Source of the DNA: Chlorobiaceae bacterium
GTDB lineage: Bacteria; Bacteroidota; Chlorobiia; Chlorobiales; Chlorobiaceae
Reading direction: 5' to 3'
DNA length: 64,000 bases
Assembly (NCBI GenBank): GCA_013334525.1
Contig: JAAXXK010000009.1
Coordinates: 6,624-70,623, forward strand
Shown here: piece by piece, positions 1 through 64,000 of the stretch
Layout: each line of letters opens with the position of its first letter
Numbering within the stretch: position 1 is the first letter of the stretch
The notes under the pieces: generated by a model
The model's database searches: none
What the model saw: only the letters and a program-made list of their open reading frames with translations
Told to the model about the DNA's origin: nothing
Translations under genes and position numbers: made by a program

Positions 1-249
1 AAGCATGTATGCATAGACCGGGATCGGGTGCTTGTGCCATCCTGTCGAACCGCCAGGCGGAATATGGACGACTAGGGCCGTAACCTCGGGGCTGTCGGAT
101 TTGTTGTACGAAAGCTGCTGTCCCGTGTATGTGGTCGATGAGACAAGCAACTTGTCGACCTTGACGTTAGCATATCCATCGGCGTTTGCTGCAGTTGGCA
201 TCAACCAGAACATCAGCAAAGGAATGATCGCGATAAAGCGTTTTTTCAT
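1..249 (-). CDS. cupin-domain protein, N-terminal part (gene runs off the window start)
   Basis: Absent from the ORF track because it has no in-window stop. Reverse complement from ATG at 249 reads MKKRFIAIIPLLMFWLMPTAANA (signal peptide) ... PPGGSTGWHKHPIPVYAYML, which contains cupin motif G-x5-H-x-H. AGGAG lies just upstream of the ATG. Confidence 0.7.
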   Translation of the reverse strand, partial: MKKRFIAIIPLLMFWLMPTAANADGYANVKVDKLLVSSTTYTGQQLSYNKSDSPEVTALVVHIPPGGSTGWHKHPIPVYAYML

Positions 250-531
250 TATTGCTCCTGAATTTTACCGGGTTACCATTGAAGATATACGAACTGCCGA
301 TAGGTGTCGATAAAGCCTGATTCGACAATCCCGTAAACATAAAGTTACTGAATTCTTTCTATCGGGGCGACAGGTTGATTCCCCATCAGCTGTCGCAGAA
401 AATGGAAACGCCGGTTTGTTAGTGATTAATCGGGCTATTTATACGGCAAAAGATCGATGAATGTAAAACGTATCTGGAGTAATAGCTATATTGGGCATTG
501 CCATTCAATACAAGCTGTACCGAAAACCCTT

Positions 532-1410
532 ATGGAACCTGGCCCAGGCCCGAAACCGGATTGGCTTAAGATCAAGTTGGCTACGGGCTCTTCGTTCGCC
601 TCGACAAGGCAACTGCTTACCCGTCATAGCCTGCATACTGTTTGCCGCTCGGCAATGTGCCCTAACCTGCATGAGTGCTGGTCGAAAGGCACGGCCACCT
701 TCCTGCTGCTTGGTAATGTTTGCACCCGCTCATGCCGGTTCTGCGCCGTTGCTACCGAATCCCGTCCTGAACTACCCGATACCAGGGAACCAGCCCGGAT
801 CGCTGAAGCTGTCAAAACAATGAAATTGCGACACGCCGTTCTGACGAGCGTCAATCGCGACGACCTCCCGGATGGAGGGGCCGGTCACTGGGCTGAAACG
901 ATAAGGGCGATACGTGCCGTAAATCCTTCGGTCAGCATCGAATGCCTGATTCCCGATTTCAATGGAAACGATCAGTCCCTCGACCAGGTCATGGCCGAAG
1001 CTCCCGAGGTGCTGAACCATAACATCGAAACCGTTCCTTCGCTCTATCACAAGGTCCGTCCCCAGGCTGACTACTCCGTATCCCTTTCTATAATTGAACG
1101 GGCACGTCAGAAGTTCAGGCTGGCCACCAAATCGGGCATGATGGTCGGAATGGGTGAAACTTCACCGGAGGTGGAAGCCTCGCTCCTCGACCTGCGCCGC
1201 CACGGTTGCGATATGGTAACCATCGGCCAGTACCTTCAGCCGACGGCGGCTCACCTGCCGGTCACTCGTTACGTTACACCCGACGAGTTCGAATATTATC
1301 GATGCTTCGCACAGCAGGCAGGCTTCAGGCATGTCCAGTCAGCCCCGTTCGTGCGCAGTTCATATCATGCCGAGGCCTTCAGCCCGGCAGAACCGGAAGC
1401 TCTTTCATAA
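532..1410 (+). CDS. lipA: lipoyl synthase
   Basis: Radical-SAM CxxxCxxC ([10 protein letters not shown]) plus the lipoyl-synthase N-terminal Cys cluster ([13 protein letters not shown]). The longest ORF starts at 457. The Met at 532 ([16 protein letters not shown]) gives about 292 aa, a typical length. Confidence 0.9.
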
Positions 1411-1430
1411 ACCCTAACCCCGACTTAACC

Positions 1431-2009
1431 ATGTCACCTTCTGTAACCTTGATGGTTTTTGCCTACTGGGCTGTTGCGGTCATCATTGGCCTGGTCTTTT
1501 TCCGTAAGGACATTCTAACGTTTGACACCAAATTCGACACCAGGCGAATCATCCTGCTGGTGTTCTCGGTTGTGATCCTTGCCGTCAACGCTTATGTCTA
1601 CTCCCATTCGACCTCAGATGGCGGCAGGTCGGTGGATGCACTGAGCGTCCTGGTATTCAGCATAGGCAACGGCGTTGCGGAAACCTTTTATTTCTATGCA
1701 TTTTTCAGGCTGGGTGAAAGCCTTGTCGGCAGATTCACCGCCAACCAGTGGGCACGGTTCATCGTCGGCTTTGTTTTCTTCATGATCTACAGCGGAATCA
1801 TCCACAGGTTCTTCTGGCTTGATATCCTTCCTACCCACGTTGTCCAGACAAGCCCGTTCAAACCATTTTTCATGCCTGTGCAGCTCATGATCGCAAGCAG
1901 CTGGGCGCTTGCTTTTTTCTGGTACCGCGACCTTCGCACCGTCATCATCCTGCATTCGCTAGTCGATTTAACCATGATCTTGAGTGTCAAGTTCTCATTG
2001 TTCAATTGA
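1431..2009 (+). CDS. polytopic membrane protein, function unknown (weak CPBP/CAAX-protease-like E...H...HxxxD pattern)
   Basis: The track ORF 1206..2009 overlaps lipA out of frame. The hydrophobic protein begins at MSPSVTLMVFAYW (1431) and has about 6 predicted TM segments. Motifs GVAE, GIIH and HSLVD are only suggestive. Confidence 0.6.
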   Translation: MSPSVTLMVFAYWAVAVIIGLVFFRKDILTFDTKFDTRRIILLVFSVVILAVNAYVYSHSTSDGGRSVDALSVLVFSIGNGVAETFYFYAFFRLGESLVGRFTANQWARFIVGFVFFMIYSGIIHRFFWLDILPTHVVQTSPFKPFFMPVQLMIASSWALAFFWYRDLRTVIILHSLVDLTMILSVKFSLFN

Positions 2010-2019
2010 AAGGCATATC

Positions 2020-2718
2020 ATGAAACCATACTCTGAAACCGTTCTCGTTGCAGGCGCCACCGGGCGAACAGGCCAATGGATTGTCCGGCGCCTGCTGGCC
2101 CATGGCATCGATTTCCGCCTTTTCGTCCGCTCAGGAACCAAAGCGATAGAGCTGTTTGGTCCGGAATGCGTCGACAGCCTCGCCATCGGCTCGATCGAAA
2201 ACGCTTTTGAGATTGATGCCGCCGTCAAGGGGTGCAGTGCCGTCATCTCGGCTATCGGCGCATATGTCACCGATCCGGACGCCCCTCCACCATCAGCGAT
2301 TGAAAGGGATGGTATGAAGCGGTTCGCGGAGGCGGCCCGCAACGCAGGTGTGGCAAAGTTCATTCAGGTGACCTCCCTTGCTGTGACCAGGCCGGAGCAT
2401 CCGTTGAACAAGTATGGAGATGTGCTGAATATGAAACTGCTGGGAGAAAACGCGATCAGGTCACTTTACTCCGGCTCCGGCTTTTCCCATACGATCCTTC
2501 GTCCCGGAGGATTGCTGGACGGGGTACCTTTCAGGCATGAGCTGCTGTTCGATAAGGGAGACACCATCACCGGCACTATAGACCGTAGCGACGTTGCTGA
2601 GGCCGCAGTGATCTCTCTTTGGCATCCGAAAGCCTGTAACCAGACCTTCGAACTCATAAAGGCCAGTGATGCCGAGCTTCCCCAGCAATCGCTCGAACCC
2701 TTCTTCGACCAGCTCTGA
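2020..2718 (+). CDS. NAD(P)-binding atypical SDR (NmrA-like) family oxidoreductase
   Basis: Rossmann motif VLVAGATGRTGQWIVRRLL directly after the Met at 2020 (MKPYSETV). Length is about 232 aa. Confidence 0.75.
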   Translation: MKPYSETVLVAGATGRTGQWIVRRLLAHGIDFRLFVRSGTKAIELFGPECVDSLAIGSIENAFEIDAAVKGCSAVISAIGAYVTDPDAPPPSAIERDGMKRFAEAARNAGVAKFIQVTSLAVTRPEHPLNKYGDVLNMKLLGENAIRSLYSGSGFSHTILRPGGLLDGVPFRHELLFDKGDTITGTIDRSDVAEAAVISLWHPKACNQTFELIKASDAELPQQSLEPFFDQL

Positions 2719-2760
2719 AGGGCCATTCTCCCCAAGCTGGTTGGTAACATAAAATTCGTA

Positions 2761-2801
2761 AAAAAAGGCAGCCTCACGATGACTTGTGAGGCTGCCTTTT
2801 T
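2761..2801. terminator. bidirectional rho-independent terminator between convergent SDR and dsbD genes
   Basis: 12-bp perfect stem aggcagcctcac / gtgaggctgcct (2766-2777 / 2786-2797), flanked by A6 upstream and T5 downstream. Confidence 0.8.
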
Positions 2802-2908
2802 ACAATGGTAACGCCAGCTGTTCAGCACAGCCCAGGCTCCGTCTCTCTTCCTTCCACTTAAGTCCCTTATGTCTTTGTCGTCCTTTTGGTCCTTCAGGGA
2901 TTCTACCG

Positions 2909-4813
2909 TTATTTGGCACTTTCCAGATGGGTTAAAAACGGAGCAGCCTCCATAAATCCTATGACCCTGTTTGCCGATAATTCACTTCCGGATTTATCGA
3001 AAAATATGATGGCTGGAGGACCGAACAGGCCGAAGCGCTTCATAAGGGCCTTGTCAGCATCGGTGTTATTGGTAACATCGACCTGCAGGATCGTTAAACC
3101 GGACATCCCGGCCTGCACCTTTGCATCGCTGAAGGTGAACTTCTCCATCTCCTTGCAGGAGGTGCACCAGTCGGCATAGAAGTCGAGCATAACCGGTTTG
3201 CCGGAAGCTTTGAGCTCCCTGTCAAGATCATCGATGGTTTGTATCCTTTTGAAAACAGGCTTTTTGCTTTCCCCGGCAGGGGCTGCTGACGAGCCGTGAA
3301 GTCCGGAGAGCGGCTCAAGTGCACTGGTGCTTCCGGATGCAGCCCCTACTAGTTCCAGGACACCGATCACGAACAGCATCAGCCCCAAAGCCTTGGTGAA
3401 CTTGCCCGAAATGCTCATTTTTTCTGACGGCGGGTTGAGTAGTCCGGCAAATACCGAGCACAGAATCGCCCAACCTCCCCATGCGACCATCAGCGCCTGC
3501 GGCGGCAATACCGGGTTTACCATCCAGATGGCAACGGCTATAAGGAGCAGGCCGAACACATATTTGACTCCTATCATCCAGGCTCCGGCCTTCGGCAGCA
3601 GGCTTCCGGCAGAGAGGCCGATCAGAAGAAGCGGTACGCTCATGCCCATGGCCATGGAAAACAGCGCCAGTCCGCCGATCACCACATCTTTCGTCTGGCT
3701 GATATAGACCAGCGTACCTGCCAGCGGTGCGGCAACGCATGGGCCGACGATCAACGCTGAAATGGCGCCCATAAAGAATACACCGGCGAACCGTCCGCCC
3801 TTCAGGTTTCCGGTAGTCTTGTTCAGGCGGGTCTGCAAGGACGCGGGAATCTGCAACTGATAAACATCAAACATCGAAAGCGAAAGCAGTACGAGCAACA
3901 TTGCGAACATTACCAGTACCCAGGGTTTCTGAAGCGCCCCGGCAAGGCCTTCACCGGCAAGGCCCGCAGCCACGCCGAGAGTCGTGTAGACCAGCGCCAT
4001 GCCTAGGCAGTATGCTACTGCCATCAGGAAGCTTTTTGTACGGGTCACCTCTCCTTCACCGACGATGATCGACGACAGGATTGGAACCATCGGCAACACG
4101 CATGGGGTAAAAGAGAGCAGGAGTCCGAAGACCAGAAACGCCAGGGATATTTTCCAAAGGCTTCCGCCTTCGAGGGTGGAACGTGCCAGCGACATATCAT
4201 CTCCCCCTTTTTTCTCCTTTGGAGGGGTCTGTATTTCAGCCGCCTTTACCGATTCTGGTGATGGCGACGGTGCCGCTGAAACTGAAACAGGTGATTGAAC
4301 CGCTGGCGATGCGACATCAGAAGCGGCTTTTGCGCCAGTTCCAATGCTGCCCGGGTCGATAGCGAATACGCGTTTCATGGGTGGATAGCACAGGCCGTCC
4401 TCGGCACATCCCTGGTATTCGACATTCAGCTTGAATGGCCCTGAGGCTTTCTCAATCGGAACATTGAGCGCAAGGCGATCGTGATAGATCAAAACCTTCT
4501 CGTTGGTCGACGGGTCGACTATCGTGATGCCGGCCGGCATTACCGGAGCTTTCAGTTTCGCATTTCCACTTTCGACGCCCACCTTGATCTGGTCGCGGTA
4601 AAGTTTGTAGCCTTTGGCGATCTGCCAGTTTACCGCTATTGAATTGTTGCCGGTCAGTTTCGCACTGACCTTGAACGCTTGTTCGGGATCGAGAAATTCC
4701 CCTGCGAAGCTGGACACGGAACTCATGCAAAGCACAAGAAACATACCGATAACGGCAAGAACGGCTCTTTTGGATGTTTTAATCATGAATCTTGATTTAT
4801 CTATAGGGTTCAT
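2909..4813 (-). CDS. dsbD: thiol:disulfide interchange protein DsbD (three-domain)
   Basis: N-terminal periplasmic domain with GCAEDGLCYPP. Central CcdA-like TM core with TPCVLPM and GPCVAAP. C-terminal thioredoxin DFYADWCTSCKEM. The ATG overlaps the apbE stop (ATGA). Confidence 0.9.
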   Translation of the reverse strand: MNPIDKSRFMIKTSKRAVLAVIGMFLVLCMSSVSSFAGEFLDPEQAFKVSAKLTGNNSIAVNWQIAKGYKLYRDQIKVGVESGNAKLKAPVMPAGITIVDPSTNEKVLIYHDRLALNVPIEKASGPFKLNVEYQGCAEDGLCYPPMKRVFAIDPGSIGTGAKAASDVASPAVQSPVSVSAAPSPSPESVKAAEIQTPPKEKKGGDDMSLARSTLEGGSLWKISLAFLVFGLLLSFTPCVLPMVPILSSIIVGEGEVTRTKSFLMAVAYCLGMALVYTTLGVAAGLAGEGLAGALQKPWVLVMFAMLLVLLSLSMFDVYQLQIPASLQTRLNKTTGNLKGGRFAGVFFMGAISALIVGPCVAAPLAGTLVYISQTKDVVIGGLALFSMAMGMSVPLLLIGLSAGSLLPKAGAWMIGVKYVFGLLLIAVAIWMVNPVLPPQALMVAWGGWAILCSVFAGLLNPPSEKMSISGKFTKALGLMLFVIGVLELVGAASGSTSALEPLSGLHGSSAAPAGESKKPVFKRIQTIDDLDRELKASGKPVMLDFYADWCTSCKEMEKFTFSDAKVQAGMSGLTILQVDVTNNTDADKALMKRFGLFGPPAIIFFDKSGSELSANRVIGFMEAAPFLTHLESAK

Positions 4814-5691
4814 TCGTTGTGATACATTTTTCCTGACTGGTCGATTGCAAAGTACATCATGCCTGACTGCCTGAGATAGCTCAGCCCGTCAGACTCTTTG
4901 AGCATGGCTATTGTCGTGCAACTGCCGGCAGTTGTCGCCAGCGGCGCAAGAACGGTAATTGAGCGCCAGAAGCTTACCGGAAAACCTGAAACGGGGTTGA
5001 GGATATGGCAGTATCGCCGGCCACCCGTCTCAAAAAACCTCTCATAGTCACCGCTGGTAGCCAATCCCCCGCTGTAGATCGGTATTGAAGCGATCATTTT
5101 TTCGCTGTTGCGCGGGTCCTGAATTCCAATGATCCACGGTTCTCCGCCCGGCTTTGGTCCGATCACCCTGATATCGCCGGCAAGGTTCACGTAACCGCTG
5201 GTCACACCATTTTCAAGAAGTATTGTCGCAGCCGCATCAGCGGCATACTCCTTGCCGATTCCTCCGAAATCGAGCTGCATACCTTTGAGCTGCAGCCTGA
5301 TGGAGTTGCCTTTACGCTCAACCTGTTTCCAGCCGATCAGCTTCAGGAGAGGAAAGAGCGATTCTGGAGCGGGCACCTTGGCCTTGTCGAAATCCCATGC
5401 TCTCCTGAGAACGCCGGAGGTAATGTCAAAAAGTCCGTCGCTGCCCTGATAAAGCACATCAGCATAGTCCAGCAATGCCGAAGTCTCCTCGTCGCATTCC
5501 ACCCAATCGTCGGCAGCAGCTTCGTTGATTTTCGACACGACACTCCCGGCAAGATAACGGGAATACTTGCGTTCGATCCTTCCGACTTCCTTTATGCCGA
5601 CTGCCGATATCGCCTTCGCCTCTTTTTTTGCTGTAGAGGCAATCACGATCTCGCATCCGCAGCCCATTGCCCTGAATCCGATACGAAACAT
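4810..5691 (-). CDS. apbE: FAD:protein FMN transferase (ApbE family), no signal peptide or lipobox
   Basis: ApbE-like blocks FRAMGCGCEIVI, LDFGGIGKEYAAD, LATSGDYERFF and HILNP. Only about 50 nt separate the first Met from the upstream stop, so no leader peptide is possible. Confidence 0.85.
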   Translation of the reverse strand: MFRIGFRAMGCGCEIVIASTAKKEAKAISAVGIKEVGRIERKYSRYLAGSVVSKINEAAADDWVECDEETSALLDYADVLYQGSDGLFDITSGVLRRAWDFDKAKVPAPESLFPLLKLIGWKQVERKGNSIRLQLKGMQLDFGGIGKEYAADAAATILLENGVTSGYVNLAGDIRVIGPKPGGEPWIIGIQDPRNSEKMIASIPIYSGGLATSGDYERFFETGGRRYCHILNPVSGFPVSFWRSITVLAPLATTAGSCTTIAMLKESDGLSYLRQSGMMYFAIDQSGKMYHNE

Positions 5692-5741
5692 TGTAGGTCG
5701 TATTACATCATGGAAACCTCATCACAAAAACACAAGAACTA

Positions 5742-6962
5742 TCAGAATTTACGGGAAAATCCAAGCTGAAAGTCCCTGATGTTGAAGTAGGCTATCCCGG
5801 GGTCTCCATGACCATTGATGCACCAGTTGTAGCGCTGCTGGTATTGTTCATACCTGACATCGGCAAGCCAGCTGCGCCCGAGATCCCTGCTCACCTTCAG
5901 GCCGTAACTGAAAGCACCGAATGCCGACAGGCGCTGATCTTCGGAATAATATGAGGCCCCTGCCGGAGGTGGCGTAGGCGTTGCCGGATCATTCAACTCT
6001 GAGGCTCCGACAGGAACATAGAAATCGGCTGCGCTTTGCGAATGAAACCTGACAAGCGGCGTCAGCACCCATCCTTTCGACAACGGCTGGACATATTCGG
6101 CATCGAAAGTGTGCGCCCTTACACCGAAGGTATCAGAGTAATAACGGTAGGACAATCTGCCGGTTCCGTCAGTACCTTCAAAATGGTGGTTCCAGCGAGT
6201 CATGACCGTATAGATGTTACGATGGTCCGGCCTGAGGTCCGGTGCTTTATAGGGATCGGAGTAATAGCCGTGACCATGGGTATAAGTCAGGTTCAACTGG
6301 ACGATGTCGTTTTTGGAGACGACCTGGGTCAAGCCGACCAGCCCGGAATAGACTTTTTTCCTGCCTGTCGCAAGCTGAAATTTGGCAGGATCAACAGCTG
6401 GCTTGTCCAGGGCAATGGTATCTCTGTTATATGCGGTACCGAGACTTAAGGTAGTATTCTTGTCTTCAGTCGACAGCGTGCCGTTTAAAGAGAGACCTCT
6501 GGAGATGTAATCAGACTCCTGGGAGTAAGTTGCACCGGCACTCAGGGTGCCTCTCGAAAAATATCGGGTTACCGAAATATCCCCTGCATGACGAAGCTCT
6601 CCGGAAGCTCCTGAAGCAGCATCGTGTTTCGGAGAGCTGGATGGAAAACCGGAAGAGTGGTATAATGGGGAGGCGCCTGTAATTGAATCTTCAATGAAAG
6701 TTGCAGAGATGGACCACTTGCCGGCAATCGGCACCATGCCCATAAACGAGAGAGCGTTGACATTGATTCTGTCCCGCGTCATTCCAGCCGTTTGGGCAGT
6801 ATCGCCTGACTGGCTGTCGTGATAATTCAGATATTTGATGCCGACGATCGCCCGATCGGGCGCAGCTTCGGCATAGATGCTCTTTGGGGATGGCGAAAGC
6901 ATCGCTGCAGATGCAACAAGAATGCTGAAAACAGTAGATTTTGTTGTCAAACCCAAAGCCAT
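5742..6962 (-). CDS. outer-membrane beta-barrel protein, DUF3570-like
   Basis: Signal peptide, alternating beta-strand pattern and C-terminal ...QLGFSRKF (terminal Phe). The position between a DUF4266-like lipoprotein and ApbE matches a neighbourhood I recall for DUF3570. It contains DSITGAS and DAASGAS motifs. Confidence 0.65.
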   Translation of the reverse strand: MALGLTTKSTVFSILVASAAMLSPSPKSIYAEAAPDRAIVGIKYLNYHDSQSGDTAQTAGMTRDRINVNALSFMGMVPIAGKWSISATFIEDSITGASPLYHSSGFPSSSPKHDAASGASGELRHAGDISVTRYFSRGTLSAGATYSQESDYISRGLSLNGTLSTEDKNTTLSLGTAYNRDTIALDKPAVDPAKFQLATGRKKVYSGLVGLTQVVSKNDIVQLNLTYTHGHGYYSDPYKAPDLRPDHRNIYTVMTRWNHHFEGTDGTGRLSYRYYSDTFGVRAHTFDAEYVQPLSKGWVLTPLVRFHSQSAADFYVPVGASELNDPATPTPPPAGASYYSEDQRLSAFGAFSYGLKVSRDLGRSWLADVRYEQYQQRYNWCINGHGDPGIAYFNIRDFQLGFSRKF

Positions 6963-7000
6963 ACGTCCGATCCCTTAATGATTATTTCGCAGATATCGCA

Positions 7001-7231
7001 TCAATTACATCCGCAACCGCCACCGCCAACCCCGGCTCCTCCTGAAGCAGCCTCCTTGCTACCGTAGATATGCTCGGAATATCCGCTATCAAGCCTGTCG
7101 CCTTCGAAAGTCATCTCAGGTTTGGCCAGGTTCTGCTTTTCCCAGGGCTTGACGCTGGAACATCCAGAGAGGGTTGAGATCATCAACAGAAACAGGGCCG
7201 ATACCCAGGATAGAAAAATCATTATTTTCAT
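7001..7231 (-). CDS. small lipoprotein, DUF4266-like, with Gly-rich GGGGCGCN C-terminus
   Basis: Lipobox LSGC after a hydrophobic leader. 76 aa with a C-terminal GGAGVGGGGCGCN tail. The start overlaps the stop of the upstream tlpA-like gene. Confidence 0.65.
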   Translation of the reverse strand: MKIMIFLSWVSALFLLMISTLSGCSSVKPWEKQNLAKPEMTFEGDRLDSGYSEHIYGSKEAASGGAGVGGGGCGCN

Positions 7232-7717
7232 CGCTTATCCTCCAAAGCTGCCTTGATACTGTTTTCAAGTTCCTCCCTGTCGGACTCCCTGAATCCTTGG
7301 TGCTGTAATAGAATCCGGCCATTCCTGTCGATCAGGAAACTTGTCGGCATACCTTTTTCACTGTAACCACGAGCATTTTCTCCCTTCGAATCGAATGCAA
7401 CCGTAAAATGAGCAGGGGTTTGCGCCAGAAACTTTTTGGCATCATCTGTTTTTGCATCAAGGTTGATGCCGATAACCTTAAATCCTTTTGATCTGTATTT
7501 TTCCTGCATCTGGTTTATCCAGCCGAAAGACTGAGGGGCCACACCATGAAGCCCAGAAATCCAGATAGATAACCTCGCCGGCATTAGCTGAGAGGTTGAC
7601 TACTCCATGGACACCGGGTAAAGAGAAATCAGGTGCCTTATCACCTTTCCCGAGGGCATAACTGTTGGAGCACAACCCAAGCGATACAATAATAGCAATA
7701 TAATACGCCCTGGGCAT
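7228..7717 (-). pseudogene. TlpA/ResA-family periplasmic thiol:disulfide oxidoreductase, frame disrupted inside the CxxC motif
   Basis: Frame A (7478..7717) encodes a signal peptide and ...YLDFWASWCGPS, then nonsense. Frame B (7228..7584) continues ...QSFGWINQMQEKYRSKGFKVIGINLD... to a normal thioredoxin-fold C-terminus. The junction is near 7530-7535 (tggtgtggcccc-t-cagtctttc). Confidence 0.7.
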
Positions 7718-8100
7718 TTAATTCCCGAATAGAACCATGAGGTTCAGACGTTGAATGGAGGTATCCGGTTGATCAACAATTCCTATAAAATCTTTTCACA
7801 TGAACACGGCGCAAAAGAAACAGCTGATATTCAAACACTATAGCGCCTGTTGTAACAATCGGTAATAACACGGACACATAAATACCACACAGGCATGATG
7901 ATGAATATCGTGCTTGCTTTCGCTATCAACCATTCTGGAGATCAATCAGGGGTAGATGCAATAAAGGTCATCCAGTTGAATATTTCACATCAATCATTAA
8001 GGTGAAAGCAAACTGGAACTACTCCTATTAATATACAATTCTGATTTATAGCAGGCAAACGCAGAGTAGATCTTATCGCTATTTTTATGAAAAAAGAGAT

Positions 8101-8141
8101 AAAAAAAAACCATGAACCAGCGATTATGCCGGTTCATGGTT
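8101..8141 (-). terminator. rho-independent terminator after the blue-copper gene
   Basis: On the minus strand: aaccatgaacc-ggcataatcgct-ggttcatggtt followed by T9. Confidence 0.8.
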
Positions 8142-8167
8142 TATAGACAATCAGCTTTTAATGCCGC

Positions 8168-8761
8168 TTACTTTGCCATTTTGAGGGCTACAGTTGCTGT
8201 GCCACCATCGGCTACGGTAACTGTGGTTTTGCCTTGTGGTTTCAGCTTCTCGCTCCATGCCGTGATTTCGTAGGTACCGGCAGGAACGTTGGGGATAGAG
8301 AATTTTCCGTCTGCGCCGGTTACAGCATAAGCATTGCTGTCAACAACAACGACATAACCGGACATTTCAGAATGGACATTACAGAGAAGGTTTACAACGC
8401 ATGACTTGTCAAACACAACTGATTTTGTCATGCCGGGATTGTATGTGCCAAGGTTAAACTTCTTGCAGACATCGGCAGAAAAGATGTTGTGGTTAACCTT
8501 GTCGCTGTTCTTGAAATCCACACTGGAACCAGTCGGAACAGCAAGTACATGAGGTATAAATACAAGATTTTTCTGGTCTACTTCAGCTTTTTTCGGCGTA
8601 ATCGGGCCCTTGACACCCTTGAGGTAGACTACCACATCTTTTTTGTATTTCGGAATAGCAACATCGACCGTACCGGTTACCGTGCCGGCACAAAAAGCAT
8701 TCGTTGAAACTAATCCTAAGCCAGCTGCAATAATGGCAGTTTTCAATACTTTACTTTTCAT
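8168..8761 (-). CDS. type-1 (blue) copper cupredoxin fused to a CarboxypepD_reg-like Ig domain, periplasmic
   Basis: Signal peptide. Candidate T1Cu ligands are His91 (DKVNHNIF) and Cys127-x2-His130-x2-Met133 (LLCNVHSEMSGYVVVV), an amicyanin-like spacing. C-terminal GADGKFSIPNVPAGTYEITAW. AAGGAG SD present. Confidence 0.7.
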   Translation of the reverse strand: MKSKVLKTAIIAAGLGLVSTNAFCAGTVTGTVDVAIPKYKKDVVVYLKGVKGPITPKKAEVDQKNLVFIPHVLAVPTGSSVDFKNSDKVNHNIFSADVCKKFNLGTYNPGMTKSVVFDKSCVVNLLCNVHSEMSGYVVVVDSNAYAVTGADGKFSIPNVPAGTYEITAWSEKLKPQGKTTVTVADGGTATVALKMAK

Positions 8762-8989
8762 TCTTCACTCCTTGCTGTTGATGTTAGAATAACGGTAAAG
8801 GAATACTCCTGTACACGCTTTTTGATAAATAAAAGATAAGCAAATACGGACATCCGGTCACAATTCAACTATAGCTTCGTACTTCATGGAATCATAGTGT
8901 GGGAATCGGAAACAACCTCCTCCCCCTTTTACCTATGACGTCATTATGTAACAAAACTATCGTTTCATTGAGTTCCTTGGTTTACAACA

Positions 8990-9442
8990 TCATTTTGAAA
9001 AAGTTTTGATATAGGCAACAAGACATTCAATCTCGTCACTTTCAAATGTCTTTCCCCAGGGAGGACACATGTTCGATTTCCCGACTGAAGCAGAGCCCCC
9101 GGTGATAGAGCGGGTCAAAGCTTCATCTGTCATCGTTTTCATGAAAGCCTTATCCGTAAAATTTGCAGGTGTAGGCTGCAATGAAGATCCATAGTACTGA
9201 CCTGTTCCGTCACCACTCTCTCCATGGCATACACCACAGTAGCGGGAAAAGAGTCGTTTGCCTTCCTTTATATCGAAAGGAAGATTGACATTTGCGTCAG
9301 CTATTGCTTTCAATGAATCTGCGCCTGCGCTTGTTGCGTCGGCTTTACCTTTTACCGGCTGCTTACCGCACCCCGCGAGCATAAGCGCGGGGATTACGGC
9401 GAGCAGGGCGTATTTGCTGAATGTTACTTTTGTTTTCATCAC
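8990..9442 (-). CDS. monohaem class I c-type cytochrome, lipoprotein
   Basis: Lipobox LMLAGCGK and a single CGVCHGESG haem motif. The start overlaps the stop of the octahaem gene by 4 nt. Confidence 0.8.
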   Translation of the reverse strand: MMKTKVTFSKYALLAVIPALMLAGCGKQPVKGKADATSAGADSLKAIADANVNLPFDIKEGKRLFSRYCGVCHGESGDGTGQYYGSSLQPTPANFTDKAFMKTMTDEALTRSITGGSASVGKSNMCPPWGKTFESDEIECLVAYIKTFSK

Positions 9443-12057
9443 TTGGCACTGATTTTCAGGGTCATCAAAAAGTTTGTCAACAGTACTCTCTCACGTTCAG
9501 TGAAGCCATAATTCGGTTCGACGATATCCGGCTTGTACTTTCTCGGATTCTCCAGATGCTTGAAGATAAATCCGGGCAAAAGGCGATTGCCGACATTGGA
9601 AAGGTTAGGACCTACAGCACCACCATCCGTACCGAGCTGGTGACAGCTCCTGCATCCCTTGTCATCATAAATCTTCTTGCCTTGAGCAATCTGTTCAGGC
9701 ATTGCTACGTCGGCAATTACAGGAATCTTCGTCGGGATATCGCTCGTAACCAGTTCCTGCTGGAAGTAGTTGACAACAACATCAACATCAGACCTGTTGG
9801 TATCTTCGACCTTCTGCGTGCCGAGGTTGAACTTAGGCATGGTGACCTTCGCAGGCGTCTTGCCCATGCTCAATCCAAGCTTCGGCATCTGCTGAAGCAA
9901 TGGACGAATCATGTCAGGATTTGCAAGGAAGTTACGAATCCAGCTCTCCTGCAGCTTGCTTCCTGCCAGCGAAAGATCAGGAGCGTAATCAGCACCGATG
10001 CCCTTGATTGTATGGCAGTTGGTGCACTTCACATCAGCAATAACCTTTGCGAAATCACCTGTGAATTTATAGCCCTGGACACCGGCCATTTTGTCGAGTT
10101 CCTGACGAGACGGCACCATGAACCTTACCGGCGCATTGCTGTCGGTAAAGCCGTAAAGCACTGCAGACAGTTCATTGACTTCCGTTTCAGAGAGTCGGAA
10201 ATTAGGCATACGCAGGCCAAGACGAAATCCTCTTGGATCGCGAAGCTTCTGTTTTATGTAGCTCAGGCGATCGTTTGGCATCGATTTCTTCAGTTTACCA
10301 AAATCGAGCAGTTCGACGGGCTTGCTGCCGATAGACGAAAGCTCGGTACCGATCTTCTCACGCATTTCATCGCTTCTCAGGAAGGTAACCCCCTGGGCTT
10401 TCAGCGATGGAGCAACCTGTACCATCTCCATTCCGCGCATTTTATGGCATCCATAGCAACCATACTGCTGGACAAGATCCTTGCCCTTTTTGATTGATGC
10501 TGCCTGTATCTGCACCGGGGCGACATACTTGTTTTCAGATTCATCGTCTACATATTCGCTGGAGATATAGTCGACAAGGGCATTGATCTCCTGATCGGTA
10601 AATCTGAAACGAGGCATTTTCGTACCCGGGAAATACTTGTTCGGGTCCTTGATCCAGTTGAACAGCCAGGTCTTGTTGACTTTGCTGCCAACTTTGCTCA
10701 GGTCAGGCGCATATACCTTGGAATGGTCACCTCCTCGGCCTCCTGTTGCATGGCAAAGGTTGCATCGTGCCTGACTCCAGAGGGCTTTGCCCTGTTCGAC
10801 AAGTTTAGGATCGTTTTTGATATTGGCAGAATCAACGTCACGCCTGTCTGATCCTGACATGCTGAAAAGATAGTCGGCGATAGCTTCGGCCTGGTCCTGC
10901 GTAAAGAAGAACTTGGGCATACGTGCTGTCGAGAAGTATTTCTTAGGATCGAGCAACCAGTTCACAGCCCAGGTATAATTGACCTTTGTTCCTACCTGTG
11001 TCAGTTCAGGGCCTACATCACCAATGCCTTCATAACCGGGAATCTTGTGACAGCTGTAGCAGCCGTATTTTTTTACAAGCTCGGTATTTTTGGAAATTGT
11101 TTCAGCACCGCGAAGATTCTTGATGTCACCATGGCAGTTCAGGCATGAGGTCTGTGTCATGTCACCTTTGAGCATGGCTTCATCCCAGTACTTTACTTTA
11201 CCATGAGCTTTCTCGACGGTCGTTGTAGCACGGCCCTGACCACGATGGCAGTATGTACAACCGAACTTTCCAGGGTCGTGATGTCCGAGGTAGACTGAGG
11301 TCAGCGGATGCTTCGAATAAGGCTGCTTGGCCGAGGGCTGTTTTGACGACTCGATACCTATATGGCATGAGACGCAACGGTCAGCCTTGTCAACGTCCTT
11401 GATAAGGAACTGCTTGATCTCGATAGGAGCCTTCTCGTTATTGGCAATTTTCTCCTTTTTTTCTTCGAGGATTTTGTTAAGCTGTTCGATTTCTGCCTTG
11501 ATTGCAGGAATATTGCCCGCAATCTGGGCAATAGATTCCCTGATCGGCTCCTGTTTGACCTGAATATCCTTGCTCTTTTTGTCAATGGCATCAATCTGGA
11601 GCTGAAGTGCATCCATCTCCTTCTTGTACTCGGGCTTCTGGGTCCTGGTGAAGTAATACTCTGTTTCGAGATACTTGCCACGGACAGTCTGAAGCTGCTT
11701 CTGGCTTTCAGCGGCCTGCTTCTGAAGCTCTTCAAGCTGACGGTTCAACTGCTCGTACTTCTCACCAGCTCCCTTGCCTTTAAGTCCAGCTTCTGCTTTC
11801 TCAAGCTGAGCATTAAGGTCGGCGAGGCGTTTTGCGCCACCGCTTCTTTGAAATTCAAACTGCGCCTGCTTGTATTCCTTTACAAGCTGGTCGTGTTTCA
11901 GCGATTTGTACTCTTTCTGGTAGTGTTTCCATGGTCTCAGACCGAATTCGTCGTCCCAGATAACCCAGGCAGATAAAATCAACAAGACAACACTGAAAAA
12001 AGCAAAGAAATACGCTCTGTACGCTGAGCTGTTTTTATTCTCATTCGCCATAGTCAA
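9439..12057 (-). CDS. membrane-anchored octahaem c-type cytochrome with long coiled-coil stalk
   Basis: Eight CxxCH motifs: CVSCH, CTYCH, CLNCH, CYSCH, CNLCH, CYGCH, CTNCH, CRSCH. One N-terminal TM helix, then about 170 aa of heptad-like K/E/Q-rich sequence. The last five haems sit in tandem class-I-like repeats (C..CH...L..VG.K......W.....P). Confidence 0.85.
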   Translation of the reverse strand: MTMANENKNSSAYRAYFFAFFSVVLLILSAWVIWDDEFGLRPWKHYQKEYKSLKHDQLVKEYKQAQFEFQRSGGAKRLADLNAQLEKAEAGLKGKGAGEKYEQLNRQLEELQKQAAESQKQLQTVRGKYLETEYYFTRTQKPEYKKEMDALQLQIDAIDKKSKDIQVKQEPIRESIAQIAGNIPAIKAEIEQLNKILEEKKEKIANNEKAPIEIKQFLIKDVDKADRCVSCHIGIESSKQPSAKQPYSKHPLTSVYLGHHDPGKFGCTYCHRGQGRATTTVEKAHGKVKYWDEAMLKGDMTQTSCLNCHGDIKNLRGAETISKNTELVKKYGCYSCHKIPGYEGIGDVGPELTQVGTKVNYTWAVNWLLDPKKYFSTARMPKFFFTQDQAEAIADYLFSMSGSDRRDVDSANIKNDPKLVEQGKALWSQARCNLCHATGGRGGDHSKVYAPDLSKVGSKVNKTWLFNWIKDPNKYFPGTKMPRFRFTDQEINALVDYISSEYVDDESENKYVAPVQIQAASIKKGKDLVQQYGCYGCHKMRGMEMVQVAPSLKAQGVTFLRSDEMREKIGTELSSIGSKPVELLDFGKLKKSMPNDRLSYIKQKLRDPRGFRLGLRMPNFRLSETEVNELSAVLYGFTDSNAPVRFMVPSRQELDKMAGVQGYKFTGDFAKVIADVKCTNCHTIKGIGADYAPDLSLAGSKLQESWIRNFLANPDMIRPLLQQMPKLGLSMGKTPAKVTMPKFNLGTQKVEDTNRSDVDVVVNYFQQELVTSDIPTKIPVIADVAMPEQIAQGKKIYDDKGCRSCHQLGTDGGAVGPNLSNVGNRLLPGFIFKHLENPRKYKPDIVEPNYGFTERERVLLTNFLMTLKISAK

Positions 12058-12103
12058 CTGAATTTTTGATGGGCAATTACAGTACCTGAAATGAATCCGA
12101 GCA

Positions 12104-12988
12104 TCACACGTTGAACCAGGGAGTTATCCAGACATATTTGATAAGGAAAACCAACCTGAGTATCATCTTTATCGGTATAGACATCATGGTGATGAAGAGA
12201 AAGACAATAGTGACATAACGAATCATGCCCAACTGCTGAAGTAATTCAGGATTCTTCTTCTGCCAGTATTTGTATGGCCAGACCATTCCGCCGACCATAT
12301 AAACCCCCACAACTATCGCTCCAATGATGAAACCTGCAAGAGAGCGAGATTCAACACCTACAAGATTTGAAAGATCTCTCGTAGGCTCAAAAACCACCCG
12401 ATGGGCATCCCACTCCTGCCATGGCCAGTACCACAACCATCCCGGTCCCCTGTCGAAAACGCCGATGACAATCAACAAGAGCCAAAGGATGAAAAAGCCG
12501 AACGAGAAGATAATGATCGAATATTTCCTCTCGGAAAAGGTGTAGTAACCGTTTCCTTTCGGATTTGTGTCGATATAGGGAATCGCGATCAGACCAACAA
12601 CGATCAGTGACGGCAGCACAACGCCTGCAAGCCACGGATCAAAGTACACCAGCAATTCCTGAAGGCCAAGGAAATACCATGGCGCTTTTGCCGGGTTAGG
12701 CGTCAACGTCGGATTTGCAATCTCCTCAAGCGGAGCATCGACAACGATGGACCAGATGGTCAGGAAAAGCATGACAGCAAGAGAAATGAGAAGCTCTATA
12801 CGAACAAGAGGCTTGTAAGTATCTACATCCTGGTCATTTTCACCATCGACGGCGTAACCGGATGCTTTGAGCTTGTCGTTCTGAAAAGCCTGCTGAAAAG
12901 CCCATACCATGAAAAAGCTCACCATCAAGATCATGATCACGATGGCGATATTATCCGGCTGGGTAATGATTTCGATAAATGGGTTCAT
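12104..12988 (-). CDS. cytochrome b C-terminal / subunit-IV-like protein, extended (about 6 TM)
   Basis: Qo-loop-like motif KAPWYFLGLQELLVYF, cf. PEWYF of subunit IV / cytochrome b. The Met at 12988 (MNPFIEII) follows the cyt b stop by 14 nt. The track ORF extends spuriously to 13099. Confidence 0.75.
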   Translation of the reverse strand: MNPFIEIITQPDNIAIVIMILMVSFFMVWAFQQAFQNDKLKASGYAVDGENDQDVDTYKPLVRIELLISLAVMLFLTIWSIVVDAPLEEIANPTLTPNPAKAPWYFLGLQELLVYFDPWLAGVVLPSLIVVGLIAIPYIDTNPKGNGYYTFSERKYSIIIFSFGFFILWLLLIVIGVFDRGPGWLWYWPWQEWDAHRVVFEPTRDLSNLVGVESRSLAGFIIGAIVVGVYMVGGMVWPYKYWQKKNPELLQQLGMIRYVTIVFLFITMMSIPIKMILRLVFLIKYVWITPWFNV

Positions 12989-13002
12989 AAGTTCTTGCCC
13001 TG

Positions 13003-13770
13003 TCAGTGATTTTGAGGTCTTGAAATTCCACCGTCTTTTCTGACTCGCCAGAAATGGACAACCATTAAAACGGTTGCGATGAGCGGTATGGCGATGCAAT
13101 GCCAGATATATGATCTAAGCAGAGCGTTACCACCCACCGTTGCACCACCCAGCAGTGCGAAGCGAATATCATTGTAAGGCGTGATATGCAGATATTCACT
13201 GAACGGCCCCTGATAACCTAGAAGCGGAGTCGCAGCACCCATGTTGGTACCCACGGTGATAGCCCAGAATCCGAGCTGATCCCACGGCAGCAGGTAACCG
13301 GTAAAACTCAGCAGGAACGTCAGTACCAGCAAAATAACACCAATCCCCCAGTTAAACTGACGTGGAGCCTTGTAGGAGCCGGTCATGAAAACCCTGAACA
13401 TGTGGATCATCACGACGATAACCATAAAGTGGGCCCCCCACCGGTGCAGGTTCCTGGTTATGACGCCATAAGGAACCTGGAACTCCAGATCCTTCATGTC
13501 CGAGTATGCCTGGTCTACCGATGGGTGATAATAGAACATCAGCACCACGCCGGTAATGGTCAGGATTATGAACGCCAAAAACGTTATTCCGCCCATACCC
13601 CAGGTATATCTGAGCTTTACGGCGCTTTCGCGAACCTTCACGGGATGGAGGTGAAGAAAAACGTTGCCGAAAACGGCAAGGGCCCGATCCCTGACGTTAT
13701 CCCTGTAATCTCTTCTGAATACGGATTTCCATATCAGATTTTTTTTCACCTTGTTAAATAGATCGCTCAT
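13003..13770 (-). CDS. cytochrome b6-like (N-terminal four-helix) cytochrome b
   Basis: Bis-His haem ligand spacing in helix B ([17 protein letters not shown]-x13-H) and helix D ([18 protein letters not shown]-x14-H). LPWDQLGFW block present. Confidence 0.85.
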
Positions 13771-13800
13771 ACGGTGTACAATTTTGTTTTCTGAACAAAT

Positions 13801-14133
13801 TTATCTGTAGCCACGCAGCCGTTGCAATTGCTTTGCATATTCGGCGGGATCTTTTTTCGTGCCGTCAGCATTGACCATAATGATTGCGAACCAAGGGCAA
13901 TCAATGGCGCAGATATTACACCCGGTGCAGCGTTCATTGACGGTCGCGACCCCTTTGAAGTTCAGCTCAGAAGGCACGATCGTCACACAATTGACCGGAC
14001 AGACGTTGGCACAGATAGCGCAGCCAGTACAGAGGTCGATGTTGACCAATGCCAGCGCTCTTTTCCTCGCACCGGGCTGATTCTGCGATGCAGAAACGTC
14101 CTGGTCCTGAATGATCTCTTCGTTGGTATCCAT
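13801..14133 (-). CDS. 2[4Fe-4S] dicluster ferredoxin, no signal peptide
   Basis: Two CxxCxxCxxxCP motifs: CTGCAICANVCP and CTGCNICAIDCP. Located between the Rieske and cytochrome b genes. Confidence 0.85.
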   Translation of the reverse strand: MDTNEEIIQDQDVSASQNQPGARKRALALVNIDLCTGCAICANVCPVNCVTIVPSELNFKGVATVNERCTGCNICAIDCPWFAIIMVNADGTKKDPAEYAKQLQRLRGYR

Positions 14134-14166
14134 GTTACTCCACTGTTTCTTTTATCCTTGCCGACG

Positions 14167-14706
14167 TCATGCTTTCAGTAGGCTTTGCGGATAGACCTCA
14201 TTCGACTCCCTGCCAGGAATGCCGGGGAACTTGATGGTCTTGTCCACCAGAAGCTGTCCATCTTCAGCGATACTGATCTTGAAACGGTCCATCGGTCTTG
14301 GAGCCGGACCTTCGAAGTTCAGGCCTGTGATGTAGTAGCCACTGCCGTGACACGGGCATTTGAATTTTTTCTGCGATTCCAACCAGCTCGGTGTGCAACC
14401 AAGATGGGTACATTTGGATTCCATAGCAAAAAAGCGTCCGTCCTGGAGACGAATGATCCAGGTGCCGAACTCCCTCTGGTACTGCGAATTAACAACGCCT
14501 GGCGGGTAGTCGTTTGGAAACCCAACCTTGAACTGCGACGGCGGTTCGAATAGCACCCTCGGGAAAAAGAACCTTAAAAACGCGTAAGAGTTTATTGCGA
14601 GAAAGCCGGCAAGACTTCCCCATCCGACGCGCGTAAGAAATTGCCGCCTGTCTCCGGATACCTCTGGGCCTTTTCCGGATACGGGATTCTCATACTGATC
14701 CTGCAT
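14167..14706 (-). CDS. Rieske [2Fe-2S] protein with twin-arginine leader
   Basis: Box I CTHLGC, box II CPCHGS, and DRRQFLTRVG Tat-type motif plus an anchor helix. Confidence 0.9.
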   Translation of the reverse strand: MQDQYENPVSGKGPEVSGDRRQFLTRVGWGSLAGFLAINSYAFLRFFFPRVLFEPPSQFKVGFPNDYPPGVVNSQYQREFGTWIIRLQDGRFFAMESKCTHLGCTPSWLESQKKFKCPCHGSGYYITGLNFEGPAPRPMDRFKISIAEDGQLLVDKTIKFPGIPGRESNEVYPQSLLKA

Positions 14707-14831
14707 GGCAGATAGATTTTTCTTTCACTGAGACCATTTCTGAACTTGATACTGTTCCTTCGAAACACATACTTCGCGTGAAGATCGGAATGATTGGAGA
14801 ACCTGAAAGAATACTTAAACCCGCAGGCTCT

Positions 14832-14867
14832 CCAACAACACAACCTACACACACCACACACACAAAA
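14832..14867. repeat. CA/TG-rich low-complexity tract
   Basis: ccaacaacacaacctacacacaccacacacacaaaaa in the cyc2-Rieske spacer. Confidence 0.6.
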
Positions 14868-14888
14868 ATACATAATGTCACAACATGT

Positions 14889-14904
14889 GGATGCAATTGC
14901 ATCC
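14889..14904. promoter_or_regulatory. perfect 16-bp palindrome GGATGCAATTGCATCC upstream of the Rieske operon
   Basis: Read directly. Lies about 185 nt upstream of the Rieske start in a 289-nt spacer. May be an operator or an RNA hairpin. Confidence 0.4.
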
Positions 14905-14995
14905 GTAATACCACTCCATTCGATTACTACAATACCGCCTCCCTGCTCGAGAGGCGGCATGTATGACAATGGCTTTCGTTAAGCTACTGTCAGGC

Positions 14996-16264
14996 TCAGA
15001 ATGCGAAAGAGCCCTGGAGCGCGAACGTATTCGGAACGGTATCGCCAAGGGCGTTAGAACCAGAGGTACCAGGCCAGCGATGCCTGATCAGATTGGTGTA
15101 GGTCGCTGACACGTAGGCATTCGCCCTGAGATGGGCCGTCATTCCAAACGCAAGGCTGGGGCTGTTTGCGATAGCTGTACCATTCAAGCCTTTTGCGCCA
15201 CTCCTGAGGTTCGAGTAGGTAACGGTTGTCTGCAGCCATGGATAGACGAAGTAGATGGCGTTGACGCGGTAGTTATCGTATCCGAGATCGCCGTCCCTGC
15301 TGTACGCAGCACCAAGCGAGAGGTTGCTGTAGTTGCCTGTTACGTCGAAACCATAGATCTGGGTTTCACCCGCGTAGTTGCCAGTCATGATGCCTTTGTT
15401 CGCCGTCATGTATGTGGCGCCGAGTGCGATGTGGTTGTCGAGACCGACATACTCGTTGCCGTAGGTGCCGCCTGCACCGCTCAGCAGGCCTGCGCCGCCG
15501 ATCTTGTACTTGGCGTGGGCATAGACGATGTCAGTGAAGAGGTTTGTGTTGGCGGTGCCACCTTCAGCGATACCGACGTTAAGCTTGAAACCACCGCTCT
15601 TGCCGGTGATATATGAGAACTCAGCTCCGGTGCCCGGTGCCTGGAAGGTGCTGTTGTAGACCTGGATCTGGTTACCGAAGGTGAAGTCGGAGAAGCCGTT
15701 ACCCAGGGCAAGGTTTACGCCAGGGGCGAAAGACCAGATAACGTGACCAGTCGGAGCAGTGGTTGTGGAAAGGTTGTACTGGCCGAAAGCAGAAAGGTTG
15801 TCGCCGATCGTACCGCCGAAGAACATTGTCGAGGTGCTCAGGATGCCGGTACCGTTGTTGAAGGTCGATTTCGTCTTGACGGTATTGTTAACAGTTTTAA
15901 CCTCATCCGAATAGTTTACAAGCTGTCCCCTGAACCAGAATCCGAGGGGGACGTTTCCGGGGATGTCTGCCGGATAGGGAGATTCGGGAAATGTTTTTTT
16001 CCAGCCGTCAGAGCCCAGCTTCAACTGCTCCTGCTTCGACTTTTCTTCGTCTTCTCCACCTGGCCAGCGGTAGCCGTTGTTACGGAAAGCTTCACCGAAT
16101 GCGTTCCTGGTTGGGAATCCAGAGTGACAGGTATAACATGAGGTTCCATATTTACGGGCAAAAGCTGGCATAGCCGATGCATCCTGGCTCGGCAACAGCA
16201 TTGGCGCAGTACAAAGCGTCACAACGGAAGCAATAGTTAACTTTCTTCTCATAAAACTCTCCAT
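14996..16264 (-). CDS. cyc2: Cyc2-like fused monohaem cytochrome c - outer-membrane porin
   Basis: Signal peptide (...SQDASA). A single CYTCH lies within AFARKYGTSCYTCH, about 12 aa after the predicted cleavage site. About 370 aa of amphipathic beta-strand segments follow, ending ALQGSFAF. The true start may be the Met at 16252, which has GGAGAG upstream. Confidence 0.7.
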   Translation of the reverse strand: MESFMRRKLTIASVVTLCTAPMLLPSQDASAMPAFARKYGTSCYTCHSGFPTRNAFGEAFRNNGYRWPGGEDEEKSKQEQLKLGSDGWKKTFPESPYPADIPGNVPLGFWFRGQLVNYSDEVKTVNNTVKTKSTFNNGTGILSTSTMFFGGTIGDNLSAFGQYNLSTTTAPTGHVIWSFAPGVNLALGNGFSDFTFGNQIQVYNSTFQAPGTGAEFSYITGKSGGFKLNVGIAEGGTANTNLFTDIVYAHAKYKIGGAGLLSGAGGTYGNEYVGLDNHIALGATYMTANKGIMTGNYAGETQIYGFDVTGNYSNLSLGAAYSRDGDLGYDNYRVNAIYFVYPWLQTTVTYSNLRSGAKGLNGTAIANSPSLAFGMTAHLRANAYVSATYTNLIRHRWPGTSGSNALGDTVPNTFALQGSFAF

Positions 16265-16280
16265 TTGGTTGGTTGGTTGG
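16265..16280. repeat. (TTGG)4 tetranucleotide repeat abutting the cyc2-like start region
   Basis: ttggttggttggttgg read directly. On the coding strand it is (CCAA)4, immediately 5' of the first in-frame ATG. Confidence 0.6.
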
Positions 16281-16527
16281 TATTCGGGACAAATAATGTT
16301 TAATCAAACAAGGCAAGAGAACACATAAACGAACATATGTTTATGATATCGAAGGACACTGACGAACATCATCACTCAACGGCATGATGCTGATGAGCCC
16401 GCTGAATCAGACGAGGGCATAACTCCTTATAGCCAAATGCCTCCTGCGATATCGACCATTAACAGGTAAAACATCAAGTTGCCGGAGTGCAAAAATACTC
16501 TTACTCTATTGCGAAGCATCTGTTCTG

Positions 16528-16539
16528 TAACAATTGTTA
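16528..16539. promoter_or_regulatory. 12-bp perfect palindrome TAACAATTGTTA (copy 1)
   Basis: Lies about 270 nt upstream of the cyc2-like start. An identical 12-mer recurs at 20553-20564. Confidence 0.4.
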
Positions 16540-17156
16540 ACAGCGCTCAACAGAAAACAGGCTTATCAATAACGCTGGCCTGATAAAACTAAAATCGGGA
16601 TTAATATAACCATATGAGCGCATTGTCATACAGTAGAGCAACCTAAAAAAAACATTTTCAATTCGACATAAAAGTCCCTCACCAGGCAGTTTAGACATTT
16701 AAGACAGCTGCCCGAAAAAGCCCCGGTTCACTTGGGTATGGGATCACCACTTAACCGCGAAGACCAAAAACCCCTCTCAGTGAACTCCGAGAGACAAAAA
16801 ACCGATGAAACGTGAAAAAGGCCAAAACAGTCGCTAGTGTAGATGCTACATCGTAGATCATAAGTCGAAAACCTCAGGGAAACCTGAGCTGGTTTCGGAC
16901 TTCGTTATCATGTTGATTTGTTGCAGTCAGTGGGTTGAAGCTGTGGCTAATAATATTCCCTGCTTCTCTGCTGCTACTTGGCCCATCTCAGTAATTTTAA
17001 CAAAATGTTTTCAAATATCCAAATCAAGGAACTCATATTTATTCTTATTCAAAAGAAGAACTGAAACTTTTTATCAAAATAAGCTCATCTGACGTAATTA
17101 AATGATGTAGATCGAATAATATACTCGCCATATACGCTACTTTGTGGCGTGAATCC

Positions 17157-17552
17157 TCAAAAAGGAACCTCAGGGGCCTCCCCTTCTTCACCTGTAAGAA
17201 GGCGATACTTCTTGCATGCGCATTTGCATCCGTTCCTGCATGATTTTTTATAAAGCGCGACGGCCTCTTCAAGGCTTTTCGGCACTCCTCTGCCCTGCTC
17301 ATACATCTCCCCGAGGTTGAACATCGCCTCCCCATGCCCCTGATCAGCGGCCATACGGAACCATTTCACGGCTTCCACATCGTTCTGTTCAACGCTGGCC
17401 CCGATTTCATAGTATACTCCCAGCTTGTTCTGTGAGTCTGCGTCACCCCCGTTGGCTGCCTTCAAGGCCATACGAACACGTTGTTCGTCGCCTTTGGCTG
17501 TGCTGGAAAGCAGCGTAAGAAACATGGTCAATATGAGCAATTTCTTTATCAT
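17157..17552 (-). CDS. Sel1-repeat (TPR-like) periplasmic protein
   Basis: Signal peptide MIKKLLILTMFLTLLSSTAKG. Sel1 repeats include NKLGVYYEIGASVEQNDVEAVKWFRMAADQGHGEAMFNLGEMYEQGRGV. Confidence 0.8.
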   Translation of the reverse strand: MIKKLLILTMFLTLLSSTAKGDEQRVRMALKAANGGDADSQNKLGVYYEIGASVEQNDVEAVKWFRMAADQGHGEAMFNLGEMYEQGRGVPKSLEEAVALYKKSCRNGCKCACKKYRLLTGEEGEAPEVPF

Positions 17553-17663
17553 GGTATCCGGAGATTAGAATCGCGGCAATTGCATTCAAGACTGAAGCCG
17601 TTTGAGTGGCCAAAGTTAACTCTCAATGCATATAATAATATAGCGAAGCTCCTCCAACAGTAT

Positions 17664-17699
17664 AAAAAAAGGGAGGGTAACGAAAATACCCTCCCTTTT
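17664..17699. terminator. bidirectional rho-independent terminator after the TonB-dependent receptor gene
   Basis: A7-gggagggta-acgaaaa-taccctccc-T4. On the minus strand the stem is followed by T7. Confidence 0.8.
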
Positions 17700-17726
17700 C
17701 AGCGAAAAATGGCAGAAGATTCGAAA

Positions 17727-19874
17727 TCAGAACGACTGGGTCATGCCGATCATGAACGAGCGCCCCTGGCCTGCAAGTGCATCAAAGTACAACGGCTTTC
17801 CGCTTGCCTCAAGAGACTGGTCATAGTTCACGCCTCCCAGGGGCAGGTAATAGAACTTGTCGAACAGGTTCATGACCCCCAAATCCAGCTTCAGGTTTTT
17901 ATACTGATATGCTGTACGGAGGTTGACCAATGCATATCCAGAAGTTTTCGGCTCCAGACGCAACGGTTCAATATTCGATTTTTTGTCGACTACCTGAACT
18001 TCCACGACATTCGTCCATCCTGATATCTGTTGCTCTATCGTCATCCTGAGATTCAACGGCATCTGGTGATAGAGGCTGTTGCCGGTATCCAGGTTTTTCC
18101 CATGAACATATCCAATCGTACCGCCAATCTTTCCGCTACCGAAACCACCGGATTTCCAAAGTGAGGTTTTGCCGGAGATATTGATCCCGTAAAGCGCAGC
18201 ATCCTGATTGACGAACCTCAGTATGTTACGGGTGCCTGAGGTGCTGGCACCGAAATACTCCACGCCAATGTAATCGTTGACATAAGTGTAAAACGGCGCG
18301 ACCTTTACCTCGTAATCTCTTTTGTCGCTGTCATGAAAATCCGCCGAGATGCTGATCGTATGCGCCACTTCAGGCTTGAGATCCGGGTTGCCAAGATAGC
18401 CGTTGCCATCACCGAACCATCCGAGCATGCCGCTGCACATCCACATGGTCGACCAGGCATAACGTTCGTAGAGATTTGGAGAACGGGTCTTGCGTGCATA
18501 ACCGAGTTCATAAGAGGCGGTTTTCGATGGTTCCAGCTTTGCCATTGCCGAGATATCCCAATTGCTGTCGGTGCGGCGACGATCCAGCAGGTTGAAAGCA
18601 TCCGAATCCCTTTTGTAGTTCGTGACCATCGGTGACATTCCATTACTGTCCTTGTATCCATGGACATCGCCAGTATCCATCCTGACCTGCTCGTTACGAA
18701 CGCCGACAATCGTTGTCAACTGGTCATTTGGCCGGGATTCCCATTCTGCAAATAACACAAACCGGTCACGTTCACCGTTATAGATGTTCAGGAAGGAATT
18801 GGGCGACATGGTCATGCTCCCTGCAACAGGAGGCCATAGGTCATCAAGGGTGAAGCGGTGGTATTCGTTGCCAATGCGCAACAGGCTGTTGGATGAAATC
18901 CTGAACTCAGGCTTGATCGAATAGCCGATGTTTATGCCTCTCGTTTCCATTGGCATGTGGGGCATTTTCAGGGGAAACTCCAGCTTTTCCCTGCCTGAGT
19001 CCATCTTGTGCCAGGTGTTTTGCCAGTAAGCGCTAGCGTCCAGCTTGCCCCAATCGTAGCTGGCCTTGTAACCCGCGTTGATAAATGACGCGTCGTTATC
19101 GATCATGTCCATCCACTGGTTTACGAAACCCTGGTCGGGAATCGACTGGTGCCCTGCCTTGACCGTAATGACGCCGCTGTCGGTTTTGGCTGCAAGCGTT
19201 AAGCCGAGGTTGTTCGATTCGTAATAGGTTGAGGTTACCCTGTTGCCGTGGCCGTCAAAGTAATCACTGGCACGGTCATGAGAGGCTGTCACGCCGAAAC
19301 TCAGGTTGTTGTTTGCGACGGAACTTGTAACCGAAACCCCTCTGGCATGGTTGTTGCTCCGATAGTATGATGATATACTGCCGTTTTGCACGACCTTTTT
19401 TCCATTTGAAGCGAATACCGGTGCTACCGATTCCACTACAATAGTGCCGCCGATGTTGTCGCCGCCCATGCTGACTGGCGTCACGCCGGCATTGACGCTG
19501 ATACTGCCCACATTGGACGGAGGCAGATAGGAGAGCGGCGGGTTCATGTGGTTCGCGCAGGCGGAGGTTATCTCCATGCAATCTACACAGACCATAAGCC
19601 GATCATCACCAAGGCCGTTGACTACCGGAAGGCTCGATACTCCGCCGCCTGTCTGAAGGCTTACTCCCGGTTCATCGCTGAGCAAGGCAGCTGTATCGCT
19701 GGTTTTCAGGCGCGTTGAAACCACCGGTTTCAACGATTTATCACTCTTTGCAGAAACGACTACTTCCGGCATTTGTACTTCTGCTGCCAGCACCGAAGGT
19801 GGTGTTGCTGCCATTGCAGTAAGCAACGCAGCAAGCGGCCAGAACCTTATTATAAATTCTTGTGATTTGTTCAT
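17727..19874 (-). CDS. TonB-dependent outer-membrane receptor, possibly copper-type (OprC/NosA-like)
   Basis: Signal peptide, plug start PEVVVSA and a C-terminal ...MIGMTQSF barrel signature. Cys/Met/His clusters CVDCMEITSACANHMNPPLSY and PLKMPHMPME. The Met at 19874 (MNKSQEF) is preferred over 19928. Confidence 0.8.
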   Translation of the reverse strand: MNKSQEFIIRFWPLAALLTAMAATPPSVLAAEVQMPEVVVSAKSDKSLKPVVSTRLKTSDTAALLSDEPGVSLQTGGGVSSLPVVNGLGDDRLMVCVDCMEITSACANHMNPPLSYLPPSNVGSISVNAGVTPVSMGGDNIGGTIVVESVAPVFASNGKKVVQNGSISSYYRSNNHARGVSVTSSVANNNLSFGVTASHDRASDYFDGHGNRVTSTYYESNNLGLTLAAKTDSGVITVKAGHQSIPDQGFVNQWMDMIDNDASFINAGYKASYDWGKLDASAYWQNTWHKMDSGREKLEFPLKMPHMPMETRGINIGYSIKPEFRISSNSLLRIGNEYHRFTLDDLWPPVAGSMTMSPNSFLNIYNGERDRFVLFAEWESRPNDQLTTIVGVRNEQVRMDTGDVHGYKDSNGMSPMVTNYKRDSDAFNLLDRRRTDSNWDISAMAKLEPSKTASYELGYARKTRSPNLYERYAWSTMWMCSGMLGWFGDGNGYLGNPDLKPEVAHTISISADFHDSDKRDYEVKVAPFYTYVNDYIGVEYFGASTSGTRNILRFVNQDAALYGINISGKTSLWKSGGFGSGKIGGTIGYVHGKNLDTGNSLYHQMPLNLRMTIEQQISGWTNVVEVQVVDKKSNIEPLRLEPKTSGYALVNLRTAYQYKNLKLDLGVMNLFDKFYYLPLGGVNYDQSLEASGKPLYFDALAGQGRSFMIGMTQSF

Positions 19875-19905
19875 GAGGTAACATTTATTCTTTGAAATAG
19901 TGAAG

Positions 19906-19931
19906 CTTGCGGCTGGAATTCCAGCCACAAG
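19906..19931 (-). promoter_or_regulatory. 11-bp stem-loop in the 222-nt leader of the receptor gene
   Basis: Minus-strand RNA cuuguggcugg-aauu-ccagccgcaag (one G-U pair), about 30 nt before the receptor ATG. Could be an attenuator or a processing site. Confidence 0.35.
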
Positions 19932-20096
19932 CCTTCCCTATCCGGCGCACGACCTGATTTGAACGGGTTCATCAGCGGGCGGTAAGTCTAATGCCTCGGT
20001 ATTGACAAATAGACACCACTGGACTGACGATCCATTAAATGCAAAGCTACCCGCGTGCGGGTTGCGGCGGAATGAATTGAACGATATGTTGAAACC

Positions 20097-20483
20097 TCAG
20101 GCTTCGGGAGGGTGGTCTATCCTTCGCAAGGATCCTGATCTCAGATCGTAGATGGAGTGGTCATAATATTTATTACCGGTATATGCCGCCAGATGGGGAT
20201 GCATGTGTTCAGGTTCGAGGCCATGCATCATGGCGAGCATCTCTTCGGGAGATTTGCTGGAGGCTTTCTTGCCGGAGTCAGCCGGCTGCGGGTCCTGTTC
20301 TGCATCGATCTTCTTCTGGAGGAAGCAATGTCCGCCACACTCCATGGTCATTTTTTCGCATGCGGATTCGGCAATAGCCTTACGGTTCAAGTAAAACAGC
20401 CCGTAGTAGGTCAGCACGCAGTTGATCTGCACGAACATTCCGAGCAATGTCAGAAGGACTATGTTCCTTTTGAGCAGACCCAT
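20097..20483 (-). CDS. small N-terminally anchored protein with His/Met-rich tail, unknown function
   Basis: TM helix IVLLTLLGMFVQINCVLTYYGLFYL. Motifs ECGGHCF and MLAMMHGLEPEHMHPH. First gene of the receptor operon. Confidence 0.6.
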   Translation of the reverse strand: MGLLKRNIVLLTLLGMFVQINCVLTYYGLFYLNRKAIAESACEKMTMECGGHCFLQKKIDAEQDPQPADSGKKASSKSPEEMLAMMHGLEPEHMHPHLAAYTGNKYYDHSIYDLRSGSLRRIDHPPEA

Positions 20484-20552
20484 TGAAAAGAGCTGACTTT
20501 AGATAAATACTTTGTCAAGGGAGACATATCACGGCTGTAATGTCAATCAATT

Positions 20553-20564
20553 TAACAATTGTTA
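20553..20564. promoter_or_regulatory. 12-bp perfect palindrome TAACAATTGTTA (copy 2)
   Basis: Lies in the divergent intergenic region between 20483 (receptor operon start) and 20664. Confidence 0.4.
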
Positions 20565-20663
20565 TCCAATTAACGGCAAGTGGCGGTAGCAAGAAATTGT
20601 TCAATATCGTACCTTGGCTACATCGTATCGTCTTACAACCAATATCTCAGGAAGGAGCCTCAA

Positions 20664-20846
20664 ATGGCCATGACCGTTGAAATCAGGGACAACAAGCTTT
20701 GCATCGAAATCGACATGCAGAAGCCTGAACCGTCAGCATCTGGAAAAACCCTTGTGGTGGCAAGCACAAAAGGCAATGTGGTCACCTCGGTCGTCGTTGA
20801 CGGCAAACCGGTAACCATAGGCCTGAACGCCTATATCAAGAAATAG
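20664..20846 (+). CDS. small conserved-looking hypothetical protein (60 aa)
   Basis: GGAAGGAG SD 5 nt upstream of ATG at 20664. Reads MAMTVEIRDNKLCIEIDMQKPEPSASGKTLVVASTKGN.... The 3' end overlaps the convergent recD by 11 nt. Confidence 0.6.
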   Translation: MAMTVEIRDNKLCIEIDMQKPEPSASGKTLVVASTKGNVVTSVVVDGKPVTIGLNAYIKK

Positions 20847-22578
20847 GGCGGGCTCCGGCAAGTGCTTCGCGCAGTCCCGAACGCCTTTCGATACGACGCC
20901 TGACGGCTGAAGTGAAAACCTTTTCGTCGCCCCAGATGGCGATCGATTCCTTTCCCCTCGTGATACCGGTGTATATGAGCTCCCTGGTCAGCAACGCCTT
21001 GTCTTCCGGAGGAAGTACCAGTAGAACGCGCTGGAACTCCGATCCCTGGCTCTTGTGAACAGTCATCGCAAATGCGGTTTCGTGGTGCGGCAGGAATTCG
21101 GGAGGAATGCTTCTTGCCGAGCCATCCGGTGCCGCAAAAAATGCCCGGAGAAGGCCGGTTTCCGGGTCGGGGAAGATAATTCCGGTGTCGCCGTTGAAGA
21201 GCCGGTGCGAGTAATCGTTCTCCGTAATGAGCAGTGGCCTGCCCCTGTAGAAAACGCCGTCTCGGCGAATCAGGGCGGCTCCGGCGAGCAACGCTTCTGC
21301 CGCCTGGTTCATCCCGCTCGCTCCCCATGGCCCTTCACGCAGCGCACAGAGTATCCTGAAGCGTTCGAACCGTTGCAGGGCTTCAAGCGGCTCTTTCGCC
21401 TCAAGATATTGGCGGTATCCATCAAGCACAAACCCCGAAAGTCGGGTTCGTATATGCTCTACCATCGGCGATGGTTCGAGGGAAATAGTGCCGCCGGTCT
21501 GGCCAAACAGGCTCAACGCCATATGCTCTTCACCGGCATTGACCGCACGGCTGAGCTCTCCAATACCTGAGCCTTCACTGAAACGATAATTCTTTTCAAG
21601 TACCGTCACGCAGCCTTCGACTGCAGATCCGGCTGACTCTCCCGCCCTGCAGATATCACCGAGCACGGCCCCGGCAGCTACCGAGGCGAGCTGCTCCTTA
21701 TCGCCGAGGAGTACAAGCCTTGCGTCAGGAAGCAGTGCGCTGATGAGGGCCGTCATGAGCGGCAAATCGACCATGGAGGCCTCGTCGACAATTACCGTGT
21801 CATAGGGCAGCGGGTTTTGTGCCGTATGCCTGAACCTGGCTGCTCCGGGTAGCGGACCAAGCAGACGGTGAATGGTTGTAACCGCATCGGGAATGGCTCC
21901 TTTGACCTCGTCGGCGCAGGGCAGTGACTCCCTGATGGCCACGATGGAAGAGCTGAGCCTGGCTGCAGCCTTTCCGGTCGGAGCGGCCATGGCGATGCGT
22001 TGCCTCAGCCCGCCTGGTTGTTCGAGAAGAAGGGCGAGAATGCGCACGACTGTCGATGTCTTGCCCGTGCCGGGTCCGCCCGAAATGACCGAGAAACGCC
22101 TCATCAGCGCTGAAGATGCCGCCTCCCTCTGCCGCTGGTCGCCCTTTCCGTCCGTTGGCAGCAGCCTGTCGAGACTTTCGCAAAGCGATGATCCGTCGAT
22201 CTCTTCCAATCGTGAAGAGGCCCTCGAACGGATCTGCTCCGACAGCGTTTCCTGGTATCGGAAGTATCGGTAGAGATAGAGCCGTCCTTCGTTGTCCAGC
22301 ACAAGGGGGCAATGCTCACCAGGTCGACCGACCGATGGCAACGATCGGACCATCGACAGCAATGTATCCCGTTCAGGCATAACCATATCGGAGCGCTCTT
22401 GGAACCTTACGACTCCTCCTGCGATCTCGGTCAGGTCAAGGCAGATGCTTCCCTGTCCGACCGACTGGCTCAACAGTGAAACTACCGTACCGAGCATCTC
22501 GATATCTCCCGATGCCCTGCGGCAGAGAAAATCTGAGGCCTGCCTGTCGATCGGCCGTTCAAGGAAATCGATGACCAT
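20836..22578 (-). CDS. recD: exodeoxyribonuclease V alpha subunit
   Basis: Walker A ISGGPGTGKTST, VIVDEASMVD, and C-terminal AMTVHKSQGSEF. Confidence 0.9.
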   Translation of the reverse strand: MVIDFLERPIDRQASDFLCRRASGDIEMLGTVVSLLSQSVGQGSICLDLTEIAGGVVRFQERSDMVMPERDTLLSMVRSLPSVGRPGEHCPLVLDNEGRLYLYRYFRYQETLSEQIRSRASSRLEEIDGSSLCESLDRLLPTDGKGDQRQREAASSALMRRFSVISGGPGTGKTSTVVRILALLLEQPGGLRQRIAMAAPTGKAAARLSSSIVAIRESLPCADEVKGAIPDAVTTIHRLLGPLPGAARFRHTAQNPLPYDTVIVDEASMVDLPLMTALISALLPDARLVLLGDKEQLASVAAGAVLGDICRAGESAGSAVEGCVTVLEKNYRFSEGSGIGELSRAVNAGEEHMALSLFGQTGGTISLEPSPMVEHIRTRLSGFVLDGYRQYLEAKEPLEALQRFERFRILCALREGPWGASGMNQAAEALLAGAALIRRDGVFYRGRPLLITENDYSHRLFNGDTGIIFPDPETGLLRAFFAAPDGSARSIPPEFLPHHETAFAMTVHKSQGSEFQRVLLVLPPEDKALLTRELIYTGITRGKESIAIWGDEKVFTSAVRRRIERRSGLREALAGARPIS

Positions 22579-25500
22579 TCAACTCTCCTCCCCTTTTTCT
22601 ATAAGGATAGCGCCCAGTTCCCTGATCAAAGCCTCCGGGGGTAGATCGCGGAAAAATCCCGTCTGTTCGCCATTGCTTGCGCTCACCCCGCGAAGGAATA
22701 CGTAGATCACGCCGCCGAAATGGGTGGCGTAGCTGTAACCCGGCACGCGAAGCGAGAGGTAACGGTCGAGCGCGACGGTATAAAGCAGGTACTGCAATGG
22801 ATAGAGGTTCCCGGTCATTGCCTGTCGTAGCGACTCCGCCCGGTAATCGTCAGGCGAGTTGCCGAGATGGTTCGATTTCCAGTCGAGCAGCCAGTATTTT
22901 CCGTCCGCCTCGAACACCATATCCATGAATCCAAGCAACATGCCCTTCACCGGTTTAAAATCGAGCGCGGCTGCAACGGAAGCCAGATCGACACCGAACG
23001 CCATGGCGCCATGCCGTACGAGCACTTCGGCAAGCTCCGGCGAAGCCAGCCGTTTCAGCGGGAAGAAAAACTCAAGTTCGGTGATCCATCTGGCCTGCTT
23101 CAATCCGCCGAGCGTGAACGAGCCGCCATGGGATGAAAGCTGCACAGTGAGCACTTCCAATGCCTTTTCCACCATGCAGTGCTGCCAGCTCCTGTCGAAA
23201 CCGTAACGGTCAAGTCCCTTTTCAACGAGCTCCGCCAGGGCGCTTTCAGACGGGGCAGCAAAATCGAGCGATTCGAAGATAGAGTGCATGAACAAGCCGG
23301 CCCTTGCTCCCCGGTGAAAAGAAAAAACAGTACGGTCCCCTTCCGGAAGCACGATTGCCGGTCGCTGTTCCAGTTCTGATTCGTCGCGATCCGGCAGTTC
23401 GTATGCCTTGTGCTGATGACGGCTGAAAGAGGTGAAACTCGAAATCCGCCAGTCACTTTCCAGTTTTGTATGGAATCTTCTCCTGTCAGCAACCTGCCCG
23501 GCAGGGGCAACAGGCCGCAAAGGCCTCTGCTGTTCGGCGTCAACGGATGCAAGCCTCCTGAAGCCTATCGATCCCCCCGAACCGTCGCTCAGCTCCTGAA
23601 GCACTCCGGCCATTGCCTCGGCATCCATGGCATCGAATTCACTCCTGGCTGCATCGACCACCTCCGGCCTCTGTTTTGCGGCGTCCGAAACATAAAGGAG
23701 ATAGGCTGTCGGTGAAAAGTTTCGCAATCCACCTCTCCGACTTCCATCGATTACCCGGCCGGTAAAGAAAACGCAGCGACGTTCTGCCCTGGTCAATGCG
23801 ACATAGAGAAGGCGCATGCTCTCGGCAAGCGATTCCCTGGCCGCCATGGCGCGATGCCCGGCAATTCCGGCCGATCCGAAATCCTTGACCATGTGACCAT
23901 GCTTGTCATGGAAAAGCACCACGTCGCCGCCGGAACCGCCCCCGGCGAACAGGAATGGACAAAAAACCACCGGGTACTGGAGCCCTTTACTCACATGGAC
24001 CGTCACGATCCTGACAGCCGATTCGTCGCTTTCAAGGCGGATCTGGTACTCATCGCCGGGCTCTTTCGATGCCACCCGCTCACTGAACCACGATACGAGC
24101 CCCTCCATCCCCAGCCCATGGTCATGGCTGTGGCGGTGCAGCAACTCGAAGCAATGCAGTACGTTGGTCAGGCTTCGGTCTCCCGACGAGTCGGCAACCG
24201 CCAGCAGTCGCTCCCGGACAGCCTCACGACGCATCAGCTCCCTTGCCATGACCATGAACCCCTGTTCGAGCCATATCCGGTGATAATCGTTGAACTGCTG
24301 TAGCCAATTCGCCCAGGCCGATTCATCGTGGTTCAGGCGGTCGATATCACTGCCGGTAAGTCCAAACAACGGGGTGACAAGCGCCGCCCTGACCTGCGGC
24401 TGCCTGCCCGGATCGGCCAGGGCGGTTACCGTGATCCGGACATCTTCAGCCTCTCGTGAGGCGAACACGCTCTCGTCGCTTCGCATTACGGTTGGGACTC
24501 CCTGGGCGCGCAGTGCAGCCTGCGCCAATCGGGCCTGCCGATGTGTGCGCACGATGACGGCGATTTGGGCGGCGTCAGCTTTGCCGTCACGAATCATCCC
24601 GGCGACTCCCGCAGCGCAGGCGGCCGATGCAAAACTTTCGGCCTCTCCGCTTTTCATGATCCCCCCGTTGCTGCCGGAATCCATAAGACAAATCTCAAGC
24701 GGCGGCTCTTCAGCATCACCACTCTCCACATCCGTTTTACCGGGCACAAGCGGAGGTGAGGGTATCTCTTCAAGCACAAACGGGAGATGGGTGCTGTCAA
24801 AAAGGATGTTGAAACCCCGGAGGAGTTTTGGAACGGAACGCCAGTTCGAATTCAGGGTGAATCGACGCTCCCCGCAAACATCGGCAGCGGCCTTCAGGTA
24901 TGCGAAAATGTCGGCCCCGCGAAAGCTGTAGATCGCCTGTTTTGGATCGCCTATCAGGAATAGCGGAGCATCTGATTCAGCGTAGATCGTCCTGAAGATA
25001 TCGTATTGGAGCGGATCGGTGTCCTGAAACTCATCGATCAGTGCTGCCTTGTAACGCTTTCGGAGAGCCTCGGCCATCGCTGCCGATTCCGGCCCATCGG
25101 CAAGGACCTTGTAAAGATCCTCCAGCAAGTCGTCGAAGAACCTGAGATTGCCCTCGCGCTTGCGTTCCGGCAGCCGTTTTCTGAAAAACGCCACCATCTC
25201 GGCCTTCAGTGCGAGAAGCCGTTCATCTACGGCCGACATAAGCCTTTGGCAGGCGTCGAAGAGCGCGTGTTGCGGAGCCGTACCTGTCGGCTTGGTGCCA
25301 TCCATGATTCCGGATGCGGTCATTTTGCCGAATCCTTTGAACAACCCGAAGGGATTGCCGGTTTCGACGAATGACTCCATTTCGGCCAGGAGTTTCCCTA
25401 CCCGGTCCAACCGGTATGCCGACTCGGCACGGCTGAGCCCCCGGTCCTCCTTCAGCACCAGGGAGACTGACTCCCTCTCCTGCCGCCAAATCCGGCAGAC

Positions 25501-26169
25501 CTCGACGAATAAGGCGGAACAATTGGTTTCGAGGGTCGAAATATCTGATTCACTGTACTGCGGCAACACCTCTACCCGGGCCGATACGTTCAGTTCGCGC
25601 AGCAACTTCATGAAGGCGTTGGGCGAGCATTTCTTCTCGAGAGCGTAACCGAGCAAGGGACTGCGATCCGTAAAAAAGCGTTCACGCCAGAAGTCGTCAA
25701 CCACTTCGCGAGCGAGCATGCTCTGGTCAGGCACCAGCTCAGTATCGTAGAGAGAGCCGCTTTCGAATGCGTTATCCTGCAAAGCCCGCAGGCAGAAGCC
25801 GTGGATGGTGAAAATCGAGGCCGTATCAAAGGCCGCAAGGGCAGCTTCTAGCGCCCCGGCAGCTTTCTGTGCCGTACCTGATAAAACAGCCTGGTCGCAA
25901 AAACCTGAGAGAAAATGATCATCCGTTGCCTCTCCCCGCATCGCGTCGAGGGCTTCGCGAATCCTTTTTCGGATCCTCGAACGAAGCTCCTGGGTGGCGG
26001 CTTCGGTATAGGTCACCACAAGGATCTCTTCGGGCTGAAGCTCCTTTTCGACCAGCAGGCGCAGGTACAACGAAGCTATCGCATAGGTCTTGCCGGTCCC
26101 TGCGCTCGCCTGTATGAGGTTCATTCCCGAGAGGGCGATTGAAGAGTGATCCAGTATCCTCATCGTCAT
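22579..26169 (-). CDS. recB: exodeoxyribonuclease V beta subunit
   Basis: LIQASAGTGKTYAIA helicase motif I. C-terminal nuclease block GFMDMVFEADGKYWLLDWKSNHLG. The ATG at 26169 overlaps the recC stop (ATGA). The track ORF's 30-aa N-terminal extension is rejected. Confidence 0.9.
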   Translation of the reverse strand: MTMRILDHSSIALSGMNLIQASAGTGKTYAIASLYLRLLVEKELQPEEILVVTYTEAATQELRSRIRKRIREALDAMRGEATDDHFLSGFCDQAVLSGTAQKAAGALEAALAAFDTASIFTIHGFCLRALQDNAFESGSLYDTELVPDQSMLAREVVDDFWRERFFTDRSPLLGYALEKKCSPNAFMKLLRELNVSARVEVLPQYSESDISTLETNCSALFVEVCRIWRQERESVSLVLKEDRGLSRAESAYRLDRVGKLLAEMESFVETGNPFGLFKGFGKMTASGIMDGTKPTGTAPQHALFDACQRLMSAVDERLLALKAEMVAFFRKRLPERKREGNLRFFDDLLEDLYKVLADGPESAAMAEALRKRYKAALIDEFQDTDPLQYDIFRTIYAESDAPLFLIGDPKQAIYSFRGADIFAYLKAAADVCGERRFTLNSNWRSVPKLLRGFNILFDSTHLPFVLEEIPSPPLVPGKTDVESGDAEEPPLEICLMDSGSNGGIMKSGEAESFASAACAAGVAGMIRDGKADAAQIAVIVRTHRQARLAQAALRAQGVPTVMRSDESVFASREAEDVRITVTALADPGRQPQVRAALVTPLFGLTGSDIDRLNHDESAWANWLQQFNDYHRIWLEQGFMVMARELMRREAVRERLLAVADSSGDRSLTNVLHCFELLHRHSHDHGLGMEGLVSWFSERVASKEPGDEYQIRLESDESAVRIVTVHVSKGLQYPVVFCPFLFAGGGSGGDVVLFHDKHGHMVKDFGSAGIAGHRAMAARESLAESMRLLYVALTRAERRCVFFTGRVIDGSRRGGLRNFSPTAYLLYVSDAAKQRPEVVDAARSEFDAMDAEAMAGVLQELSDGSGGSIGFRRLASVDAEQQRPLRPVAPAGQVADRRRFHTKLESDWRISSFTSFSRHQHKAYELPDRDESELEQRPAIVLPEGDRTVFSFHRGARAGLFMHSIFESLDFAAPSESALAELVEKGLDRYGFDRSWQHCMVEKALEVLTVQLSSHGGSFTLGGLKQARWITELEFFFPLKRLASPELAEVLVRHGAMAFGVDLASVAAALDFKPVKGMLLGFMDMVFEADGKYWLLDWKSNHLGNSPDDYRAESLRQAMTGNLYPLQYLLYTVALDRYLSLRVPGYSYATHFGGVIYVFLRGVSASNGEQTGFFRDLPPEALIRELGAILIEKGEES

Positions 26170-29100
26170 AGCTTCCCTCCATGAGAGAACATCGGAATGA
26201 GCAGGTCGTCTGCTATCGACCGGAAACGCCCGTCGAAGGGCGGCTCGTCGCCGAAGCAACGCCTTATGGCCGCATCTGCGCCTTCGCCATCACGTCCGTC
26301 ATATCCCTCATTCCAGGCCTTCAAAGCCGCGTCGATGCGAATATCATCGCTTTTTCCGGCCTTTTCAGCCCATGCGGCCGAAGATTTGGGAAAGAAGGGC
26401 AGTGGCTCCATCAACCCCTGCCAGTAAAAGCCAAGCAGCTTTGCGAGTTGGGCAGGCGCATCCTGGACGCTGCGGTATCGAACCGTGCGGTCGAGCATGA
26501 CCAGCAGGGTTTCATTCGTCCCTCCGCTGCCCGACGCATTGAGCACAAGGTGTGAGATCCATGAACGGATTCGATCGATCGCCTTTATTTTTGCACAACG
26601 GTAAAAAAGCTGATCTCCCTGCGAAAGCATCTCAAGCTTTCCGAAAATGCGGAACCCGCCGAGGTCGAGATCGATAGGCAGCTCCCCTGTAGCTCCGGTT
26701 ATCTGGAGCGCGCGCACCGTTTCCGCAAAATCCTCCACCTCTTCGAGAAGCATCCGGAACACCTGCTCCCCATGGATGGCCGGAGGCAACATTCCCCTGC
26801 TGCGCAGCAGCGGCAGGAGCATACGGGCATCCTCGCCGCGCAGCATAGTTTCGAGCATCTCCTGACGGATAAGGTAGGCGTCAAGCCCGTCCGTCCCGAA
26901 CGGCTCCCTATCCTCAAGTGGACGCACTCCCGATCCCGGCTTCATGCCAAGGCGACGTTCAAGGAAATAGGCCGAGGGATTGGCATAAAACCTTGCGAGA
27001 TCTTCAATCGTCACCGATTTCAGTTCATCTGAAGGCTCCTCAAGGGGCCCGGCAAGGAACGGGGGCGTCGCTTCTGTCGAATTTCGCCCTGCGAGCGCCC
27101 GGAAGTTCTCGGCGGAGTAACTGAAAAGTGCTGATCCTTCAGAGAAATATGCCGGATTGAACCCCTGCAGGCGATGGCGGACCACAAACCGTGAGAGCGC
27201 ATTTTCGCCTTCAGGGAAATCAAAACCTCGCTGCACGGCGTCGAGAAGTTCGCTGACCAGAACAGAGGGGGGAACATCACTGTTGTCTTTGATGCTCTGG
27301 CCAACATAGCTAATGTAAAACACATCCCTGGCAGAGAGGATCGATTCGAGAAACAGGTACCGGTCATCTCCACGCACCGAGCGGTCGCCCTTTCGAGGAT
27401 GGCTCGATATAAGATCGAACCCCGGCGGATGTTGTTGACGGGGAAAAGAGCCATCGTTCATGCCAATCATGGCCACCACCCTGAAGGGAATGCTTCGCAT
27501 GGGCAGCATTGCGCAAAAGGTGATTCCTCCCGTCATGAAGCCGAGCCCCATGTCGGCCTGTTCGAGACGTGACCTGAACCAGGCGATCATCACGGGAGCG
27601 CTGAGTTCAGCATCAAAGCTCGATTTTACTGCCTGGCCGGAGAGTTTGTCGATCTCTTCGTTGATTTTGGCGAGTTCGCGTTCCGAATCTTCGTCAGCCA
27701 GCACGAACCTTGCCAACATCCCGAAAAACAGTGTACGCCACTCTTCAAGTGTGTTTGGACGATCGAACTGGGCGGCAAGCTCATCGAGTGAATCGAGAAA
27801 GAGGGCAAGCTTGCCGAGAGGCGCGGCATCGCTTTCAACATCGAAGGGCAGAATGCCGTCGTAGAGGCGTCCCTCATCGGGCATCGCATAGCCAAGCAGC
27901 AGACGATCGAGGCCTGCACGCCAGGAATTCTCCCGGTAGGGCGGCAGATTCAGCTTTTTCCTTGCGCCCTCGTCCATGCCCCAGCGGATGCGCGTCTCTT
28001 CGATCCAGCGACGGACGGTATCGATCTCTTCGTCGTCAAACCCGAAACGGCGGCTTACCGGCGGTGTGGAAAGCAGGTCGAACAGGGCCGGTGCCGTGTA
28101 TCGGCTGCCGTAAAGATCAAGCAGCTTAACCACAGCCGATGCGATCGCCCCCTCGTTCAACAGCTTTCGGTCGGCGATCGTGTGCGGCAAGTACGGCACC
28201 CCGTCGCCGGATGTGCCAAATACCGTCGAAATGTACGGGGCATAGCTCTCTATGTCAGGCGTCATGACCACGATATCTTTGGGCTCAAGGGCCGGAAGTC
28301 GTTCAAGAAGATCAAGCAGGTTGTCGTGCAGCACCTCGACCTCGCGAAGTGCGCTGTGGCATGAATGCACCTGAAGCGAACGATCAGAAAGGGCGGGCAA
28401 TGGGTGAAGTTCATCTTCGCCGGTGCCCGTCAGGTTGAACGTGTCGGACTGAAGCGTGTGCAACAGGCTGTCGAGGCCGGGATCGGAATAGTGCTCATGC
28501 TCCAGGTGGGCTTCGTCGCCCACCTCCGACAGCATGTCTGAAAACTCCCGTCCGCTCCTTCCAAGCGACGCAAGCAGCGGATTGCCCTCCGTACTCAGTT
28601 TGCGCTGGCTTTCGCTCATTCCGGCAAGCCTTCTGCGGGATTCGATATCCGACCAGTACTCCGGGGTCGGGCTCAGCAGGAACAGGTTCACCTGGCTCTT
28701 CATGGCAACTGCCGAGAGCATCTCGATGTGGAACGGCGGCATGTAGGAGATCCCGAAAAGCGAGATCCGCTCCGGCAATACGGAAGGGCTCATGTCACGC
28801 ATGAGCTTGCGGCAGAACTCCTCTTTCAGGCTTCCCCGGTGACGTCCCTGAGATTCGGCAACCAGCCTGCGCCACAATTCTGGCTGCCAGTCAATGGTGC
28901 CATTTTCCTGTCCCAGCTCCCATGCGGCCAGCAGGTCGGGCCGGAACAGGGTGTACTGGTCAAAGGAATCGGCAATCTTGCCTGCGAGCTGGAAGAGCTT
29001 AAGCCCGTCCCTGTCGTTCTGAAGGTAGGTTCGAAGCGGTGCAAAAAGCTCCCGGGATGTAAGCCCCGGAAGGAGGCGCATGATGCTCCAGCTCATCACC

Positions 29101-29366
29101 TCTTTCGAAAACGACTCAGAATCGGGCTGCTGAAGTCCAACCATGTCGAACAACTGCTGCAGAAGCGCATTCGGAAAAGGATAGTGGCCGTTCGCCCATA
29201 TGCCGAAACGTGATGCGAGCCGCATCGAGAGCCATCGCTGCATGCCCCGGCTCTGCACCACGACCATCTCCTTGTCGAAAGGCGATTCAAGGGGATGCCG
29301 TTCGACAAGGTTGCCGAAGGCAGAAACCAGCTTTTCAAGCCGATTGCTTCTGTAGATTTCAAGCAT
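26166..29366 (-). CDS. recC: exodeoxyribonuclease V gamma subunit
   Basis: N-terminus MLEIYRSNRLEKL matches the remembered RecC start (MLRVYHSNRLDVL in E. coli). The longest ORF begins 8 codons earlier, at 29390. Confidence 0.9.
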   Translation of the reverse strand: MLEIYRSNRLEKLVSAFGNLVERHPLESPFDKEMVVVQSRGMQRWLSMRLASRFGIWANGHYPFPNALLQQLFDMVGLQQPDSESFSKEVMSWSIMRLLPGLTSRELFAPLRTYLQNDRDGLKLFQLAGKIADSFDQYTLFRPDLLAAWELGQENGTIDWQPELWRRLVAESQGRHRGSLKEEFCRKLMRDMSPSVLPERISLFGISYMPPFHIEMLSAVAMKSQVNLFLLSPTPEYWSDIESRRRLAGMSESQRKLSTEGNPLLASLGRSGREFSDMLSEVGDEAHLEHEHYSDPGLDSLLHTLQSDTFNLTGTGEDELHPLPALSDRSLQVHSCHSALREVEVLHDNLLDLLERLPALEPKDIVVMTPDIESYAPYISTVFGTSGDGVPYLPHTIADRKLLNEGAIASAVVKLLDLYGSRYTAPALFDLLSTPPVSRRFGFDDEEIDTVRRWIEETRIRWGMDEGARKKLNLPPYRENSWRAGLDRLLLGYAMPDEGRLYDGILPFDVESDAAPLGKLALFLDSLDELAAQFDRPNTLEEWRTLFFGMLARFVLADEDSERELAKINEEIDKLSGQAVKSSFDAELSAPVMIAWFRSRLEQADMGLGFMTGGITFCAMLPMRSIPFRVVAMIGMNDGSFPRQQHPPGFDLISSHPRKGDRSVRGDDRYLFLESILSARDVFYISYVGQSIKDNSDVPPSVLVSELLDAVQRGFDFPEGENALSRFVVRHRLQGFNPAYFSEGSALFSYSAENFRALAGRNSTEATPPFLAGPLEEPSDELKSVTIEDLARFYANPSAYFLERRLGMKPGSGVRPLEDREPFGTDGLDAYLIRQEMLETMLRGEDARMLLPLLRSRGMLPPAIHGEQVFRMLLEEVEDFAETVRALQITGATGELPIDLDLGGFRIFGKLEMLSQGDQLFYRCAKIKAIDRIRSWISHLVLNASGSGGTNETLLVMLDRTVRYRSVQDAPAQLAKLLGFYWQGLMEPLPFFPKSSAAWAEKAGKSDDIRIDAALKAWNEGYDGRDGEGADAAIRRCFGDEPPFDGRFRSIADDLLIPMFSHGGKL

Positions 29367-29655
29367 GACAGAAATAGGCTGCAGGTCCACTCAAGACATC
29401 ATCAGCAATTCCGCACAGATAATCACGAGCCGTCATTGGGGGCGAAGGGTCAATGCTTTCAGGATATTTCCAGACATATGGGCAGTAAATGCCAACAGTA
29501 AAGTATAATTAATGAATTCCTGTGCTTAGCCCCAAATATGGGCAGGAACTGGCAATGGCCCAGGCAGCAGCCATAACCCTAAAACCGATTTATGAATTTT
29601 CATTACATTGCATCTGCTTCGAAAATGATTTCCCAAACAGACAGATATCAATACC

Positions 29656-29835
29656 ATGGACGCAAAAGCAATTGTACTGGAGGTGCTGAAAAAAGAGGGC
29701 GAGCCGATGAGCGCCGGCCAGATAGCGGAAAAAAGCGGACTCGACCGCAAAGAGGTCGACAAGGCCATGAACGCACTCAAGGCTGAAGAGCAGATCGTCT
29801 CCCCGAAGCGCTGCTACTGGACCCCGAAACCGTAA
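29656..29835 (+). CDS. 59-aa winged-helix-like DNA-binding protein (below ORF-track cutoff)
   Basis: Hand translation: [59 protein letters not shown]. This is an HTH-like pattern, and third-codon positions are G/C-biased. Confidence 0.55.
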
Positions 29836-29854
29836 GGCACAAAGCAGAAACGGG

Positions 29855-29902
29855 ATGTATGCCGCAGGAGAAGCAGGGCTGAAGCCCATCAGCGGCATAC
29901 AT
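29855..29902 (+). terminator. hairpin downstream of the small wHTH ORF
   Basis: 11-bp stem atgtatgccgc / gcggcatacat with an inner gggct-gaa-gccc stem. The trailing T-run is weak. Confidence 0.4.
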
Positions 29903-30018
29903 TTCAGCAAGGCAGCGCCAAACGGAATGCGCCCGCATATTTCCCGATTATTACCGCACGAAACTTCGTACCTTGCAGGCATAAGGCAAGCGCATCATTC
30001 AACATACAACATCCCGAC

Positions 30019-30612
30019 ATGATTCAATCTGATCGCCCGTTGCAACCACTGGCACAGGAGGAGCTTACGCAGCTCGAAACCTTCCTGACCTCCGACCAGA
30101 CCCCGGAAGACTGCATGTCGTCGCTCGAAATGATCGACGGCTACATGACGGCCATCGTCCTCGGTCCTGAAACCGTTGATGAGAAACAGTGGATTCCCTA
30201 TCTGCTCAACCCCGAAAAACAGCAGCACGATATCTTCAACTCCCCCGAACAGGCCGAAGAGATCACTGGTCTTCTAATGAGGCACATAAGCGCCATAGCA
30301 TTGCAGTTCGAGAGCGAACCAGAGGAGTTCCTGCCGATCTACGAAATGTTCAGTTACTCTGAAGATGACGAACGTGAGCTTGCCATCGAGGAGTGGGCCC
30401 TGGGGTTCATTCTCGGCATGGAGTTGGCGCATGAAGCCTGGCAGCCGCTTTTTGCAGACGAGGAGTCCGCAATGCTGGCCGGTCCGCTCTTCATCCTCGG
30501 CAGGATTACCGAAGATTACGAAGCCATGAGCCAGGATGAGCGGGACGAAATGACCAACATGTTGGACGAGTCGGTCATTCGTATCTTCGAATTCTGGAAG
30601 CAGCAATCCTGA
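30019..30612 (+). CDS. UPF0149 (YgfB/YecA-N-like) family protein
   Basis: Acidic 197-aa protein with LETFLTSDQTPEDCMSSLEMIDGYMTAIVLGPE, typical of UPF0149. Confidence 0.65.
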   Translation: MIQSDRPLQPLAQEELTQLETFLTSDQTPEDCMSSLEMIDGYMTAIVLGPETVDEKQWIPYLLNPEKQQHDIFNSPEQAEEITGLLMRHISAIALQFESEPEEFLPIYEMFSYSEDDERELAIEEWALGFILGMELAHEAWQPLFADEESAMLAGPLFILGRITEDYEAMSQDERDEMTNMLDESVIRIFEFWKQQS

Positions 30613-30640
30613 AGGCAACCGCGGTCAACCTTCAAGCCAT

Positions 30641-30671
30641 AAAAATAACAAGCCGGGCTTTTCGGCCCGGC
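30641..30671 (-). terminator. rho-independent terminator of the 30715..31194 gene
   Basis: GCCGGGC / GCCCGGC stem. On the minus strand it is followed by ttgttattttt. Confidence 0.6.
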
Positions 30672-30714
30672 CTGTCTACAAAACACCTCTCACACACAAA
30701 CATCGTCGGAAAGA

Positions 30715-31194
30715 TTAACGCCTGTTGTCATCACGGCGATCGTTATCACCCCGTGGCGGTTCCTGCCTGCGGTCATCACGACGATCCCATCTTCCGTCAC
30801 GACCCGAACGCTCACGGTCGTATCGCCCCTGATCCCTGCGATATTCAACATCGCGATAACGTCGGATATCCTCTATCCTGTGACGCCTGATCCTTGGCGG
30901 CAGGGCTCTGTCACGAATGACGATCCACGGCCCGTTGTAGTTCCTGGAACGGTACCAGGTCCCATTATTGTGGAGATAATAGAAATTGTTGTAAAGAACT
31001 ATGTCGTATGGGCTGCCATAAGAAACGGAAAATCCCTGCGAACCAAGCTGGATAAAGTCCGGGCGCCTGTCTATCACAAATGCATGTCGTGGAGTTGAAC
31101 CAATCCTGACATTTACTTCTGCCATTGCGTCGAGGGCAGGACTGGCCATGAACATGCCAGCAACACCCGCAATCATTAAAATCCTGCTTTTCAT
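30715..31194 (-). CDS. small secreted protein with Arg/Asp-rich tail
   Basis: The Met at 31194 gives signal peptide MKSRILMIAGVAGMFMASPALDAMA. Core YYLHNNGTWYRSRNYNGPWIVI. Tail RRYRDVEYRRDQGRYDRERSGRDGRWDRRDDRR. Confidence 0.65.
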   Translation of the reverse strand: MKSRILMIAGVAGMFMASPALDAMAEVNVRIGSTPRHAFVIDRRPDFIQLGSQGFSVSYGSPYDIVLYNNFYYLHNNGTWYRSRNYNGPWIVIRDRALPPRIRRHRIEDIRRYRDVEYRRDQGRYDRERSGRDGRWDRRDDRRQEPPRGDNDRRDDNRR

Positions 31195-31563
31195 CTTCGT
31201 CTCCTTGTTGTTTTTTCCGGAATCATCCAGCAGGCAGTCGATCTGGTGAAGCGTAACCTTCATTTTCCATTCCCATGTAAACCTGCCTCTATTACTTCTG
31301 ACGATTATTTTCCGGCAAAACCTGCGCAAATTATATTTTGATCTCTAATTAAATCGGATGTAACCCCGTAATGAAGCTACAAGGGTTGCCTCTTTATCAA
31401 GTTCTCACAGACGAAACGCACGATCCGGAACCTTGCGGCTTGACCGCCGATAAGCGGCCGTCCAATGACGACAGGGTTAATTCACTGTTTCAGGGTTTCA
31501 TATTTATGCCCATTTTGCCTTTTATCGACAACAGCACGTTCACCAACCACATGAACCGCCGTC

Positions 31564-31854
31564 ATGAAAAGCTCGAACATGAGTGAAAGGGATACGAAGG
31601 CCGAACCCTACCGGCCCATAGTCGAAAGAATCGTCGACAGCTGGGCGGTCGGCAAGCCGGTCAACCAGTTCTCCAACAAGGCGAACGGCTATTACAGGCT
31701 CACCAATTACCTCCTTGATTACCTGATCGAGCACAACCGTTTTCCGACTGGAGTTCACGAGATGCCGGAGGGACGCGACCGTTTCAACCAGATTGAACCG
31801 TCTTTCCCGGTGGACTTCGACATGGTTATCGGCGACGCCGTACTGCCTGGCTGA
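31564..31854 (+). CDS. hypothetical protein
   Basis: Third-codon positions are strongly G/C-biased on the plus strand. The overlapping minus-strand ORF 31540..31872 looks like its mirror frame. The start could be the Met at 31579. Confidence 0.5.
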   Translation: MKSSNMSERDTKAEPYRPIVERIVDSWAVGKPVNQFSNKANGYYRLTNYLLDYLIEHNRFPTGVHEMPEGRDRFNQIEPSFPVDFDMVIGDAVLPG

Positions 31855-31861
31855 AACCAGT

Positions 31862-32536
31862 TTAAAGCTCACTCAAGGCATCGTTCAGGAAATCGACCAT
31901 CGGCAGGGCTGCACGGCAGGAGTTGGATAGCGTGTCGATGAAATCGGATGCCATGACCTCGTTGTCGCACAGGAAGCGCTGCGTGTAATAGCCCTTGAAC
32001 TTGAGGTATCCTATAGCCGGATTTGAGTCGTCATAGCCTTTGGGCGGCCTTTTCGTTGTTCCCGATGGTTGTACGCCTTCGGGGAATTCCTTAAGCAGCG
32101 CCGGATTGGTGACGATGGAGAGCCACTCGGAATAGCGGGAATCGATGGCACGGCGGCTTTTTTCGAGCGCCGGAGGCTCCGGCATGTAGAGACCTCCTCC
32201 GGTGAACGACGCTCCGGGTTCAAGGTGAAGGTAATATCCTGCCAGAGGCCCTTTTCGACCTCCTTCGCTTACGTATGCGAAAAACCCTGTCTTGTAGGGC
32301 GTCTTGTCCTTCGAAAACCGAATGTCCCTGTAGATTCGCATGATGCAGGATTTCGGATCAAGCCTTGCTTCTGCGACCGCTGGATCGAACCCCGAAACAG
32401 ACTGTACGAACTGAACCACCGTATCGAAAAAGTCGTTATGAGCCGCCTGGTAATCGGGACGGTGAGCCTCGAACCACTCCCTCGTATTGTTGGCCTTGAG
32501 CCCTTTGAGAAAATCCAGTGTTGATTCTGTGACCAT
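31862..32536 (-). CDS. DUF2461 (TIGR02453) family protein
   Basis: N-terminus LDFLKGLKANNTREWFEAHRPDYQ and later RIYRDIRFSKDKTPYK are characteristic, as far as I remember the family. Confidence 0.7.
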   Translation of the reverse strand: MVTESTLDFLKGLKANNTREWFEAHRPDYQAAHNDFFDTVVQFVQSVSGFDPAVAEARLDPKSCIMRIYRDIRFSKDKTPYKTGFFAYVSEGGRKGPLAGYYLHLEPGASFTGGGLYMPEPPALEKSRRAIDSRYSEWLSIVTNPALLKEFPEGVQPSGTTKRPPKGYDDSNPAIGYLKFKGYYTQRFLCDNEVMASDFIDTLSNSCRAALPMVDFLNDALSEL

Positions 32537-32584
32537 GATCTTTCGCCTCCAGGTTCTTTGTTTTGTGAGAGGACGATGGAAAAA

Positions 32585-32878
32585 TTATTCCGCGATATGC
32601 TGCTTCGTGGCCAACAGGATCGCTCCGCCGGCTATATCAAGGGCAATCCAGGCCTCTCGCGGAAAATGGACGGGAGTGATGGGATTGTACACTACAGCGA
32701 AGAAGCCGTAGAGTAACGGAAAAACAGTGATCTTCTCCCCGAAGTTCAGGTTTTTGTAGGTGCCCCACCCGAAGGTACCGAATGCCACCATTCTCAGGAA
32801 AGTGTCATAAAGTTCCGGCAGAGGAAAGACGGCGAGGAACATTATCGCCGCTGTTGCATAGACTACCTGTACTGGCAT
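32585..32878 (-). CDS. small membrane protein (3 TM), unknown function
   Basis: Hydrophobic 97-aa ORF: AAIMFLAVFPL, FGTFGWGTY, FPLLYGFFAVVY, IALDIAGGAILLA. Confidence 0.55.
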   Translation of the reverse strand: MPVQVVYATAAIMFLAVFPLPELYDTFLRMVAFGTFGWGTYKNLNFGEKITVFPLLYGFFAVVYNPITPVHFPREAWIALDIAGGAILLATKQHIAE

Positions 32879-32942
32879 AATAGAGTTGATATTTTTTATT
32901 CAAAGGCATAAGGCGATAATTTCCTTTAACAGGGCAACGCAC

Positions 32943-33983
32943 TCAGAACATCGAATGGGCACCAAGCTCCTGCCCTGCCAGCCCCTCTTTCAACACCCGT
33001 CTGTAAAAATCACGAAGCGTATCGGTTCCGTACGAAGGGGTCGCATCAGCGTCGTATTTTCCGGTCGCAGGGTTAAGCACCAGCATGGACTCGGAACAGT
33101 AGTACTTCCCTATGCGTGCAAACTCGGCCTTCTCTGCAAGCTTCGGGAAGAGCTTCGAAAGCATTGTCAGCACAGGAATGATCACGTCGAAAATCTGGAT
33201 AGGGACTTTTTTGAACTTCGGTTCGCGTCCAAGAAGTTCGAAGAGCATCTCACCCTGCTGACGAGCCGTAATCGCTTTACCGGGCCCGCCGATCGGCAAA
33301 ATCCTGTTCTGCTTGTCGAGGTCTTCCAGGCAATCGGCCATGAACCGGGCAAGGTCGGCCTCGCTGATCGGCTTGCATGACGTCAACTCTCCGTTGCCGA
33401 ACATGACATAGGGCTTGCCGCCCTTCACGGCCTCTACCTGCCCAGCGATCGATTTGAAAAATGCCGTGGGACGAACTATCGACCAGGTCAGGCCTGAAGC
33501 CATCAGCTCTTTCTCGAATTTGAGCTTGGCTCGCTGGAATTCAAGGAGGGGCTTTTGCACACAGATCGCCGACAGCAGCACAAACTGTTTGGCACCGGCC
33601 ACCATGGCCACGTCAAGGGCATTGCGGGTCGCCTGGTAATCAATGGCCCATGAATCCTTTATACCTCCGTTTCGGGAGGTCAGGCATGAAACCACGACAT
33701 CAAACTGCTCATCCCGGGTACCGTTTCTTTTCAGCGATGCCTGATCGCATACATCGCCGAAACGAACCTCGGAACCTTTCAGTTCATTCCTGGTCTTGTC
33801 TGCCGTGGTCGCAGCATCGATGCCGGAACGCTCGCGAGCGAAACTGACAACATCATATCCCCTGGAGACCAGTTCCCTGACGACAAATTTGCCGATATAG
33901 CCTGTCGCCCCTACCACAAAGATCCGTTTTTGTCGATGAGCAACCGGGTTGCCTGATAGCGACGGAGTCGAAGCCGTACTCAA
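32943..33983 (-). CDS. bciA: 3,8-divinyl (proto)chlorophyllide 8-vinyl reductase, BciA/DVR type
   Basis: Long collinear identity to the remembered plant DVR sequence, e.g. VVSCLTSRNGGIKDSW.IDY and FVLLSAICVQKPLLEFQRAKLKFEKELM. Also IVRPTAFFKS, GKPYVMFG, CKPISE, LPIGGPGKA, LGREPKF.KVPI and MAGQELG. Confidence 0.8.
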   Translation of the reverse strand: MSTASTPSLSGNPVAHRQKRIFVVGATGYIGKFVVRELVSRGYDVVSFARERSGIDAATTADKTRNELKGSEVRFGDVCDQASLKRNGTRDEQFDVVVSCLTSRNGGIKDSWAIDYQATRNALDVAMVAGAKQFVLLSAICVQKPLLEFQRAKLKFEKELMASGLTWSIVRPTAFFKSIAGQVEAVKGGKPYVMFGNGELTSCKPISEADLARFMADCLEDLDKQNRILPIGGPGKAITARQQGEMLFELLGREPKFKKVPIQIFDVIIPVLTMLSKLFPKLAEKAEFARIGKYYCSESMLVLNPATGKYDADATPSYGTDTLRDFYRRVLKEGLAGQELGAHSMF

Positions 33984-34370
33984 TGGTCGATGGATTTAAC
34001 GCGTTACAAAAGCATTGCCACATAAAACGATAATATAGTGTAAAACATGAACTTGATACTCCCTTGCCTTTAACGGATTTTCTTCCGGTTATCCCCTCTT
34101 CGCTATCAAACCTCTCCAGTCATCGTCAGGGACTGTGGCCACTGACAACCATTGAGCCGCATGGGATGGGGTTTGTTTTTATTGCCAGGAAATTATGGTA
34201 AGTTCACGGCCTATTCAGTCAAACTCTACTGGACTTGACAGAAAGGATCCTTGTGCCTATTTTTTCGCCATTTCCGTGGACATCGATTTGCTTGAGGGGG
34301 TAGACTACGCTGATAGGGAAATAGACCGGAGTATCGTCGTCATTAACTCTTGAATGGAGTAATTCAGGTA

Positions 34371-35882
34371 ATGAGCACACCATCCCGCATTCTCAACAAA
34401 GCCCTGCAAGGCAAAATCATGTCAGCGGAACAAGCCGCGAACCTCATCCCGTCCGGCGTCAACGTCGGTATGAGCGGATTTACCGGTTCAGGTTATCCCA
34501 AATCCGTCCCAAAAGCGCTGGCCAAACGCATTTCCGAAGCCAACAGCGCCGGCCAGAAATTCAGGATCAGCGTATGGACCGGAGCATCCACCGCCCCTGA
34601 ACTCGATGGAGCGCTGGCAGAAGCTGACGGCGTTGAAATGCGCCTCCCCTATCAATCTGACCCGATATGCCGAAAACGCATCAATGCCGGCCAGATGGAG
34701 TACCTCGACATCCACCTCTCCCATGTAGCCCAGTTTGTCTGGTTCGGGTTCCTCGGCAAACTCGATATCGCCCTTGTAGAGGTCGCCGGCATTCTCGAAG
34801 ACGGCCGCCTTATTCCCTCCTCTTCGATCGGCAACAACAAAACATGGCTGGACCAGGCCGACAAGATCATACTTGAGGTTAACTCCAAGCAGAGCTCCCG
34901 GCTGGAAGGGATGCACGACATCTATTACGGTACCGCTTTGCCGCCGCACCGCCTGCCGATTCCGCTCGTTCACCCTGATGACCGGATCGGAGAACAGTAC
35001 TTCCATTGCGATCCGGACAAAATCATCGCCATCGTCGAGACCGATGCCCCGGACAGGAACTCCCCTTTCAGCCCACCCGATGAAAATTCAAACCTGATCG
35101 CCGGCCATATCCTCGAATTCTTCGAACATGAAGTCAAAAAAGGACGGCTCCCGAAGAACCTCCTGCCACTGCAATCAGGAGTCGGAAACATCGCCAATGC
35201 CGTCATGGCGGGGCTGAACAACGGCCCGTTCGACAACCTGACCGCCTACACCGAAGTGCTGCAGGACGGAATGCTCGACATGCTCCGTTCCGGCAAACTC
35301 TCCATGGCTTCGGCTACAGCTTTCTCCCTGAGTGACGCGGGGCTCGAAGAGTTTACCAAAAACATCGAGTTCTATCGCGACAAGATCGTCCTTCGCCCGC
35401 AGGAGATCAGCAACCATCCTGAAATCATTCGCCGCCTGGGCGTTCTTGCCATGAACGGAATCATCGAAGCCGATATCTACGGCAACGTCAACTCGACGCA
35501 TGTCATGGGAAGCGCGATCATGAACGGCATCGGAGGTTCAGGCGATTTCGCACGCAACGCCTATATCTCGATCTTCATGACCCCTTCCCAGGCCAAAAAC
35601 GGAAAGATCTCCAGCATCGTACCGATGGCCTCACACGTCGATCACACCGAACACGATGTCCAGGTGCTGGTTACTGAACAGGGACTTGCAGACCTGCGTG
35701 GCCTCTCCCCCAACCAGCGCTCAAAGGTGATCATCGAAAACTGTGCGCACCCGAATTTCAAGGATGCGTTGCTCGACTACCACAAACGCGCATACGAGCA
35801 GTCATACGGCAAGCACACACCGCACCTGCTCGAAGAGGCATTGAGCTGGCACCAGCGATTCCTTACCGATGGCCAAATGTAA
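34371..35882 (+). CDS. acetyl-CoA hydrolase/transferase family, AarC-like succinyl-CoA:acetate CoA-transferase
   Basis: Near-collinear similarity to remembered AarC: GFTGSGYPK.VPKALA, LQSGVGNIANAV, NGIIEADIYGNVNSTHVMGS, MNGIGGSGDFARN and GKHTPHLLEEALSWHQRF. ATG at 34371 with GGAG upstream. Confidence 0.85.
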   Translation: MSTPSRILNKALQGKIMSAEQAANLIPSGVNVGMSGFTGSGYPKSVPKALAKRISEANSAGQKFRISVWTGASTAPELDGALAEADGVEMRLPYQSDPICRKRINAGQMEYLDIHLSHVAQFVWFGFLGKLDIALVEVAGILEDGRLIPSSSIGNNKTWLDQADKIILEVNSKQSSRLEGMHDIYYGTALPPHRLPIPLVHPDDRIGEQYFHCDPDKIIAIVETDAPDRNSPFSPPDENSNLIAGHILEFFEHEVKKGRLPKNLLPLQSGVGNIANAVMAGLNNGPFDNLTAYTEVLQDGMLDMLRSGKLSMASATAFSLSDAGLEEFTKNIEFYRDKIVLRPQEISNHPEIIRRLGVLAMNGIIEADIYGNVNSTHVMGSAIMNGIGGSGDFARNAYISIFMTPSQAKNGKISSIVPMASHVDHTEHDVQVLVTEQGLADLRGLSPNQRSKVIIENCAHPNFKDALLDYHKRAYEQSYGKHTPHLLEEALSWHQRFLTDGQM

Positions 35883-35897
35883 GCAGTGAAAAGCAAC

Positions 35898-35947
35898 GGG
35901 GGCAGAAGCAGCATAAGCATAAAAGCTGCTCCGCCCCCCCCTTTTTT
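35898..35947 (+). terminator. rho-independent terminator after the CoA-transferase gene
   Basis: Stem GGGGGC..GCAGC / GCTGC..GCCCCC followed by T6. Confidence 0.7.
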
Positions 35948-36062
35948 GTTCAATCCCCTCTGCCTCGCACACCCGCAAACCTTTGTCATATCTGCATAAG
36001 TGACCTATCTTGATAAATAGGTGCATGACTGCTTTTTCAGAATAATTGTCAACCAGGCCATT

Positions 36063-36917
36063 ATGCCCGAAAAAAGGGATTTTACGATAAGAACCATGAG
36101 CCGCCAGGAGATCGATCTTGCCGTTGAATGGGCTGCGATCGAAGGCTGGAACCCCGGCAAGGAAGACGCAGAGTGTTTTTACCGGGCCGATCCGGAGGGA
36201 TTTCTTGTCGGCATGCTCGGCAACGAACCTGTCGCTGCTATTTCAGTTGTCAGATACGGAACTGCTTTCGGATTCCTGGGTTTTTATATCGTCCGCCCGG
36301 AATATCGAGGCATGGGCTTTGGCATTCAGATATGGAATGCCGGACTTGCACGACTTGAAGGCAGGTGCATCGGCCTTGACGGCGTCGTCGATCAGCAGGA
36401 AAACTACAGGAAATCAGGCTTCACGCTGGCCTATCGAAATATCCGCTATCAGGGGATCGGAGGCGGGAAAATCGAGCAAGATCGCCGGATCATACCGTTA
36501 TCCTACATTCCGTTCGAAGCAGTATATTTTTATGACCATGCGTTTTTCCCGGATGACCGTTGTGATTTTCTCCAGTGCTGGATCAACCGGAAAGGGAGCA
36601 GATCGCTCGGTATTGAAGAAAATGGAAAACTTGCGGGGTATGGTGTCATTCGTCCCTGCCGATCGGGTTTCAAGGTCGGCCCGCTCTTCGCCGACCGGCC
36701 TGAGCTTGCAGAAGCGCTCTTTTGCGCCCTGAAATCATCAATTCCCGAAGGATCGCCAATCTTTCTCGACATACCGGAAAACAACAAGGACGCGCTGTCG
36801 CTGGTGAACCGTCACAACATGTCCGTCGTTTTCGAAACGGCCAGAATGTATAAAGGAAATCCTCCGTACCTGCCGATCGAAAGGATCTACGGCGTCACCA
36901 CATTCGAGCTCGGCTGA
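36063..36917 (+). CDS. GNAT family N-acetyltransferase with C-terminal YitH-like domain
   Basis: Acetyl-CoA binding block FYIVRPEYRGMGFGIQIWNAGL. About 284 aa from the Met at 36063. Confidence 0.75.
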   Translation: MPEKRDFTIRTMSRQEIDLAVEWAAIEGWNPGKEDAECFYRADPEGFLVGMLGNEPVAAISVVRYGTAFGFLGFYIVRPEYRGMGFGIQIWNAGLARLEGRCIGLDGVVDQQENYRKSGFTLAYRNIRYQGIGGGKIEQDRRIIPLSYIPFEAVYFYDHAFFPDDRCDFLQCWINRKGSRSLGIEENGKLAGYGVIRPCRSGFKVGPLFADRPELAEALFCALKSSIPEGSPIFLDIPENNKDALSLVNRHNMSVVFETARMYKGNPPYLPIERIYGVTTFELG

Positions 36918-36924
36918 GGGTTTA

Positions 36925-37476
36925 TTACGGCTTGTTGCCTTTGATCGTGCCGAAATGCGATCCGCCTTCAAGGGTATAGTTGGTGGCCTTGCCTCCATTT
37001 GCACCGTCACTCAATCTCAGGGTTCCGAGGATCAGCGGCTGCCGGCCGCTGTCGATATTTGGCGAGGTAACCGTTGCGGTGCCTATCAATATCAGCGTTT
37101 CCGATCCAACACCTGCAATAATTCCATTGTCACCAAAAAACGACGCGTCAAAATTCACCGTACCGTCATATGGCCTGGAGCCTTCGAGATTGATTACTTT
37201 TGGCGAAACCTTGTAGTTCGCTCTTTCAGTCGTGTAGCTGATACTGTAATTCGAGGCATCTTCACCGGTCAGGTTGACGGTTTCAAGGCTTTGCCTGTAG
37301 AGACCCACATTCAGGTGTCCGCTCGTGCTATAGCTCGGCTTTACAATTTCAGCCGTACCGTTCACCTTGTCCCTGGTGGCGCCACTGCCCTGCACGCCGA
37401 TGAGCTTCAGCGAACCGGGAATTACCCTGTCGCCATAAACGTTTCCGCCATCTGCGATCATGGTTGTCAAGGCCAT
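36925..37476 (-). CDS. YDG/MBG-repeat fragment of an adhesin-like protein (no signal peptide; probable remnant)
   Basis: Repeat signatures NLTGEDASNYSISY, KVINLEGSRPYDGTVNFDAS and GGKATNYTLEGG, as in giant haemagglutinin-type adhesins. Only 183 aa. Confidence 0.5.
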   Translation of the reverse strand: MALTTMIADGGNVYGDRVIPGSLKLIGVQGSGATRDKVNGTAEIVKPSYSTSGHLNVGLYRQSLETVNLTGEDASNYSISYTTERANYKVSPKVINLEGSRPYDGTVNFDASFFGDNGIIAGVGSETLILIGTATVTSPNIDSGRQPLILGTLRLSDGANGGKATNYTLEGGSHFGTIKGNKP

Positions 37477-37966
37477 ATCATCATATCATTTGGTTCTTTC
37501 AGCCTGCTCTCAAGCATATAATACATATAATTTGAGGTATTGCTGTCGGCAATGTTTGTCTTTGCGATACGTTGCGCCACTCTACATCATTTGCTGATTC
37601 AGTGCCTGCACGTGAAGATCATCCCCACCACAAACCCCGCTGTTGAATGCCCTTTTTACAAGCTTCTCGAAGCAAATCCCTCTATATCCGTCACATGGTA
37701 TCAGGCAACATGCCTTACATTCAAGATCAAAATCTGCCTGGCGACAAATCAGGCCGATAAAAACAAAAAACCGCACGTACGGCGGTTTTTTGTTTTTATG
37801 CAGCGAGGTCCACTCATTGAATCGTCATCGTATCTGAAGTCCGTTGCGTTTCCCTTCAGCAGATCGCAATATTTTTGCGATCTGCTTACCGGCAAGCTCG
37901 CTCAAGACCTTTGGTTATGCATAATGGACCCGAAATACCCGCTTGACATAAAAAAACCATGCTCTT

Positions 37967-38290
37967 TCAGTCGAAAAGCTCTCCAAAAAAGCCCAACGGC
38001 CCCTCTTTTCTCTTTTTTCGCCCTGTTCTCGGATCGAAATATGAATCATGGTGATTATCATGACCATCTACATTTGAGCGCTCTTCCTGACGGGGTTCAC
38101 GCTGATAGATTTCAGGAGTGGATGCGAAAGATGACTTCTGAACGATTTTGTCGAGTTCTCCCCTGTCAAGCCATACTCCCCTGCACTCCGGACAATAGTC
38201 GATCTCGATTCCCTGACGTTCCGTCATGAGCAGCGACGAATTGCATGCGGGACATTTCATAACGTTTTCCTTTGGATATTGGCCGGACAC
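37967..38290 (-). CDS. TFIIB-type zinc-ribbon protein
   Basis: MKCPACNSSL...IDYCPECRGVWLDRGELDKI, i.e. two CxxC pairs. The start could be the Met at 38260. Confidence 0.7.
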   Translation of the reverse strand: MSGQYPKENVMKCPACNSSLLMTERQGIEIDYCPECRGVWLDRGELDKIVQKSSFASTPEIYQREPRQEERSNVDGHDNHHDSYFDPRTGRKKRKEGPLGFFGELFD

Positions 38291-38451
38291 GATCGTATCA
38301 GTTTTCGGTAAACCTGTTCTTGTTGCTTCTTGAGAAAGATATGTCCGACACTCTTAAGGAAGCGTAAAGACAAGCTTAAAAAGGGATTAAATCGAAAAAA
38401 ATGTAACCGGGCTTAATGGAATCCGTAGATGGATTAGGGGCGGGAATGAAA

Positions 38452-38502
38452 CATGGGCACCCCCGGGATCATGTAATCATTTAGATCCGGGCGGTGCCCA
38501 TG
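38452..38502 (-). terminator. long imperfect hairpin downstream of the hcp two-gene unit
   Basis: catgggcacccccgggatc / gatccgggcggtgcccatg: 19-nt arms with 2 mismatches. Confidence 0.45.
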
Positions 38503-38540
38503 CGTTCAGGAGTGAATTAAGGCTTCAGGGATTGAGCTGC

Positions 38541-39002
38541 TCAAACATCGGCAACAAGATATCCGTGAATCAGCAGATGCTGCAAGCCAGAGGGCGGCCC
38601 TATCGGACCAGGCGTGATATCGACGCCGATCCGGCCTTTCGATGAAACGGCAAACCCTGAAGCCATGGCCTCATGGGTTCCCCCTTCGCCTTTGCTGCTC
38701 AGGGTTATCGTCGATTCAAACACTCGCCGGCTATTCATCGGATTGGCGATGTTTTCAATGAACAGGCGCAGCACCATGATCTTGTCAAAACCGGCAGCGC
38801 CCTGGGGATGGACATATTGCCAGTATACATCCGTGACGACGAGCGCCTGCCCAGCAGGAACCCGCCAGCCAAGACCGCCGGGGCCACTCTGGGAAGTGCC
38901 GTCAGAAAGAATCCGGATAAAATCAAGTTTCGAAGGGCCATAACCACCATTTAATCCACCGACGACTTCCAATGTTACATGCTGTGATGCTGATATCGTC
39001 AT
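38541..39002 (-). CDS. hypothetical protein co-transcribed with hcp
   Basis: 153-aa ORF 78 nt downstream of hcp. Beta-rich composition with no recognisable motif and no signal peptide. Confidence 0.55.
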   Translation of the reverse strand: MTISASQHVTLEVVGGLNGGYGPSKLDFIRILSDGTSQSGPGGLGWRVPAGQALVVTDVYWQYVHPQGAAGFDKIMVLRLFIENIANPMNSRRVFESTITLSSKGEGGTHEAMASGFAVSSKGRIGVDITPGPIGPPSGLQHLLIHGYLVADV

Positions 39003-39080
39003 TGCTGCCTCTGTAAATTATTTGTCCGTTAATCTCTAAATATCCCTTTCGACCATGGTAATCCAGATACTGAACCCCGG

Positions 39081-39563
39081 TTATACCCGAGCCTCCCAAT
39101 CGTCGCTTGCACTTATGGCTCCTGGCTCCCAGGTCCAGGTTATTTTCTGGTATGTCAGGCTGAACTCCTCCCGTTCAGGATGTTGGGCCGCGTCACTCCC
39201 ATCCATCGACAGGACGAGTTTATAGGCGGCAAGGCTGGCATTGATAAGGCGTATCGTGTAAAATGCCGCATCCCGTCCCCCGCGATCCTGGTGCCAGAGC
39301 TGGAGAACGACCTCCTTGAGGTTCTCGTTGGTAACCAGGGCATTCAACAAAAGAGGGCTTGAACAATCGATCTCTTTGATGAAAGTCAGGGGCTTGTGTA
39401 TGCGTTGGCCGGTCGGGAGCCCTGAGTAGCTGTCTCTTGGAGAAACAATCTCGTGAAATCCCCCGAATACCTGAATCGTATCTTTACGACCGATAAGGCT
39501 TACCGGTCCCTTGATTTTTCCCTGCTTTTGCCCGGTAATCGATAAATAAGCGCCATGTGCCAT
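39081..39563 (-). CDS. hcp: Hcp (TssD) type VI secretion tube protein family
   Basis: Matches the remembered enterobacterial Hcp pattern: TGQRIHKPLTFIKEIDCSSPLLLNAL, cf. TG.RIH.P..F.KEID.SSP.L, and C-terminal EEFSLTYQKITWTWEPGAISASDDWEA. AGGAGG-like SD present. Confidence 0.8.
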   Translation of the reverse strand: MAHGAYLSITGQKQGKIKGPVSLIGRKDTIQVFGGFHEIVSPRDSYSGLPTGQRIHKPLTFIKEIDCSSPLLLNALVTNENLKEVVLQLWHQDRGGRDAAFYTIRLINASLAAYKLVLSMDGSDAAQHPEREEFSLTYQKITWTWEPGAISASDDWEARV

Positions 39564-39773
39564 ACAAAACCTCCTTGATATGCGATATCGTTTGTTTTAA
39601 TAATCTCCGACTTCACCTGCTACGTTTCTCACCATTTACCACATGGCCTGCTGGCCGTCAGAACTGACAACCGTCGCTTGTGGGTTGCAAAAGCCGCTTC
39701 GTCCACCAAAAAATATAGCTAAATTTCAACACGGGATGATTTCGCAGTTCTTGCAAAACACAGGAAACACCTT

Positions 39774-40415
39774 TTGAAAGCCATACGATTCATACTTCTG
39801 GGCGCGTTGCTCCTGTTATTTCAATCCAGTCGATGTTTCAGCGCGGATAACGAGCTGGAGACATTGAGGGGAGTGTTGTTCAAAGCCGATGCAACCCCCA
39901 CTGAACTGCCTGTTTCTGCAGATCCGCCGACAGGCGATTATACTGATTTGGCGAATGGAAAAATTTCTTTCCGGATTGACGACGGGCAAATCCGGCAACT
40001 GGCCAGGTTCAGGAATGAATTGGAGCCATTGATCGTGGAAAGGATCGGGAGCGACTACTGCTGGATGTATCTCTCCGCATTTTTGCGTTATGAGTCTGCC
40101 GTGCCGATAATCAAAAAAAAGCTGATCGGGTGCGAATCGATCTACGGATGGGAAGGGCCGGACTATTCGAAAATCGAAACCTGGCTGGTAGATGCACAAT
40201 ACCCATATCAGATGGCCTGCATCAACGCTATCGAATACATCACGCACAAACCGGTAGGTCAATCGATCAGCCTGACAAAAAAAGAACGAAGCGACTTGAT
40301 TGCCCGCGCGAAAAAATGCAGGACTAAAAATATTGACAAGGCCGATTTCATGAGATACTGCTCTGCGTACTGGCTGCTCGGCAAACTTAAAATTCCATGC
40401 AAAAATGCCAGATAG
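39774..40415 (+). CDS. secreted hypothetical protein
   Basis: TTG start. Signal peptide MKAIRFILLGALLLLFQSSRCFSA. Several Cys residues and no recognisable family. Confidence 0.5.
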   Translation: MKAIRFILLGALLLLFQSSRCFSADNELETLRGVLFKADATPTELPVSADPPTGDYTDLANGKISFRIDDGQIRQLARFRNELEPLIVERIGSDYCWMYLSAFLRYESAVPIIKKKLIGCESIYGWEGPDYSKIETWLVDAQYPYQMACINAIEYITHKPVGQSISLTKKERSDLIARAKKCRTKNIDKADFMRYCSAYWLLGKLKIPCKNAR

Positions 40416-40454
40416 ATCGGCCCAAAAGCTTATTTGTCAGCATCCACAAGGAAA

Positions 40455-40871
40455 CTACAGGAATGTTGGCGGCTCCCAGTCATCATCGATCAAATCCCAG
40501 TCCCGGCCGATAACCTCCCCCATTTCAGTGCCTTTCATGTATACGCTTCGCGTTGCCGAATCTTCAGCCAGCCAGTCGCAATACCTGTTCATGGTGCCAA
40601 GCCGTCCCTCGTAAACACAAACGTCTTTCCAGTACTGTTTGCCATCCTTTTCAGCATAGCATTCAAAACCCAGTTTCCACCACTCGTCGAGCAGGGCCTC
40701 CATCGCCGCAGGATTCATGGCACCATCACGAAACAGATAATTATCGAACCAGACACGGCCGCCAAGCGCCGGTTTGTGGTCACGCAGGCACTGCTCCCAC
40801 CCACCAGGGTACTTCTCCTCGATGATTGCAACAGGAACAATCAAATCGATAAACTCAGTCATAACCGCCAT
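40455..40871 (-). CDS. hypothetical cytoplasmic protein
   Basis: 138-aa ORF, Trp/Asp-rich (WEQCLRDH, LLDEWWKLGFECY). No recognisable family. Confidence 0.5.
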   Translation of the reverse strand: MAVMTEFIDLIVPVAIIEEKYPGGWEQCLRDHKPALGGRVWFDNYLFRDGAMNPAAMEALLDEWWKLGFECYAEKDGKQYWKDVCVYEGRLGTMNRYCDWLAEDSATRSVYMKGTEMGEVIGRDWDLIDDDWEPPTFL

Positions 40872-41053
40872 ATCAGGGCTTCATTTGGGATGTTGTGCGA
40901 CCGATGCTTCAGGCATGGCCGCAGAAATAATACTTTATGAAAAAACGTGAGTAGCTGTGTAACTCACCGTACCTGGCTGAAATTACAAATCTGATTAAAT
41001 GAAGGAGCCGTATCTTTCATTCAAGTCATCTGCCGCAATATAACGCTCTTCAC

Positions 41054-41589
41054 ATGCTCAAATTAAAGCCAAAAGGGATGAAATGGCTGAAAGGCTTCCA
41101 CCTGATAGCCGTTTCATGCTGGATCGGAGGAGCCATAGCCCTGTTGTCGCTTTATTTCCTGAAGCTGAGTGTCGCAGACGGCAAAGTCCTCTATGGCGTA
41201 AACCAGAGCCTTCATCATATAGACATGAGCATCGTTGTGGTTCCGGGAGCCATCGGGTGCCTGCTCACCGGCCTGGTCTACTCACTTTTCAGCAACTGGG
41301 GATTTTTCAAACACAACTGGCTGACCTTCAAATGGATAGTCACCCTGTCGGCCATCGTGTTCGGCACACTCTATCTAGGCCATGGGAGACGGCGATGATG
41401 GAAATATCCGGCAAACTCGGGATCTATTCCCTGCATGATGCCGCTTACCTCTACAACCAACGGATGAACCTGGTCTTCGGCACCATTCAGGTCACGCTGC
41501 TGATCATCACCCTGTTCGTCTCGATATTCAAGCCCTGGAGATCGAAAAAGGGGCAAGAAAAGGCACCGTCTGCAGAAAAATCCGCATGA
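41054..41589 (+). CDS. small polytopic membrane protein encoded in two overlapping frames (frameshift, or two coupled ORFs)
   Basis: Frame 1 (41054..41398) has 3 TM helices and ends ...LYLGHGRRR*. Frame 2 continues (S)RPWETAMMEISGKLG...LVFGTIQVTLLIITLFVSIF (a 4th TM) to 41589. An ATG at 41395 overlaps the TGA at 41396 (ATGA). Confidence 0.55.
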
Positions 41590-41792
41590 ACGGGAACCAT
41601 CCCATCACTCGCCATCCATAGCGCTCCTTCCGGTCATAACTGCTATACGGGGTCGCCTTTGCGATTATTTTATGGAGATTTAAGGCCAGGCTTATCCTCC
41701 TTTAAGAATCCGGGTCTTACCTTGTAAGCGTTGATATACATAATGAACCGAACGAAAGCTGAAGCAACGGAAATATCTGAATATCCAAAAAA

Positions 41793-41987
41793 ATGAAAAA
41801 AATCAAGTCAAGAGCCTTTGCGCTCCCCACTGCAATCGGAGCCCTGATCGTCGGTATTGTCGCCGGCATACTGGTCTCTTCACACGGTTTCATCGGAACG
41901 CCCGAATCGATAAACGTCTGGCTGAGCAGCATCTTTGTCGTTGCGGTCGTACTGTATACCCTGGTCAATCTCAAGAAGCTTACCTGA
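41793..41987 (+). CDS. small 2-TM membrane protein
   Basis: MKKIKSRAFALPTAIGALIVGIVAGILV ... WLSSIFVVAVVLYTLVNL. Preferred over the antisense ORF 41717..42058 on composition. Confidence 0.45.
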   Translation: MKKIKSRAFALPTAIGALIVGIVAGILVSSHGFIGTPESINVWLSSIFVVAVVLYTLVNLKKLT

Positions 41988-42035
41988 TCACTCCACAAAA
42001 CGCTGCCCCGGCCGCGCTCCACGCATGAGGAGGTA

Positions 42036-43226
42036 TCAGGTGACAAGCGGTTTTTCATTGGCCACAGACACCTTTGCCGCGTTGGCGATAGCCCGAAGTT
42101 TTACGGCATCGACATCGCTGCCCAACTGATCGGATACCAGCGCCACCGCCATTCGCCGGTAGGGACGAGTCACCGGCTTGCCGAAAATACGGATGTCGGT
42201 GCCTGACTCAAGGAGGGCATTTTCAACACCGGTGAACCGGGGATTGCTGCCTGCACTGTCGGCCAGGATGACCGCACTGGCGCCGACACGCAACAATTCG
42301 ACGACCGGAATCGGCAGCCCAAGCACCGCCCTGGCGTGGAGTTCAAACTCCGAAAGGTTCTGGGTTCCCGCCAGCGTCACCATGCCGGTATCATGCGGAC
42401 GAGGTGAAAGCTCCGAGAAATAGATGCCGTCATCGGCCAGGAAAAACTCTACCCCCCATATGCCCGCCCCGGTCAGAGAACGGGTAACTTTTTCGGCGAT
42501 CTCTTGAGCCTCCTTCAACTCTCCTTCGCTGATCCGGCAAGGCTGCCAGCTCTCCTGGTAATCACCCCGCTCCTGCCGGTGACCTATAGGTGGGCAGAAC
42601 AGCGTCGGGCCGTCAATTTGAGTCACGGTCAACAGGGTAATCTCGGTATGAAAAGGGACGTACGACTCCACGATCACTTCGGCGCTGTCTCCTCGTTTGC
42701 CGCTTTGCGAGTAGCTCCAGGCTTTTTCAATATCGGCCTCACTTCTCACGGTCGATTGACCTTTGCCCGAAGAGCTCATCAACGGCTTGACCACGCAGGG
42801 CAACCCAACCTCTGCGACTGCCACAGCCAGCTCCTCCTGCGAAGCGGCATAGCGATAGTTCGCCGTTCGCAGTCCAAGCTCTCTGGAGGCAAGGTCGCGA
42901 ATGGCTTTTCGGTTCATCGTGAAATTGGCCGCACGAGCCGATGGAACCACCTGTATTCCCTGCTTCTCGTAATCATAAAACCGCTCTGTACGAATGGCCT
43001 CTATTTCAGGCACGATCAGATCGGGCTGATGTTTTGCGACAATGACATCGAGCGCCCTGCCGTCCAGCATATCGATCACTTCCCGTGCATCTGCCACCTG
43101 CTGGGCCGGCGCATCGTTGTAACTGTCAACCGCAATCACATACTGTCCCAGGCGCTTGGCAGCAATGACAAACTCCTTTCCCAGCTCTCCACTCCCCAGC
43201 AGCATGATTTTTTTCGACATGGTCAT
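42036..43226 (-). CDS. purT: formate-dependent phosphoribosylglycinamide formyltransferase
   Basis: [24 protein letters not shown]-grasp blocks and GVEFF; collinear with remembered E. coli PurT. Confidence 0.9.
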
Positions 43227-43232
43227 TGACGG

Positions 43233-44033
43233 CTATAAATTGTTTTTATAAAAACCTTTCGCCTTGATCATCGCAAACCACTCACGGGCCTTCTCCCTTG
43301 CAGTGGATTTCGGAATCCAATGTACAAAATTGGCGATATCCCGCAGTTCCGTCCGACCGAGGCCGGGAAAATCAACTGCTCTAGGCTCCCCGAGTTGCCA
43401 GGCCGGCGATTGCCTGACCCGTCCCTTTTCGGGGTGTTCGAACTCAAGCGGCGGAAACGCCTCATGAAGTGAACGTCCCTGCCACTCTGCTGCTGGAAAT
43501 GTTATGCACGAAACCATATCACCGGCGGGCTTCATCCTGGAGGAGGCAGCGGCCACAAGCACCGGGCGGCCGAATACCGACCCGGTGAACTCCTTTGGGG
43601 TGCCTGCGAATCCGACAGCGATGCGACCGCTGGCGATACCCATGTCCGGGCTGAAGAGAAGTTCGTCGTGGTCCCCCATCCAGCGGGCAGCACGAAGTGC
43701 GTCGAGGAAAGGATCTTCGGAGCCGAAACGCTTCGAGAAAAGCAGCACGATAGCGCTGTCCAGAAACCGCTCCACCACACAAAACCCCTCCCCTTCAAGC
43801 GACTGGCGCATCCAGACGAGAAACATGTTCAGGTAGATCAGGATCTCCGAAGAGGAGAGTTCGATTGAAAGACGTGAAAAATCGTGAACCCCCACATAGA
43901 GCACCGTCGCATCCAGTTCGATGCACTTCACGGGAAATGAACCCGCCGCATCGTCATCGATCTCCACATCCACCGTAAGGGGTTGCGATAGCAGGAAGTC
44001 CGTTATCGTGTTGTAACTGTATGGCGTTTTCAC
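43233..44033 (-). CDS. hypothetical protein with weak, degenerate class III nucleotidyl-cyclase-like motifs
   Basis: ATVLYVGVHDFSRLS (cf. vlFaDivgFT), RFLDSAIVLLF (cf. k.iGDa.mavF) and MGIASGRIAVGFAG...GSVFGRPVLVAAA (cf. iGihtG.vvaG..G...y.vfGd.VN.Aar). It ends 6 nt before purT. Confidence 0.35.
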   Translation of the reverse strand: MKTPYSYNTITDFLLSQPLTVDVEIDDDAAGSFPVKCIELDATVLYVGVHDFSRLSIELSSSEILIYLNMFLVWMRQSLEGEGFCVVERFLDSAIVLLFSKRFGSEDPFLDALRAARWMGDHDELLFSPDMGIASGRIAVGFAGTPKEFTGSVFGRPVLVAAASSRMKPAGDMVSCITFPAAEWQGRSLHEAFPPLEFEHPEKGRVRQSPAWQLGEPRAVDFPGLGRTELRDIANFVHWIPKSTAREKAREWFAMIKAKGFYKNNL

Positions 44034-44405
44034 GATTCCACAGGTATGAGGTTGATGGTGAACGGTAAAATAGCAAACCCTGAGGGTTTTAACCGGTAAA
44101 GTATCGTAAGGGGTTATGCCGGGGCCTGGAAGTTTGCGGAATAATCATCGTGAGGCCCCGATGTGGGTAGTTTGCCTCATGATCCCCAGCAAACGGCCGA
44201 TTGAGGCCTTCAAACGTAGGCTCAGCAGAGAGATTCATAACCGTGATATACCTGTTACGATTACTCGAATGGAAACACATTGAGTATATTAATATCAGTG
44301 TTTGACGTAAAATCAACTCGTGAGGTGAAACATACCATCGATCACCGTTTTCCTGTTCAGGCTTATTCACTGAAGTCAATCAACCATTCAGAAAAGGAGG
44401 CATCG

Positions 44406-44738
44406 TTGAAAAAGAATCTTTTCCTGTCAGCCGGAGTTGCCCTGATGGTTTTCGGCATAGCCCAGATTGCCCCCGTCAACAACGCGCTGGCTTACCCGCC
44501 CCCGGAACCGCCAGAATACAGGCATCATAGACCGCCTCCGCCGCCTCCGCCGCGAATGCATAGGGATCATGTCCGTTATTACGAAGGCTCCTATTACCGG
44601 CGTGACCGGGATGGAAACTGGTATCGGTCCAGATACGAGCAGGGCCCGTGGCATTATGTAGATGAATACAGGCTGCCGTGGCTCAGGGAGCGGCGTGGTC
44701 CGCCGCCGCCGCCACCTCACCGATATCCACGGTATTGA
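44406..44738 (+). CDS. small secreted Pro-rich protein
   Basis: AAGGAGG SD 5 nt before TTG at 44406. Signal peptide LKKNLFLSAGVALMVFGIAQIAPVNNALA. Proline runs PPPPPPP. Core YYRRDRDGNWYRSRYEQGPWHYV. Confidence 0.6.
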   Translation: MKKNLFLSAGVALMVFGIAQIAPVNNALAYPPPEPPEYRHHRPPPPPPPRMHRDHVRYYEGSYYRRDRDGNWYRSRYEQGPWHYVDEYRLPWLRERRGPPPPPPHRYPRY

Positions 44739-44744
44739 TTTGAA

Positions 44745-44781
44745 GAACAACCCCTCCTGCACGAGGGGTTGTTCGTTTTTT
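44745..44781 (+). terminator. rho-independent terminator
   Basis: gaacaacccctc / gaggggttgttc 12-bp stem followed by gtttttt. Confidence 0.85.
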
Positions 44782-44808
44782 CTCCTGCGAACAAACGATT
44801 CATGCGCC

Positions 44809-46269
44809 TCATCTTGAGGGCACTCCGGCCAGGATCTCCACAAGGAAATCCCAGAATTTTCCAACCGAGGCTATCTCAACCTTTTCATCCGGTGAATGGG
44901 GATGGCGAATGGTAGGGCCGAATGAGATCATATCGAGCGAAGGATAACCGGCGCCTATGATCCCGCATTCCAGGCCGGCGTGAACCGCCTTTATCTCGGG
45001 ATATTTGCCGAATTTCGAGCGGTATATCCCTTTCATAACCTTCAGGATGGGCGATTCGGGATTTGGCTTCCAACCAGGATAACCGTTATCGAATACAGGG
45101 TCGGCTTCGGCCAGGACGGAAACACTCCTTATCATCGCCGCAAGATCTTCAATTGCGGAATCCACTGAACTCCTGAGCAGGTACTCGACCCTGACGACGT
45201 TGTTGCCTGATTTTACAATGGCGAGATTGCTGGAAGTTTCAACCAGGCCGGGCATCTCGCTGCTCATTCGCATCACGCCGTTCGGACAGGCATAGAGCGC
45301 ATTGAGGAGGCGGACAAATACCGCCTCTTCAATGATCGTATCAGGAATCGAACACTGAACCACTTCGATATCCAGCGCCGGATCGGCGGCCATAATCTCG
45401 TTTTTGATCTTTCCGACAAGCAGGGAAAGCGATTCAAGAAATTGATCACCACGTTGCACTGGCAAGACTACCGTGGCGGACGATTCACGGGGAATGGCAT
45501 TGCGAAGACTGCCCCCGTCTATCGAGGCCAGGAGCAATCCATGTTCGGCATGACCGTATTGAAGAATGCGGTTCATGATCTTGTTTGCATTGCCGCGTCC
45601 AAGGTTGATATCCATGCCGCTATGGCCACCCTTCAGCCCGGACACGCTGATGGCCAGCCCCATGTAACCCGGTGGAACCGGTTGGACGGCATAGTTGAAA
45701 ATCATCGTCCCGTTCAGGCCACCCGCACAACCGATAAACAGTTCGCCCTCATCTTCAGAATCCAGGTTCAGCAGGATATCGCCTTCAAGGAGAGCGGGTT
45801 TCAACCCGAAGGCTCCCCTCATGCCTGTCTCCTCTTCGCTTGTAAAAAGCACTTCGATCGGACCATGTTGCAGCTCACCTGATTCCAGCACGGCCAGGGC
45901 AGCAGCGACCCCCATACCGTTGTCCGCACCAAGGGTGGTGCCGCAGCCGCGCACCCAATCGCCATCCACAACGGCTTCGATCGGATCGTTTTCAAAATCA
46001 TGAATCGTACCGATGTTCTTCTGCGGCACCATGTCGAGATGGGCTTGAAGGATGACTCCCCTGCGATTTTCCATCCCGGGGGTTGCCGGCTTCCTGATAA
46101 TGACATTTCCCGTTTCGTCAATTACCGTACCAAGCCCGAGATTCAGGCCGAATCCGGCGATAAATGTCCTGATTTTTTCCTCATGCTGTGAAGGACGGGG
46201 AATCCTTGTAAGGCTGTGGAAATTGTTCCAAACCGCCTGAGGCTCCAATTTCCTGATGTCATTGTCCAT
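44809..46269 (-). CDS. pepD: aminoacyl-histidine (Xaa-His) dipeptidase
   Basis: LEPQAVWNNF....IPRPS.HEE and RKPATPGMENRRGVILQAHLDMVPQKN are collinear with remembered E. coli PepD. The Met at 46269 is preferred over 46350. Confidence 0.9.
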   Translation of the reverse strand: MDNDIRKLEPQAVWNNFHSLTRIPRPSQHEEKIRTFIAGFGLNLGLGTVIDETGNVIIRKPATPGMENRRGVILQAHLDMVPQKNIGTIHDFENDPIEAVVDGDWVRGCGTTLGADNGMGVAAALAVLESGELQHGPIEVLFTSEEETGMRGAFGLKPALLEGDILLNLDSEDEGELFIGCAGGLNGTMIFNYAVQPVPPGYMGLAISVSGLKGGHSGMDINLGRGNANKIMNRILQYGHAEHGLLLASIDGGSLRNAIPRESSATVVLPVQRGDQFLESLSLLVGKIKNEIMAADPALDIEVVQCSIPDTIIEEAVFVRLLNALYACPNGVMRMSSEMPGLVETSSNLAIVKSGNNVVRVEYLLRSSVDSAIEDLAAMIRSVSVLAEADPVFDNGYPGWKPNPESPILKVMKGIYRSKFGKYPEIKAVHAGLECGIIGAGYPSLDMISFGPTIRHPHSPDEKVEIASVGKFWDFLVEILAGVPSR

Positions 46270-46661
46270 GAGCTGTCCCTTACATGTTTCAATTACTGTA
46301 TGTATAGAATATAAAAGGTTTTGTACTTTAACGATGTTCATGTGCAGCATCTTGCCGTTTAAATCACTTGATGGATGGCATTTTCATTCATCATTTTTTG
46401 CTATTGTTTAAAAAAATATATACTTAAATTAAGCCTTGACGTATTACCATTCCACCCCCTGCCCGCCTGTCATAAATCGAAAGGCTGTCTTTCAAAGCAG
46501 TTGTTTCGACATTTGAGTTGAGTCAAAAGCCAAAGGCTTGATCAACAAATTATCCGTTGTGAAATATTGTTTTTCATCCGGTTTCGACCGGTATGGAAAA
46601 ACCGTTTACACAACCATTTTTTTCGCGTTCTCATAACAAACAAGTAACAGGGAGATATACC

Positions 46662-47387
46662 ATGGATTTAAAACGCATTGTTGTCAGCAGAAGAAGAGGT
46701 CTTTTCAGCCTGCTTCTTCTCCTTCTCATCGGCGCCAATCCCGTCAGGGAAGCGGTTGCCGTTGATCGGCTGGAGGGAGGATATGTCGGCAGCAGAACCG
46801 AAGGCGACGCCACAACTCCGGTATGGAACTTCGTCAGGAACTTCGAGTTCAACCAGTATTTCTACGCTGAACCGTTCCAGTTCGACTCCTACAACAACGA
46901 GCGGGTCGACAAGATGAACTTCTCCTACTTCGTCGGACACGGCACCTCATGGCAGGTCAAGTGCCAGTCGAACTGGGTAGACCTGAGGAGTGCCGGCGCT
47001 ACCGCCGACAAGGGCTGGGGAGACAGGAATGCCGAATTCGTGACACTTCACGCCTGCAACGTGGTCGCAAGCCCGCTTGAGGTTGCCGACTGGTACTCCG
47101 CATGGACAAACAGCAAAGGAGTATTCGACGGTGTTCATCAGGTGATGGGATTCCGCACCACCGCATCCCAGTCCTGTGACCAGGATATCTCTGAATATTT
47201 CGGCAGCCGCGTCAAAGCAGGTGCTGCAGTATGGCAGGCCTGGTTCGACGCCATCGCGCTCCGCGGTAACGGAAGTGAAAAAGGTGCCGCTGTAATGTAT
47301 CCACCAAGTGAAAACGACTCTTATGCAGTCACAAGCTACGATCCCCCTGCAGATCACACGTGGTTAAGAATCTGGTACCAATATTAA
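46662..47387 (+). CDS. secreted protein with a possible clan-CD-like His/Cys dyad (hypothetical)
   Basis: Signal peptide after MDLKRIVVSRRRGLFSLLLLLLIGA. FSYFVGHGTSW and EFVTLHACNVV resemble caspase-fold His-Gly / Ala-Cys blocks. GGGAG SD present. Confidence 0.55.
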   Translation: MDLKRIVVSRRRGLFSLLLLLLIGANPVREAVAVDRLEGGYVGSRTEGDATTPVWNFVRNFEFNQYFYAEPFQFDSYNNERVDKMNFSYFVGHGTSWQVKCQSNWVDLRSAGATADKGWGDRNAEFVTLHACNVVASPLEVADWYSAWTNSKGVFDGVHQVMGFRTTASQSCDQDISEYFGSRVKAGAAVWQAWFDAIALRGNGSEKGAAVMYPPSENDSYAVTSYDPPADHTWLRIWYQY

Positions 47388-47404
47388 TTGACAGGAGTCA
47401 CACT

Positions 47405-48418
47405 ATGAAAAAATTTATATCCACCATTGCTCTTATGAGCATGACGGCTCTTATGGTGCCGGGCCATTCATCAGTCGTTCTGGCAAAGAGCGCCAAAGTC
47501 ACCAAAAAGATCGAACGTCCTTATCGATTGGGAAACTTTATCGGCAAAAAGAGGCTCGAATCCTACAAGGCTGTTCCGGTAAGGCCGCTCAACTATAAGG
47601 ATGCCTGGGACGTGCTGAGCAGGCTGCAGGCAAGGTCACACGAAAATGTGGCTTTTGAAAATTCCCAGAACCTGACCGGCGGCCGCTATGTATTCACATC
47701 AGAGAGCGATCGTTCAGCCACCTTCGATATCGACGCCGCAACAGGCAGCTTCCTGTGGAATTTCGGGCTCAAGAAGTATACGCACGAACACCCGACCCTC
47801 AACCTGCCCACGGCAGACCAGGCTCCGGCTGTAGCCAGGAAGCGCCTTGCGGAGACCGGCTACCTTCCTGCCAACGAAAGAGAGCTGGTTGTGACGCATG
47901 TCGGCGGCCTGGACATGGGCGTTGCGAAATACGGCTTTAACCCGCTCACCTTCAAAAAACTGGTAACGGTGCAGTTCGGCCGCGTCCTGAACGGCCTTCC
48001 TGTGCAGGGACCCGGTTCACGAATCGTTGTCAGCCTGGGTGAAGACGGTGCACTTGCCGGTTTGATCCGCAACTGGCCTGAAGTTACTTCCGCCAAAATC
48101 GCGAGCAACAAGCTGAAATCCAATCCGGCTATCCGCAAAGAGATCAGGCTGCAGTTACGTAAAGAAGCCGGAGATGCCGTATCGACCTCTATCCGCAATG
48201 CCTCGCTGGTGCTCTTTGATGACGGACGTGGAGTTATCGAACCCGCAGTCTACGTCGTAGCTGACGCTCGCTATACGGGCCCGAGGAATGAAACGCTGGT
48301 CAACAATCCTGTTGATTTCTATGTTCCGGTACTGAAAAAGCCTGAAGCCTACTATCCGTACATGAAGTCAAGGAATGCTAACGCTCCCGGCTTCGACGAC
48401 CGCAAGACAACAAAGTAA
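47405..48418 (+). CDS. secreted hypothetical protein, partner of 46662..47387
   Basis: AGGAG SD 8 nt upstream. Signal peptide MKKFISTIALMSMTALMVPGHSSVVLA. Starts 17 nt after the previous stop. Confidence 0.6.
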   Translation: MKKFISTIALMSMTALMVPGHSSVVLAKSAKVTKKIERPYRLGNFIGKKRLESYKAVPVRPLNYKDAWDVLSRLQARSHENVAFENSQNLTGGRYVFTSESDRSATFDIDAATGSFLWNFGLKKYTHEHPTLNLPTADQAPAVARKRLAETGYLPANERELVVTHVGGLDMGVAKYGFNPLTFKKLVTVQFGRVLNGLPVQGPGSRIVVSLGEDGALAGLIRNWPEVTSAKIASNKLKSNPAIRKEIRLQLRKEAGDAVSTSIRNASLVLFDDGRGVIEPAVYVVADARYTGPRNETLVNNPVDFYVPVLKKPEAYYPYMKSRNANAPGFDDRKTTK

Positions 48419-48462
48419 GCGTCACACCCTTGAACCATAGCCCATCATAAAGGGCGAAGTTT

Positions 48463-48516
48463 ACAGTCAGGCCCGGTAATCGTTCTACAGGAACAGTTAC
48501 CGGGCCTGACTGTTTT
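48463..48516 (+). terminator. rho-independent terminator
   Basis: 17-bp perfect stem acagtcaggcccggtaa / ttaccgggcctgactgt followed by tttt. Confidence 0.85.
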
Positions 48517-48900
48517 CGGGCAACCAAATACCATATACCGGCTTTTGCAGGTTGAAGGCTATCTGGTATCCACCCCTCAGGCAGGGTACCTTATCCGCTC
48601 GTCAAATCCTCATCCCGTCTTTACCCATCGTAAAACCGGCAACCGGTCATATCGATTTTTCAATCCCCTCAACTGCTGTTTATTTTATTGAAAACATCCC
48701 CGGCAACTCTCTCCATGCCACGATCGCCCGTATCGGGAAGCACAATGGAACCATGATCATTTAAAACGTGTTCAAAATATCGACGCTTACTGACAACTCG
48801 CCAATAAAAAACCCTTGTAAGCGCTTCCAGAAAATGAAGGACGAACAGCATCACCCTTGCAATGCCTTTTTAAAAGAATTGCAACCATCGAATCATTTTT

Positions 48901-49542
48901 ATGAATAAAAGGTTTTCAACTGCACCGCTCACGATGATTCTCGTGACGATCATTACCTCCCTTCTTTATTGCGCGTCGACAAAACTGAGCGCATCGACGA
49001 TATTGCCTGATACCCTTTCAACCGAAAAGGCAAGATTATTGAACGGGGAGATCATTGTTAAACTTACGAGCCTGGATAACGGAGTTACCGGCGTATTCGG
49101 GAAAATATATATCAAGGCCCGGCCTGAAATAGTATGGGCGGTCCTGACGGATTACAATAACCATAAACATTACATCCCGAAGATCACCGATAGCGGCTTG
49201 ATTTCAGGAAACGGCAATGAGCAGGTAATATTTCAAAGCGGTCAAACCACAATCCTGATCTTCCGGAAACGTGTGTACATAAAAGTCAAAACCCATGGGG
49301 AGTATCTGAAGCAGCTCGATTTTCAGCAAATCGCCGGTGATTTCAAGGTTTATCATGGAAGATGGATCCTTGATGAGTCTCCCCAGGGAAAAGGGACATT
49401 TCTTACCTATGAGTGCGAAGTCAAGCCTGATTTTTTTGCCCCTGCCTTTGTTGTCAGATTTGTCCAGAGGCATGACTTCCCCATGGTGCTCTCTGCGATG
49501 AAGAGCCGCGCTGAGTCAATGGCTGTTTCAGTGTTGAAGTAA
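48901..49542 (+). CDS. SRPBCC (cyclase/dehydrase-like) domain protein with signal peptide
   Basis: RPEIVWAVLTDYNNHKHYIPKITDS is typical of the SRPBCC N-terminal strand-helix region. Confidence 0.6.
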   Translation: MNKRFSTAPLTMILVTIITSLLYCASTKLSASTILPDTLSTEKARLLNGEIIVKLTSLDNGVTGVFGKIYIKARPEIVWAVLTDYNNHKHYIPKITDSGLISGNGNEQVIFQSGQTTILIFRKRVYIKVKTHGEYLKQLDFQQIAGDFKVYHGRWILDESPQGKGTFLTYECEVKPDFFAPAFVVRFVQRHDFPMVLSAMKSRAESMAVSVLK

Positions 49543-49560
49543 CCAACCGGATATCCGTTT

Positions 49561-50676
49561 ATGGACTCATTTTTTAAAACCAGGCTCACCGATCTTCTCT
49601 CCTCGGCAGGAATCACTGTCGACGGCACACAGCCCTGGGATATACGGGTGCATGACGATCGTTTTTACCGGCGTGTGCTCTCTGAAGCCCATCTCGGGAC
49701 AGGTGAATCCTACATGGACGGCTGGTGGGATTGCGATGAGCTCGATGAATTTTTCTTCCGGGTGCTGCGCGCGGGACTCCAAAGGAAGGTCTCCGGCCTT
49801 CCCCGTATGATGAACAATCTGGCCGGCAGGATAATGAACCTTCAAAATCCTTTACGAGCCTTTACCGTCGGGGAGACCCATTACAACATCGGCAACGACC
49901 TCTACGAAGCCATGCTCGACAGGCACATGATCTACAGTTGCGCCTACTGGAAAAACGCTTCTGACCTGAATCAGGCCCAGGAGAACAAGTTGCGTCTCGT
50001 GTTCGACAAACTGATGGTCAAGCCCGGCATGAAGCTGCTCGACATAGGCTGCGGATGGGGCGGCGCAGCCAGATTCGCAGCGGAACACTACGGAGCCGAA
50101 GTAACCGGGCTGACCATATCTACCGAACAGGTGAAACTCGCCAGGGAGAAATGCCGAGGGCTGCCAGTAAACATCGAACTCATGGATTATCGCAACGTCA
50201 GCGGCCGATTCGACAGGATCTATTCGATAGGCATGTTCGAGCACGTCGGCCACAAAAACTACAGGCAATACTTTGAGGTCGCAAGAAAGTGCCTTTCCCC
50301 TGAAGGACTTTTCCTTCTCCATACCATCGGCAGCAACAAGACAGGCACCAACACCGACAAATGGACCTCGAAGTACATCTTCCCCAACTCGATGCTCCCC
50401 TCCGCCAACCATATCACCCGTGCAACCGAAGGGCTGCTGGTCATGGAGGACTGGCACTCGTTCGGCCATGATTACTACCGCACCCTGAAAGCATGGAACG
50501 ACAACATCGTCACCCACCGCCCGTCATTGGAAAAAAGTTACGACGAGCGCTTTTTCAGGATGTGGCACTACTACCTCCTCAGCGCAGCAGGCTCTTTTCG
50601 GGCCAGAAACGTTCAACTCTGGCAGATACTCTACTCCGTTGGCGGTATCGTAGGTGATCTGTGCGTATCGAGATAA
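49561..50676 (+). CDS. cfa: cyclopropane-fatty-acyl-phospholipid synthase
   Basis: HYNIGNDLYEAMLD, the SAM motif LLDIGCGWGG, SIGMFEHVG and YIFPNSMLPS. Confidence 0.9.
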   Translation: MDSFFKTRLTDLLSSAGITVDGTQPWDIRVHDDRFYRRVLSEAHLGTGESYMDGWWDCDELDEFFFRVLRAGLQRKVSGLPRMMNNLAGRIMNLQNPLRAFTVGETHYNIGNDLYEAMLDRHMIYSCAYWKNASDLNQAQENKLRLVFDKLMVKPGMKLLDIGCGWGGAARFAAEHYGAEVTGLTISTEQVKLAREKCRGLPVNIELMDYRNVSGRFDRIYSIGMFEHVGHKNYRQYFEVARKCLSPEGLFLLHTIGSNKTGTNTDKWTSKYIFPNSMLPSANHITRATEGLLVMEDWHSFGHDYYRTLKAWNDNIVTHRPSLEKSYDERFFRMWHYYLLSAAGSFRARNVQLWQILYSVGGIVGDLCVSR

Positions 50677-51072
50677 TCACGTTAGCCACAGGCCCCCTCA
50701 ACTGACAATCCGGCCAAAACTCTGCCATCACGGGAACCACCGAAAGGAGGCAATCAAAAGTTGACCGATGAACAGAGCGGCAATACTGTAGCCTATATCG
50801 TTAAGCACAGCAGGTAAAGGAAGTGCCCGGCCGTGTTGAATTACTCCTTCGATGAAGCTTTACAGGCCATACTTTACGCTGTCGGCTACAATTGAATCGC
50901 ATGACGAAACCATAAACATCAAAGAGCATCCTGCACAAAGGCACTCTTCGAGGTTTTTATCTGTTGTTATGAGGGTACGGGTTCAGGTAAATCAATATCG
51001 CAGCCCCCCGCTTTGCTCCACCCTCTCCCTGATCATCAAATTTTTACCGATTATGGAACACATCAAGAACCC

Positions 51073-51675
51073 ATGAAAAAGTTCATTGCTATCATCTCTG
51101 CCTCTATCCTCATGATCTCCTCAGCTTCAGCGTTCAGTGAAACCCCGACATCCGAACAAACGAACAAATGGCGAAAGGATGCTGCGCTCGAAAAGCCTTA
51201 CGCACTCCACAATATCGGACTTATGTACTACAAGGGCGATGTGGTGAAACTGGACTATGAGGAGTCGGTAAAGTGGTTCCGGATGGCTGCCGTCCAGGGA
51301 GACGCCGATTCGCAGGACAACATGGGAGATGCCTATTCCAACGGACGGGGAGTCAAACAGGACTACGTTGAAGCCGCCAGGTGGTATCGACTCTCTGCAG
51401 AAGGCGGGTATTCAAGAGGACAGAACAATCTGGGCAATGCTTATTTCGATGGAAAAGGGGTGCCGCTGAACTACGAGGAAGCGCTCAAGTGGTATCGACT
51501 GGCAGCAGCTCAGGGATTGGAGATGTCTCAATACAAACTCGGGACGATCTACTCCGAAGGCCGGGGAGTAGTCAGGAATATGGCAACAGCAATGAGGTGG
51601 TTCCACAAGGCATGCGACAACGGTGATCCGCGTGGATGCGTGGAGTATCAAAAGCTGAAAGAATCTGGGTATTGA
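51073..51675 (+). CDS. Sel1-repeat periplasmic protein
   Basis: Signal peptide MKKFIAIISASILMISSASAF. Four or five Sel1 repeats (A.KWFRMAA.QG...Q.N.G..Y..G.GV). Confidence 0.8.
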   Translation: MKKFIAIISASILMISSASAFSETPTSEQTNKWRKDAALEKPYALHNIGLMYYKGDVVKLDYEESVKWFRMAAVQGDADSQDNMGDAYSNGRGVKQDYVEAARWYRLSAEGGYSRGQNNLGNAYFDGKGVPLNYEEALKWYRLAAAQGLEMSQYKLGTIYSEGRGVVRNMATAMRWFHKACDNGDPRGCVEYQKLKESGY

Positions 51676-51749
51676 TCTATCTCTCCACGCTCCATACCTT
51701 TACCCAAATCTGGAGTAACGGTGGGCCTTCAATCGCTGTTGGCCCGGCG

Positions 51750-52574
51750 CTATCTCCGGTACCCCTCCTGTAAACCCTTCGACTGGTAACCTCCGGCAAA
51801 ATCCATTACGCACATATCCCGGTATGTGCGATGTGGCCCGATATCCACGCCGACAAGCCGGAAGCTGTCGTTCAGGAGGTTTTTCCTGTGGCCGCGCGAC
51901 GGCACGCCATCATCGATCAGCAGAAAGGCGACGATTGTCCTTGCATCATTGAAGCCGTAGGAGATGTTTTCAGCGGCAATATGCTCCCATCGACCGTATC
52001 GGTTCATCCGGGTGAACGGAGTTGAGCTGTCGCTTCCGCCATGCCCTATTGCCCCGGTCCGGCCCTGGTCACGAACATGGTCACGTGCGGCCAGCGTGAG
52101 ACCCTCTCGCGGCGACAGGCACGGAAGCGGACTTGCGCGTTTCAGCTCCCGGATACACTCCTCAAGCGCGGCAACCCCCTCGCGGGTCGAAAGGGGTATT
52201 TTCCCTGGGAATTTTATAAGGCGGCCCTGATAGTATGACCTGAGTGGCACCAGGTACCTCTGGGCGTAACGAGCGGGATCGCTCCTCATCATGTTGATTT
52301 CAATAACGACCTGGCGTTCGGTTCTGGTCATGTAATCGGCGCCTCGGGTCGTATCGATCGTTTCAAGCATCCAGTCCTGAGATGGACCAGGCTCACCTCC
52401 ATTTTGGTCGGAACTCTGCTGGTCGAGGGCCTCCTCATTCCATTTCAGGTGTCTCTGTTCTGCGGAACGGGGTGAAGATCCGGTGAAAGCTTCATTTCTA
52501 CCCTCCGCGTTGCCGGAACAGAACATCAGGATGATAAAAAGAAGGCTGGACTTTACGATGGGATTGATACGCAT
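51750..52574 (-). CDS. CAP (SCP/PR1-like, YkwD-like) domain secreted protein
   Basis: Signal peptide. EINMMRSDPARYA, GHGGSDSS, ENISYG and GHRKNLLN are CAP-domain signatures. Confidence 0.75.
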   Translation of the reverse strand: MRINPIVKSSLLFIILMFCSGNAEGRNEAFTGSSPRSAEQRHLKWNEEALDQQSSDQNGGEPGPSQDWMLETIDTTRGADYMTRTERQVVIEINMMRSDPARYAQRYLVPLRSYYQGRLIKFPGKIPLSTREGVAALEECIRELKRASPLPCLSPREGLTLAARDHVRDQGRTGAIGHGGSDSSTPFTRMNRYGRWEHIAAENISYGFNDARTIVAFLLIDDGVPSRGHRKNLLNDSFRLVGVDIGPHRTYRDMCVMDFAGGYQSKGLQEGYRR

Positions 52575-53005
52575 GGTACTGATTTACATATTTCCCCTCC
52601 TCTGCCTCTGACCGGCAACAGCGGAAGGGATGGCGTGCCGGGAAATCAGGAATGTGGGCCGGAATTGTCGTCAAAGGGCTCAGCCATCGTCTTATCCGGT
52701 TCACAAGCCACGGCCATCATTATATCAGTATAATCATTCGACAACTGATAGTGGGTAAATAAGGCCGTAATTTTCAGGTTCACGAATTGCCGTTGTCTGT
52801 CAACTCAATAGATCATATTCCTGAAAACAGTTAAAAAGCGATCGTACCACCGGACCCAGGGTACATTCATGATGACCGGTGCTTGAGCATGAGACGACCT
52901 GCCTGATGCCTTGAAAGGAGCAGTTATCCCGAACTATGCGAAACCTCGATGAGAAGAGTTGCCCGGTCGATCTGAGTCATGGGGCCAAGGAAAGATGGGC
53001 GAAAA

Positions 53006-53245
53006 TCACTCCGGATCGTTCAGGGCGGACGAATAGCCCTGCTGGCCGACCCGCTCACCGCCGGATCGCGGAGCGCCCTTGTCGCTATATTCCTGATTGA
53101 TCTTCACCATGGAATCGGTGACCAGAAACCCCGCCCCGATTACCAGAAGCCCCGGTAATCCACAGGCAAGGCAGGCTATTCCGAGGGGTGGAAGGAGCAG
53201 TACCGTTGCTCCGGCTATACCTACAGTTTCCTTGATCATCTCCAA
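53006..53245 (-). CDS. small 2-TM membrane protein
   Basis: AGGAGG SD 5-6 nt upstream of the ATG. GIAGATVLLLPPLGIACLACGLPGLLVIGAGFLV. Confidence 0.55.
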   Translation of the reverse strand: MEMIKETVGIAGATVLLLPPLGIACLACGLPGLLVIGAGFLVTDSMVKINQEYSDKGAPRSGGERVGQQGYSSALNDPE

Positions 53246-53344
53246 TCCTCCTGACTTTCAGAATTTGAATGGCTTCAGCTGAACTCTTCAGTCTGAAATA
53301 TAACGCGAATCCTTGTTCCGTAAAACTCCGCAGGAGCGCCCCGG

Positions 53345-53887
53345 TCAATCATCCTCATCGGCAACGCTGCGATCTTTGAAAATGACATCGCCCTTCGCCT
53401 GCTCCCATATGCTGCCGAATTTGAGTTTTTCAGGCTCCGTGAAACGTATTGCGCCGGCAAGAAACCAGGCTGAGGGCTGTTTCTCGGGATCGTCTCCCTC
53501 GCTGGTGCCCATGTGCATCAACCCGATTATCTTCCCCTCCTCTCCGCGAATCAGCCGCCAGTGCCCCAGGATGTAACGCTTCGAATCAGCGGCAACGATG
53601 TCGAGCACCTCTTCAATCTCCCCCTGTTCGCTGTCGCCACGCAAGGCCAGGCCGCCATATGCATAGGCGACAGAGTGGTGCTCGTCAAGCACGTAACGGA
53701 GATACTTGTTCCTGACCATATGATGCAGATCCAGTCCGTCTATCATGTAGATGAACTGCTTCCCCTCATCAGAAACCCCTGATACAGACCGCGGAAGAAC
53801 ACCGTTCTCCTCGGCAAGGCTGTAATACCACTCCGAATACTCTTCGAACAACTCCGCAAGCAGTGCCCTTGACTCAATGGTTTGCAT
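53345..53887 (-). CDS. hypothetical protein
   Basis: 180-aa ORF with plausible composition and no recognisable motif. Confidence 0.5.
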   Translation of the reverse strand: MQTIESRALLAELFEEYSEWYYSLAEENGVLPRSVSGVSDEGKQFIYMIDGLDLHHMVRNKYLRYVLDEHHSVAYAYGGLALRGDSEQGEIEEVLDIVAADSKRYILGHWRLIRGEEGKIIGLMHMGTSEGDDPEKQPSAWFLAGAIRFTEPEKLKFGSIWEQAKGDVIFKDRSVADEDD

Positions 53888-54108
53888 GGCTGATTTTTCG
53901 TTTAAGTGAACGGCTCGTTGCTCAAGCCCCGAGAAGGAAATATGCCCTATTTTCGATGAGCATCCACCCTCTTTTTACCACAAGGTTCCCGGACATAATT
54001 CCAGCCGGATTGTTGCCTGACCTCCCCTATGAAAGGAAATTGCATGGGGCCGCCCGAAAATGATCAGCAACGAGGTAAAATTGGAGACCATGGTGACCGG
54101 TCGGACCG

Positions 54109-55284
54109 TCAACTCCCCCCGTTCCGATCCTCCAGGAGGTCGTCGATGAAATGATCGATCATGACCTTCCCCTCGTGCCGCATGACGATATCGTGCGCCA
54201 GCTTTCCACCAAGGCGCTCATCATCGTAGGGCGCGAGACTCCATTTCTTCATCACCCGCTCACCGGGTCGCAGGAAATAGACGGTATTCGAAATATCGTT
54301 TTTCCAGGCCGGATAGTTGATTTCGTCAAGACGCTGTTTCAGGTAGAGGGCATTCTTCAGGATCAACTCAGCCTGGCGCCGGTAACCTTCCACTCCCGTC
54401 TTGTGGATTTGCCACCAGAACTTAAGCGGAGCCAGCGCTGAACGCGAACAACTGATGGTAGGAACCGAATCGTTCAGGTATGAGACGCGATAAGGATTTT
54501 GGCTTGCCAGAAGCTCCTTTGTCGTGATGAACAGACCCGATGGCTCATCGAAACCGAAGAATTTGTGGCCGCTGACCGCAATGGAATCGAACCTCCGGTC
54601 ACGATGACTGACCAGGTGGGCGTGCTCTGTAAACGGCAGGTACCCTCCGAACAGCGCCGCGTCGACATGACGGTAAACCGCGACAGGCCGTTTTCTCTCC
54701 AGCACCTCATTTATGGCATCCTGATCGTCAATACCACCCTTGAAGGTCGTGCCGAGAGCAATAACGATCAATGCAGGCCTGGTCGTATCAAGCGCCTGCT
54801 CAAAGGCCTGCACATCTATTTCTCCCTTTATGTTGGTCGGAATCTGCCTCATCTCCAGGGCCTGAAGCTCGCCGAGCCTCTTGACCGAGTAATGGGCCTC
54901 CTCCGAAACGTACAGGACAGGTTTGATTTCGGATTTTGAACCCAGAACATTGACACCGAAGTAAATACCGTGGTTGTTGCCATCGGTGCCGCCACTGGTG
55001 ACGATCCCCCAGGCATCCGATGGTGAAAATCCGTACAAAGGCGCAAAGAAATCGATGACTTCGTTTTCGAATTCGTGGGTATTAAGGTCGTACAAGCTTG
55101 GCCGGCAAGGATCGCCCACGTTGTTCATAGCCACATCTGCCAGGCCAGATACTGCATACCAGTGATAGAAATCGGCCAATTTGACGTTCTGGTTACAAGG
55201 GAACCCGACCGCAGTCTTTTTCTCTTTCACCATCTTTTCGGCGAATGCGTTCAGCCGGTTTATCTCTACGCTGGATATGGTCAT
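54109..55284 (-). CDS. group II PLP-dependent decarboxylase, histidine-decarboxylase-like
   Basis: SGHKFFG (PLP Lys), TSGGTDGNNHG and HVDAALFG. About 390 aa, collinear with remembered Gram-negative HdcA. Confidence 0.7.
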   Translation of the reverse strand: MTISSVEINRLNAFAEKMVKEKKTAVGFPCNQNVKLADFYHWYAVSGLADVAMNNVGDPCRPSLYDLNTHEFENEVIDFFAPLYGFSPSDAWGIVTSGGTDGNNHGIYFGVNVLGSKSEIKPVLYVSEEAHYSVKRLGELQALEMRQIPTNIKGEIDVQAFEQALDTTRPALIVIALGTTFKGGIDDQDAINEVLERKRPVAVYRHVDAALFGGYLPFTEHAHLVSHRDRRFDSIAVSGHKFFGFDEPSGLFITTKELLASQNPYRVSYLNDSVPTISCSRSALAPLKFWWQIHKTGVEGYRRQAELILKNALYLKQRLDEINYPAWKNDISNTVYFLRPGERVMKKWSLAPYDDERLGGKLAHDIVMRHEGKVMIDHFIDDLLEDRNGGS

Positions 55285-55651
55285 GGTGCTGTAATGGCTG
55301 ATTTGTTTATTGGCATACCTGACCCGGCCTTGAGGGGACGCCCACTCGCGTAATCAGATCACAGCAATTGCCCTCTTTTGGTCGTCAAAAGAGATCTCTC
55401 TGTGGGACTCAGCTGTGAATCATGCTCTAAAAGGAGGAATTGAAATCATTAACAGTAAATATAGCAAGATTTTCCCTCCGTCGTTGACCGGGCGGCAGAG
55501 ATAAGTGCACGCGGCCCGGTTCACCAGCTAAAACCATGACCGTTTTACACGCATACCGGCCACAGAAAGCATCGCGGTTCAATCATTGCTATCTCCCTTC
55601 ATTCTTGCTATTATTCAATAATGATTCTCAATAACCCATCAACAATAGCTC

Positions 55652-56218
55652 ATGCTGAACAAACCTTTTCGAATTCTTGTCCTTCTCCTGGGACTCATTG
55701 CCGCATTTCTTCCCATAAGCGTCTCTGCCGCACCTGTACCTGACCCCCAAAACACGATCTATCTCGATCTTCCTGCTGGACGGGTCGTCATTCAGTTGCG
55801 CTCCGACCTGGCTCCCCGCCACGTGGCCCGCATCAAGGAGCTGACCAGAAAAGGTTTTTATGACGGCCTGCCGTTCCACCGTGTCATCCCCGGCTTCATG
55901 GCCCAGACCGGCGATCCTCTGGGCAACGGCACCGGCGGTTCCGGCCAGCACCTTAAAGCCGAATTTTCGCGCGAACGGCACGTACGCGGCACAGTCTCCA
56001 TGGCGCGCGCCCAGGATCCAGACAGCGGCGACAGCCAGTTTTTCATCTGCTTCGCCCCCTCTTCTTTCCTCGATGGCCAATACACGGTATGGGGACGCGT
56101 AGTATCCGGAATGGAATTTGTCGACAAGGTCAATGCCGGTACGGAATACAACAACGGCGAGGTTTCCAATCCCACGAAAATCGTGCGTATGCGACTTGCT
56201 TCTGACGTAAAACAGTAA
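55652..56218 (+). CDS. ppiA: periplasmic cyclophilin-type peptidyl-prolyl isomerase
   Basis: Signal peptide. FHRVIPGFMAQTGDP and SMARAQDPDSGDSQFFI. Confidence 0.9.
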   Translation: MLNKPFRILVLLLGLIAAFLPISVSAAPVPDPQNTIYLDLPAGRVVIQLRSDLAPRHVARIKELTRKGFYDGLPFHRVIPGFMAQTGDPLGNGTGGSGQHLKAEFSRERHVRGTVSMARAQDPDSGDSQFFICFAPSSFLDGQYTVWGRVVSGMEFVDKVNAGTEYNNGEVSNPTKIVRMRLASDVKQ

Positions 56219-56509
56219 GCCAGGGAAACACAGGCAAGAGAGCTGAAAACAGGTATCGCCAGGATTGCAGCTTTCGACACCTGGCGTATAACCGCGAAAT
56301 TTCACTCGGACTCTCGACCATGTGTCTTCAGTGTGAAATAATGCGCGTTTTAACCGCCGGAGAGCTTCTTGACCAAAAGAGTCGATTGAGCAGTTGTAAA
56401 TCGTGATTATTTCCCTGACCTTTGGATAGATGAAGTGGGCAGGCTTCAGATTATGAATTCGCGTCGATGGCCCTGCCCGGTTGTTGGCGCTATTTCAGGG
56501 GAGATTTTA

Positions 56510-56731
56510 ATGGACAAGATCAAGGTCAATGCAAGGTATGACAAATGTGATGACAAGGAGGGATGGCTGATCAAGATCTTCAGCCCTGAGGGCGAGGTGA
56601 TTGACGATTCCCGCAAGCCAGGGTTCCCGATCGATGTGGAATCGTTTGGTGAAGATGATCCTGAGGATATTTACGAGGCATTACGGGAAGAGTATCCCGA
56701 TGCAGTAATCAAGGTAAACGGAGTCGCCTGA
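56510..56731 (+). CDS. small acidic hypothetical protein (73 aa)
   Basis: GGGGAG SD 7 nt upstream of ATG at 56510. The track ORF starts earlier, at 56435. Confidence 0.5.
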   Translation: MDKIKVNARYDKCDDKEGWLIKIFSPEGEVIDDSRKPGFPIDVESFGEDDPEDIYEALREEYPDAVIKVNGVA

Positions 56732-56986
56732 AAACCAGGTCGGGCAATCGAAAGTCCAGGAGTGGTCATTTGTCTTGAGACGTGGACATCTCGTATCCCC
56801 CGCTGATGAGCGGCAATTCGAAGCTGTTTTTGTCTACGGGCATTTTGACCATGGCTGAACCAGGGAGCGCAATAAATCCTCTGCGAAATCGATTCGACAA
56901 CGGAACCGGGGGCTTGACGAGATCGGTGAAGAAAGCCGTGCCATATATGCTCTTCATTGAAGCCTTACGGCGATCCATCAATACAG

Positions 56987-57038
56987 CAAAGCAAAAAGGC
57001 TGTCTCACAGGAAATGATGAGGCAGCCTTTTTGCTTTG
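56987..57038 (+). terminator. very long (21-bp) hairpin with A5/T5 shoulders
   Basis: caaagcaaaaaggctgtctca / tgaggcagcctttttgctttg. It has one G-U pair on the plus-strand RNA but a C-A mismatch on the minus strand. About 255 nt downstream of the nearest plus-strand stop. Confidence 0.6.
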
Positions 57039-57295
57039 TCTGATGCCCCTGGCTCCCGGCGCTGGAGATTGCACTGGCATTGAAAAGGAGCCTTTTTGGG
57101 ACGGTCCCCATCAATTATCGGTCACTATTCCACATCGACAGGCGGATTCACCGGTAAAGGTGTATTTCGAATCCGTGCGTATCGGAGTTTGATAGGGACG
57201 TTTTTTGGGATGTTATAATTATTGTGTTAGTTAAAACAGAGACGAACCTCGTCGAAGTCACCACGCCTACACCATTACGGAGACCGAACATACCC

Positions 57296-58684
57296 ATGCC
57301 TACTGTCCGTCAACCCGCCGTCGCCGGCTCCTTTTATCCAGCATCAAGAGAGGCGCTTGTCCGGGATCTGGGCCAGCTGCTGAGCCAGGCGATCGAACCG
57401 GATGAAAACTCGCCCTGCCCAAAAGCGCTCATCGTGCCTCATGCCGGATACATCTATTCCGGCAAGACCGCTGCTGCCGGCTACGCATCGCTTCGCCGCT
57501 GCGCCTCCACCATCACGCGGGTGATACTGCTTGGCCCCGTGCACCGTGTCACGGTGCAGGGACTCGCCCTGCCGGACGCGCAGGCATTTATGACCCCGCT
57601 GGGCTCCATCGAGATCGATCAGGAGGCCATCAAATCGCTTGCCGGCATGGCGCAAGTCTCGGTAAACGGCGAGGCGCACCTGGCAGAGCACTCGCTCGAA
57701 GTGCAGCTCCCCTTCCTGCAAACCCTGCTCGGCCCTTTCAAACTGGTACCGCTCGCCGTCGGTACCGCCAGCAACGGCCAGGTTGCCGAGGTGCTCGAAC
57801 GTTTATGGGGGGGGCCTGAAACGCTCATCGTCATCAGTTCCGACCTCTCGCACTTCAAACCCTACGAACAGGCATCCCGGATCGATCGTGAAACCGTTCA
57901 ACGCATCCTCACCGGTGTGCCGCTCTACACCTATGAACAGGCTTGCGGGGCCACCCCGATCAACGGCATGTTGCTGGCGGCCAAAATGCACGGTCTGACG
58001 GCTCATCTGGTGGAGCTGTGTAACTCAGGAGACACGGCAGGCAATCGCCAACAGGTCGTCGGCTACGCTGCCTTCACCTTCACCGAATCGCTCAAGGCAT
58101 CGAACAGCTCAGGCGACGATGACTCCAAACGTGGAGAGATCCTGCTCTCCATCGCCCGTGCAGCCATCTCGAAAGCCCTGGGCCAGCCGTGCTCTGAAGC
58201 AGACCAGTCAGCCGAGTGGCTCAAGGAGCCCGGCGCCGTGTTCGTCACCCTGCAGAAACAGGGCAAGCTTCGTGGTTGCGTCGGCTCGTTCGAACCATTC
58301 CGACCGCTCCTGCTCGACGTCCAGGCAAACGCGCAGGCTTCCGCCCTGCGGGATTCCCGCTTCAAGCCCCTTACCCTTGCCGAATGGCCTGATGTGCAGA
58401 TCGAACTCTCCCTCCTTGGCCCAAAACAGCAAATCGTTTTCACCTCGCAGGCCGATGCGCTCGGTCAACTGCAGGGCGGCGTGGACGGAATCATCTTCGA
58501 ATTCAACCAACACCGCAGCACCTTCCTTCCCCAGGTATGGGAGCAGCTCCCCGATCCACGCCAATTCATGGCCCATCTCAAACTCAAGGCCGGACTGCCC
58601 CAGGATTTCTGGTCTGATGCGATCCGCCTCTACCGCTACCATGTCCGGAAGTGGAGTGAAATAAAACGGACGGGAGGAGTGTGA
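57296..58684 (+). CDS. AmmeMemoRadiSam system fusion: MEMO1-like protein B (N-terminal) + AMMECR1 protein A (C-terminal)
   Basis: N-terminal half: PAVAGSFYP, LIVPHAGYIYSG, EHSLEVQLPFLQ, ISSDLSH. C-terminal half: GAVFVTLQKQGKLRGCVGS and PRF.PL. The Met at 57296 is preferred over the TTG at 57224. Confidence 0.8.
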   Translation: MPTVRQPAVAGSFYPASREALVRDLGQLLSQAIEPDENSPCPKALIVPHAGYIYSGKTAAAGYASLRRCASTITRVILLGPVHRVTVQGLALPDAQAFMTPLGSIEIDQEAIKSLAGMAQVSVNGEAHLAEHSLEVQLPFLQTLLGPFKLVPLAVGTASNGQVAEVLERLWGGPETLIVISSDLSHFKPYEQASRIDRETVQRILTGVPLYTYEQACGATPINGMLLAAKMHGLTAHLVELCNSGDTAGNRQQVVGYAAFTFTESLKASNSSGDDDSKRGEILLSIARAAISKALGQPCSEADQSAEWLKEPGAVFVTLQKQGKLRGCVGSFEPFRPLLLDVQANAQASALRDSRFKPLTLAEWPDVQIELSLLGPKQQIVFTSQADALGQLQGGVDGIIFEFNQHRSTFLPQVWEQLPDPRQFMAHLKLKAGLPQDFWSDAIRLYRYHVRKWSEIKRTGGV

Positions 58685-59763
58685 TGGGCGATTACACGGC
58701 ACGATACTGGCACGCAGCAGAAAACGGTCGCCTGCAATGCGATCTCTGTCCGCGGAAGTGTACGTTGAGCAACGGCCAGCATGGCGTGTGTCTGGTCAGG
58801 ATGCGCAAGGATGACCGGATGATCCTCACCACCTACGGACGCGTCTCTTCAGCATGCGTCGACCCTATTGAAAAAAAGCCGCTGTACCACTTCTATCCGG
58901 GAAGCGGCATCCTCTCCATTGGCACCATCGGATGCAACCTGACCTGCCGGTTCTGCCAGAACTCCAGCATCAGCAGGGCGAGCGACCTGAAGCTGCTGCA
59001 ACCGGAAGCCGGGCCGGAGATCGTCGCACAAACTGCCCGAAAGCTCGGTTGCAAGAGTGTCGCCTTCACCTATAACGACCCGGTCGTCTTCGCCGAGTAC
59101 GCCATGGATGTGGCCGATGCCTGCCACGCGCTCGACATCCGTACCGTCGCCGTCACCGCCGGCTACATGTGCCGGGAGGCCCGCCGAGACTTCTACAGCC
59201 GCATGGACGCGGCCAACGTCGACCTGAAAGCCTTCAGCGACGAGTTCTACACAAAGCTTTCCGGCGTCCGCCTCCAGCCGGTGCTCGACACCCTGACCTA
59301 CCTGAAACACGAAACCGCCGTCTGGCTGGAGATCACCACGCTTTTGATTCCCGGCTGGAACGACTCCGATGATGAGCTCACCTCGATGGCGACCTGGATA
59401 CGACGCGAACTGGGTCCGGAGGTCCCCCTGCACTTTTCGGCCTTCTGGCCTACTTACAAGCTGACGGACGTGCCCCCAACGCCGGTTGAGACCCTGGTGC
59501 GTGCCAGGGATATAGCCCGGCGCTCCGGCCTGCACTATGTCTACATCGGCAACCTCCGCCATGCCGAAGGAGCCACCACCTCCTGTCCCACCTGCAATCT
59601 CCCGCTCATTGCCCGTGACGGCCACCAGATAAACCTCTACAAACTCAGTGCAACCGGCTCCTGCCCGCAATGCGCCACGGCGATTGCAGGGCACTTCGAT
59701 CCGTCGCCCGGCAACTTCAGCGGGCAAAGGCAGCCTCTCATATTCAACAAAGGCAACGGGTGA
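58684..59763 (+). CDS. AmmeMemoRadiSam system radical SAM enzyme
   Basis: CNLTCRFCQN radical-SAM motif, N-terminal LQCDLCPRKC and C-terminal CPTC...CPQC. The ATG overlaps the upstream TGA. Confidence 0.85.
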   Translation: MGDYTARYWHAAENGRLQCDLCPRKCTLSNGQHGVCLVRMRKDDRMILTTYGRVSSACVDPIEKKPLYHFYPGSGILSIGTIGCNLTCRFCQNSSISRASDLKLLQPEAGPEIVAQTARKLGCKSVAFTYNDPVVFAEYAMDVADACHALDIRTVAVTAGYMCREARRDFYSRMDAANVDLKAFSDEFYTKLSGVRLQPVLDTLTYLKHETAVWLEITTLLIPGWNDSDDELTSMATWIRRELGPEVPLHFSAFWPTYKLTDVPPTPVETLVRARDIARRSGLHYVYIGNLRHAEGATTSCPTCNLPLIARDGHQINLYKLSATGSCPQCATAIAGHFDPSPGNFSGQRQPLIFNKGNG

Positions 59764-60030
59764 GGTGCGCTTTTGAAGGGTTAGCCTAGTTCTGAAATAT
59801 CCCGGGCAGTTGCATCTATTCGAGATATGTTTTTTTGAACTTTACCCATAGCCGCATTATAACCGGGCCAATGGTTGCATGGTATGATCGGCCAGGCCAT
59901 TTGAGCGTGCCTGTGTCAAATGCCCCTGAGCCCCCCTATCCTGAATTGTTTTGTTACACTCCCCGGTAAACAATAATTTCAGAGATTGACGTCGTGCCTT
60001 CCAATAACAACAGGTCAAGGAGAACACATT

Positions 60031-60360
60031 ATGTCACGCATTCTTTCAGGAACCTTTTTGTGCGCAATGCTTTTCTCATCCGGCAACGCAATTGCCGCAT
60101 ACAATCCCGCCGCAGGCAAAGCTGTTTACGATGTCAGCTGCGCCACCTGCCATAAAACAGGCATGATGGGGGCTCCCAAAACGGGTGACAAAGCCTCATG
60201 GGCTCCGCGTCTGGCCCAGAAAATCGATGTGCTCGTCAGCCACTCAGACAAGGGATTCAGGGGTAAAAAAGGAATGATGCCAGCAAAAGGCGGCAATGCG
60301 AAATTGACTACGGCCGAGGTCGGCAATGCCGTTGCCTATATGGTTTCCCTGTCCAAATAA
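60031..60360 (+). CDS. cycA: cytochrome c-555 (c5 family), soluble periplasmic
   Basis: AAGKAVYDVSCATCHKTGMMGAPKTGDKASWAPR...GMMPAKGGNAKLTTAEVGNAVAYMVSLSK is nearly collinear with remembered Chlorobium c-555. AAGGAG SD before ATG at 60031. Confidence 0.8.
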   Translation: MSRILSGTFLCAMLFSSGNAIAAYNPAAGKAVYDVSCATCHKTGMMGAPKTGDKASWAPRLAQKIDVLVSHSDKGFRGKKGMMPAKGGNAKLTTAEVGNAVAYMVSLSK

Positions 60361-60516
60361 GGAAAGTCCGCGACCTCGAAACCCTTGTTGAGTGCTTCCT
60401 GATAGCCAAGCAGCCATGCAATGGCCAGGAGGATTTGCCCTCGCCGGATGATTGAATGAAAGCGTTCGGGAAACGGGGCGCTGTAAAGAAAAGAGCGGGT
60501 CAACCCGAAAATCAAC

Positions 60517-60560
60517 CATCGAAGAACGGCTTCAGCAAAGGCGCTCTTCGATGCTTTTTA
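60517..60560 (+). terminator. candidate terminator downstream of cycA
   Basis: catcgaaga / tcttcgatg 9-bp stem with a 19-nt loop, followed by cttttta. Confidence 0.45.
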
Positions 60561-60620
60561 TTGTTGCTCCCGCCATTGTGGAATCCCTTGCCACTGCCAT
60601 GGTGTCGGGCGCTTCAGGCT

Positions 60621-61037
60621 TCAGCCCTCATCGATCTGCATGAGGATTTCCCGCAACGAACCGGCCGCAATCAACTTATCCTCATTGGTGGCCGAGTTGT
60701 AAAAACTGATGATCGCCCTGCCGCCGATGCCGATCGGAGGATACTCTTTTTGGGCAAGGGTCGGCATGACGGCAAGAAACCTTGCCCCGGCCTCCCTGCT
60801 CATCCCGTTGATCCTGCATATGACATCTTCCACGATACCGGCAGAGGCCTCCTCGTGCAGTCCGGCGACATAAGCGGCACTCTGGACTGCGCCGTACTGA
60901 AAGCCGACCACCGCGTAGGCGATATCGCTGTTCATGCTGTTTTCCAATCCTGCCGGGCATTGACCGATCGCCTCTACCAGGAACTGGACGGATAATTTCG
61001 TTACGGCCTCGACGTTCTCTTCATGACTTTTATGCAT
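60621..61037 (-). CDS. hypothetical protein
   Basis: 138-aa ORF. The overlapping plus-strand ORF (60456..60995) is R/P-rich and looks non-coding. Confidence 0.5.
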   Translation of the reverse strand: MHKSHEENVEAVTKLSVQFLVEAIGQCPAGLENSMNSDIAYAVVGFQYGAVQSAAYVAGLHEEASAGIVEDVICRINGMSREAGARFLAVMPTLAQKEYPPIGIGGRAIISFYNSATNEDKLIAAGSLREILMQIDEG

Positions 61038-61269
61038 AAGCCTTGATGTTTGTTTACCTGTTGCTGTAACCTTGGCTGAAAGCGCGTCGACCGGTCTCCA
61101 ACGATCGCTTCGAATGCCTGTGTACGATGAACCGGCATGAAATAAGCAGGTGTGTTCTCGACTCCCCGCATTTGCGGGAGGCGCGAATCCTGTCGTGCAA
61201 ATCTAACATCGGGGGAATCAAAAACAAGGCGATCCGGTTATCTATTGAATCACCATTCCATGACAGGAG

Positions 61270-61809
61270 TTGGTGCAGACTCGGGAAGCCCGACATCGTA
61301 AATTGATGATAAATCCCCGTGAACATTTAAACATAGAAGACGCCATGCAGGACGTAAAGGTAAAGTTGATCGAAGATGCCGGAAAGAAGTTTTCGAAGTT
61401 CAGGGAGCTTACCGCACAGGAGGGAGAGGAGAAGGCATGGGAAACCATGCTGGAAGGATTCCCTGAGTTGCAGAAGCAGCGCATGGGTCCACTGCTCGCC
61501 CTGCCGACCCTCATCGAAGGCTTCAGGCTCGCCATCCCGACTTTCAACGCCATCGGCATGGAGATGGAGGCCATAGACATTTCGAACAACGGTATCGACG
61601 CCGCGCTCGAAATCCAGAAGGTCTGCCCATACCTTGAAGTAAGCAGGGATTACGGGTTCGATACCCCCTGTCATGTGATCTGCGAACTGGATATGGAGGC
61701 CTCACACCGGGCATTTCCGGAAATGAAGGGTGAAATCCTCTGCCGTCAGGCCCTTGGCAGCCCCGTCTGTATCTTCAAATACGAACGCCCGGCGAAGCAG
61801 CAATCATAA
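61270..61809 (+). CDS. hypothetical Cys-containing protein (start uncertain; Met at 61345 is plausible)
   Basis: Motifs KVCPYLEV, DTPCHVICELD and GSPVCIFKY. I cannot place the family with confidence. Confidence 0.5.
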   Translation: MVQTREARHRKLMINPREHLNIEDAMQDVKVKLIEDAGKKFSKFRELTAQEGEEKAWETMLEGFPELQKQRMGPLLALPTLIEGFRLAIPTFNAIGMEMEAIDISNNGIDAALEIQKVCPYLEVSRDYGFDTPCHVICELDMEASHRAFPEMKGEILCRQALGSPVCIFKYERPAKQQS

Positions 61810-62004
61810 ACCGGAACACGTTTCCTGATCCTATGTGAGTTCAGGGTTTTCAACGCCTTGCATGAAACCGCCGGAACAGCTGGTTTTATGCCACGTAGTG
61901 AACGCGCTTGATTAACGGATGTATAAGATGCACAAGCGGATTGACAGACAAGAGCGGATAATAAGGCATTCCCATTCAACGCCATCGACGAACACAGAAC
62001 CGGC

Positions 62005-62871
62005 ATGAAAAAATTAGCTTTCATCAAGCGCACCAACGACAGCCATTGGGTCGGAGACGGATTCCCTGTCAGAACCATCTTCTCATACAACGATATCGCC
62101 TCGGAGCTGTCTCCCTTTCTGCTTCTCGACTACGCCGGCCCCGCCACTTTCCCGCCGACCTCAAACAAACTCGGCGTCCCCCAGCACCCTCATCGCGGCT
62201 TCGAAACCGTGACTATCGTCTATGAGGGAGGTGTTTCGCACCGTGACTCGCGTGGGGGCGGCGGTACTATCGGACCTGGCGACGTGCAGTGGATGACGGC
62301 AGCATCCGGCCTGGTCCATGAGGAGTACCACAGCCCGGAATTCGCGGCAAAAGGAGGTGCTTTCGAGATGATTCAGCTCTGGGTTAACCTGCCGTCAAGG
62401 GACAAGATGGCCGCCCCCCGCTACCAGGCCATCACGGCCGACCGGATACCGGAAGTCGCGTTACCCGACGGGGCAGGTACGCTACGGGTAATCGCCGGCC
62501 AATACGGGGAAGCTACAGGAGCAGCCGGCACCTTCACCCCGATGAATGTCTGGGACCTTCGCCTTAAAGCCGGCCGCCGCATGTCGTTTGAAATGACATC
62601 CGGCCATACGGCAGCTCTTTTTGTGCTGCATGGAGCGATCCGCCCAGGCGATAACCATACGATTCGAGCTGCTGAACTTGCGGTCATGGAGCCTGAAGGA
62701 ACTCGCCTCGAGTTTTATGTCGACCAGGACGCAAGGCTGCTCCTGCTCAGCGGGGAGCCTTTCAACGAGCCTATCGTCGGCTATGGTCCTTTTGTCATGA
62801 ATTCACAGGAACAGATCGACCGGGCGATAGATGACTACAACAGCGGTCATTTCGGACAGATCGTCCATTGA
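62005..62871 (+). CDS. pirin family protein
   Basis: PQHPHRGFETVTIVYEG metal-binding motif, with a bicupin length of about 288 aa. Confidence 0.85.
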   Translation: MKKLAFIKRTNDSHWVGDGFPVRTIFSYNDIASELSPFLLLDYAGPATFPPTSNKLGVPQHPHRGFETVTIVYEGGVSHRDSRGGGGTIGPGDVQWMTAASGLVHEEYHSPEFAAKGGAFEMIQLWVNLPSRDKMAAPRYQAITADRIPEVALPDGAGTLRVIAGQYGEATGAAGTFTPMNVWDLRLKAGRRMSFEMTSGHTAALFVLHGAIRPGDNHTIRAAELAVMEPEGTRLEFYVDQDARLLLLSGEPFNEPIVGYGPFVMNSQEQIDRAIDDYNSGHFGQIVH

Positions 62872-62970
62872 ATTTTGCCGTGTGGTTCAATGCTGTCTCA
62901 AGACACAGCACACCCACTGACTCTTCGCAATTGCTTTACCCAAACCAGGCAAAGAACTCCTCGTGTGAGG

Positions 62971-64000
62971 TCACGCCCGCTTGGGTATCCGACCGTTCCA
63001 GCATCGAAGAGGCTCTTTTTCGATCATGATCGCGCAATAGTTGCACATGGTGCATCGAGAGGCCTCCTGACGACCCTCCTGGTACCTGTTCACGATGGAG
63101 GGCTCGATGATAAAGGGGCGCGACATCGACACGAAATCTGCGGTTCCGTCTTCGATAACCCTTGAGGCATCCTCAAGGGTATGGATGCCTCCGACGACCG
63201 ACACAGGGATCGAAACGGCTTTCCTGATCAGCCTGGCTGCATCAATGTTGTATAAACGATAAGGTTTCGGGCTCGCAGGAGTTAACAGCGGCAGTATACG
63301 GGCAACCCCCGGCTTAAACAGCCCAGGTACGGCGTCAAGCTTAAAATTGGCGGCCAGCAGCGCATCGGTCGGAATCCGTGGTCCCCGCATGATCGCAAGT
63401 CCTTCAGCGATCGTACCAGATGAGATCTCCACGCCTGCACACCCTGCGGCCTCAAGCATCTTTGCAACCCTCACGGCCTCATCCGGCCGCATCCCGGCCG
63501 CGCATGCCGTCGTAACCGTTCATCTTAACCAGCACGGGGTAATCGCCGAGCCTCCCGCGAATCCCCTGCATGATCTCGGAAACGATCCGGAAGCGGTTTT
63601 CTAGAGAGCCTCCCCAGCGGTCCAGCCTGCGGTTGGAGTAGCCTGAGAGGAACTTCGCCAGGAGGTACCCATGCGCCAGATGAAGCTGAACCCCATCGAA
63701 CCCCGCAGCCTTTGCCCGCTGAGCAGCACTGACAAAAGCATCGATGATCTCCCTGATCCCCTTCTCTGTCAACTCCAGGGGCACCTCCTCGCTGTAAAAA
63801 CGATCCTTTATCGGCGATGGCGCAACCGTCCTCATGCCGGTGGCCACCGAACGCGTCTGGCTGCCGCAATGGGCAAGCTGCATGATCAACGCCGCACCCT
63901 CGCGATGCACCGCATCGACAAGTTTCCGGTAAGCGGGCACCAGCCGGTCGTCATGCATCATCAGCATCCCTGGGAAACAGCTTTTACCCTGTTGCAGCAC
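62971..64000 (-). pseudogene. Old-Yellow-Enzyme-family NADH:flavin oxidoreductase, frame-disrupted; 5' end outside the window
   Basis: Frame A (63479..64000) reads ...LAHCGSQT...FDGVQLHLAHGYLLAKFLS...VKMNGYDGMRGRDAAG*. Frame B (62971..63492) continues MRPDEAVRVAKMLEAAGCAGVEISSGT... through the rest of the TIM barrel to CTMCNYC. The junction lies in a GC run at about 63493-63500. Confidence 0.7.

Follow-up and report, generated by a model that had tools for sequence, protein, structure and literature searches.

The window, that is, the whole 64-kb stretch of DNA that was analysed, carries five tightly packed genes on one strand, which encode a thioredoxin-like (Trx-like) protein, a DUF4266 lipoprotein, a DUF3570 protein, an ApbE and a DsbD. 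These genes, together with the features located within the DUF3570 gene, are as follows.

2909..4813, minus strand: DsbD, 634 aa, with DsbD_N, DsbD_TM and thioredoxin domains (Pfam)
4810..5691, minus strand: ApbE (FAD:protein FMN transferase), 293 aa (Pfam ApbE, E 1.4e-70)
5742..6962, minus strand: DUF3570 gene, 406 aa (Pfam PF12094), with a Sec-type signal peptide and a 16-strand outer-membrane beta-barrel predicted, and a C-terminal Phe
6603..6623, minus strand: flavinylation motif 2, D114-A-A-S-G-A-S120, with Ser120 (codon 6603..6605) as the predicted FMN acceptor
6669..6689, minus strand: flavinylation motif 1, D92-S-I-T-G-A-S98, with Ser98 (codon 6669..6671) as the predicted FMN acceptor and a conserved Pro99 next to it
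6870..6962, minus strand: signal-peptide-like N-terminus (judged by eye), residues 1–31, MALGLTTKSTVFSILVASAAMLSPSPKSIYA, followed by E
7001..7231, minus strand: DUF4266 lipoprotein, 76 aa (Pfam PF14086, E 4e-23, profile positions 1–50 of 50)
7228..7717, minus strand: TlpA/redoxin-like thioredoxin gene, disrupted, with Redoxin matches in two ORF halves that lie in different frames

The start of the DsbD gene overlaps the stop of the ApbE gene by 4 nt, and the gap between the ApbE and DUF3570 genes is 50 nt. The Pfam scan of the 406-aa ORF with PF12094 gave an E-value of 7.1e-64 and 216.6 bits against a cutoff of 25, with residues 16–378 covering profile positions 6–399 of 427, in agreement with the earlier note, which had placed a DUF3570-like gene just upstream of apbE. 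DUF3570 was the sole Pfam match of this protein at E <= 0.01, and the FMN_bind domain (PF04205) was absent from it. The DsbD protein belongs to the DsbD subfamily of NCBIfam, scoring 584 bits where the cutoff is 330; that collection contains no model of either DUF3570 or DUF4266. The DUF4266 protein has the lipobox LSGC and ends in GGGGCGCN. The gene that precedes the cluster is closed by a strong terminator-like hairpin (8107..8142), and a promoter scan gave matches no more numerous than those in shuffled sequence. Farther upstream, an apparently separate cluster at 8168..14133 encodes a cupredoxin-like protein, a monohaem cytochrome c, an 872-aa multihaem cytochrome c, a split cytochrome b and a ferredoxin.

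The same five genes, in the same order and orientation, were found by tblastn (80 loci) both in Chlorobi and in Betaproteobacteria, the latter represented by Duganella, Massilia, Pseudoduganella, Rugamonas and Methylovorus. ApbE and DUF3570 are linked in about 50 of the 80 loci, and many of the others end at contig edges. All 63 DUF4266 homologues from related loci end in GGGGCGC[NY], and 56 of the 63 carry a lipobox, the misses looking like wrong choices of the start codon. This gene set is the DsbD-type flavinylation system of Méheust et al. (2021, Fig. 4D; eLife 10:e66878, PMC8238504), all five genes of which are present here in the conserved order. [quoted passage not shown]

Both exact D-x-x-[ST]-G-A-[ST] motifs are present in the minus-strand reading of the DUF3570 gene at precisely the nucleotides and residues at which they had been reported, separated by a spacing of 22 residues. 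When all six frames of the 64-kb window were cut into stop-to-stop segments and those of 100 aa or longer were kept (36,505 aa altogether), the pattern D..[ST]GA[ST] had only these two matches, both inside the DUF3570 ORF; from composition, 0.007 matches per protein would be expected. When the DUF3570 protein was shuffled 200,000 times, at least one motif occurred with P = 0.0072 and at least two with P = 1.5e-5, which bears out the view of the earlier note that the pair is unlikely to be coincidental. Since the matches are confined to this ORF and the shuffle probability is so low, we regard the two motifs as real and not as an effect of composition, and a chance occurrence was rejected on these two grounds.

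The idea that both motifs are unmodified chance matches in a loop rich in Ser, Gly and Ala draws on the simple composition of that loop (SSGFPSSSPKHDAASGASG) and on the low model confidence at residues 110–117. It is nevertheless extremely improbable, given not only the figures above but also the near-invariance of motif 1 across the family, the presence of a second motif in 87 of 96 copies and the experimental flavinylation of a family member (PMC8238504).

The conservation of the motifs was assessed in several sets of homologues. A word-indexed search retrieved 1,822 DUF3570 homologues, the best 120 of which were all Chlorobi-type; the nearest relative among these 120 was a protein of a Chlorobaculum MAG with 87% identity, and the closest proteins found from named isolates were those of Chlorobaculum tepidum (67%) and Chlorobium ferrooxidans (58%). 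A HMMER search run exhaustively over 1.84 billion cluster representatives yielded 1,633 proteins at E <= 0.001. In an alignment of 120 near-full-length diverse representatives (50% clustering), the residues of motif 1 and the Pro that follows it were conserved as listed here.

Position 92: D/E in 118 of 120 representatives
Position 95: S/T in 114 of 120
Position 96: G in 117 of 120
Position 97: A in 117 of 120
Position 98: S/T in 118 of 120
Position 99: P in 117 of 120

A second [ST]GA[ST] is present in 67 of these representatives, mostly 11–22 residues downstream of motif 1, whereas 42 have a single site. The survey of genome loci, which covered 96 DUF3570 copies in the 80 loci (C. luteolum not among them), found motif 1 in every copy and a second [ST]GA[ST] in 87, leaving nine with one site alone. 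The second site is located downstream of motif 1 in 55 copies (loop L2 of the structural model described below, at +11 to +26) and upstream of it in 32 (loop L1, at −40 to −62), all of the latter from Chlorobi; one of these 32 has a further upstream match at −86. Thus, the alignment of homologues that had been suggested as a check shows motif 1 to be near-invariant and a second site to be frequent. Several Chlorobium MAG loci contain two to four tandem DUF3570 copies, with both types of second site.

These counts bear on whether both serines matter. Because about a third of the family members have a single motif, the second flavin is not universally required, and Ser98 alone might bear the functionally essential flavin, with motif 2 being accessory and evolutionarily labile, maybe modified but dispensable. 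The single-site proteins (42 of 120 representatives, nine of 96 locus copies), the variation of the second site in spacing (+11 to +26) and in loop (L1 or L2) and the frequent absence among homologues of the D at position −6 of motif 2 all fit such a role. On the other side, both sites of the C. luteolum protein are modified, since both had to be mutated to abolish its fluorescence (PMC8238504), and the second site is kept in 68 of the 72 Chlorobi copies (~94%), reappearing in the adjacent loop when it is lost from L2. This retention and reappearance argue for selection for two flavins, and we consider the restriction of function to Ser98 a real possibility, albeit clearly the lesser one.

Two flavinylation sites in DUF3570 are not in themselves new. 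Starting from the neighbourhoods of orphan apbE genes, Méheust et al. (2021) recognised DUF3570 as a substrate of ApbE and described two conserved [S/T]GA[S/T] motifs in 228 ApbE-associated DUF3570 proteins; co-expression of C. luteolum DUF3570 with its cognate ApbE in Escherichia coli produced a UV-fluorescent band, which disappeared only when both Ser-to-Ala changes were made (PMC8238504). The earlier note was therefore wrong in regarding the flavinylated DUF3570 class as uncharacterised, as this flavinylation is mentioned in the very abstract of the 2021 paper (PMC8238504). The DUF3570 locus of the window is one more ordinary example of a system already known, the phenomenon having been published in 2021, and a reading of the sequence alone had rediscovered the published result that DUF3570 serves as a substrate of ApbE and is flavinylated at two sites. 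No other papers naming DUF3570 were found in the searchable literature to deal with its flavinylation. The word 'barrel' is never used in the 2021 paper, which mentions the outer membrane solely for TonB receptors (PMC8238504), and a follow-up study of 2024 includes the outer membrane in its list of places where flavinylated domains are located, DUF3570 not being named (PMC11334425). What is added here is modest: the barrel topology of the sites, the relocation of the second site from one loop to its neighbour and an ApbE that lacks a leader.

The N-terminus of the DUF3570 protein, as judged by eye, has one Lys, a 14-residue hydrophobic core and a cleavage-type site, I-Y-A. Residues A19, P24, A31 and P35 are invariant among the Chlorobi homologues. 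An AlphaFold2 model built on an alignment of 93 sequences had a mean pLDDT of 89.2 and a pTM of 0.86, with pLDDT below 50 at residues 1–29, and contained 16 beta-strands. The turns that follow even-numbered strands comprise 2–5 residues, whereas the connections after odd-numbered strands are mostly long, up to 38 residues. The loops of the model that are referred to below or are otherwise prominent are these.

Loop L1: residues 53–62
Loop L2: residues 97–121
Loop L4: residues 184–200
Loop L5: residues 233–246
Loop L7: residues 310–347
Loop L8: residues 378–391

In the canonical topology of outer-membrane barrels, periplasmic turns are short and external loops are long, and the strict short/long alternation of the connections in the model is this very pattern. 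When compared with the PDB by Foldseek, the model matched outer-membrane barrels only (FadL, OmpG, OccK/OpdK, CymA, PelB, BcsC and a PgaA-type secretin), with a probability of 1.0 and TM scores of 0.4–0.5, which point to a generic barrel fold and not to a close relative; a sequence-profile search found no PDB relatives of the protein. The C-terminus reads ...GFSRKF, and a terminal Phe is found in 17 of 21 aligned homologues, the other four ending in Ile, Leu or Met. Because of the putative Sec-type signal peptide, the confidently predicted 16-strand barrel and the C-terminal Phe, the DUF3570 protein is most likely an outer-membrane protein.

Motif 1 closes strand 3 (residues 83–96) of the model, so that Ser98 is located two residues past the strand, and motif 2 directly precedes strand 4 (residues 122–135). 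The motifs thus lie on either side of the loop that joins strands 3 and 4 (of 16 predicted), consistent with the description of both as lying before most of the barrel strands. With the orientation of the loops taken from the AlphaFold2 model and the canonical topology rule, Ser98 would stand at one end of loop L2 and Ser120 at the other, on the side of the predicted barrel that bears the long loops. Mapping of conservation on the model showed that 18 residues with at least 85% identity are found in loops L2, L3, L5 and L7 and none in the short turns, while the conserved strand residues are mostly near the loop-side ends of the strands. In outer-membrane proteins, variability is normally greatest in the external loops. 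A conserved loop side is therefore unusual and argues for a functional site there or in the lumen, and going by the model, the two flavins may form a redox site either at the mouth of the barrel on the loop side or within its lumen.

A Chlorobium paralogue of the upstream-site type (P0089), from a clade of such paralogues, was modelled with the same pLDDT of 89.2 and has the same fold and the same pattern of loops and turns. Its extra SGAS is in loop L1 (residues 52–68 of its model), and its motif 1 is near the tip of an extended hairpin formed by strands 3 and 4. A second site outside L2 would accordingly be placed by these models in a neighbouring loop on the same face of the barrel, which fits selection for a pair of flavins close to each other.

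All told, it is very probable that the ORF at 5742..6962 encodes a DUF3570-family orthologue to which ApbE adds FMN at Ser98 and Ser120 and which is likely an outer-membrane barrel, in a conserved five-gene cluster. The adjoining ApbE would most likely attach FMN by a phosphoester bond to each of these residues, which we assign because of the motifs and their conservation; in the C. luteolum member of the family, the modification is experimental. Hence the central proposal of the earlier note, a covalently flavinylated outer-membrane protein, is supported by the conservation of the motifs, the linkage to apbE, the barrel model and the published C. luteolum result (PMC8238504). As for function, Méheust et al. 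proposed a hybrid system of thiol/flavin electron transfer fed by DsbD (PMC8238504). Judging by gene content, and in line with the literature, electrons would probably pass from cytoplasmic thioredoxin to DsbD, from DsbD to periplasmic thiol carriers, then to the flavins of DUF3570 and finally to an acceptor. The putative thiol carriers are the Trx-like protein and the CXC of DUF4266, of which the Trx-like component appears to be broken in this genome.

An alignment of the DNA with that of four Chlorobaculum relatives revealed a 5-nt deletion in the Trx-like gene, between nt 7534 and 7533, directly after WCGP, whereby the second Cys of WCGPC is lost and the frame is shifted. An independent Logan contig (biofilm metagenome run X1, word depth ~589) has the identical deletion sequence with no gaps. 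Because of this identity the deletion is probably real, the evidence on it being that of contigs, which can hide minority alleles, and an assembly artefact is unlikely as the source of the frameshift. The thiol relay may be impaired in this organism through the frameshifted gene. One could go further and suppose that the whole system is decaying here, with the relay non-functional even if DUF3570 is still flavinylated, as would befit the loss of the second catalytic Cys and of the reading frame and the recurrence of the deletion in an independent assembly at ~589-fold depth. We think this rather improbable: none of DUF4266, DUF3570, ApbE and DsbD is truncated, and each retains its conserved residues; DsbD carries a thioredoxin domain of its own, and other periplasmic thioredoxins could substitute; and several related loci have no Trx-like match beside DUF3570 in the fetched flanks.

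Among known systems, the closest to the one in the window is that of C. luteolum DSM 273 (DUF3570, ABB24424.1; ApbE, ABB24423.1), which belongs to the same Pfam family PF12094 and comes from the same family Chlorobiaceae. The two share a pair of [S/T]GA[S/T] motifs with Ser acceptors, an adjacent apbE and the cluster with DsbD, Trx-like and DUF4266 genes, but flavinylation has been measured in C. luteolum, whereas the protein studied here is known from sequence and model, and the Trx-like gene of the window is frameshifted. The classical ApbE substrates, namely the FMN_bind proteins NqrC, RnfG and PplA and the subunits NqrB and RnfD, have in common with DUF3570 the Dxx[ST]GA[ST] motif and the transferase family, and use phosphoester-linked FMN for extracytosolic electron transfer (PMC8238504, PMC12052999). 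However, they are small alpha/beta domains or helical inner-membrane subunits at the cytoplasmic membrane or in the periplasm, whereas DUF3570 is predicted to be a 16-strand barrel located in the outer membrane. DUF2271, another ApbE substrate without FMN_bind, was likewise recognised from orphan apbE neighbourhoods and is flavinylated at [S/T]GA[S/T] (PMC8238504), but it is small and soluble and has a single site (PMC11334425), unlike the large barrel of DUF3570, which usually has two.

No homology to MtrCAB was detected in the DUF3570 system, and the resemblance between the two is a functional analogy only. Porin-cytochrome complexes of the MtrCAB type likewise unite a barrel in the outer membrane, redox cofactors and a partner that is periplasmic or a lipoprotein. 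In MtrCAB, the cofactors are haems carried by separate proteins, which thread through a barrel of 26 strands, whereas in the DUF3570 system the flavins would be on the barrel itself and the upstream carriers would be thiols and disulfides. By this analogy, the DUF3570 system might serve to transfer electrons to the outer membrane or across it, and in green sulfur bacteria it could be relevant to redox reactions on the outer membrane or outside it, such as those of iron or extracellular sulfur. The questions that arise concern the DUF3570 family as a whole: the role of the barrel flavins, the possible reduction of flavins at the cell surface by a thiol relay that DsbD feeds and the way in which an ApbE devoid of a signal meets a putatively Sec-exported substrate.

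With regard to the last of these, neither a signal peptide nor a lipobox was found on the cluster ApbE, and the same was true of all 50 related loci with an examinable N-terminus. The ApbE ORF begins 8 residues ahead of the first conserved strand (FRAMGCGCE), and there are in-frame stops 9 codons upstream of its ATG. The best PDB relative is Thermotoga TM1553, in which chain residue 25 corresponds to query residue 8, and the alignment to the E. coli ApbE model runs from position 40 on, which is past the lipoprotein signal. The start is at the same place in the 50 related loci, many of which have a stop 0–10 codons upstream. According to a 2025 review, the characterised ApbEs that act on exported substrates are periplasmic lipoproteins, and the leaderless ApbE of Klebsiella pneumoniae serves a cytoplasmic soluble fumarate reductase (PMC12052999). 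The cluster ApbE is leaderless like the latter, but its only evident substrate has a putative signal peptide and a predicted barrel fold, so that, going by the sequences, enzyme and substrate appear to be mismatched in location.

In the C. luteolum assay, the two proteins were co-expressed in the cytoplasm and the product was obtained from the insoluble pellet (PMC8238504); an ApbE can therefore modify a non-native DUF3570 chain. Flavinylation before export is possible because the cluster ApbE is leaderless in every locus examined. We can tentatively imagine a DUF3570 precursor that is flavinylated in the cytoplasm, exported by Sec with its two FMN and folded by BAM, with the flavins on the loop (cell-surface or lumen) side of the barrel and within reach, from the periplasm, of the Gly-rich tail of DUF4266, GGGGCGCN, which would make a thiol-driven flavin electron conduit to the cell surface. 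This scheme is rather unlikely, and no description of pre-export flavinylation or of a flavin-bearing outer-membrane conduit was found in the papers searched.

Alternatively, DUF3570 might be flavinylated in the periplasm by another, secreted ApbE encoded elsewhere, with the cluster ApbE having a different, cytoplasmic substrate. Such a division of labour would conform to the known cases, in which ApbEs acting on exported substrates are periplasmic lipoproteins and cytosolic ones serve cytosolic substrates (PMC12052999), and the window comprises 64 kb of the genome. We nonetheless hold it to be doubtful, as the ApbE of the C. luteolum cluster flavinylated DUF3570 in the cytoplasm of E. coli (PMC8238504) and about 50 loci, belonging to two phyla, have a leaderless ApbE next to DUF3570.

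The DUF3570-linked ApbE lacks both signal peptide and lipobox, in the window as well as in the 50 related loci examined for such a leader, which were drawn from Chlorobi and Betaproteobacteria (set L001-L080, related genome loci with DUF3570), whereas DUF3570, its predicted substrate, carries a predicted signal peptide and has a predicted barrel fold. The genes concerned here and in the next paragraph are as follows.

4810..5691, (-) strand: DUF3570-linked ApbE, leaderless
7001..7231, (-) strand: DUF4266 lipoprotein with a Gly-rich C-terminal tail, SGGxGVGGGGCGCN
7228..7717, (-) strand: TlpA/redoxin-like thioredoxin gene of the cluster, split into two frames

The tail of the DUF4266 lipoprotein is nearly invariant over two phyla, and all 63 of the 63 homologues from loci L001-L080 end in GGGGCGC[NY]. 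A flexible tail of this kind, with a CXC at its end, might extend into the barrel of DUF3570. The TlpA/redoxin-like gene is split by a 5-nt deletion between nt 7534 and 7533 of the window, whereby the active-site motif WCGPC loses its second Cys. A contig obtained independently from metagenome run X1 (depth ~589) carries the same deletion, and the gene is intact in the four Chlorobaculum relatives compared (4/4).

Many Chlorobium MAGs encode two to four copies of DUF3570 per locus (multi-copy loci L012, L020, L030, L032, L033, L035, L036, L039, L041, L043 and L053), some of them accompanied by Trx-like and DUF4266 genes of their own. In one type of paralogue the second SGAS motif lies in loop L1 of the barrel model, 40-62 residues upstream of motif 1 (DSITGAS in the window protein), and not in loop L2.

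A strong terminator-like hairpin (8107..8142) lies between the DUF3570 cluster and a neighbouring gene cluster that looks like an unusual bc-type complex.

8168..14133, (-) strand: neighbouring cluster encoding a cupredoxin-like/CarboxypepD_reg protein and a monohaem cytochrome c; an 872-aa protein in which several cytochrome c domains are recognised, weak MtrC-like and c7-like matches among them; a cytochrome b split into petB-like and petD-like parts; and a 2x[4Fe-4S] ferredoxin

Elsewhere in the window there is an ORF with no Pfam match.

1206..2009, (+) strand: 267-aa ORF with several hydrophobic segments

It overlaps, in another frame, the 3' end of a radical-SAM (lipoyl synthase-like) gene (457..1410), and its true start is therefore probably further downstream.

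Follow-up and report, generated by a model that had tools for sequence, protein, structure and literature searches.

A Cyc2-Headed Gene Block with a Non-Canonical Rieske/Cytochrome b Unit in Chlorobiaceae: A Candidate Electron-Uptake Route

A block of eight genes in a Chlorobiaceae genome joins a Cyc2-family cytochrome-porin to a non-canonical Rieske/cytochrome b unit with a ferredoxin-like subunit, an octahaem and a monohaem c cytochrome, and a cupredoxin. We tentatively read it, with confidence a little short of even, as a single electron chain from the cell exterior to the menaquinone pool, in which electrons are taken up and the bc complex runs in reverse. If true, the block would wire the outside of a green sulfur bacterium to its quinone pool by a route not yet described; we found no published description of the eight-gene block.

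The Eight-Gene Block and Its Boundaries

The window is the whole stretch analyzed, 64,000 nt. In it, an ORF check finds all eight ORFs on the minus strand and co-oriented (Table 1), with gaps of 289 nt between cyc2 and the Rieske gene and of 228 nt between the monohaem c and cupredoxin genes. The sequence-only reading had described this series, its two spacers and a strong terminator, and had named a Cyc2-like cytochrome-porin, an atypical Rieske/b pair, a 2[4Fe-4S] protein, an octahaem, a lipoprotein monohaem c and a type-1 copper protein; the layout is as described, and motifs and family matches bear out the identities. Two details are refined: the octahaem stop overlaps the monohaem c start by 4 nt, and the subunit-IV-like gene begins later than its ORF (12104-13099), at Met38, as judged from an alignment with 38 relatives. 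In a simple scan for T-run terminators, the sole hit lies past the last gene, and neither internal gap has one. The G+C content of the block is 0.45-0.52 vs. 0.54-0.58 for the region 20-30 kb away.

Table 1. Features of the block and its surroundings (window coordinates)
Feature	Position	Strand	Details
Palindromic operator GTAACAATTGTTAA (putative)	16527..16540	.	263 nt upstream of cyc2
Cyc2-family fused monohaem cytochrome-porin, clade 'A' of Chlorobia	14996..16264	-	422 aa, signal peptide, single CYTCH at residue 43
Rieske [2Fe-2S] subunit, bc/b6f type	14167..14706	-	PF00355; CTHLGC and CPCHGS boxes; RRQFL Tat-type anchor
2[4Fe-4S] ferredoxin-like subunit	13801..14133	-	110 aa, two CxxCxxCxxxCP motifs, Fer4_21 and related Fer4 families; no signal peptide
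Cytochrome b N-terminal half, b6-like	13003..13770	-	4 TM helices; PF00033, 141 bits
Cytochrome b C-terminal half/subunit-IV-like	12104..12988	-	294 aa; PF00032, ExtQ-like; about 6 predicted TM helices (hydropathy)
Membrane-anchored octahaem c cytochrome	9439..12057	-	872 aa; single N-terminal TM helix, residues 15-33; eight CXXCH
Lipoprotein monohaem class-I c cytochrome	8990..9442	-	150 aa; LAGC lipobox; CGVCH at residue 69; PF13442/PF00034
Secreted type-1 copper cupredoxin with C-terminal CarboxypepD_reg (transthyretin-like) domain	8168..8761	-	197 aa; PF00127, PF13620
Intrinsic terminator ending the block	8107..8142	-	15-bp stem, 7 G-C pairs, 6-nt loop, then T-run; 26 nt past the cupredoxin stop codon
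Adjoining DsbD-ApbE-DUF3570-DUF4266-thioredoxin-like cluster	2909..7717	-	Pfam and NCBIfam matches

The functional limits of the block probably reach past those first drawn, to a shared operator and to the adjoining DsbD-ApbE-DUF3570 cluster, a possible functional extension. Clusters of this type are known to transfer electrons outside the cytosol in association with flavinylation (Meheust et al., 2021). In most Chlorobia loci, as in the unclassified JGI metagenome contigs L082/L083, such a cluster comes after the block. Two palindrome matches are observed in the window vs. 0.14 expected, the second (20552-20565) upstream of a TonB-receptor operon. When up to 2 mismatches are tolerated, related loci (1.27 Mb) contain 118 matches to TTAAC(A/G)ATTGTTAA, 80 of them no more than 700 nt upstream of a Cyc2 gene; the palindrome precedes nearly all cyc2 genes of block-related loci, lies directly upstream of the cupredoxin gene in 7 loci and precedes the Trx gene of the DsbD-ApbE-DUF3570 system in 5. 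The palindrome is a putative operator common to cyc2, the cupredoxin gene, the DUF3570 system and the TonB-receptor operon.

A Cyc2 of a Separate Clade and Its Candidate Carriers

By its sequence, the 422-aa protein is a Cyc2 as defined in the literature: the motif A-M-P-A-F-A-R-K-Y-GTS-CYTCH fits the consensus AXPXFAR[Q/K][T/Y]. Pfam and NCBIfam profile searches return no match to it. The barrel suggested by the sequence-only reading is modeled by AF2 (pLDDT 73, pTM 0.75) across residues ~105-422, and the top Foldseek matches are 16-strand general porins (E 1e-11 to 1e-7), in keeping with a predicted porin of 16-18 strands. The protein does not fall in the clade of published Chlorobia Cyc2, with which the haem domain alone aligns (37% identity over 67 aa), and it lacks their adjoining c5 cytochrome; at one locus (L035), the cupredoxin gene of the block is immediately followed by a cyc2 of the published type with its c5 cytochrome. 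The published midpoint potential of Cyc2 is +208 mV, and Fe2+ oxidation is the sole activity ever demonstrated for this family.

The octahaem cytochrome carries a long stalk (residues ~45-215, with coiled-coil-type matches to SMC and Taxilin) followed by haem domains of two kinds: the CXXCH motifs at 228, 267 and 305 are c7/c3-like, whereas those at 333, 432, 534, 678 and 802 are CcoO/class-I-like, and a conserved methionine (M-P-x-F/L) comes after each of the first four of these. All eight motifs are kept in 37 homologs. On ligand conservation and modeling, the last gene encodes a genuine cupredoxin: PF00127 scores 22.2 bits against a cut-off of 21.2; of the His/Cys/His/Met ligands, H91 and C127 are present in 40 of 43 sequences and H130 and M133 in all 43; the AF2 model (pLDDT 90.4) is closest in Foldseek to the Nmar_1307 cupredoxin, amicyanin, pseudoazurin and plastocyanin; and the top PDB sequence match is 5fc9.

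The Rieske/Cytochrome b Unit

The Rieske subunit has its cluster ligands at C99/H101 and C117/H120 and disulfide cysteines at C104/C119; S122 and Y124 (CPCHGSGY) are kept in 41 homologs. This Ser/Tyr signature goes with high-potential Rieske proteins (Baymann et al., 2012; Kao and Hunte, 2014), and because of it the window protein is predicted to be high-potential, about +300 mV by the published rule. In 44 loci, without exception, the 2[4Fe-4S] gene is flanked by those for Rieske and cytochrome b, and its product may be either cytoplasmic or Tat-co-exported; among the 120 cytochrome b homologs listed, none of the four longer ones that were read is fused to a ferredoxin domain. Among solved structures, the N-terminal half of cytochrome b is closest to cytochromes b6 (E 1e-41), and its haem ligands H109/H123 and H224/H239 have b6-type spacing (13 and 14 intervening residues). 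Sequence and alignment place no cysteine at the haem-ci position, and the nearest NCBIfam model is ExtP (261 bits vs. a cut-off of 290).

The subunit-IV-like half has an invariant APWY Qo motif, and the stretch NPAKAPWYFLGLQE is identical across 38 such sequences. Canonical Chlorobi cytochrome b is unsplit and carries PEWY (Kao and Hunte, 2014; Baymann et al., 2012), and the split, APWY-bearing b thus differs from green-sulfur PetCB just as had been claimed. APWY lacks the proton-accepting acid that serves forward quinol oxidation; the Qo motif of Acidithiobacillus ferrooxidans bc1, PPWY, is also without an acidic residue, and a literature proposal, offered as a proposal only, has APWY-type complexes running in reverse.

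Distribution of the Block

The full eight-gene order is found in 27 loci from uncultured Chlorobiaceae, and this repetition in independent loci puts the arrangement far beyond chance. Enough downstream sequence is available for 39 Cyc2 copies that share 40% identity or more with the window protein: in 32 the Rieske gene follows directly, and another three open a tandem cyc2 pair that then leads to Rieske; across block-bearing loci, identity to the window Cyc2 is 40-86%. The module is also present in Chloroherpetonaceae (L050), Ignavibacteria (L076, rearranged), Glassbacteria (L086/L087, rearranged) and the unclassified metagenome contigs L082/L083. Cross-phylum occurrence, cytochrome b identities of 73-75% across phyla and the lower G+C of the block indicate a mobile functional unit that has spread laterally. 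Its parts also occur in other combinations: Cyc2-cupredoxin pairs without bc genes (L032, L073, L077, L081), which echo the logic of Cyc2 and rusticyanin; two cupredoxin homologs just upstream of a Cyc2-like gene (L080); and a bc operon without Cyc2 (L084). In Glassbacteria, the module adjoins a type-II DMSO-reductase-family enzyme; there and in one related contig, the bc operon comes after a periplasmic-type molybdoenzyme.

Going by record titles, lakes that are boreal, humic or ferruginous (L227, L304, ELA, LacPavin) are the main origin of the source MAGs. Among GTDB species representatives, none of the 79 loci belongs to a cultured strain, and no cultured photoferrotroph is among the loci. 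One of the 27 loci with the full order (L041) is that of 'Ca. Chlorobium canadense' L304-S-6D, in which light did not drive Fe(II) oxidation when sulfide-grown cells were tested at pH 6.5-7 (Tsuji et al.). The link to photoferrotrophy for which the sequence-only reading had proposed a test is not supported: the block does not track demonstrated photoferrotrophy.

Direction of Electron Flow

What the sequences show is what each of the eight genes encodes, a compact gene order that recurs widely, lateral transfer of the block and a common operator; that the parts make a single chain, and its redox potentials, substrate and direction, we infer. Outer-membrane Cyc2 would swap single electrons with dissolved extracellular redox species, most probably Fe(II); the secreted cupredoxin and the lipoprotein monohaem c would ferry them over the periplasm; and the membrane-anchored octahaem would act as the c1-equivalent of the non-canonical Rieske/b complex (split b, APWY, Ser/Tyr Rieske, 2[4Fe-4S] subunit). 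Donor electrons would run downhill to the high-potential Rieske centre, and a reversed Q cycle, driven by the proton-motive force, would lift them uphill into menaquinone, from which the ordinary PetCB/reaction-centre chain could use them. Why would a phototroph with a type-I reaction centre need such a route? The potential of P840 is +240 mV, and that of the Fe(OH)3/Fe2+ couple climbs about 177 mV for each pH unit; where humic waters are slightly acidic, this couple would stand near or above P840, so that the reaction centre would be unable to oxidize the donor directly.

The Rieske residues S122/Y124, the five class-I CcoO-like haem domains (four with methionine) and the His/Cys/His/Met copper site point to a high-potential periplasmic chain, which would suit electron capture, not ferric oxide reduction. 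Also counted for uptake are the Cyc2 membership features, the synteny and spread, the Cyc2-cupredoxin pairs, APWY, the habitat, the L035 link and the common operator. The conduit from outside to the quinone pool, as first suggested, is plausible given the cross-phylum synteny and the APWY proposal. Several observations weigh against uptake. In green sulfur bacteria, the reaction centre itself reduces ferredoxin, so that textbook physiology calls for no uphill flow; PetCB would oxidize menaquinol made in this way again, which brings no obvious benefit except where the donor is unable to reach P840; 'Ca. Chlorobium canadense' has the block yet showed no Fe(II) photo-oxidation; beside the DMSO-reductase-family enzyme of Glassbacteria, the usual role would be forward quinol-to-cytochrome-c flow; and the scheme does not account for the role and topology of the 2[4Fe-4S] subunit.

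Forward operation, which we consider rather unlikely, would have the Rieske/b unit oxidize menaquinol and build proton-motive force while the octahaem, monohaem c and cupredoxin feed the photo-oxidized reaction centre and Cyc2 adds Fe(II) electrons to the same periplasmic pool; a 2[4Fe-4S] subunit on the cytoplasmic side would return electrons from reaction-centre-reduced ferredoxin to the b haems and the quinone pool, allowing cyclic flow and a proton-motive force unobtainable from purely linear Fe(II)-to-ferredoxin flow. Forward running is the default of all characterized Rieske/b complexes; the ferredoxin-like gene keeps its place between the Rieske and cytochrome b genes; bc complexes normally supply molybdoenzymes such as those preceding the operon in Glassbacteria and the related contig; and the octahaem/monohaem gene overlap suggests a fixed donor pair. 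However, a Ser/Tyr Rieske with a motif-predicted potential of about +300 mV would lie above P840 and cytochrome cz, making delivery unfavourable; the missing Qo acid speaks against forward quinol oxidation; PetCB already does this job in green sulfur bacteria; and a cytoplasmic ferredoxin subunit is an assumption, with no fusion among the four longer cytochrome b homologs read.

Electron export, from menaquinol through Rieske/b, octahaem and carriers to Cyc2 and an extracellular acceptor (Fe(III)-organic complexes, Mn oxides, humics), appears improbable; it would help cells to conserve energy in the dark, to dispose of electrons or to acquire iron or copper reductively. Known outward conduits are low-potential bis-His multihaems, while the carriers here, mostly class-I/CcoO-like (four with methionine) plus blue copper, would trap electrons above the ferric oxide potential; Cyc2 has been shown to oxidize Fe2+ only, and respiration is not known from green sulfur bacteria. 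What recommends export is that the nearest curated families of cytochrome b and its partner are Geobacter ExtP/ExtQ (261 and 52 bits, both under the equivalog cut-offs, which lessens the point), whose porin-cytochrome-bc cluster extHIJKLMNOPQS is up-regulated with Fe(III) and partly Fur-regulated. In addition, the cyc2 operator is common to a haem/copper-type TonB receptor and to the DsbD-ApbE-DUF3570 system, which is tied to iron reduction and assimilation (Meheust et al., 2021), and electron exchange with humics has been suggested as an alternative Cyc2 role (Tsuji et al.). It is very improbable that cyc2, the bc operon and the cupredoxin gene are functionally unrelated and only co-travel on a genomic island. 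The two gaps could hold separate promoters, the operator directly upstream of the cupredoxin gene in 7 loci suggests its own regulation, and the bc operon of L084 and the Cyc2-cupredoxin pairs each do without the other; but order and orientation hold in 27 loci despite the wide range of Cyc2 identity, the linkage is rebuilt in other arrangements in other phyla, the simple scan places the only T-run terminator after the last gene, and every part is a redox protein, secreted or in the membrane, that depends on partners.

Comparison with Known Systems

The block shares with the canonical green-sulfur PetC-PetB menaquinol:cytochrome c oxidoreductase a Rieske plus dihaem b core of the 'green' b6-like lineage, but not its unsplit 7-helix b, PEWY motif, lack of a dedicated c subunit or low-to-mid-potential Rieske. 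A haloarchaeal halocyanin-Rieske/split b cluster (Baymann et al., 2012) likewise has a split b without the haem-ci cysteine, a Ser/Tyr Rieske and a co-encoded type-1 copper protein; it is archaeal and has no porin-cytochrome, octahaem or ferredoxin subunit. The APWY clade (Kao and Hunte, 2014), exemplified by the Geobacter metallireducens complex clustered with p-cresol methylhydroxylase and without a biochemically characterized member, matches the block in APWY, patchy multi-phylum spread and a predicted high-potential Rieske; Chlorobi are absent from its listed phyla, and the partner here is outer-membrane Cyc2, not a periplasmic dehydrogenase. In Geobacter sulfurreducens extHIJKLMNOPQS (ExtO Rieske, ExtP cytochrome b, ExtQ, ExtS lipoprotein cytochrome), porin genes also cluster with Rieske/split b and a lipoprotein c, and ExtP/ExtQ are the top NCBIfam matches, albeit sub-threshold ones; yet the ExtI porin is haem-free, and the cluster has 10-12-haem cytochromes, a rhodanese and a selenoprotein, lacks a cupredoxin and a ferredoxin, and is tied to outward reduction.

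With the Cyc2 family (A. ferrooxidans Cyc2, Mariprofundus Cyc2PV-1; Keffer et al., 2021), the window protein shares a signal peptide, a single N-terminal CXXCH, PXFAR[Q/K][T/Y], a length above 365 aa and a predicted 16-18-strand porin. It differs in its separate clade, in having no c5 neighbor, in a PXL motif that reads P-T-R and in heading a bc-complex operon, and is a candidate Fe2+ oxidase. The A. ferrooxidans rus operon and petI bc1, which carries Fe(II) electrons uphill to quinone, likewise combine Cyc2, a cupredoxin, c cytochromes and a dedicated bc complex without the Qo acid (PPWY there, APWY here). In that aerobic acidophile, bc1 is a canonical three-subunit enzyme encoded in a separate operon and coupled to an aa3 oxidase; here, one block with a split b, a ferredoxin subunit and an octahaem, and with no oxidase, belongs to an anaerobic neutrophilic phototroph.

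Architecture of the Block

The sequence-only reading had placed eight co-oriented genes on the minus strand, separated by gaps of 289 and 228 nt and closed by a strong terminator. An ORF listing of the 6-19 kb region finds all eight exactly there (see the table), both gaps have the length given, and the terminator is a 15-bp stem with a T-run, 26 nt past the last stop codon. The component families proposed for these genes are likewise backed by Pfam and NCBIfam (Rieske, Fer4, Cytochrome_B, Cytochrom_B_C, Cytochrom_C, and cupredoxin/CarboxypepD_reg). The start of the subunit-IV-like protein was corrected from an alignment of homologues, which brings its length into line with that of its relatives. 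Between the octahaem and monohaem genes there is a 4-nt overlap, and a simple scan of the two internal gaps reveals no T-run terminator. A G+C-rich hairpin (CCGCCTC...GAGGCGG), which lacks a T-run and lies 38 nt past the cyc2 stop codon, could be a transcript-stabilising or attenuating structure that separates cyc2 from the downstream genes. A Chlorobiaceae MAG in NCBI contains exactly these cytochrome b, Rieske, and cupredoxin sequences (NTW51611/15/17), under generic names.

Genes and other features of the block and its surroundings (window coordinates)
Feature	Position	Strand	Description
Cyc2	14996-16264	-	422 aa, one CYTCH close to the N-terminus
Rieske protein	14167-14706	-	bc-type boxes, RRQFL anchor
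Ferredoxin-like protein	13801-14133	-	110 aa, two CxxCxxCxxxCP motifs
Cytochrome b, N-terminal half	13003-13770	-	255 aa
Subunit-IV-like protein	12104-13099 (ORF)	-	corrected start 12988 (Met38), 294 aa
Octahaem cytochrome	9439-12057	-	872 aa, eight CXXCH
Monohaem cytochrome c	8990-9442	-	150 aa, LAGC lipobox, one CGVCH
Cupr (cupredoxin)	8168-8761	-	197 aa, cupredoxin and CarboxypepD_reg
Terminator	8142-8107		stem and T-run
Hairpin	14935-14958	-	7-bp stem
Palindrome (putative operator)	16527-16540		263 nt 5' of cyc2
Second palindrome copy	20552-20565		upstream of the p128-TonB receptor-Sel1 operon
Non-coding stretch	16760-17030	-	~230-270 nt, between the Sel1 gene and cyc2
Promoter-like site	17021-16994		within the non-coding stretch
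Hairpin and U-run	16794-16773		within the non-coding stretch
DsbD-ApbE-DUF3570-DUF4266-Trx cluster	2909-7717	-	adjoins the block
TlpA/thioredoxin-like gene	7228-7717	-	split in two frames exactly at WCGP(C)
Type VI secretion Hcp homologue	39081-39563	-	PF05638
Secreted class-I cytochrome c	59986-60360	+	124 aa, monohaem, far from the block

A Distinct Clade of Cyc2

How can the protein at the head of the block be recognized as Cyc2? Neither Pfam nor NCBIfam has a family for it, so it is identified by the published motif and by its fold. Its hydrophobic N-terminus ends in ...DASA/MPAF, and the single CYTCH is at residue 43. The sequence AXPXFAR[Q/K][T/Y] right before the CXXCH is diagnostic of Cyc2 (Keffer et al., 2021); here it reads A-M-P-A-F-A-R-K-Y, followed by GTS and CYTCH, and it is present in all Cyc2-like ORFs from the motif search, including those that head the block. 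At the PXL position (CYTCH-SGF-P-T-R) the Pro is at the correct distance and the third residue is Arg, not Leu; the length exceeds the minimum of 365 aa set for the family. An AlphaFold2 model built from 50 homologues (pLDDT 73, pTM 0.75) has the anticipated barrel, whose 16-18 strands span residue ~105 through the C-terminal Phe, and a haem domain of low confidence. In Foldseek, this model matches 16-strand general porins (E 1e-11 to 1e-7), among them OprP (2o4v), the template used for Cyc2PV-1 (Keffer et al., 2021). By motif and predicted fold, then, the 422-aa protein is a Cyc2-family cytochrome-porin of a separate clade, with a predicted role as an Fe2+ oxidase. A profile search with it returns 2461 relatives, and the ten clusters examined are named only “hypothetical protein”.

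A scan of GTDB representative genomes yielded 79 loci; together with the window, they show that Cyc2 in Chlorobia falls into three lineages or more. Clade A (40-86% identity to the window protein; PAFARKY.TSC.TCH) stands at the head of the block, and clade B (31-37%; PVFARKYHTAC.TCH) is mostly solitary. The published type, which in the related locus L035 is a 440-aa protein (PAFSRQTGQSCAACH), has a c5-family cytochrome gene directly upstream, as described for the published Chlorobia cyc2 (Tsuji et al.). The window Cyc2 is not a member of such a pair: the 890 nt upstream of its gene contain no haem-motif ORF and no c5 gene, and the alignment with the published-type protein of L035 (37% identity) covers only 67 aa of the haem domain. 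A c5 gene is also missing upstream of the cyc2 of the L035 block and beside the clade-B paralogues.

In L035 (L227 enrichment S-6D), the published-type cyc2 and its c5 partner lie directly downstream of the block cupredoxin (18025-20034), placing two different Cyc2 lineages within one locus. Many Chlorobia MAGs have two or three Cyc2 paralogues (clade-B loci L051-L079); a clade-B cyc2 often has a gene for a membrane protein of 157 aa on one side and, on the other, a LysE-like gene with a gene for a 370-aa protein behind it. In Chlorobia genomes, cyc2 serves as the marker of photoferrotrophy, and arguments about iron-based photosynthesis in the distant past draw on it for that reason; because at least three lineages have different gene partners, treating “cyc2” as one trait is unsafe.

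The Rieske/Cytochrome b Unit

The Rieske protein has a Tat-type anchor, and its boxes (C99-T-H-L-G-C104 and C117-P-C-H-G-S122) are conserved in 41 sequences, disulfide cysteines included. It also has Ser122 and Tyr124 (CPCHGSGY), a pair used to predict a Rieske potential of ~ +300 mV (Baymann, 2012; Kao and Hunte, 2014). Cytochrome b is split into a four-helix half and a second half with ~6 predicted helices. The haem bL/bH ligands H109/H123 and H224/H239 are conserved, with the 13 and 14 intervening residues of the b6 type, and the best PDB relatives are cytochromes b6 (E 1e-41); the cysteine that binds haem ci in b6f and Firmicute b6c is an alanine here (helix A reads F-L-A-F). The 2[4Fe-4S] protein has no signal peptide and may be either cytoplasmic or exported along with the Tat-dependent Rieske protein, and its gene is always between those for Rieske and cytochrome b; four longer cytochrome b homologues among the 120 listed contain no fused ferredoxin domain.

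The Qo motif is APWY (NPAKAPWYFLGLQE), invariant in an alignment of 38 sequences; by this motif, the cytochrome b would belong to the APWY clade of Kao and Hunte (2014). That clade is separate and patchy (delta-Proteobacteria, Nitrospirales, Planctomycetes, and others), has no characterised member, and pairs with Rieske proteins of mid-to-high potential (Kao and Hunte, 2014). By contrast, PEWY is reported for Chlorobi; the bc1 complex of A. ferrooxidans has PPWY, a motif similar to APWY (Kao and Hunte, 2014). The earlier view that the unit does not resemble the PetCB of green sulfur bacteria is thus borne out: the window cytochrome b is split and APWY-type, whereas the canonical Chlorobi PetB is unsplit and PEWY-type. 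No canonical petCB is found within the 64-kb window. The best NCBIfam models, ExtP (260.9 vs. a cut-off of 290) and ExtQ (51.7 vs. 150), both score below the equivalog cut-off; in Geobacter, these two proteins belong to the extHIJKLMNOPQS porin/cytochrome/bc cluster.

The Octahaem Cytochrome and the Copper Protein

The octahaem cytochrome consists of an N-terminal TM helix (residues 15-33), ~170 residues with coiled-coil-type matches (SMC, Taxilin), three c7/c3-like haem motifs, and five CcoO/class-I-like domains; a conserved methionine (M-P-x-F/L) is present in each of the first four. The 37 homologues share all eight CXXCH motifs. Its N-terminal anchor, together with the position of its gene next to those for cytochrome b, suggests that it would serve as the c1-equivalent of the Rieske/b complex.

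The copper protein, modelled with AlphaFold2 at pLDDT 90.4, has a middle domain that superposes in Foldseek on the Nmar_1307 cupredoxin, amicyanin, pseudoazurin, and plastocyanin (target TM-score 0.72-0.77 for Nmar_1307, amicyanin, and plastocyanin). H91, C127, H130, and M133 form a type-1 copper pattern (His ... Cys-x2-His-x2-Met) with a loop, C-x2-H-x2-M, of the amicyanin type. H130 and M133 are present in 43/43 aligned sequences, H91 and C127 in 40 each; at either of the latter two positions, three sequences have a non-ligand residue. Fold and ligand set make Cupr a type-1 copper cupredoxin, which is predicted to bind copper. C99 and C121 each occur in 25 of the 43 homologues, with mostly Ala at the former and Gly at the latter position in the other 18; these equal, co-varying counts suggest an optional disulfide. 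In databases the family goes under “plastocyanin”, “methylamine utilization protein”, and “carboxypeptidase regulatory-like”.

Distribution and Mobility

Downstream sequence of at least 1.5 kb is available for 39 clade-A copies; the Rieske gene comes immediately after 32 of these, and another three open a tandem cyc2 pair that the Rieske gene follows. The full order Cyc2-Rieske-Fdx-cytb-subIV-octahaem-monohaem-Cupr is found in 27 loci. Block-bearing Chlorobia loci all come from Chlorobiaceae/Chlorobiales MAGs, whose source, to judge by record titles such as L227, L304, ELA, and LacPavin, is lakes, and from one Chloroherpetonaceae MAG. The nearest relative of the window is Chlorobaculum sp. SMAG_U13142 (Cyc2 86%, Rieske 99%, cytochrome b 97% identical). 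The module recurs elsewhere: in rearranged form in Ignavibacteria (L076); in Glassbacteria (L086/L087) as a Cyc2-like protein of 454 aa, Cupr, and the bc operon; in unclassified JGI metagenome contigs (L082/L083) as two Cyc2 genes, the bc operon, Cupr, a 15-haem cytochrome, and Trx-DUF4266-DUF3570; and in an ENA metagenome contig (L084) as a bc operon without Cyc2. Cyc2-Cupr pairs without bc genes are found in several phyla. The 73-75% identity of cytochrome b across Chlorobia, Bacteroidetes, and Glassbacteria, together with a lower G+C content in the block (0.45-0.52) than at a distance of 20-30 kb (0.54-0.58), points to a laterally mobile module.

Two of these settings have additional genes. 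In L086/L087 (67-6484) and L084 (1130-7543), the bc operon comes immediately after the genes of a type-II DMSO-reductase-family enzyme: a molybdopterin subunit of 1149 aa, a haem subunit (EB_dh), an Fe-S subunit, and a NarJ-like chaperone. In L082 (16046-18495), a pentapeptide-repeat protein (295 aa) and the 15-haem c cytochrome (509 aa) are encoded between Cupr and Trx-DUF4266-DUF3570.

A Candidate Operator and the Neighbouring Genes

Upstream of cyc2 lies a palindrome, TTAAC(A/G)ATTGTTAA, at a putative operator site (TTAACAATTGTTAA); the window contains two matches vs. 0.14 expected. In 1.27 Mb of related loci there are 118, of which 80 are at most 700 nt upstream of Cyc2 genes of both clades (clade-B genes share this palindrome), seven are upstream of Cupr, five precede the Trx-DUF4266-DUF3570 unit, and several are found at the TonB-receptor operon. 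This distribution defines a candidate regulon. The palindrome does not convincingly resemble known Fur, Rex, OhrR, or LacI-type boxes. The TonB receptor of the window is closest to haem and copper receptor families, at sub-threshold scores.

The non-coding stretch between the Sel1 gene and cyc2 is 80-86% identical to its counterparts in three related MAGs, compared with only 66-73% for the flanking proteins. In RNAalifold, it folds with a closing stem in which some pairs are compensatory; the single-sequence fold is no better than that of shuffled sequences (z = -1.1), and Rfam returns no credible match. This stretch is a candidate small RNA or leader.

On its other side, the block adjoins a DsbD-ApbE-DUF3570-DUF4266-Trx cluster, a known system for extracytosolic electron transfer associated with flavinylation (Meheust et al., 2021). 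In that work, the DUF3570 protein of Chlorobium luteolum was shown to be flavinylated, and the window homologue keeps both [S/T]GA[S/T] motifs (TGAS, SGAS). Most Chlorobia loci, and L082/L083 as well, have the DsbD-ApbE-DUF3570-DUF4266 genes next after the Cyc2/bc block. The split TlpA/thioredoxin-like gene, in which a few bases seem to be missing, is either a pseudogene or an assembly error. Farther away, the window has an Hcp homologue, flanked by several ORFs without a family match, and a small cytochrome reminiscent of the soluble cytochrome c-555 known from green sulfur bacteria.

Direction of Electron Flow

All eight parts are secreted or membrane redox proteins, and we infer that together they make up a single chain linking the outer membrane with the quinone pool; that cyc2, the bc genes, and Cupr are merely adjacent is very improbable. 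Which way would the electrons flow? We tentatively favour uptake, with the bc complex running in reverse, because every carrier of the periplasmic chain seems to have a high potential (Ser/Tyr Rieske, class-I methionine haems, blue copper, and Cyc2, which in PV-1 is at +208 mV; Keffer et al., 2021), because APWY complexes have been proposed to run reversed, from the high-potential side (Kao and Hunte, 2014), and because A. ferrooxidans sets a precedent with the same component classes. The complex may instead act as a forward hub that feeds the reaction centre while its ferredoxin subunit closes a cyclic path; we regard this as possible but rather doubtful. Forward flow is the default in all known bc complexes and would fit the molybdoenzyme context in Glassbacteria. 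The type-I reaction centre, however, has P840 at +240 mV, and a chain at or above this potential argues against simple delivery. Outward electron export or reductive metal acquisition, to which the Ext analogy and the operator that cyc2 shares with the TonB receptor and the DUF3570 system would point, is unlikely, as a high-potential chain is poorly suited to ferric oxide reduction.

Uptake through a reversed complex would also make sense in a phototroph with a type-I reaction centre. Calculated with textbook constants, the Fe(OH)3/Fe2+ couple (E0 ~1.06 V, 100 µM Fe2+) is at ~ +0.06 V at pH 7 and ~ +0.23 V at pH 6; at low pH, therefore, the donor could be out of reach of P840 in acidic humic lakes unless its electrons are lifted to quinone. 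A more far-reaching idea, to which we assign a low probability, is that the block encodes a photosynthetic accessory complex of a new kind, a Cyc2-fed, ferredoxin-linked Rieske/b enzyme that would lift electrons into menaquinone from extracellular donors too oxidising for the reaction centre. Such donors might be Mn(II), humics, or, at pH 6 and lower, Fe(II). The energy for the lift could come from the light-generated pmf or from confurcation, in which one Rieske electron (~ +300 mV) and one ferredoxin electron (~ -420 mV) could be combined; their mean, ~ -60 mV, matches menaquinone at -74 mV. If true, such a complex would widen the electron donor range of green sulfur bacteria and account for the frequent presence of cyc2 in Chlorobia whose behaviour is not that of classical photoferrotrophs.

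A simple link between the block and photoferrotrophy is not supported: iron-rich or humic lake sources and the published-type pair beside the block in L035 speak for a link, but “Ca. Chlorobium canadense” speaks against a simple one. Although this strain (L304-S-6D) has the block (L041) and, at L073, an additional Cyc2-Cupr pair, it showed no photoferrotrophic Fe(II) oxidation at pH 6.5-7 (Tsuji et al.). Isolate genomes, including the species representatives of cultured photoferrotrophs, have no match to the invariant peptide patterns of clades A and B, a two-pattern scan that would miss a block lacking a clade-A Cyc2. Because an enrichment culture with the block exists, flow direction, substrate, and regulation are directly testable.

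Comparison with Known Systems

Each component family of the block is already known. What is new is their fixed combination, headed by a distinct Cyc2 clade and prevalent in Chlorobia, as well as an APWY-type complex in this phylum and the operator. Full-text searches of the literature outside subscription-only papers turned up no account of a cyc2-Rieske/b block in Chlorobia; the 10-kb context figure of Tsuji et al. must have included part of it for one genome, uncommented. With eight proteins and an operator, the block is a concrete candidate for the route by which Cyc2 would connect to the photosynthetic chain; it is common among freshwater Chlorobia that are uncultured, and it ties the distinct Cyc2 clade to a quinone-coupled complex of the never-characterised APWY type. 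Its logic is that of the rus/petI system of A. ferrooxidans, the Geobacter ext cluster, and the haloarchaeal halocyanin-Rieske/b cluster.

Follow-up and report, generated by a model that had tools for sequence, protein, structure and literature searches.

Cyc2 joins a single haem domain to an outer-membrane barrel and moves electrons across the outer membrane of iron-oxidising bacteria. As a marker of neutrophilic Fe(II) oxidation and of 'oxidative' extracellular electron transfer in lakes, its gene is the most widely used, and from its presence in Chlorobia photoferrotrophy has been inferred, a metabolism that is also invoked for the oceans of the early Earth. In Acidithiobacillus ferrooxidans, the Fe(II) pathway comprises Cyc2, rusticyanin, Cyc1/CycA1 and the bc1 complex PetI working in reverse. 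To our knowledge, how Cyc2 connects to the inner membrane is still a matter of hypothesis in every neutrophile.

All biochemically tested Cyc2 proteins act as Fe(II) oxidases (Keffer et al. 2021). The family is recognised by a signal peptide, one N-terminal CXXCH, the motifs AXPXFAR[Q/K][T/Y] and PXL, a length of at least 365 aa and a porin barrel, for which OprP and OprO are the published templates (Keffer et al. 2021). Multiple Cyc2 copies are already on record in uncultured Chlorobia, and the published Chlorobia locus always has a c5-family cytochrome gene adjoining cyc2 (Tsuji et al. 2020).

Here, we describe a cyc2 gene from a Chlorobiaceae genome, within a window of 64,000 nt. The protein adds to the Cyc2 kind already reported in uncultured Chlorobia; new here are a Chlorobiaceae paralogue clade whose loci lack the c5 gene and a conserved cluster that joins cyc2 to the genes of a Rieske/cytochrome b-octahaem complex.

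A monohaem cytochrome fused to a porin barrel

The open reading frame encodes a true member of the known Cyc2 family (Table 1). An initial annotation had described a fusion of a monohaem cytochrome c and a porin at 14996-16264, with CYTCH at 16124-16138; both pairs of coordinates hold, the first delimiting an ORF of 422 aa on the reverse strand. All the sequence strings that it quoted are present: AFARKYGTSCYTCH (residues 34-47), GFWFRGQLVNY (108-118), HVIWSFAPGVNLALG (174-188), GFKLNVGIAEG (225-235), YRVNAIYFVYPW (332-343) and the C-terminal GSFAF. Translation probably begins at M5 (nt 16252), which would correct the listed 422 aa to 418 aa, because a GGAG read at 16259-16262 lies 6 nt 5′ of this codon and Met is aligned here in 99% of the sequences in the family alignment (n = 144).

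Table 1 Features of the cyc2 gene and its downstream cluster (positions in the window).
Feature	Position	Strand	Evidence
cyc2-like ORF, fused monohaem cytochrome c and beta-barrel porin	14996..16264	(-)	422 aa listed; ORF and homologues
Putative Sec-type signal peptide, residues 1-31	16172..16264	(-)	Read from sequence by eye
Cyc2 signature A31-M-P-A-F-A-R-K-Y39	16148..16174	(-)	Motif per Keffer 2021
Haem c attachment motif C43-Y-T-C-H47	16124..16138	(-)	Sole CxxCH in protein
N-terminal cytochrome domain and Pro-rich linker, residues 32-106	15947..16171	(-)	Conservation; alignment to Zetaproteobacterial Cyc2
Predicted beta-barrel porin domain, residues 107-422, ending F422	14999..15946	(-)	AF2 and Foldseek
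Gly-rich loop G256-G-A-G-L-L-S-G-A-G-G-T-Y-G-N-E-Y-V-G-L-D-N277, between strands 9 and 10	15434..15499	(-)	Alignments
Two stem-loops right after cyc2 stop codon	14928..14992	(-)	Minimum free energy -34.9 kcal/mol, z = -5.5 vs shuffles
Rieske [2Fe-2S] subunit, twin-arginine anchor RRQFL, boxes CTHLGC and CPCHGSGY	14167..14706	(-)	Pfam Rieske E 3.9e-10
110-aa 2x[4Fe-4S] ferredoxin-like subunit, without signal peptide	13801..14133	(-)	Pfam Fer4_21, Fer4, others
Cytochrome b6-type subunit, 4 helices	13003..13770	(-)	Pfam Cytochrome_B E 6e-41
Subunit IV-like membrane protein (cytochrome b C-terminal family)	12104..13099	(-)	Pfam Cytochrom_B_C E 4.6e-6; multiple hydrophobic segments
Membrane-anchored octahaem cytochrome c, 8 CxxCH, one N-terminal transmembrane helix	9439..12057	(-)	
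Monohaem class I cytochrome c, lipoprotein signal L-A-G-C25	8990..9442	(-)	Pfam Cytochrome_CBB3 / Cytochrom_C
Secreted cupredoxin fused to CarboxypepD_reg-like domain	8168..8761	(-)	Pfam

The chain opens with the signal peptide that had been claimed for it, consisting by eye of RRK, the hydrophobic stretch LTIASVVTLCTAPMLL and A-S-A ahead of M32, a layout that inspection of the alignment finds in all aligned homologues. Cleavage is predicted after A29-S30-A31, which would leave M32-P-A-F-A-R-K-Y as the mature N terminus. Residues P33, F35 and R37 of the Cyc2 signature are 97-99% conserved among 144 family sequences, and an invariant CxxCH completes the pattern A-x-P-x-F-A-R-K-Y-x3-CxxCH, with G-T-S between Y39 and the Cys. 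The spacing to the Cys is the same as in the Mariprofundus ferrooxydans orthologue AIPAFARQTGAAC, whose signature reads AIPAFARQT. No second CxxCH occurs in the protein, as the initial annotation had it, and the motif is not a product of chance, since it is unchanged in 88 aligned homologues and in 144 family-wide sequences; by our own arithmetic, the 3 Cys and 6 His in 422 residues would give about 2e-4 such motifs by chance.

The cytochrome domain and linker are the most conserved part of the protein, with 76-92% identity between Chlorobiaceae clade-A loci versus 38-63% in the barrel; one locus (L035) is an exception, with 91% in the cytochrome domain versus 87% in the barrel. Within this stretch lies G49-F-P-T-R-N-A-F-G-E-A-F60, where P51-T-R53 stands in the place of the PXL motif. 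Judged by the recognition criteria set out in Keffer et al. 2021, McAllister et al. 2020 and FeGenie, the ORF has each of the features listed above except a literal PXL, its length being 418-422 aa. Leu occupies the R53 column in 82% of the 144 family sequences, while R53 is invariant in the Chlorobiaceae alignments and Arg also occurs in some unrelated members (for example P0151 and P0154). Because N-A-F-G follows as elsewhere in the family, P-T-R reads as a subfamily variant and not as loss of the region. The same 144 sequences contain no conserved Met or second His as a candidate distal haem ligand. We count both the PxR and the missing distal-ligand Met/His against the explanation of the locus that we favour below.

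Profile searches place the protein in its family. The family profile retrieves 2404 50%-cluster representatives at E <= 1e-3, and among the 150 best listed of these, nearly all full-length proteins share the layout. Aligned by hhalign to the Cyc2 orthologues of M. ferrooxydans, which were picked via the published Cyc2PV-1 peptides, the profile matches over 114 columns (98.5% probability, E 1.8e-15). BLASTP against one of these orthologues, P0288, gives E 4e-7 at about 30% identity over 84 aa; P0288 is not PV-1 itself, with 2 of the 12 published peptides exact and the others, compared by eye, differing by a few residues. The closest homologue is in a soil MAG named 'Chlorobaculum sp.', at 85% for Cyc2 and 97-99% for the neighbouring genes. 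A tblastn search of plasmids with the protein found no match.

The barrel, originally proposed from the sequence only, is predicted by AlphaFold2 (mean pLDDT 78.4, pTM 0.77), with confidence over residues ~107-421; most 10-residue blocks within 111-421 average a pLDDT of at least 80. Confidence in the cytochrome domain is low because the haem is absent from the model. DSSP assigns 17 strand segments, mostly at high pLDDT, a count along the chain and not round the barrel; the length of ~315 aa and the structural templates are compatible with 16 strands. Every one of the best 50 Foldseek matches in the PDB is a beta-barrel porin with the general-porin fold or a derived entry (E 2e-10 to 5e-7), such as BpsOmp38 (2e-10), OprP (2o4v, 5e-9) and OprO (4rjw, 1.4e-8). 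The leading ones, OprP and OprO among them, are 16-stranded porins matched with probability 1.00 and a TM-score of 0.45-0.6. A search of PDB sequences with the protein gave nothing meaningful and detected no sequence similarity to OprP, OprO or the general 16-stranded porins. The Gly-rich loop has (near-)invariant columns at G257, G259, G263, G266, G269, N270, G274 and D276 and a pLDDT of 59-69. The terminal Phe, highlighted initially as typical of outer-membrane proteins, is at least 90% conserved in its clade (88-homologue alignment).

Pfam and NCBIfam return only a sub-threshold Cytochrom_C match (E 0.11) and no porin family; the family is absent from those libraries. This, and a homologue annotated just as 'porin', would suit an ordinary diffusion porin with a chance CxxCH. 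We reject that reading, to which we give next to no weight: the CxxCH and its flanking motif are invariant in all homologues, and the protein is homologous to validated Cyc2. Barrel and CxxCH were the two points on which the initial annotation could fall; the first is predicted and the second is conserved in all homologues. The Cyc2 architecture is supported because the family profile, the match to M. ferrooxydans Cyc2 and the Foldseek matches to OprP and OprO agree with the signature motif and the lone CxxCH, P-T-R for PXL being the exception. By analogy at the level of the family, the protein may be an Fe(II) oxidase.

A Chlorobiaceae paralogue without a c5 neighbour

We gathered related loci by scanning genomes with short clade-specific patterns; the matches are MAGs only, with no isolate genome among them. 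A c5-type gene adjoins cyc2 in 0 of the 79 loci, those of L304-S-6D and L227-S-6D included. Seven CxxCH-bearing ORFs lie within 2.5 kb of cyc2 across these loci; they are distant from it, stand on the other strand, encode a multihaem protein or, in L034, are the cytochrome c gene of the cluster itself. Between the present cyc2 and the upstream Sel1 gene there is no ORF with a CxxCH, and downstream cyc2 is followed by the Rieske gene. We therefore assign the present gene to a paralogue or locus other than the published one, within a Chlorobiaceae clade that lacks the c5 cytochrome neighbour. Such a neighbour is also missing in P0123, a candidate for a third clade of Chlorobiaceae. Orthologues are also carried by L227-S-6D, L304-S-6D and L227-2013-56, MAGs or enrichments of Tsuji et al. 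2020.

cyc2 heads a Rieske/cytochrome b cluster

cyc2 is the first gene of a conserved cluster for an unusual, quinone-linked Rieske/cytochrome b complex, followed in order by genes for the Rieske protein, a 2[4Fe-4S] ferredoxin, cytochrome b6, subunit IV, an octahaem cytochrome c, a lipoprotein cytochrome c and a cupredoxin. It stands directly upstream of the Rieske-to-cupredoxin series in ~40 of the 44 informative clade-A loci, and the loci with the cluster come from many Chlorobiaceae species-level genomes with differing flanking genes. The stem-loops between cyc2 and the Rieske gene, recognised by folding, are a possible terminator or attenuator; a simple consensus scan for promoters and terminators did not call them and gave counts not above shuffles. 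The ~60 nt ahead of the Rieske start are conserved. Rfam had no match in the whole window, and no photosynthesis genes were found among the ORFs scanned in it.

The Rieske protein is most similar in the PDB to Kustd1480 of Kuenenia (9rk3, E 1.6e-38, 49% identity over 107 aa), and the b6-type subunit to cytochromes b6 (E 8e-41). The start codon of subunit IV is uncertain, as the listed TTG start overlaps the upstream gene. Homologues of the octahaem cytochrome measure 830-880 aa and occur in genome bins of Chlorobiaceae, Glassbacteria, Calditrichia, Desulfobacterales and Ignavibacteria. The cupredoxin, conserved at the end of the cluster, has candidate type-1 copper ligands at H91, C127, H130 and M133, judged by their pattern in the sequence.

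Pairing of cyc2 with the Rieske/b genes extends to bins of Glassbacteria (L080) and Desulfobacterales (L081), whose proteins match the Cyc2 profile at E 1e-42 and 9e-52, and to a locus of Ignavibacteria (L074). In L080 and L081, the cupredoxin domain is encoded between cyc2 and the Rieske gene. The ferredoxin-like gene is kept between the Rieske and cytochrome b genes in ~40 loci and in Glassbacteria L080, and is missing from the Desulfobacterales and Ignavibacteria versions of the cluster. In a further Ignavibacteria locus (L082), the same Rieske/b-octahaem complex adjoins a haem-copper oxidase (caa3-type).

A gene for a TonB-dependent receptor (17727-19928) and one for a protein with Sel1 repeats stand just upstream of cyc2, and this synteny is kept in the closest relatives. 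This neighbourhood could be taken to mean iron handling, with the haem-bearing porin acting on Fe(II) at the surface, for example by oxidation or as a sensor, to detoxify it or, together with the receptor, to take it up. We consider such a role highly unlikely, as the upstream synteny is found in only a subset of loci, whereas the Rieske/b linkage is clade-wide and crosses phyla.

Direction of electron flow

We lean, by a modest degree, towards the reading that this true Cyc2 and the products of the cluster it heads form one electron path between the cell surface and the menaquinone pool, with flow directed inward; both path and direction are what we infer. The protein would be exported by Sec, and right where its mature chain begins it would carry a single haem c, bound through C43/C46 and with H47 as the proximal ligand. 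The stretch from residue ~107 to 422 would insert in the outer membrane as a porin-like barrel, and because the small haem domain would be held in or at this barrel, one polypeptide could conduct electrons singly through the outer membrane, linking redox species dissolved outside the cell with carriers in the periplasm. In the favoured inward direction, Fe(II) or reduced humic matter would reduce Cyc2, which would then reduce the periplasmic pool of cytochrome c or cupredoxin. This pool, shared with the Rieske/b-octahaem complex, would finally re-reduce the photo-oxidised reaction centre, making extracellular electrons the photosynthetic electron donor.

Inward flow would accord by analogy with the validated family members, which oxidise Fe(II), and Chlorobia need external electron donors. 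We also count in its favour that MAG L227-2013-56, which carries the cyc2-Rieske/b cluster (L022), was reported to have no sulfur-oxidation pathways. Chlorobium populations of Trout Bog have three Cyc2 homologues, one of them, not necessarily an orthologue of the present gene, reported as transcribed far above the other donor oxidoreductases; bins of these populations are among the loci examined here (L027, L029, L062 and L065). Against inward flow counts 'Ca. Chlorobium canadense' (L304-S-6D), which carries the full cluster (L039) and yet could not be induced to photo-oxidise Fe(II). This organism also illustrates how a count of 'cyc2' as a single trait can mislead, since Chlorobiaceae carry several Cyc2 paralogues that are distinct from one another and placed in different gene contexts. 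Moreover, the inward model alone does not explain the tight linkage of cyc2 to the Rieske/b genes, because simple transfer of electrons to the reaction centre can do without a Rieske/cytochrome b complex.

In the opposite direction, menaquinol would be oxidised by the Rieske/b-octahaem complex and electrons would pass through cytochrome c or cupredoxin to Cyc2, and from there to extracellular Fe(III) complexes or oxidised humic quinones, so that Cyc2 would be a terminal reductase, for example in dark maintenance metabolism. Quinol to acceptor is the usual direction of Rieske/cytochrome b complexes. The complex of L082, next to its oxidase, has this normal orientation, which makes an outward role of Cyc2 equally natural: Cyc2 would fill elsewhere the place of terminal acceptor that the caa3-type oxidase has there. 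The module is also found in non-phototrophic anaerobes (Desulfobacterales L081 and Glassbacteria L080), the failure of 'Ca. Chl. canadense' to oxidise Fe(II) would fit, and reductive extracellular electron transfer genes and dark metabolism are discussed for Chlorobia in the literature. However, every Cyc2 tested biochemically is an Fe(II) oxidase, and green sulfur bacteria are donor-limited photoautotrophs. We know of no Cyc2 for which reduction of an external acceptor has been shown. Outward flow is an explanation that we take seriously and find doubtful.

A third reading makes the module an energy-coupling device in place of a mere wire. With a high-potential Rieske protein like that of Kuenenia and the 2[4Fe-4S] subunit, the complex could bifurcate or confurcate electrons among three partners: menaquinol, an acceptor of low potential in the cytoplasm (ferredoxin, for example) and, by way of Cyc2, a partner of high potential in the periplasm or outside the cell. 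The similarity to Kustd1480 (Em +335 mV), whose complex is proposed to bifurcate towards NAD(P)H, is consistent with this, as are both H-bond donors in Rieske box II (CPCHGSGY) and the retention, in Chlorobiaceae and Glassbacteria, of a gene for a subunit without signal peptide between the Rieske and cytochrome b genes. The potential typical of Rieske proteins in menaquinol enzymes is near +150 mV. Energy coupling of this kind is nevertheless unlikely in our judgement: bifurcation is itself unproven in anammox bacteria, and the Desulfobacterales and Ignavibacteria clusters do without the ferredoxin-like gene.

More broadly, and as a tentative proposal only, Cyc2 could be the outer-membrane end of a Cyc2-cupredoxin/cytochrome c-Rieske/b6-octahaem(-2[4Fe-4S]) supermodule that ties extracellular exchange directly to menaquinone and might, through its anammox-like high-potential Rieske protein and the ferredoxin-like subunit, couple it to a low-potential cytoplasmic reductant. 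The supermodule recurs beyond Chlorobiaceae in Ignavibacteria, Glassbacteria and Desulfobacterota, and we found no description of it in the literature searched. If the proposal is true, it would supply the inner-membrane partner that Cyc2 has so far lacked in these lineages, and the Rieske/cytochrome b complex would represent a new functional class. Returning to the path from surface to menaquinone pool that we favour, a cluster with Cyc2, cupredoxin, lipoprotein cytochrome c and Rieske/b-octahaem complex side by side makes it concrete and testable, and one organism that carries the cluster is in enrichment culture.

Comparison with known systems

Other outer-membrane conduits, MtoAB, PioAB and MtrCAB, also carry electrons across this membrane, but they are made up of two or three separate proteins, in which a decahaem cytochrome runs through a larger barrel (~26-strand porin). 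A porin-cytochrome complex of the MtoAB/PioAB type was rejected for the present locus, which has one polypeptide, one haem motif and a barrel of ~315 aa. OprP, OprO and the general 16-stranded porins are the best structural match to this barrel and are without a haem domain.

The closest Cyc2 comparisons are Cyc2PV-1 and the Chlorobia proteins. Cyc2PV-1 of M. ferrooxydans (cluster 1), which has been expressed in E. coli and has a midpoint potential of +208 mV, shares with the present protein the signal peptide, the pattern I/M-P-A-F-A-R-[QK]-[TY]-x3-CxxCH...P-x-[LR]-N-A-F-G and a length of ~420 aa. A poorly conserved porin, in the present protein compatible with the 16-strand type, is common to both, and profile homology covers the cytochrome domain and the first strands; identity is only ~30% across 84 residues, and BLASTP does not align the barrel. 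The present protein differs in having P-T-R for P-A-L and one residue fewer between CxxCH and Pro, and unlike Cyc2PV-1 it comes from an anaerobic phototroph and a Rieske/b-octahaem neighbourhood. The Chlorobia cyc2 locus (Tsuji et al. 2020; He et al. 2017) is of the same phylum and protein family as the present gene, which is without the c5 neighbour found there (Tsuji et al. 2020).

For the neighbouring genes, as distinct from cyc2, the closest solved Rieske relative is that of Kuenenia stuttgartiensis Kustd1480-1485. The two systems both combine b6 and subunit IV with an extra iron-sulfur subunit, and in both a large multihaem cytochrome c takes the place of cytochrome f/c1. Kuenenia has a large FAD/NAD(P) oxidoreductase where the present cluster has the 110-aa ferredoxin-like protein, and neither Cyc2 nor a cupredoxin.

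With the A. ferrooxidans pathway, the present locus shares an outer-membrane Cyc2, a periplasmic cupredoxin, a class I cytochrome c and a quinone-linked Rieske/cytochrome b complex. Unlike in A. ferrooxidans, all components are encoded in one cluster, and we do not assume kinship between the cupredoxin and rusticyanin. The complex is b6-type, with an octahaem cytochrome for c1 and an extra 2[4Fe-4S] subunit, and the host is a menaquinone-using anaerobe of neutral pH.

A Cyc2-family fused cytochrome–porin

The open reading frame that the initial annotation had read as Cyc2-like, with a signal peptide and one CxxCH close to the mature N-terminus, is present at 14996–16264 on the minus strand and contains all of the quoted peptides. 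Its N-terminus has the layout of a signal peptide (basic residues, then a hydrophobic core, then A-S-A ahead of M32), which would leave M-P-A-F-A-R-K-Y at the start of the mature chain. In the published AXPXFAR motif, the leading 'A' probably corresponds to position −1 of the signal-peptidase site. The listed start, M1 (16250–16264), is probably wrong by four codons, too far upstream, and M5 (ATG 16252) is favoured because a Met aligns there in 99% of the family alignment and GGAG lies 6 nt upstream. CYTCH (residues 43–47, nt 16138–16124) is the only CxxCH in a protein of 3 Cys and 6 His, for which our own arithmetic gives a chance expectation of about 2e-4. The motif is invariant in three alignments of homologues (26, 88 and 144 sequences), which excludes an ordinary porin with a chance CxxCH; the non-conserved motif that the annotation had named as counter-evidence did not appear. 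The family alignment revealed no conserved Met or second His in the cytochrome domain (residues 32–110) that could serve as sixth haem ligand; at one position where 63% of family members have a His, the window protein's clade has Q199.

Among curated domain libraries, Pfam returned only Cytochrom_C at E 0.11 and NCBIfam nothing, and a PDB sequence search with the window protein gave no meaningful match. A word-indexed homology search retrieved 244 relatives; the named matches among the 120 listed were all Chlorobiaceae/Chlorobiales metagenome bins, annotated 'hypothetical protein' or 'porin'. With the clade profile, an exhaustive HMM search reached 2404 sequences at the E ≤ 1e-3 threshold, 619 of them at E ≤ 1e-10, each representing one 50%-identity cluster. 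Among the best 150, nearly all full-length representatives carry a single CxxCH, the motif A-I-P-x-F-A-R-K-Y-x-T-S-C-x-T-C-H-x-x-[FY]-P-K-L-N-A-F-G-E-A-F-R, a length of 410–530 residues and an aromatic C-terminus. These shared features are the Cyc2 signature of Keffer et al., in which AXPXFAR[Q/K][T/Y] precedes CXXCH and PXL comes after it, in a protein of 365 aa or more whose porin part was modelled on OprO/OprP.

Orthologues from Mariprofundus ferrooxydans were fetched via the published tryptic peptides of Cyc2PV-1, the biochemically validated Cyc2 of that organism. In BLASTP, the window protein matched one of these orthologues at E 4e-7, with 30% identity across the 84 residues that open the mature chain, and profile–profile comparison of the Chlorobiaceae and zetaproteobacterial alignments gave 98.5% probability and E 1.8e-15 over 114 columns spanning the cytochrome domain and the first strands. 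The remaining barrel is too divergent from M. ferrooxydans Cyc2 for alignment, as is likewise reported in the Cyc2 literature. The one literal departure from the signature is P51-T-R53 where P-x-L is expected; Leu occupies the R53 column in 82% of the family, and all sequences of the Chlorobiaceae alignments have Arg, which is sporadic elsewhere. With the signature otherwise matched and homology to M. ferrooxydans Cyc2 found, the window protein is a Cyc2-family fused cytochrome–porin, the layout first proposed. The family is already reported in this lineage, and taken alone the protein is of modest interest.

Predicted structure and evolution

AlphaFold2, run on an 88-sequence alignment, bore out the barrel read from sequence, with a confident all-beta region at residues 107–421 (mean pLDDT 78.4, pTM 0.77); confidence is low in the haem domain because haem is absent from the model. 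The top 50 Foldseek matches in the PDB are beta-barrel porins or entries derived from them, including BpsOmp38 (2e-10), Omp32, OprP 2o4v (5e-9, TM 0.49) and OprO 4rjw. By DSSP, the modelled barrel (14999–15946) has 17 strand segments rather than 16. Judging from the alternation of short and long connections in the model, strand 1 would begin on the extracellular side, which would be consistent with a linker or haem domain inside or above the barrel. A Gly-rich loop between strands 9 and 10 (residues 256–277) is nearly invariant in the homologue alignments.

Identity was compared domain by domain between 14999–16171 and the related loci L001, L038 and L002. Against L001, the cytochrome domain is 85% and the barrel 63% identical, with the Rieske, cytochrome b and octahaem proteins next door at 95–99%; across L001 and L038, the barrel ranges over 60–63% and these neighbours over 88–99%, and the haem domain keeps to 85–92%. 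By these identities, the barrel changes much faster than all of its surroundings, which fits a surface-exposed, fast-evolving barrel.

A Rieske/cytochrome b–octahaem cluster follows cyc2

Directly 3′ of cyc2, positions 8168–14706 of the minus strand are a complete non-canonical Rieske/cytochrome b gene set.

Genes of the cyc2 region and its surroundings (window positions)
Feature	Position	Strand	Remarks
recD/recB/recC-like genes	20836–29390	−	upstream of cyc2
Sel1-repeat protein, TonB-dependent receptor	17157–19928	−	upstream of cyc2
cyc2-like ORF, 422 aa	14996–16264	−	from the ORF listing of the window
Rieske protein, twin-arginine anchor	14167–14706	−	box II CPCHGSGY
2[4Fe-4S] ferredoxin-like protein, 110 aa, without signal peptide	13801–14133	−	
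Cytochrome b6-type subunit	13003–13770	−	b6-like by comparison
Subunit IV-like protein	12104–13099	−	
Membrane-anchored cytochrome c, eight CxxCH	9439–12057	−	
Monohaem cytochrome c, lipobox L-A-G-C	8990–9442	−	
Cupredoxin, H/C/H/M ligand pattern	8168–8761	−	
Redoxin (TlpA-like), DUF3570 (predicted outer-membrane barrel), ApbE flavin transferase, DsbD	2909–7584	−	3′ of cluster

Among solved structures, the Rieske protein comes closest to Kuenenia Kustd1480 (9rk3; E 1.6e-38, 49% identity), for which a potential of +335 mV has been measured. Kustd1480 belongs to a complex that also contains b6, subunit IV, multihaem cytochrome c and FeS/FAD subunits and for which electron bifurcation has been proposed; we consider it improbable that the window cluster is itself a bifurcating or confurcating coupling device. 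The b6-type subunit has an N-terminal extension of about 40 residues (within residues 1–45) containing F-L-H-L-H-P, and in models of the Kuenenia complex a His of the corresponding region carries an additional interfacial haem b. In a difference from b6f, the Cys that binds haem cN is apparently absent from the window cytochrome b (Y-T-W-G-M-G-G).

Two strong hairpins stand right behind the cyc2 stop codon (14928–14992; −34.9 kcal/mol, z −5.5), and about 60 nt ahead of the Rieske start codon (14707–14770), together with the GT-rich tract GGTTGTGTTGG, are kept in four related loci. Together, these elements point to a terminator or attenuator, along with a second promoter or 5′ UTR, so that cyc2 may be partly transcribed on its own.

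DsbD, encoded beyond the cluster, is a reductant for cytochrome c biogenesis, and DUF3570 and redoxin genes also adjoin the cluster in many related loci. The Sel1/TonB receptor/rec synteny upstream of cyc2 occurs only in the closest relatives (L001, L003, L035, L038 and others).

Conservation of the linkage

Loci were compared by tblastn with the window proteins and subsequent clustering of the Cyc2 sequences. A pattern-limited scan of one genome per GTDB species yielded 79 loci, almost all from Chlorobiaceae bins, whose Cyc2 sequences form two paralogue clades. In the window protein's clade (clade A; 43–88% identity), the same Rieske-to-cupredoxin cluster lies directly 3′ of cyc2 in about 40 of the 44 loci with enough downstream DNA, and the upstream genes differ (TonB receptor and Sel1 versus ccsA/resB-like genes). 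The second clade (32–40% identity) has the Rieske cluster in 1 of 25 loci.

Members of this second clade, from Chlorobiaceae bins (L049–L077), carry the motif P-V-F-A-R-K-Y-H-T-A-C-S-T-C-H. A further Cyc2 type among Chlorobiaceae bins, P0123, has CYMCH (L083 4290–7368) and is preceded by a 437-aa ORF without a Pfam domain, which may be a tandem copy. Some genomes have a second clade-A copy (L034 2–3042; L030 6222–11293). It lies either 3′ of the genes for cytochrome c and cupredoxin or close to a cupredoxin gene with no Rieske genes alongside; no second copy of that kind occurs in the window.

The octahaem protein also has homologues in further phyla. In a Glassbacteria bin (L080) and a Desulfobacterales bin (L081), a Cyc2-family gene (profile E 1e-42 and 9e-52, full motif in both) precedes a related cluster in the order cyc2, cupredoxin-like, Rieske, (ferredoxin), b6, subunit IV, octahaem, cytochrome c, and an Ignavibacteria locus (L074) is similarly arranged. 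Genes for a molybdopterin oxidoreductase, an EB_dh haem subunit, an FeS subunit and a NarJ-like chaperone come before the Glassbacteria cluster (L080 1–4698). In another Ignavibacteria bin (L082 7762–17285), the same Rieske/b–octahaem genes adjoin a haem-copper oxidase and Cyc2 is absent; the oxidase genes, which come after them, are of the caa3 type.

Proposed electron path and direction

The gene order couples cyc2 genetically to periplasmic one-electron carriers and a quinone-linked Rieske/b–octahaem complex. A role of Cyc2 in non-bioenergetic iron handling seems to us very unlikely. We infer that Cyc2 and the cluster proteins form one electron path between the cell surface and the menaquinone pool. 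Electron uptake, whose chances we put slightly above even, is the direction we favour: Fe(II) or reduced humics would donate electrons to Cyc2 at the cell surface, and these would enter a periplasmic carrier pool that re-reduces the reaction centre. We favour it because Fe(II) is oxidised by those Cyc2 proteins that have been validated, Chlorobia depend on electron donors, bin L227-2013-56 has the cluster and reportedly no sulfur oxidation, and transcription of one Cyc2 homologue is high in Trout Bog Chlorobium. Against uptake stand the absence of Fe(II) photo-oxidation in 'Ca. Chl. canadense', the fact that uptake by itself needs no Rieske/b complex, and the Ignavibacteria oxidase context, which suggests the normal quinol-to-acceptor direction. 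Outward transfer, with electrons leaving through Cyc2, seems less likely to us than uptake.

Comparison with published Chlorobia cyc2

Tsuji et al. described a c5-family cytochrome gene as always adjacent to Chlorobia cyc2, with CCxCH in that of 'Ca. Chl. canadense'. No c5-family gene was found next to the window cyc2 or adjoining cyc2 in any of the 79 loci, both 'Ca. Chl. canadense' loci included, and the window gene is therefore a different paralogue or locus from theirs. Several Cyc2 copies in lake Chlorobia have already been noted ('three homologs', 'multiple copies', 40% of lake Chlorobium mOTUs), and our loci include the Trout Bog bins GSB-A and GSB-B. In the literature searched we found no account of cyc2 linked to a Rieske/cytochrome b complex, which is not proof of novelty. 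To the published picture we add the paralogue distinction and a Cyc2–Rieske/b–octahaem cluster that is conserved across phyla and whose Rieske protein is anammox-like. This cluster offers a candidate, open to testing, for the missing inner-membrane partner of Cyc2.
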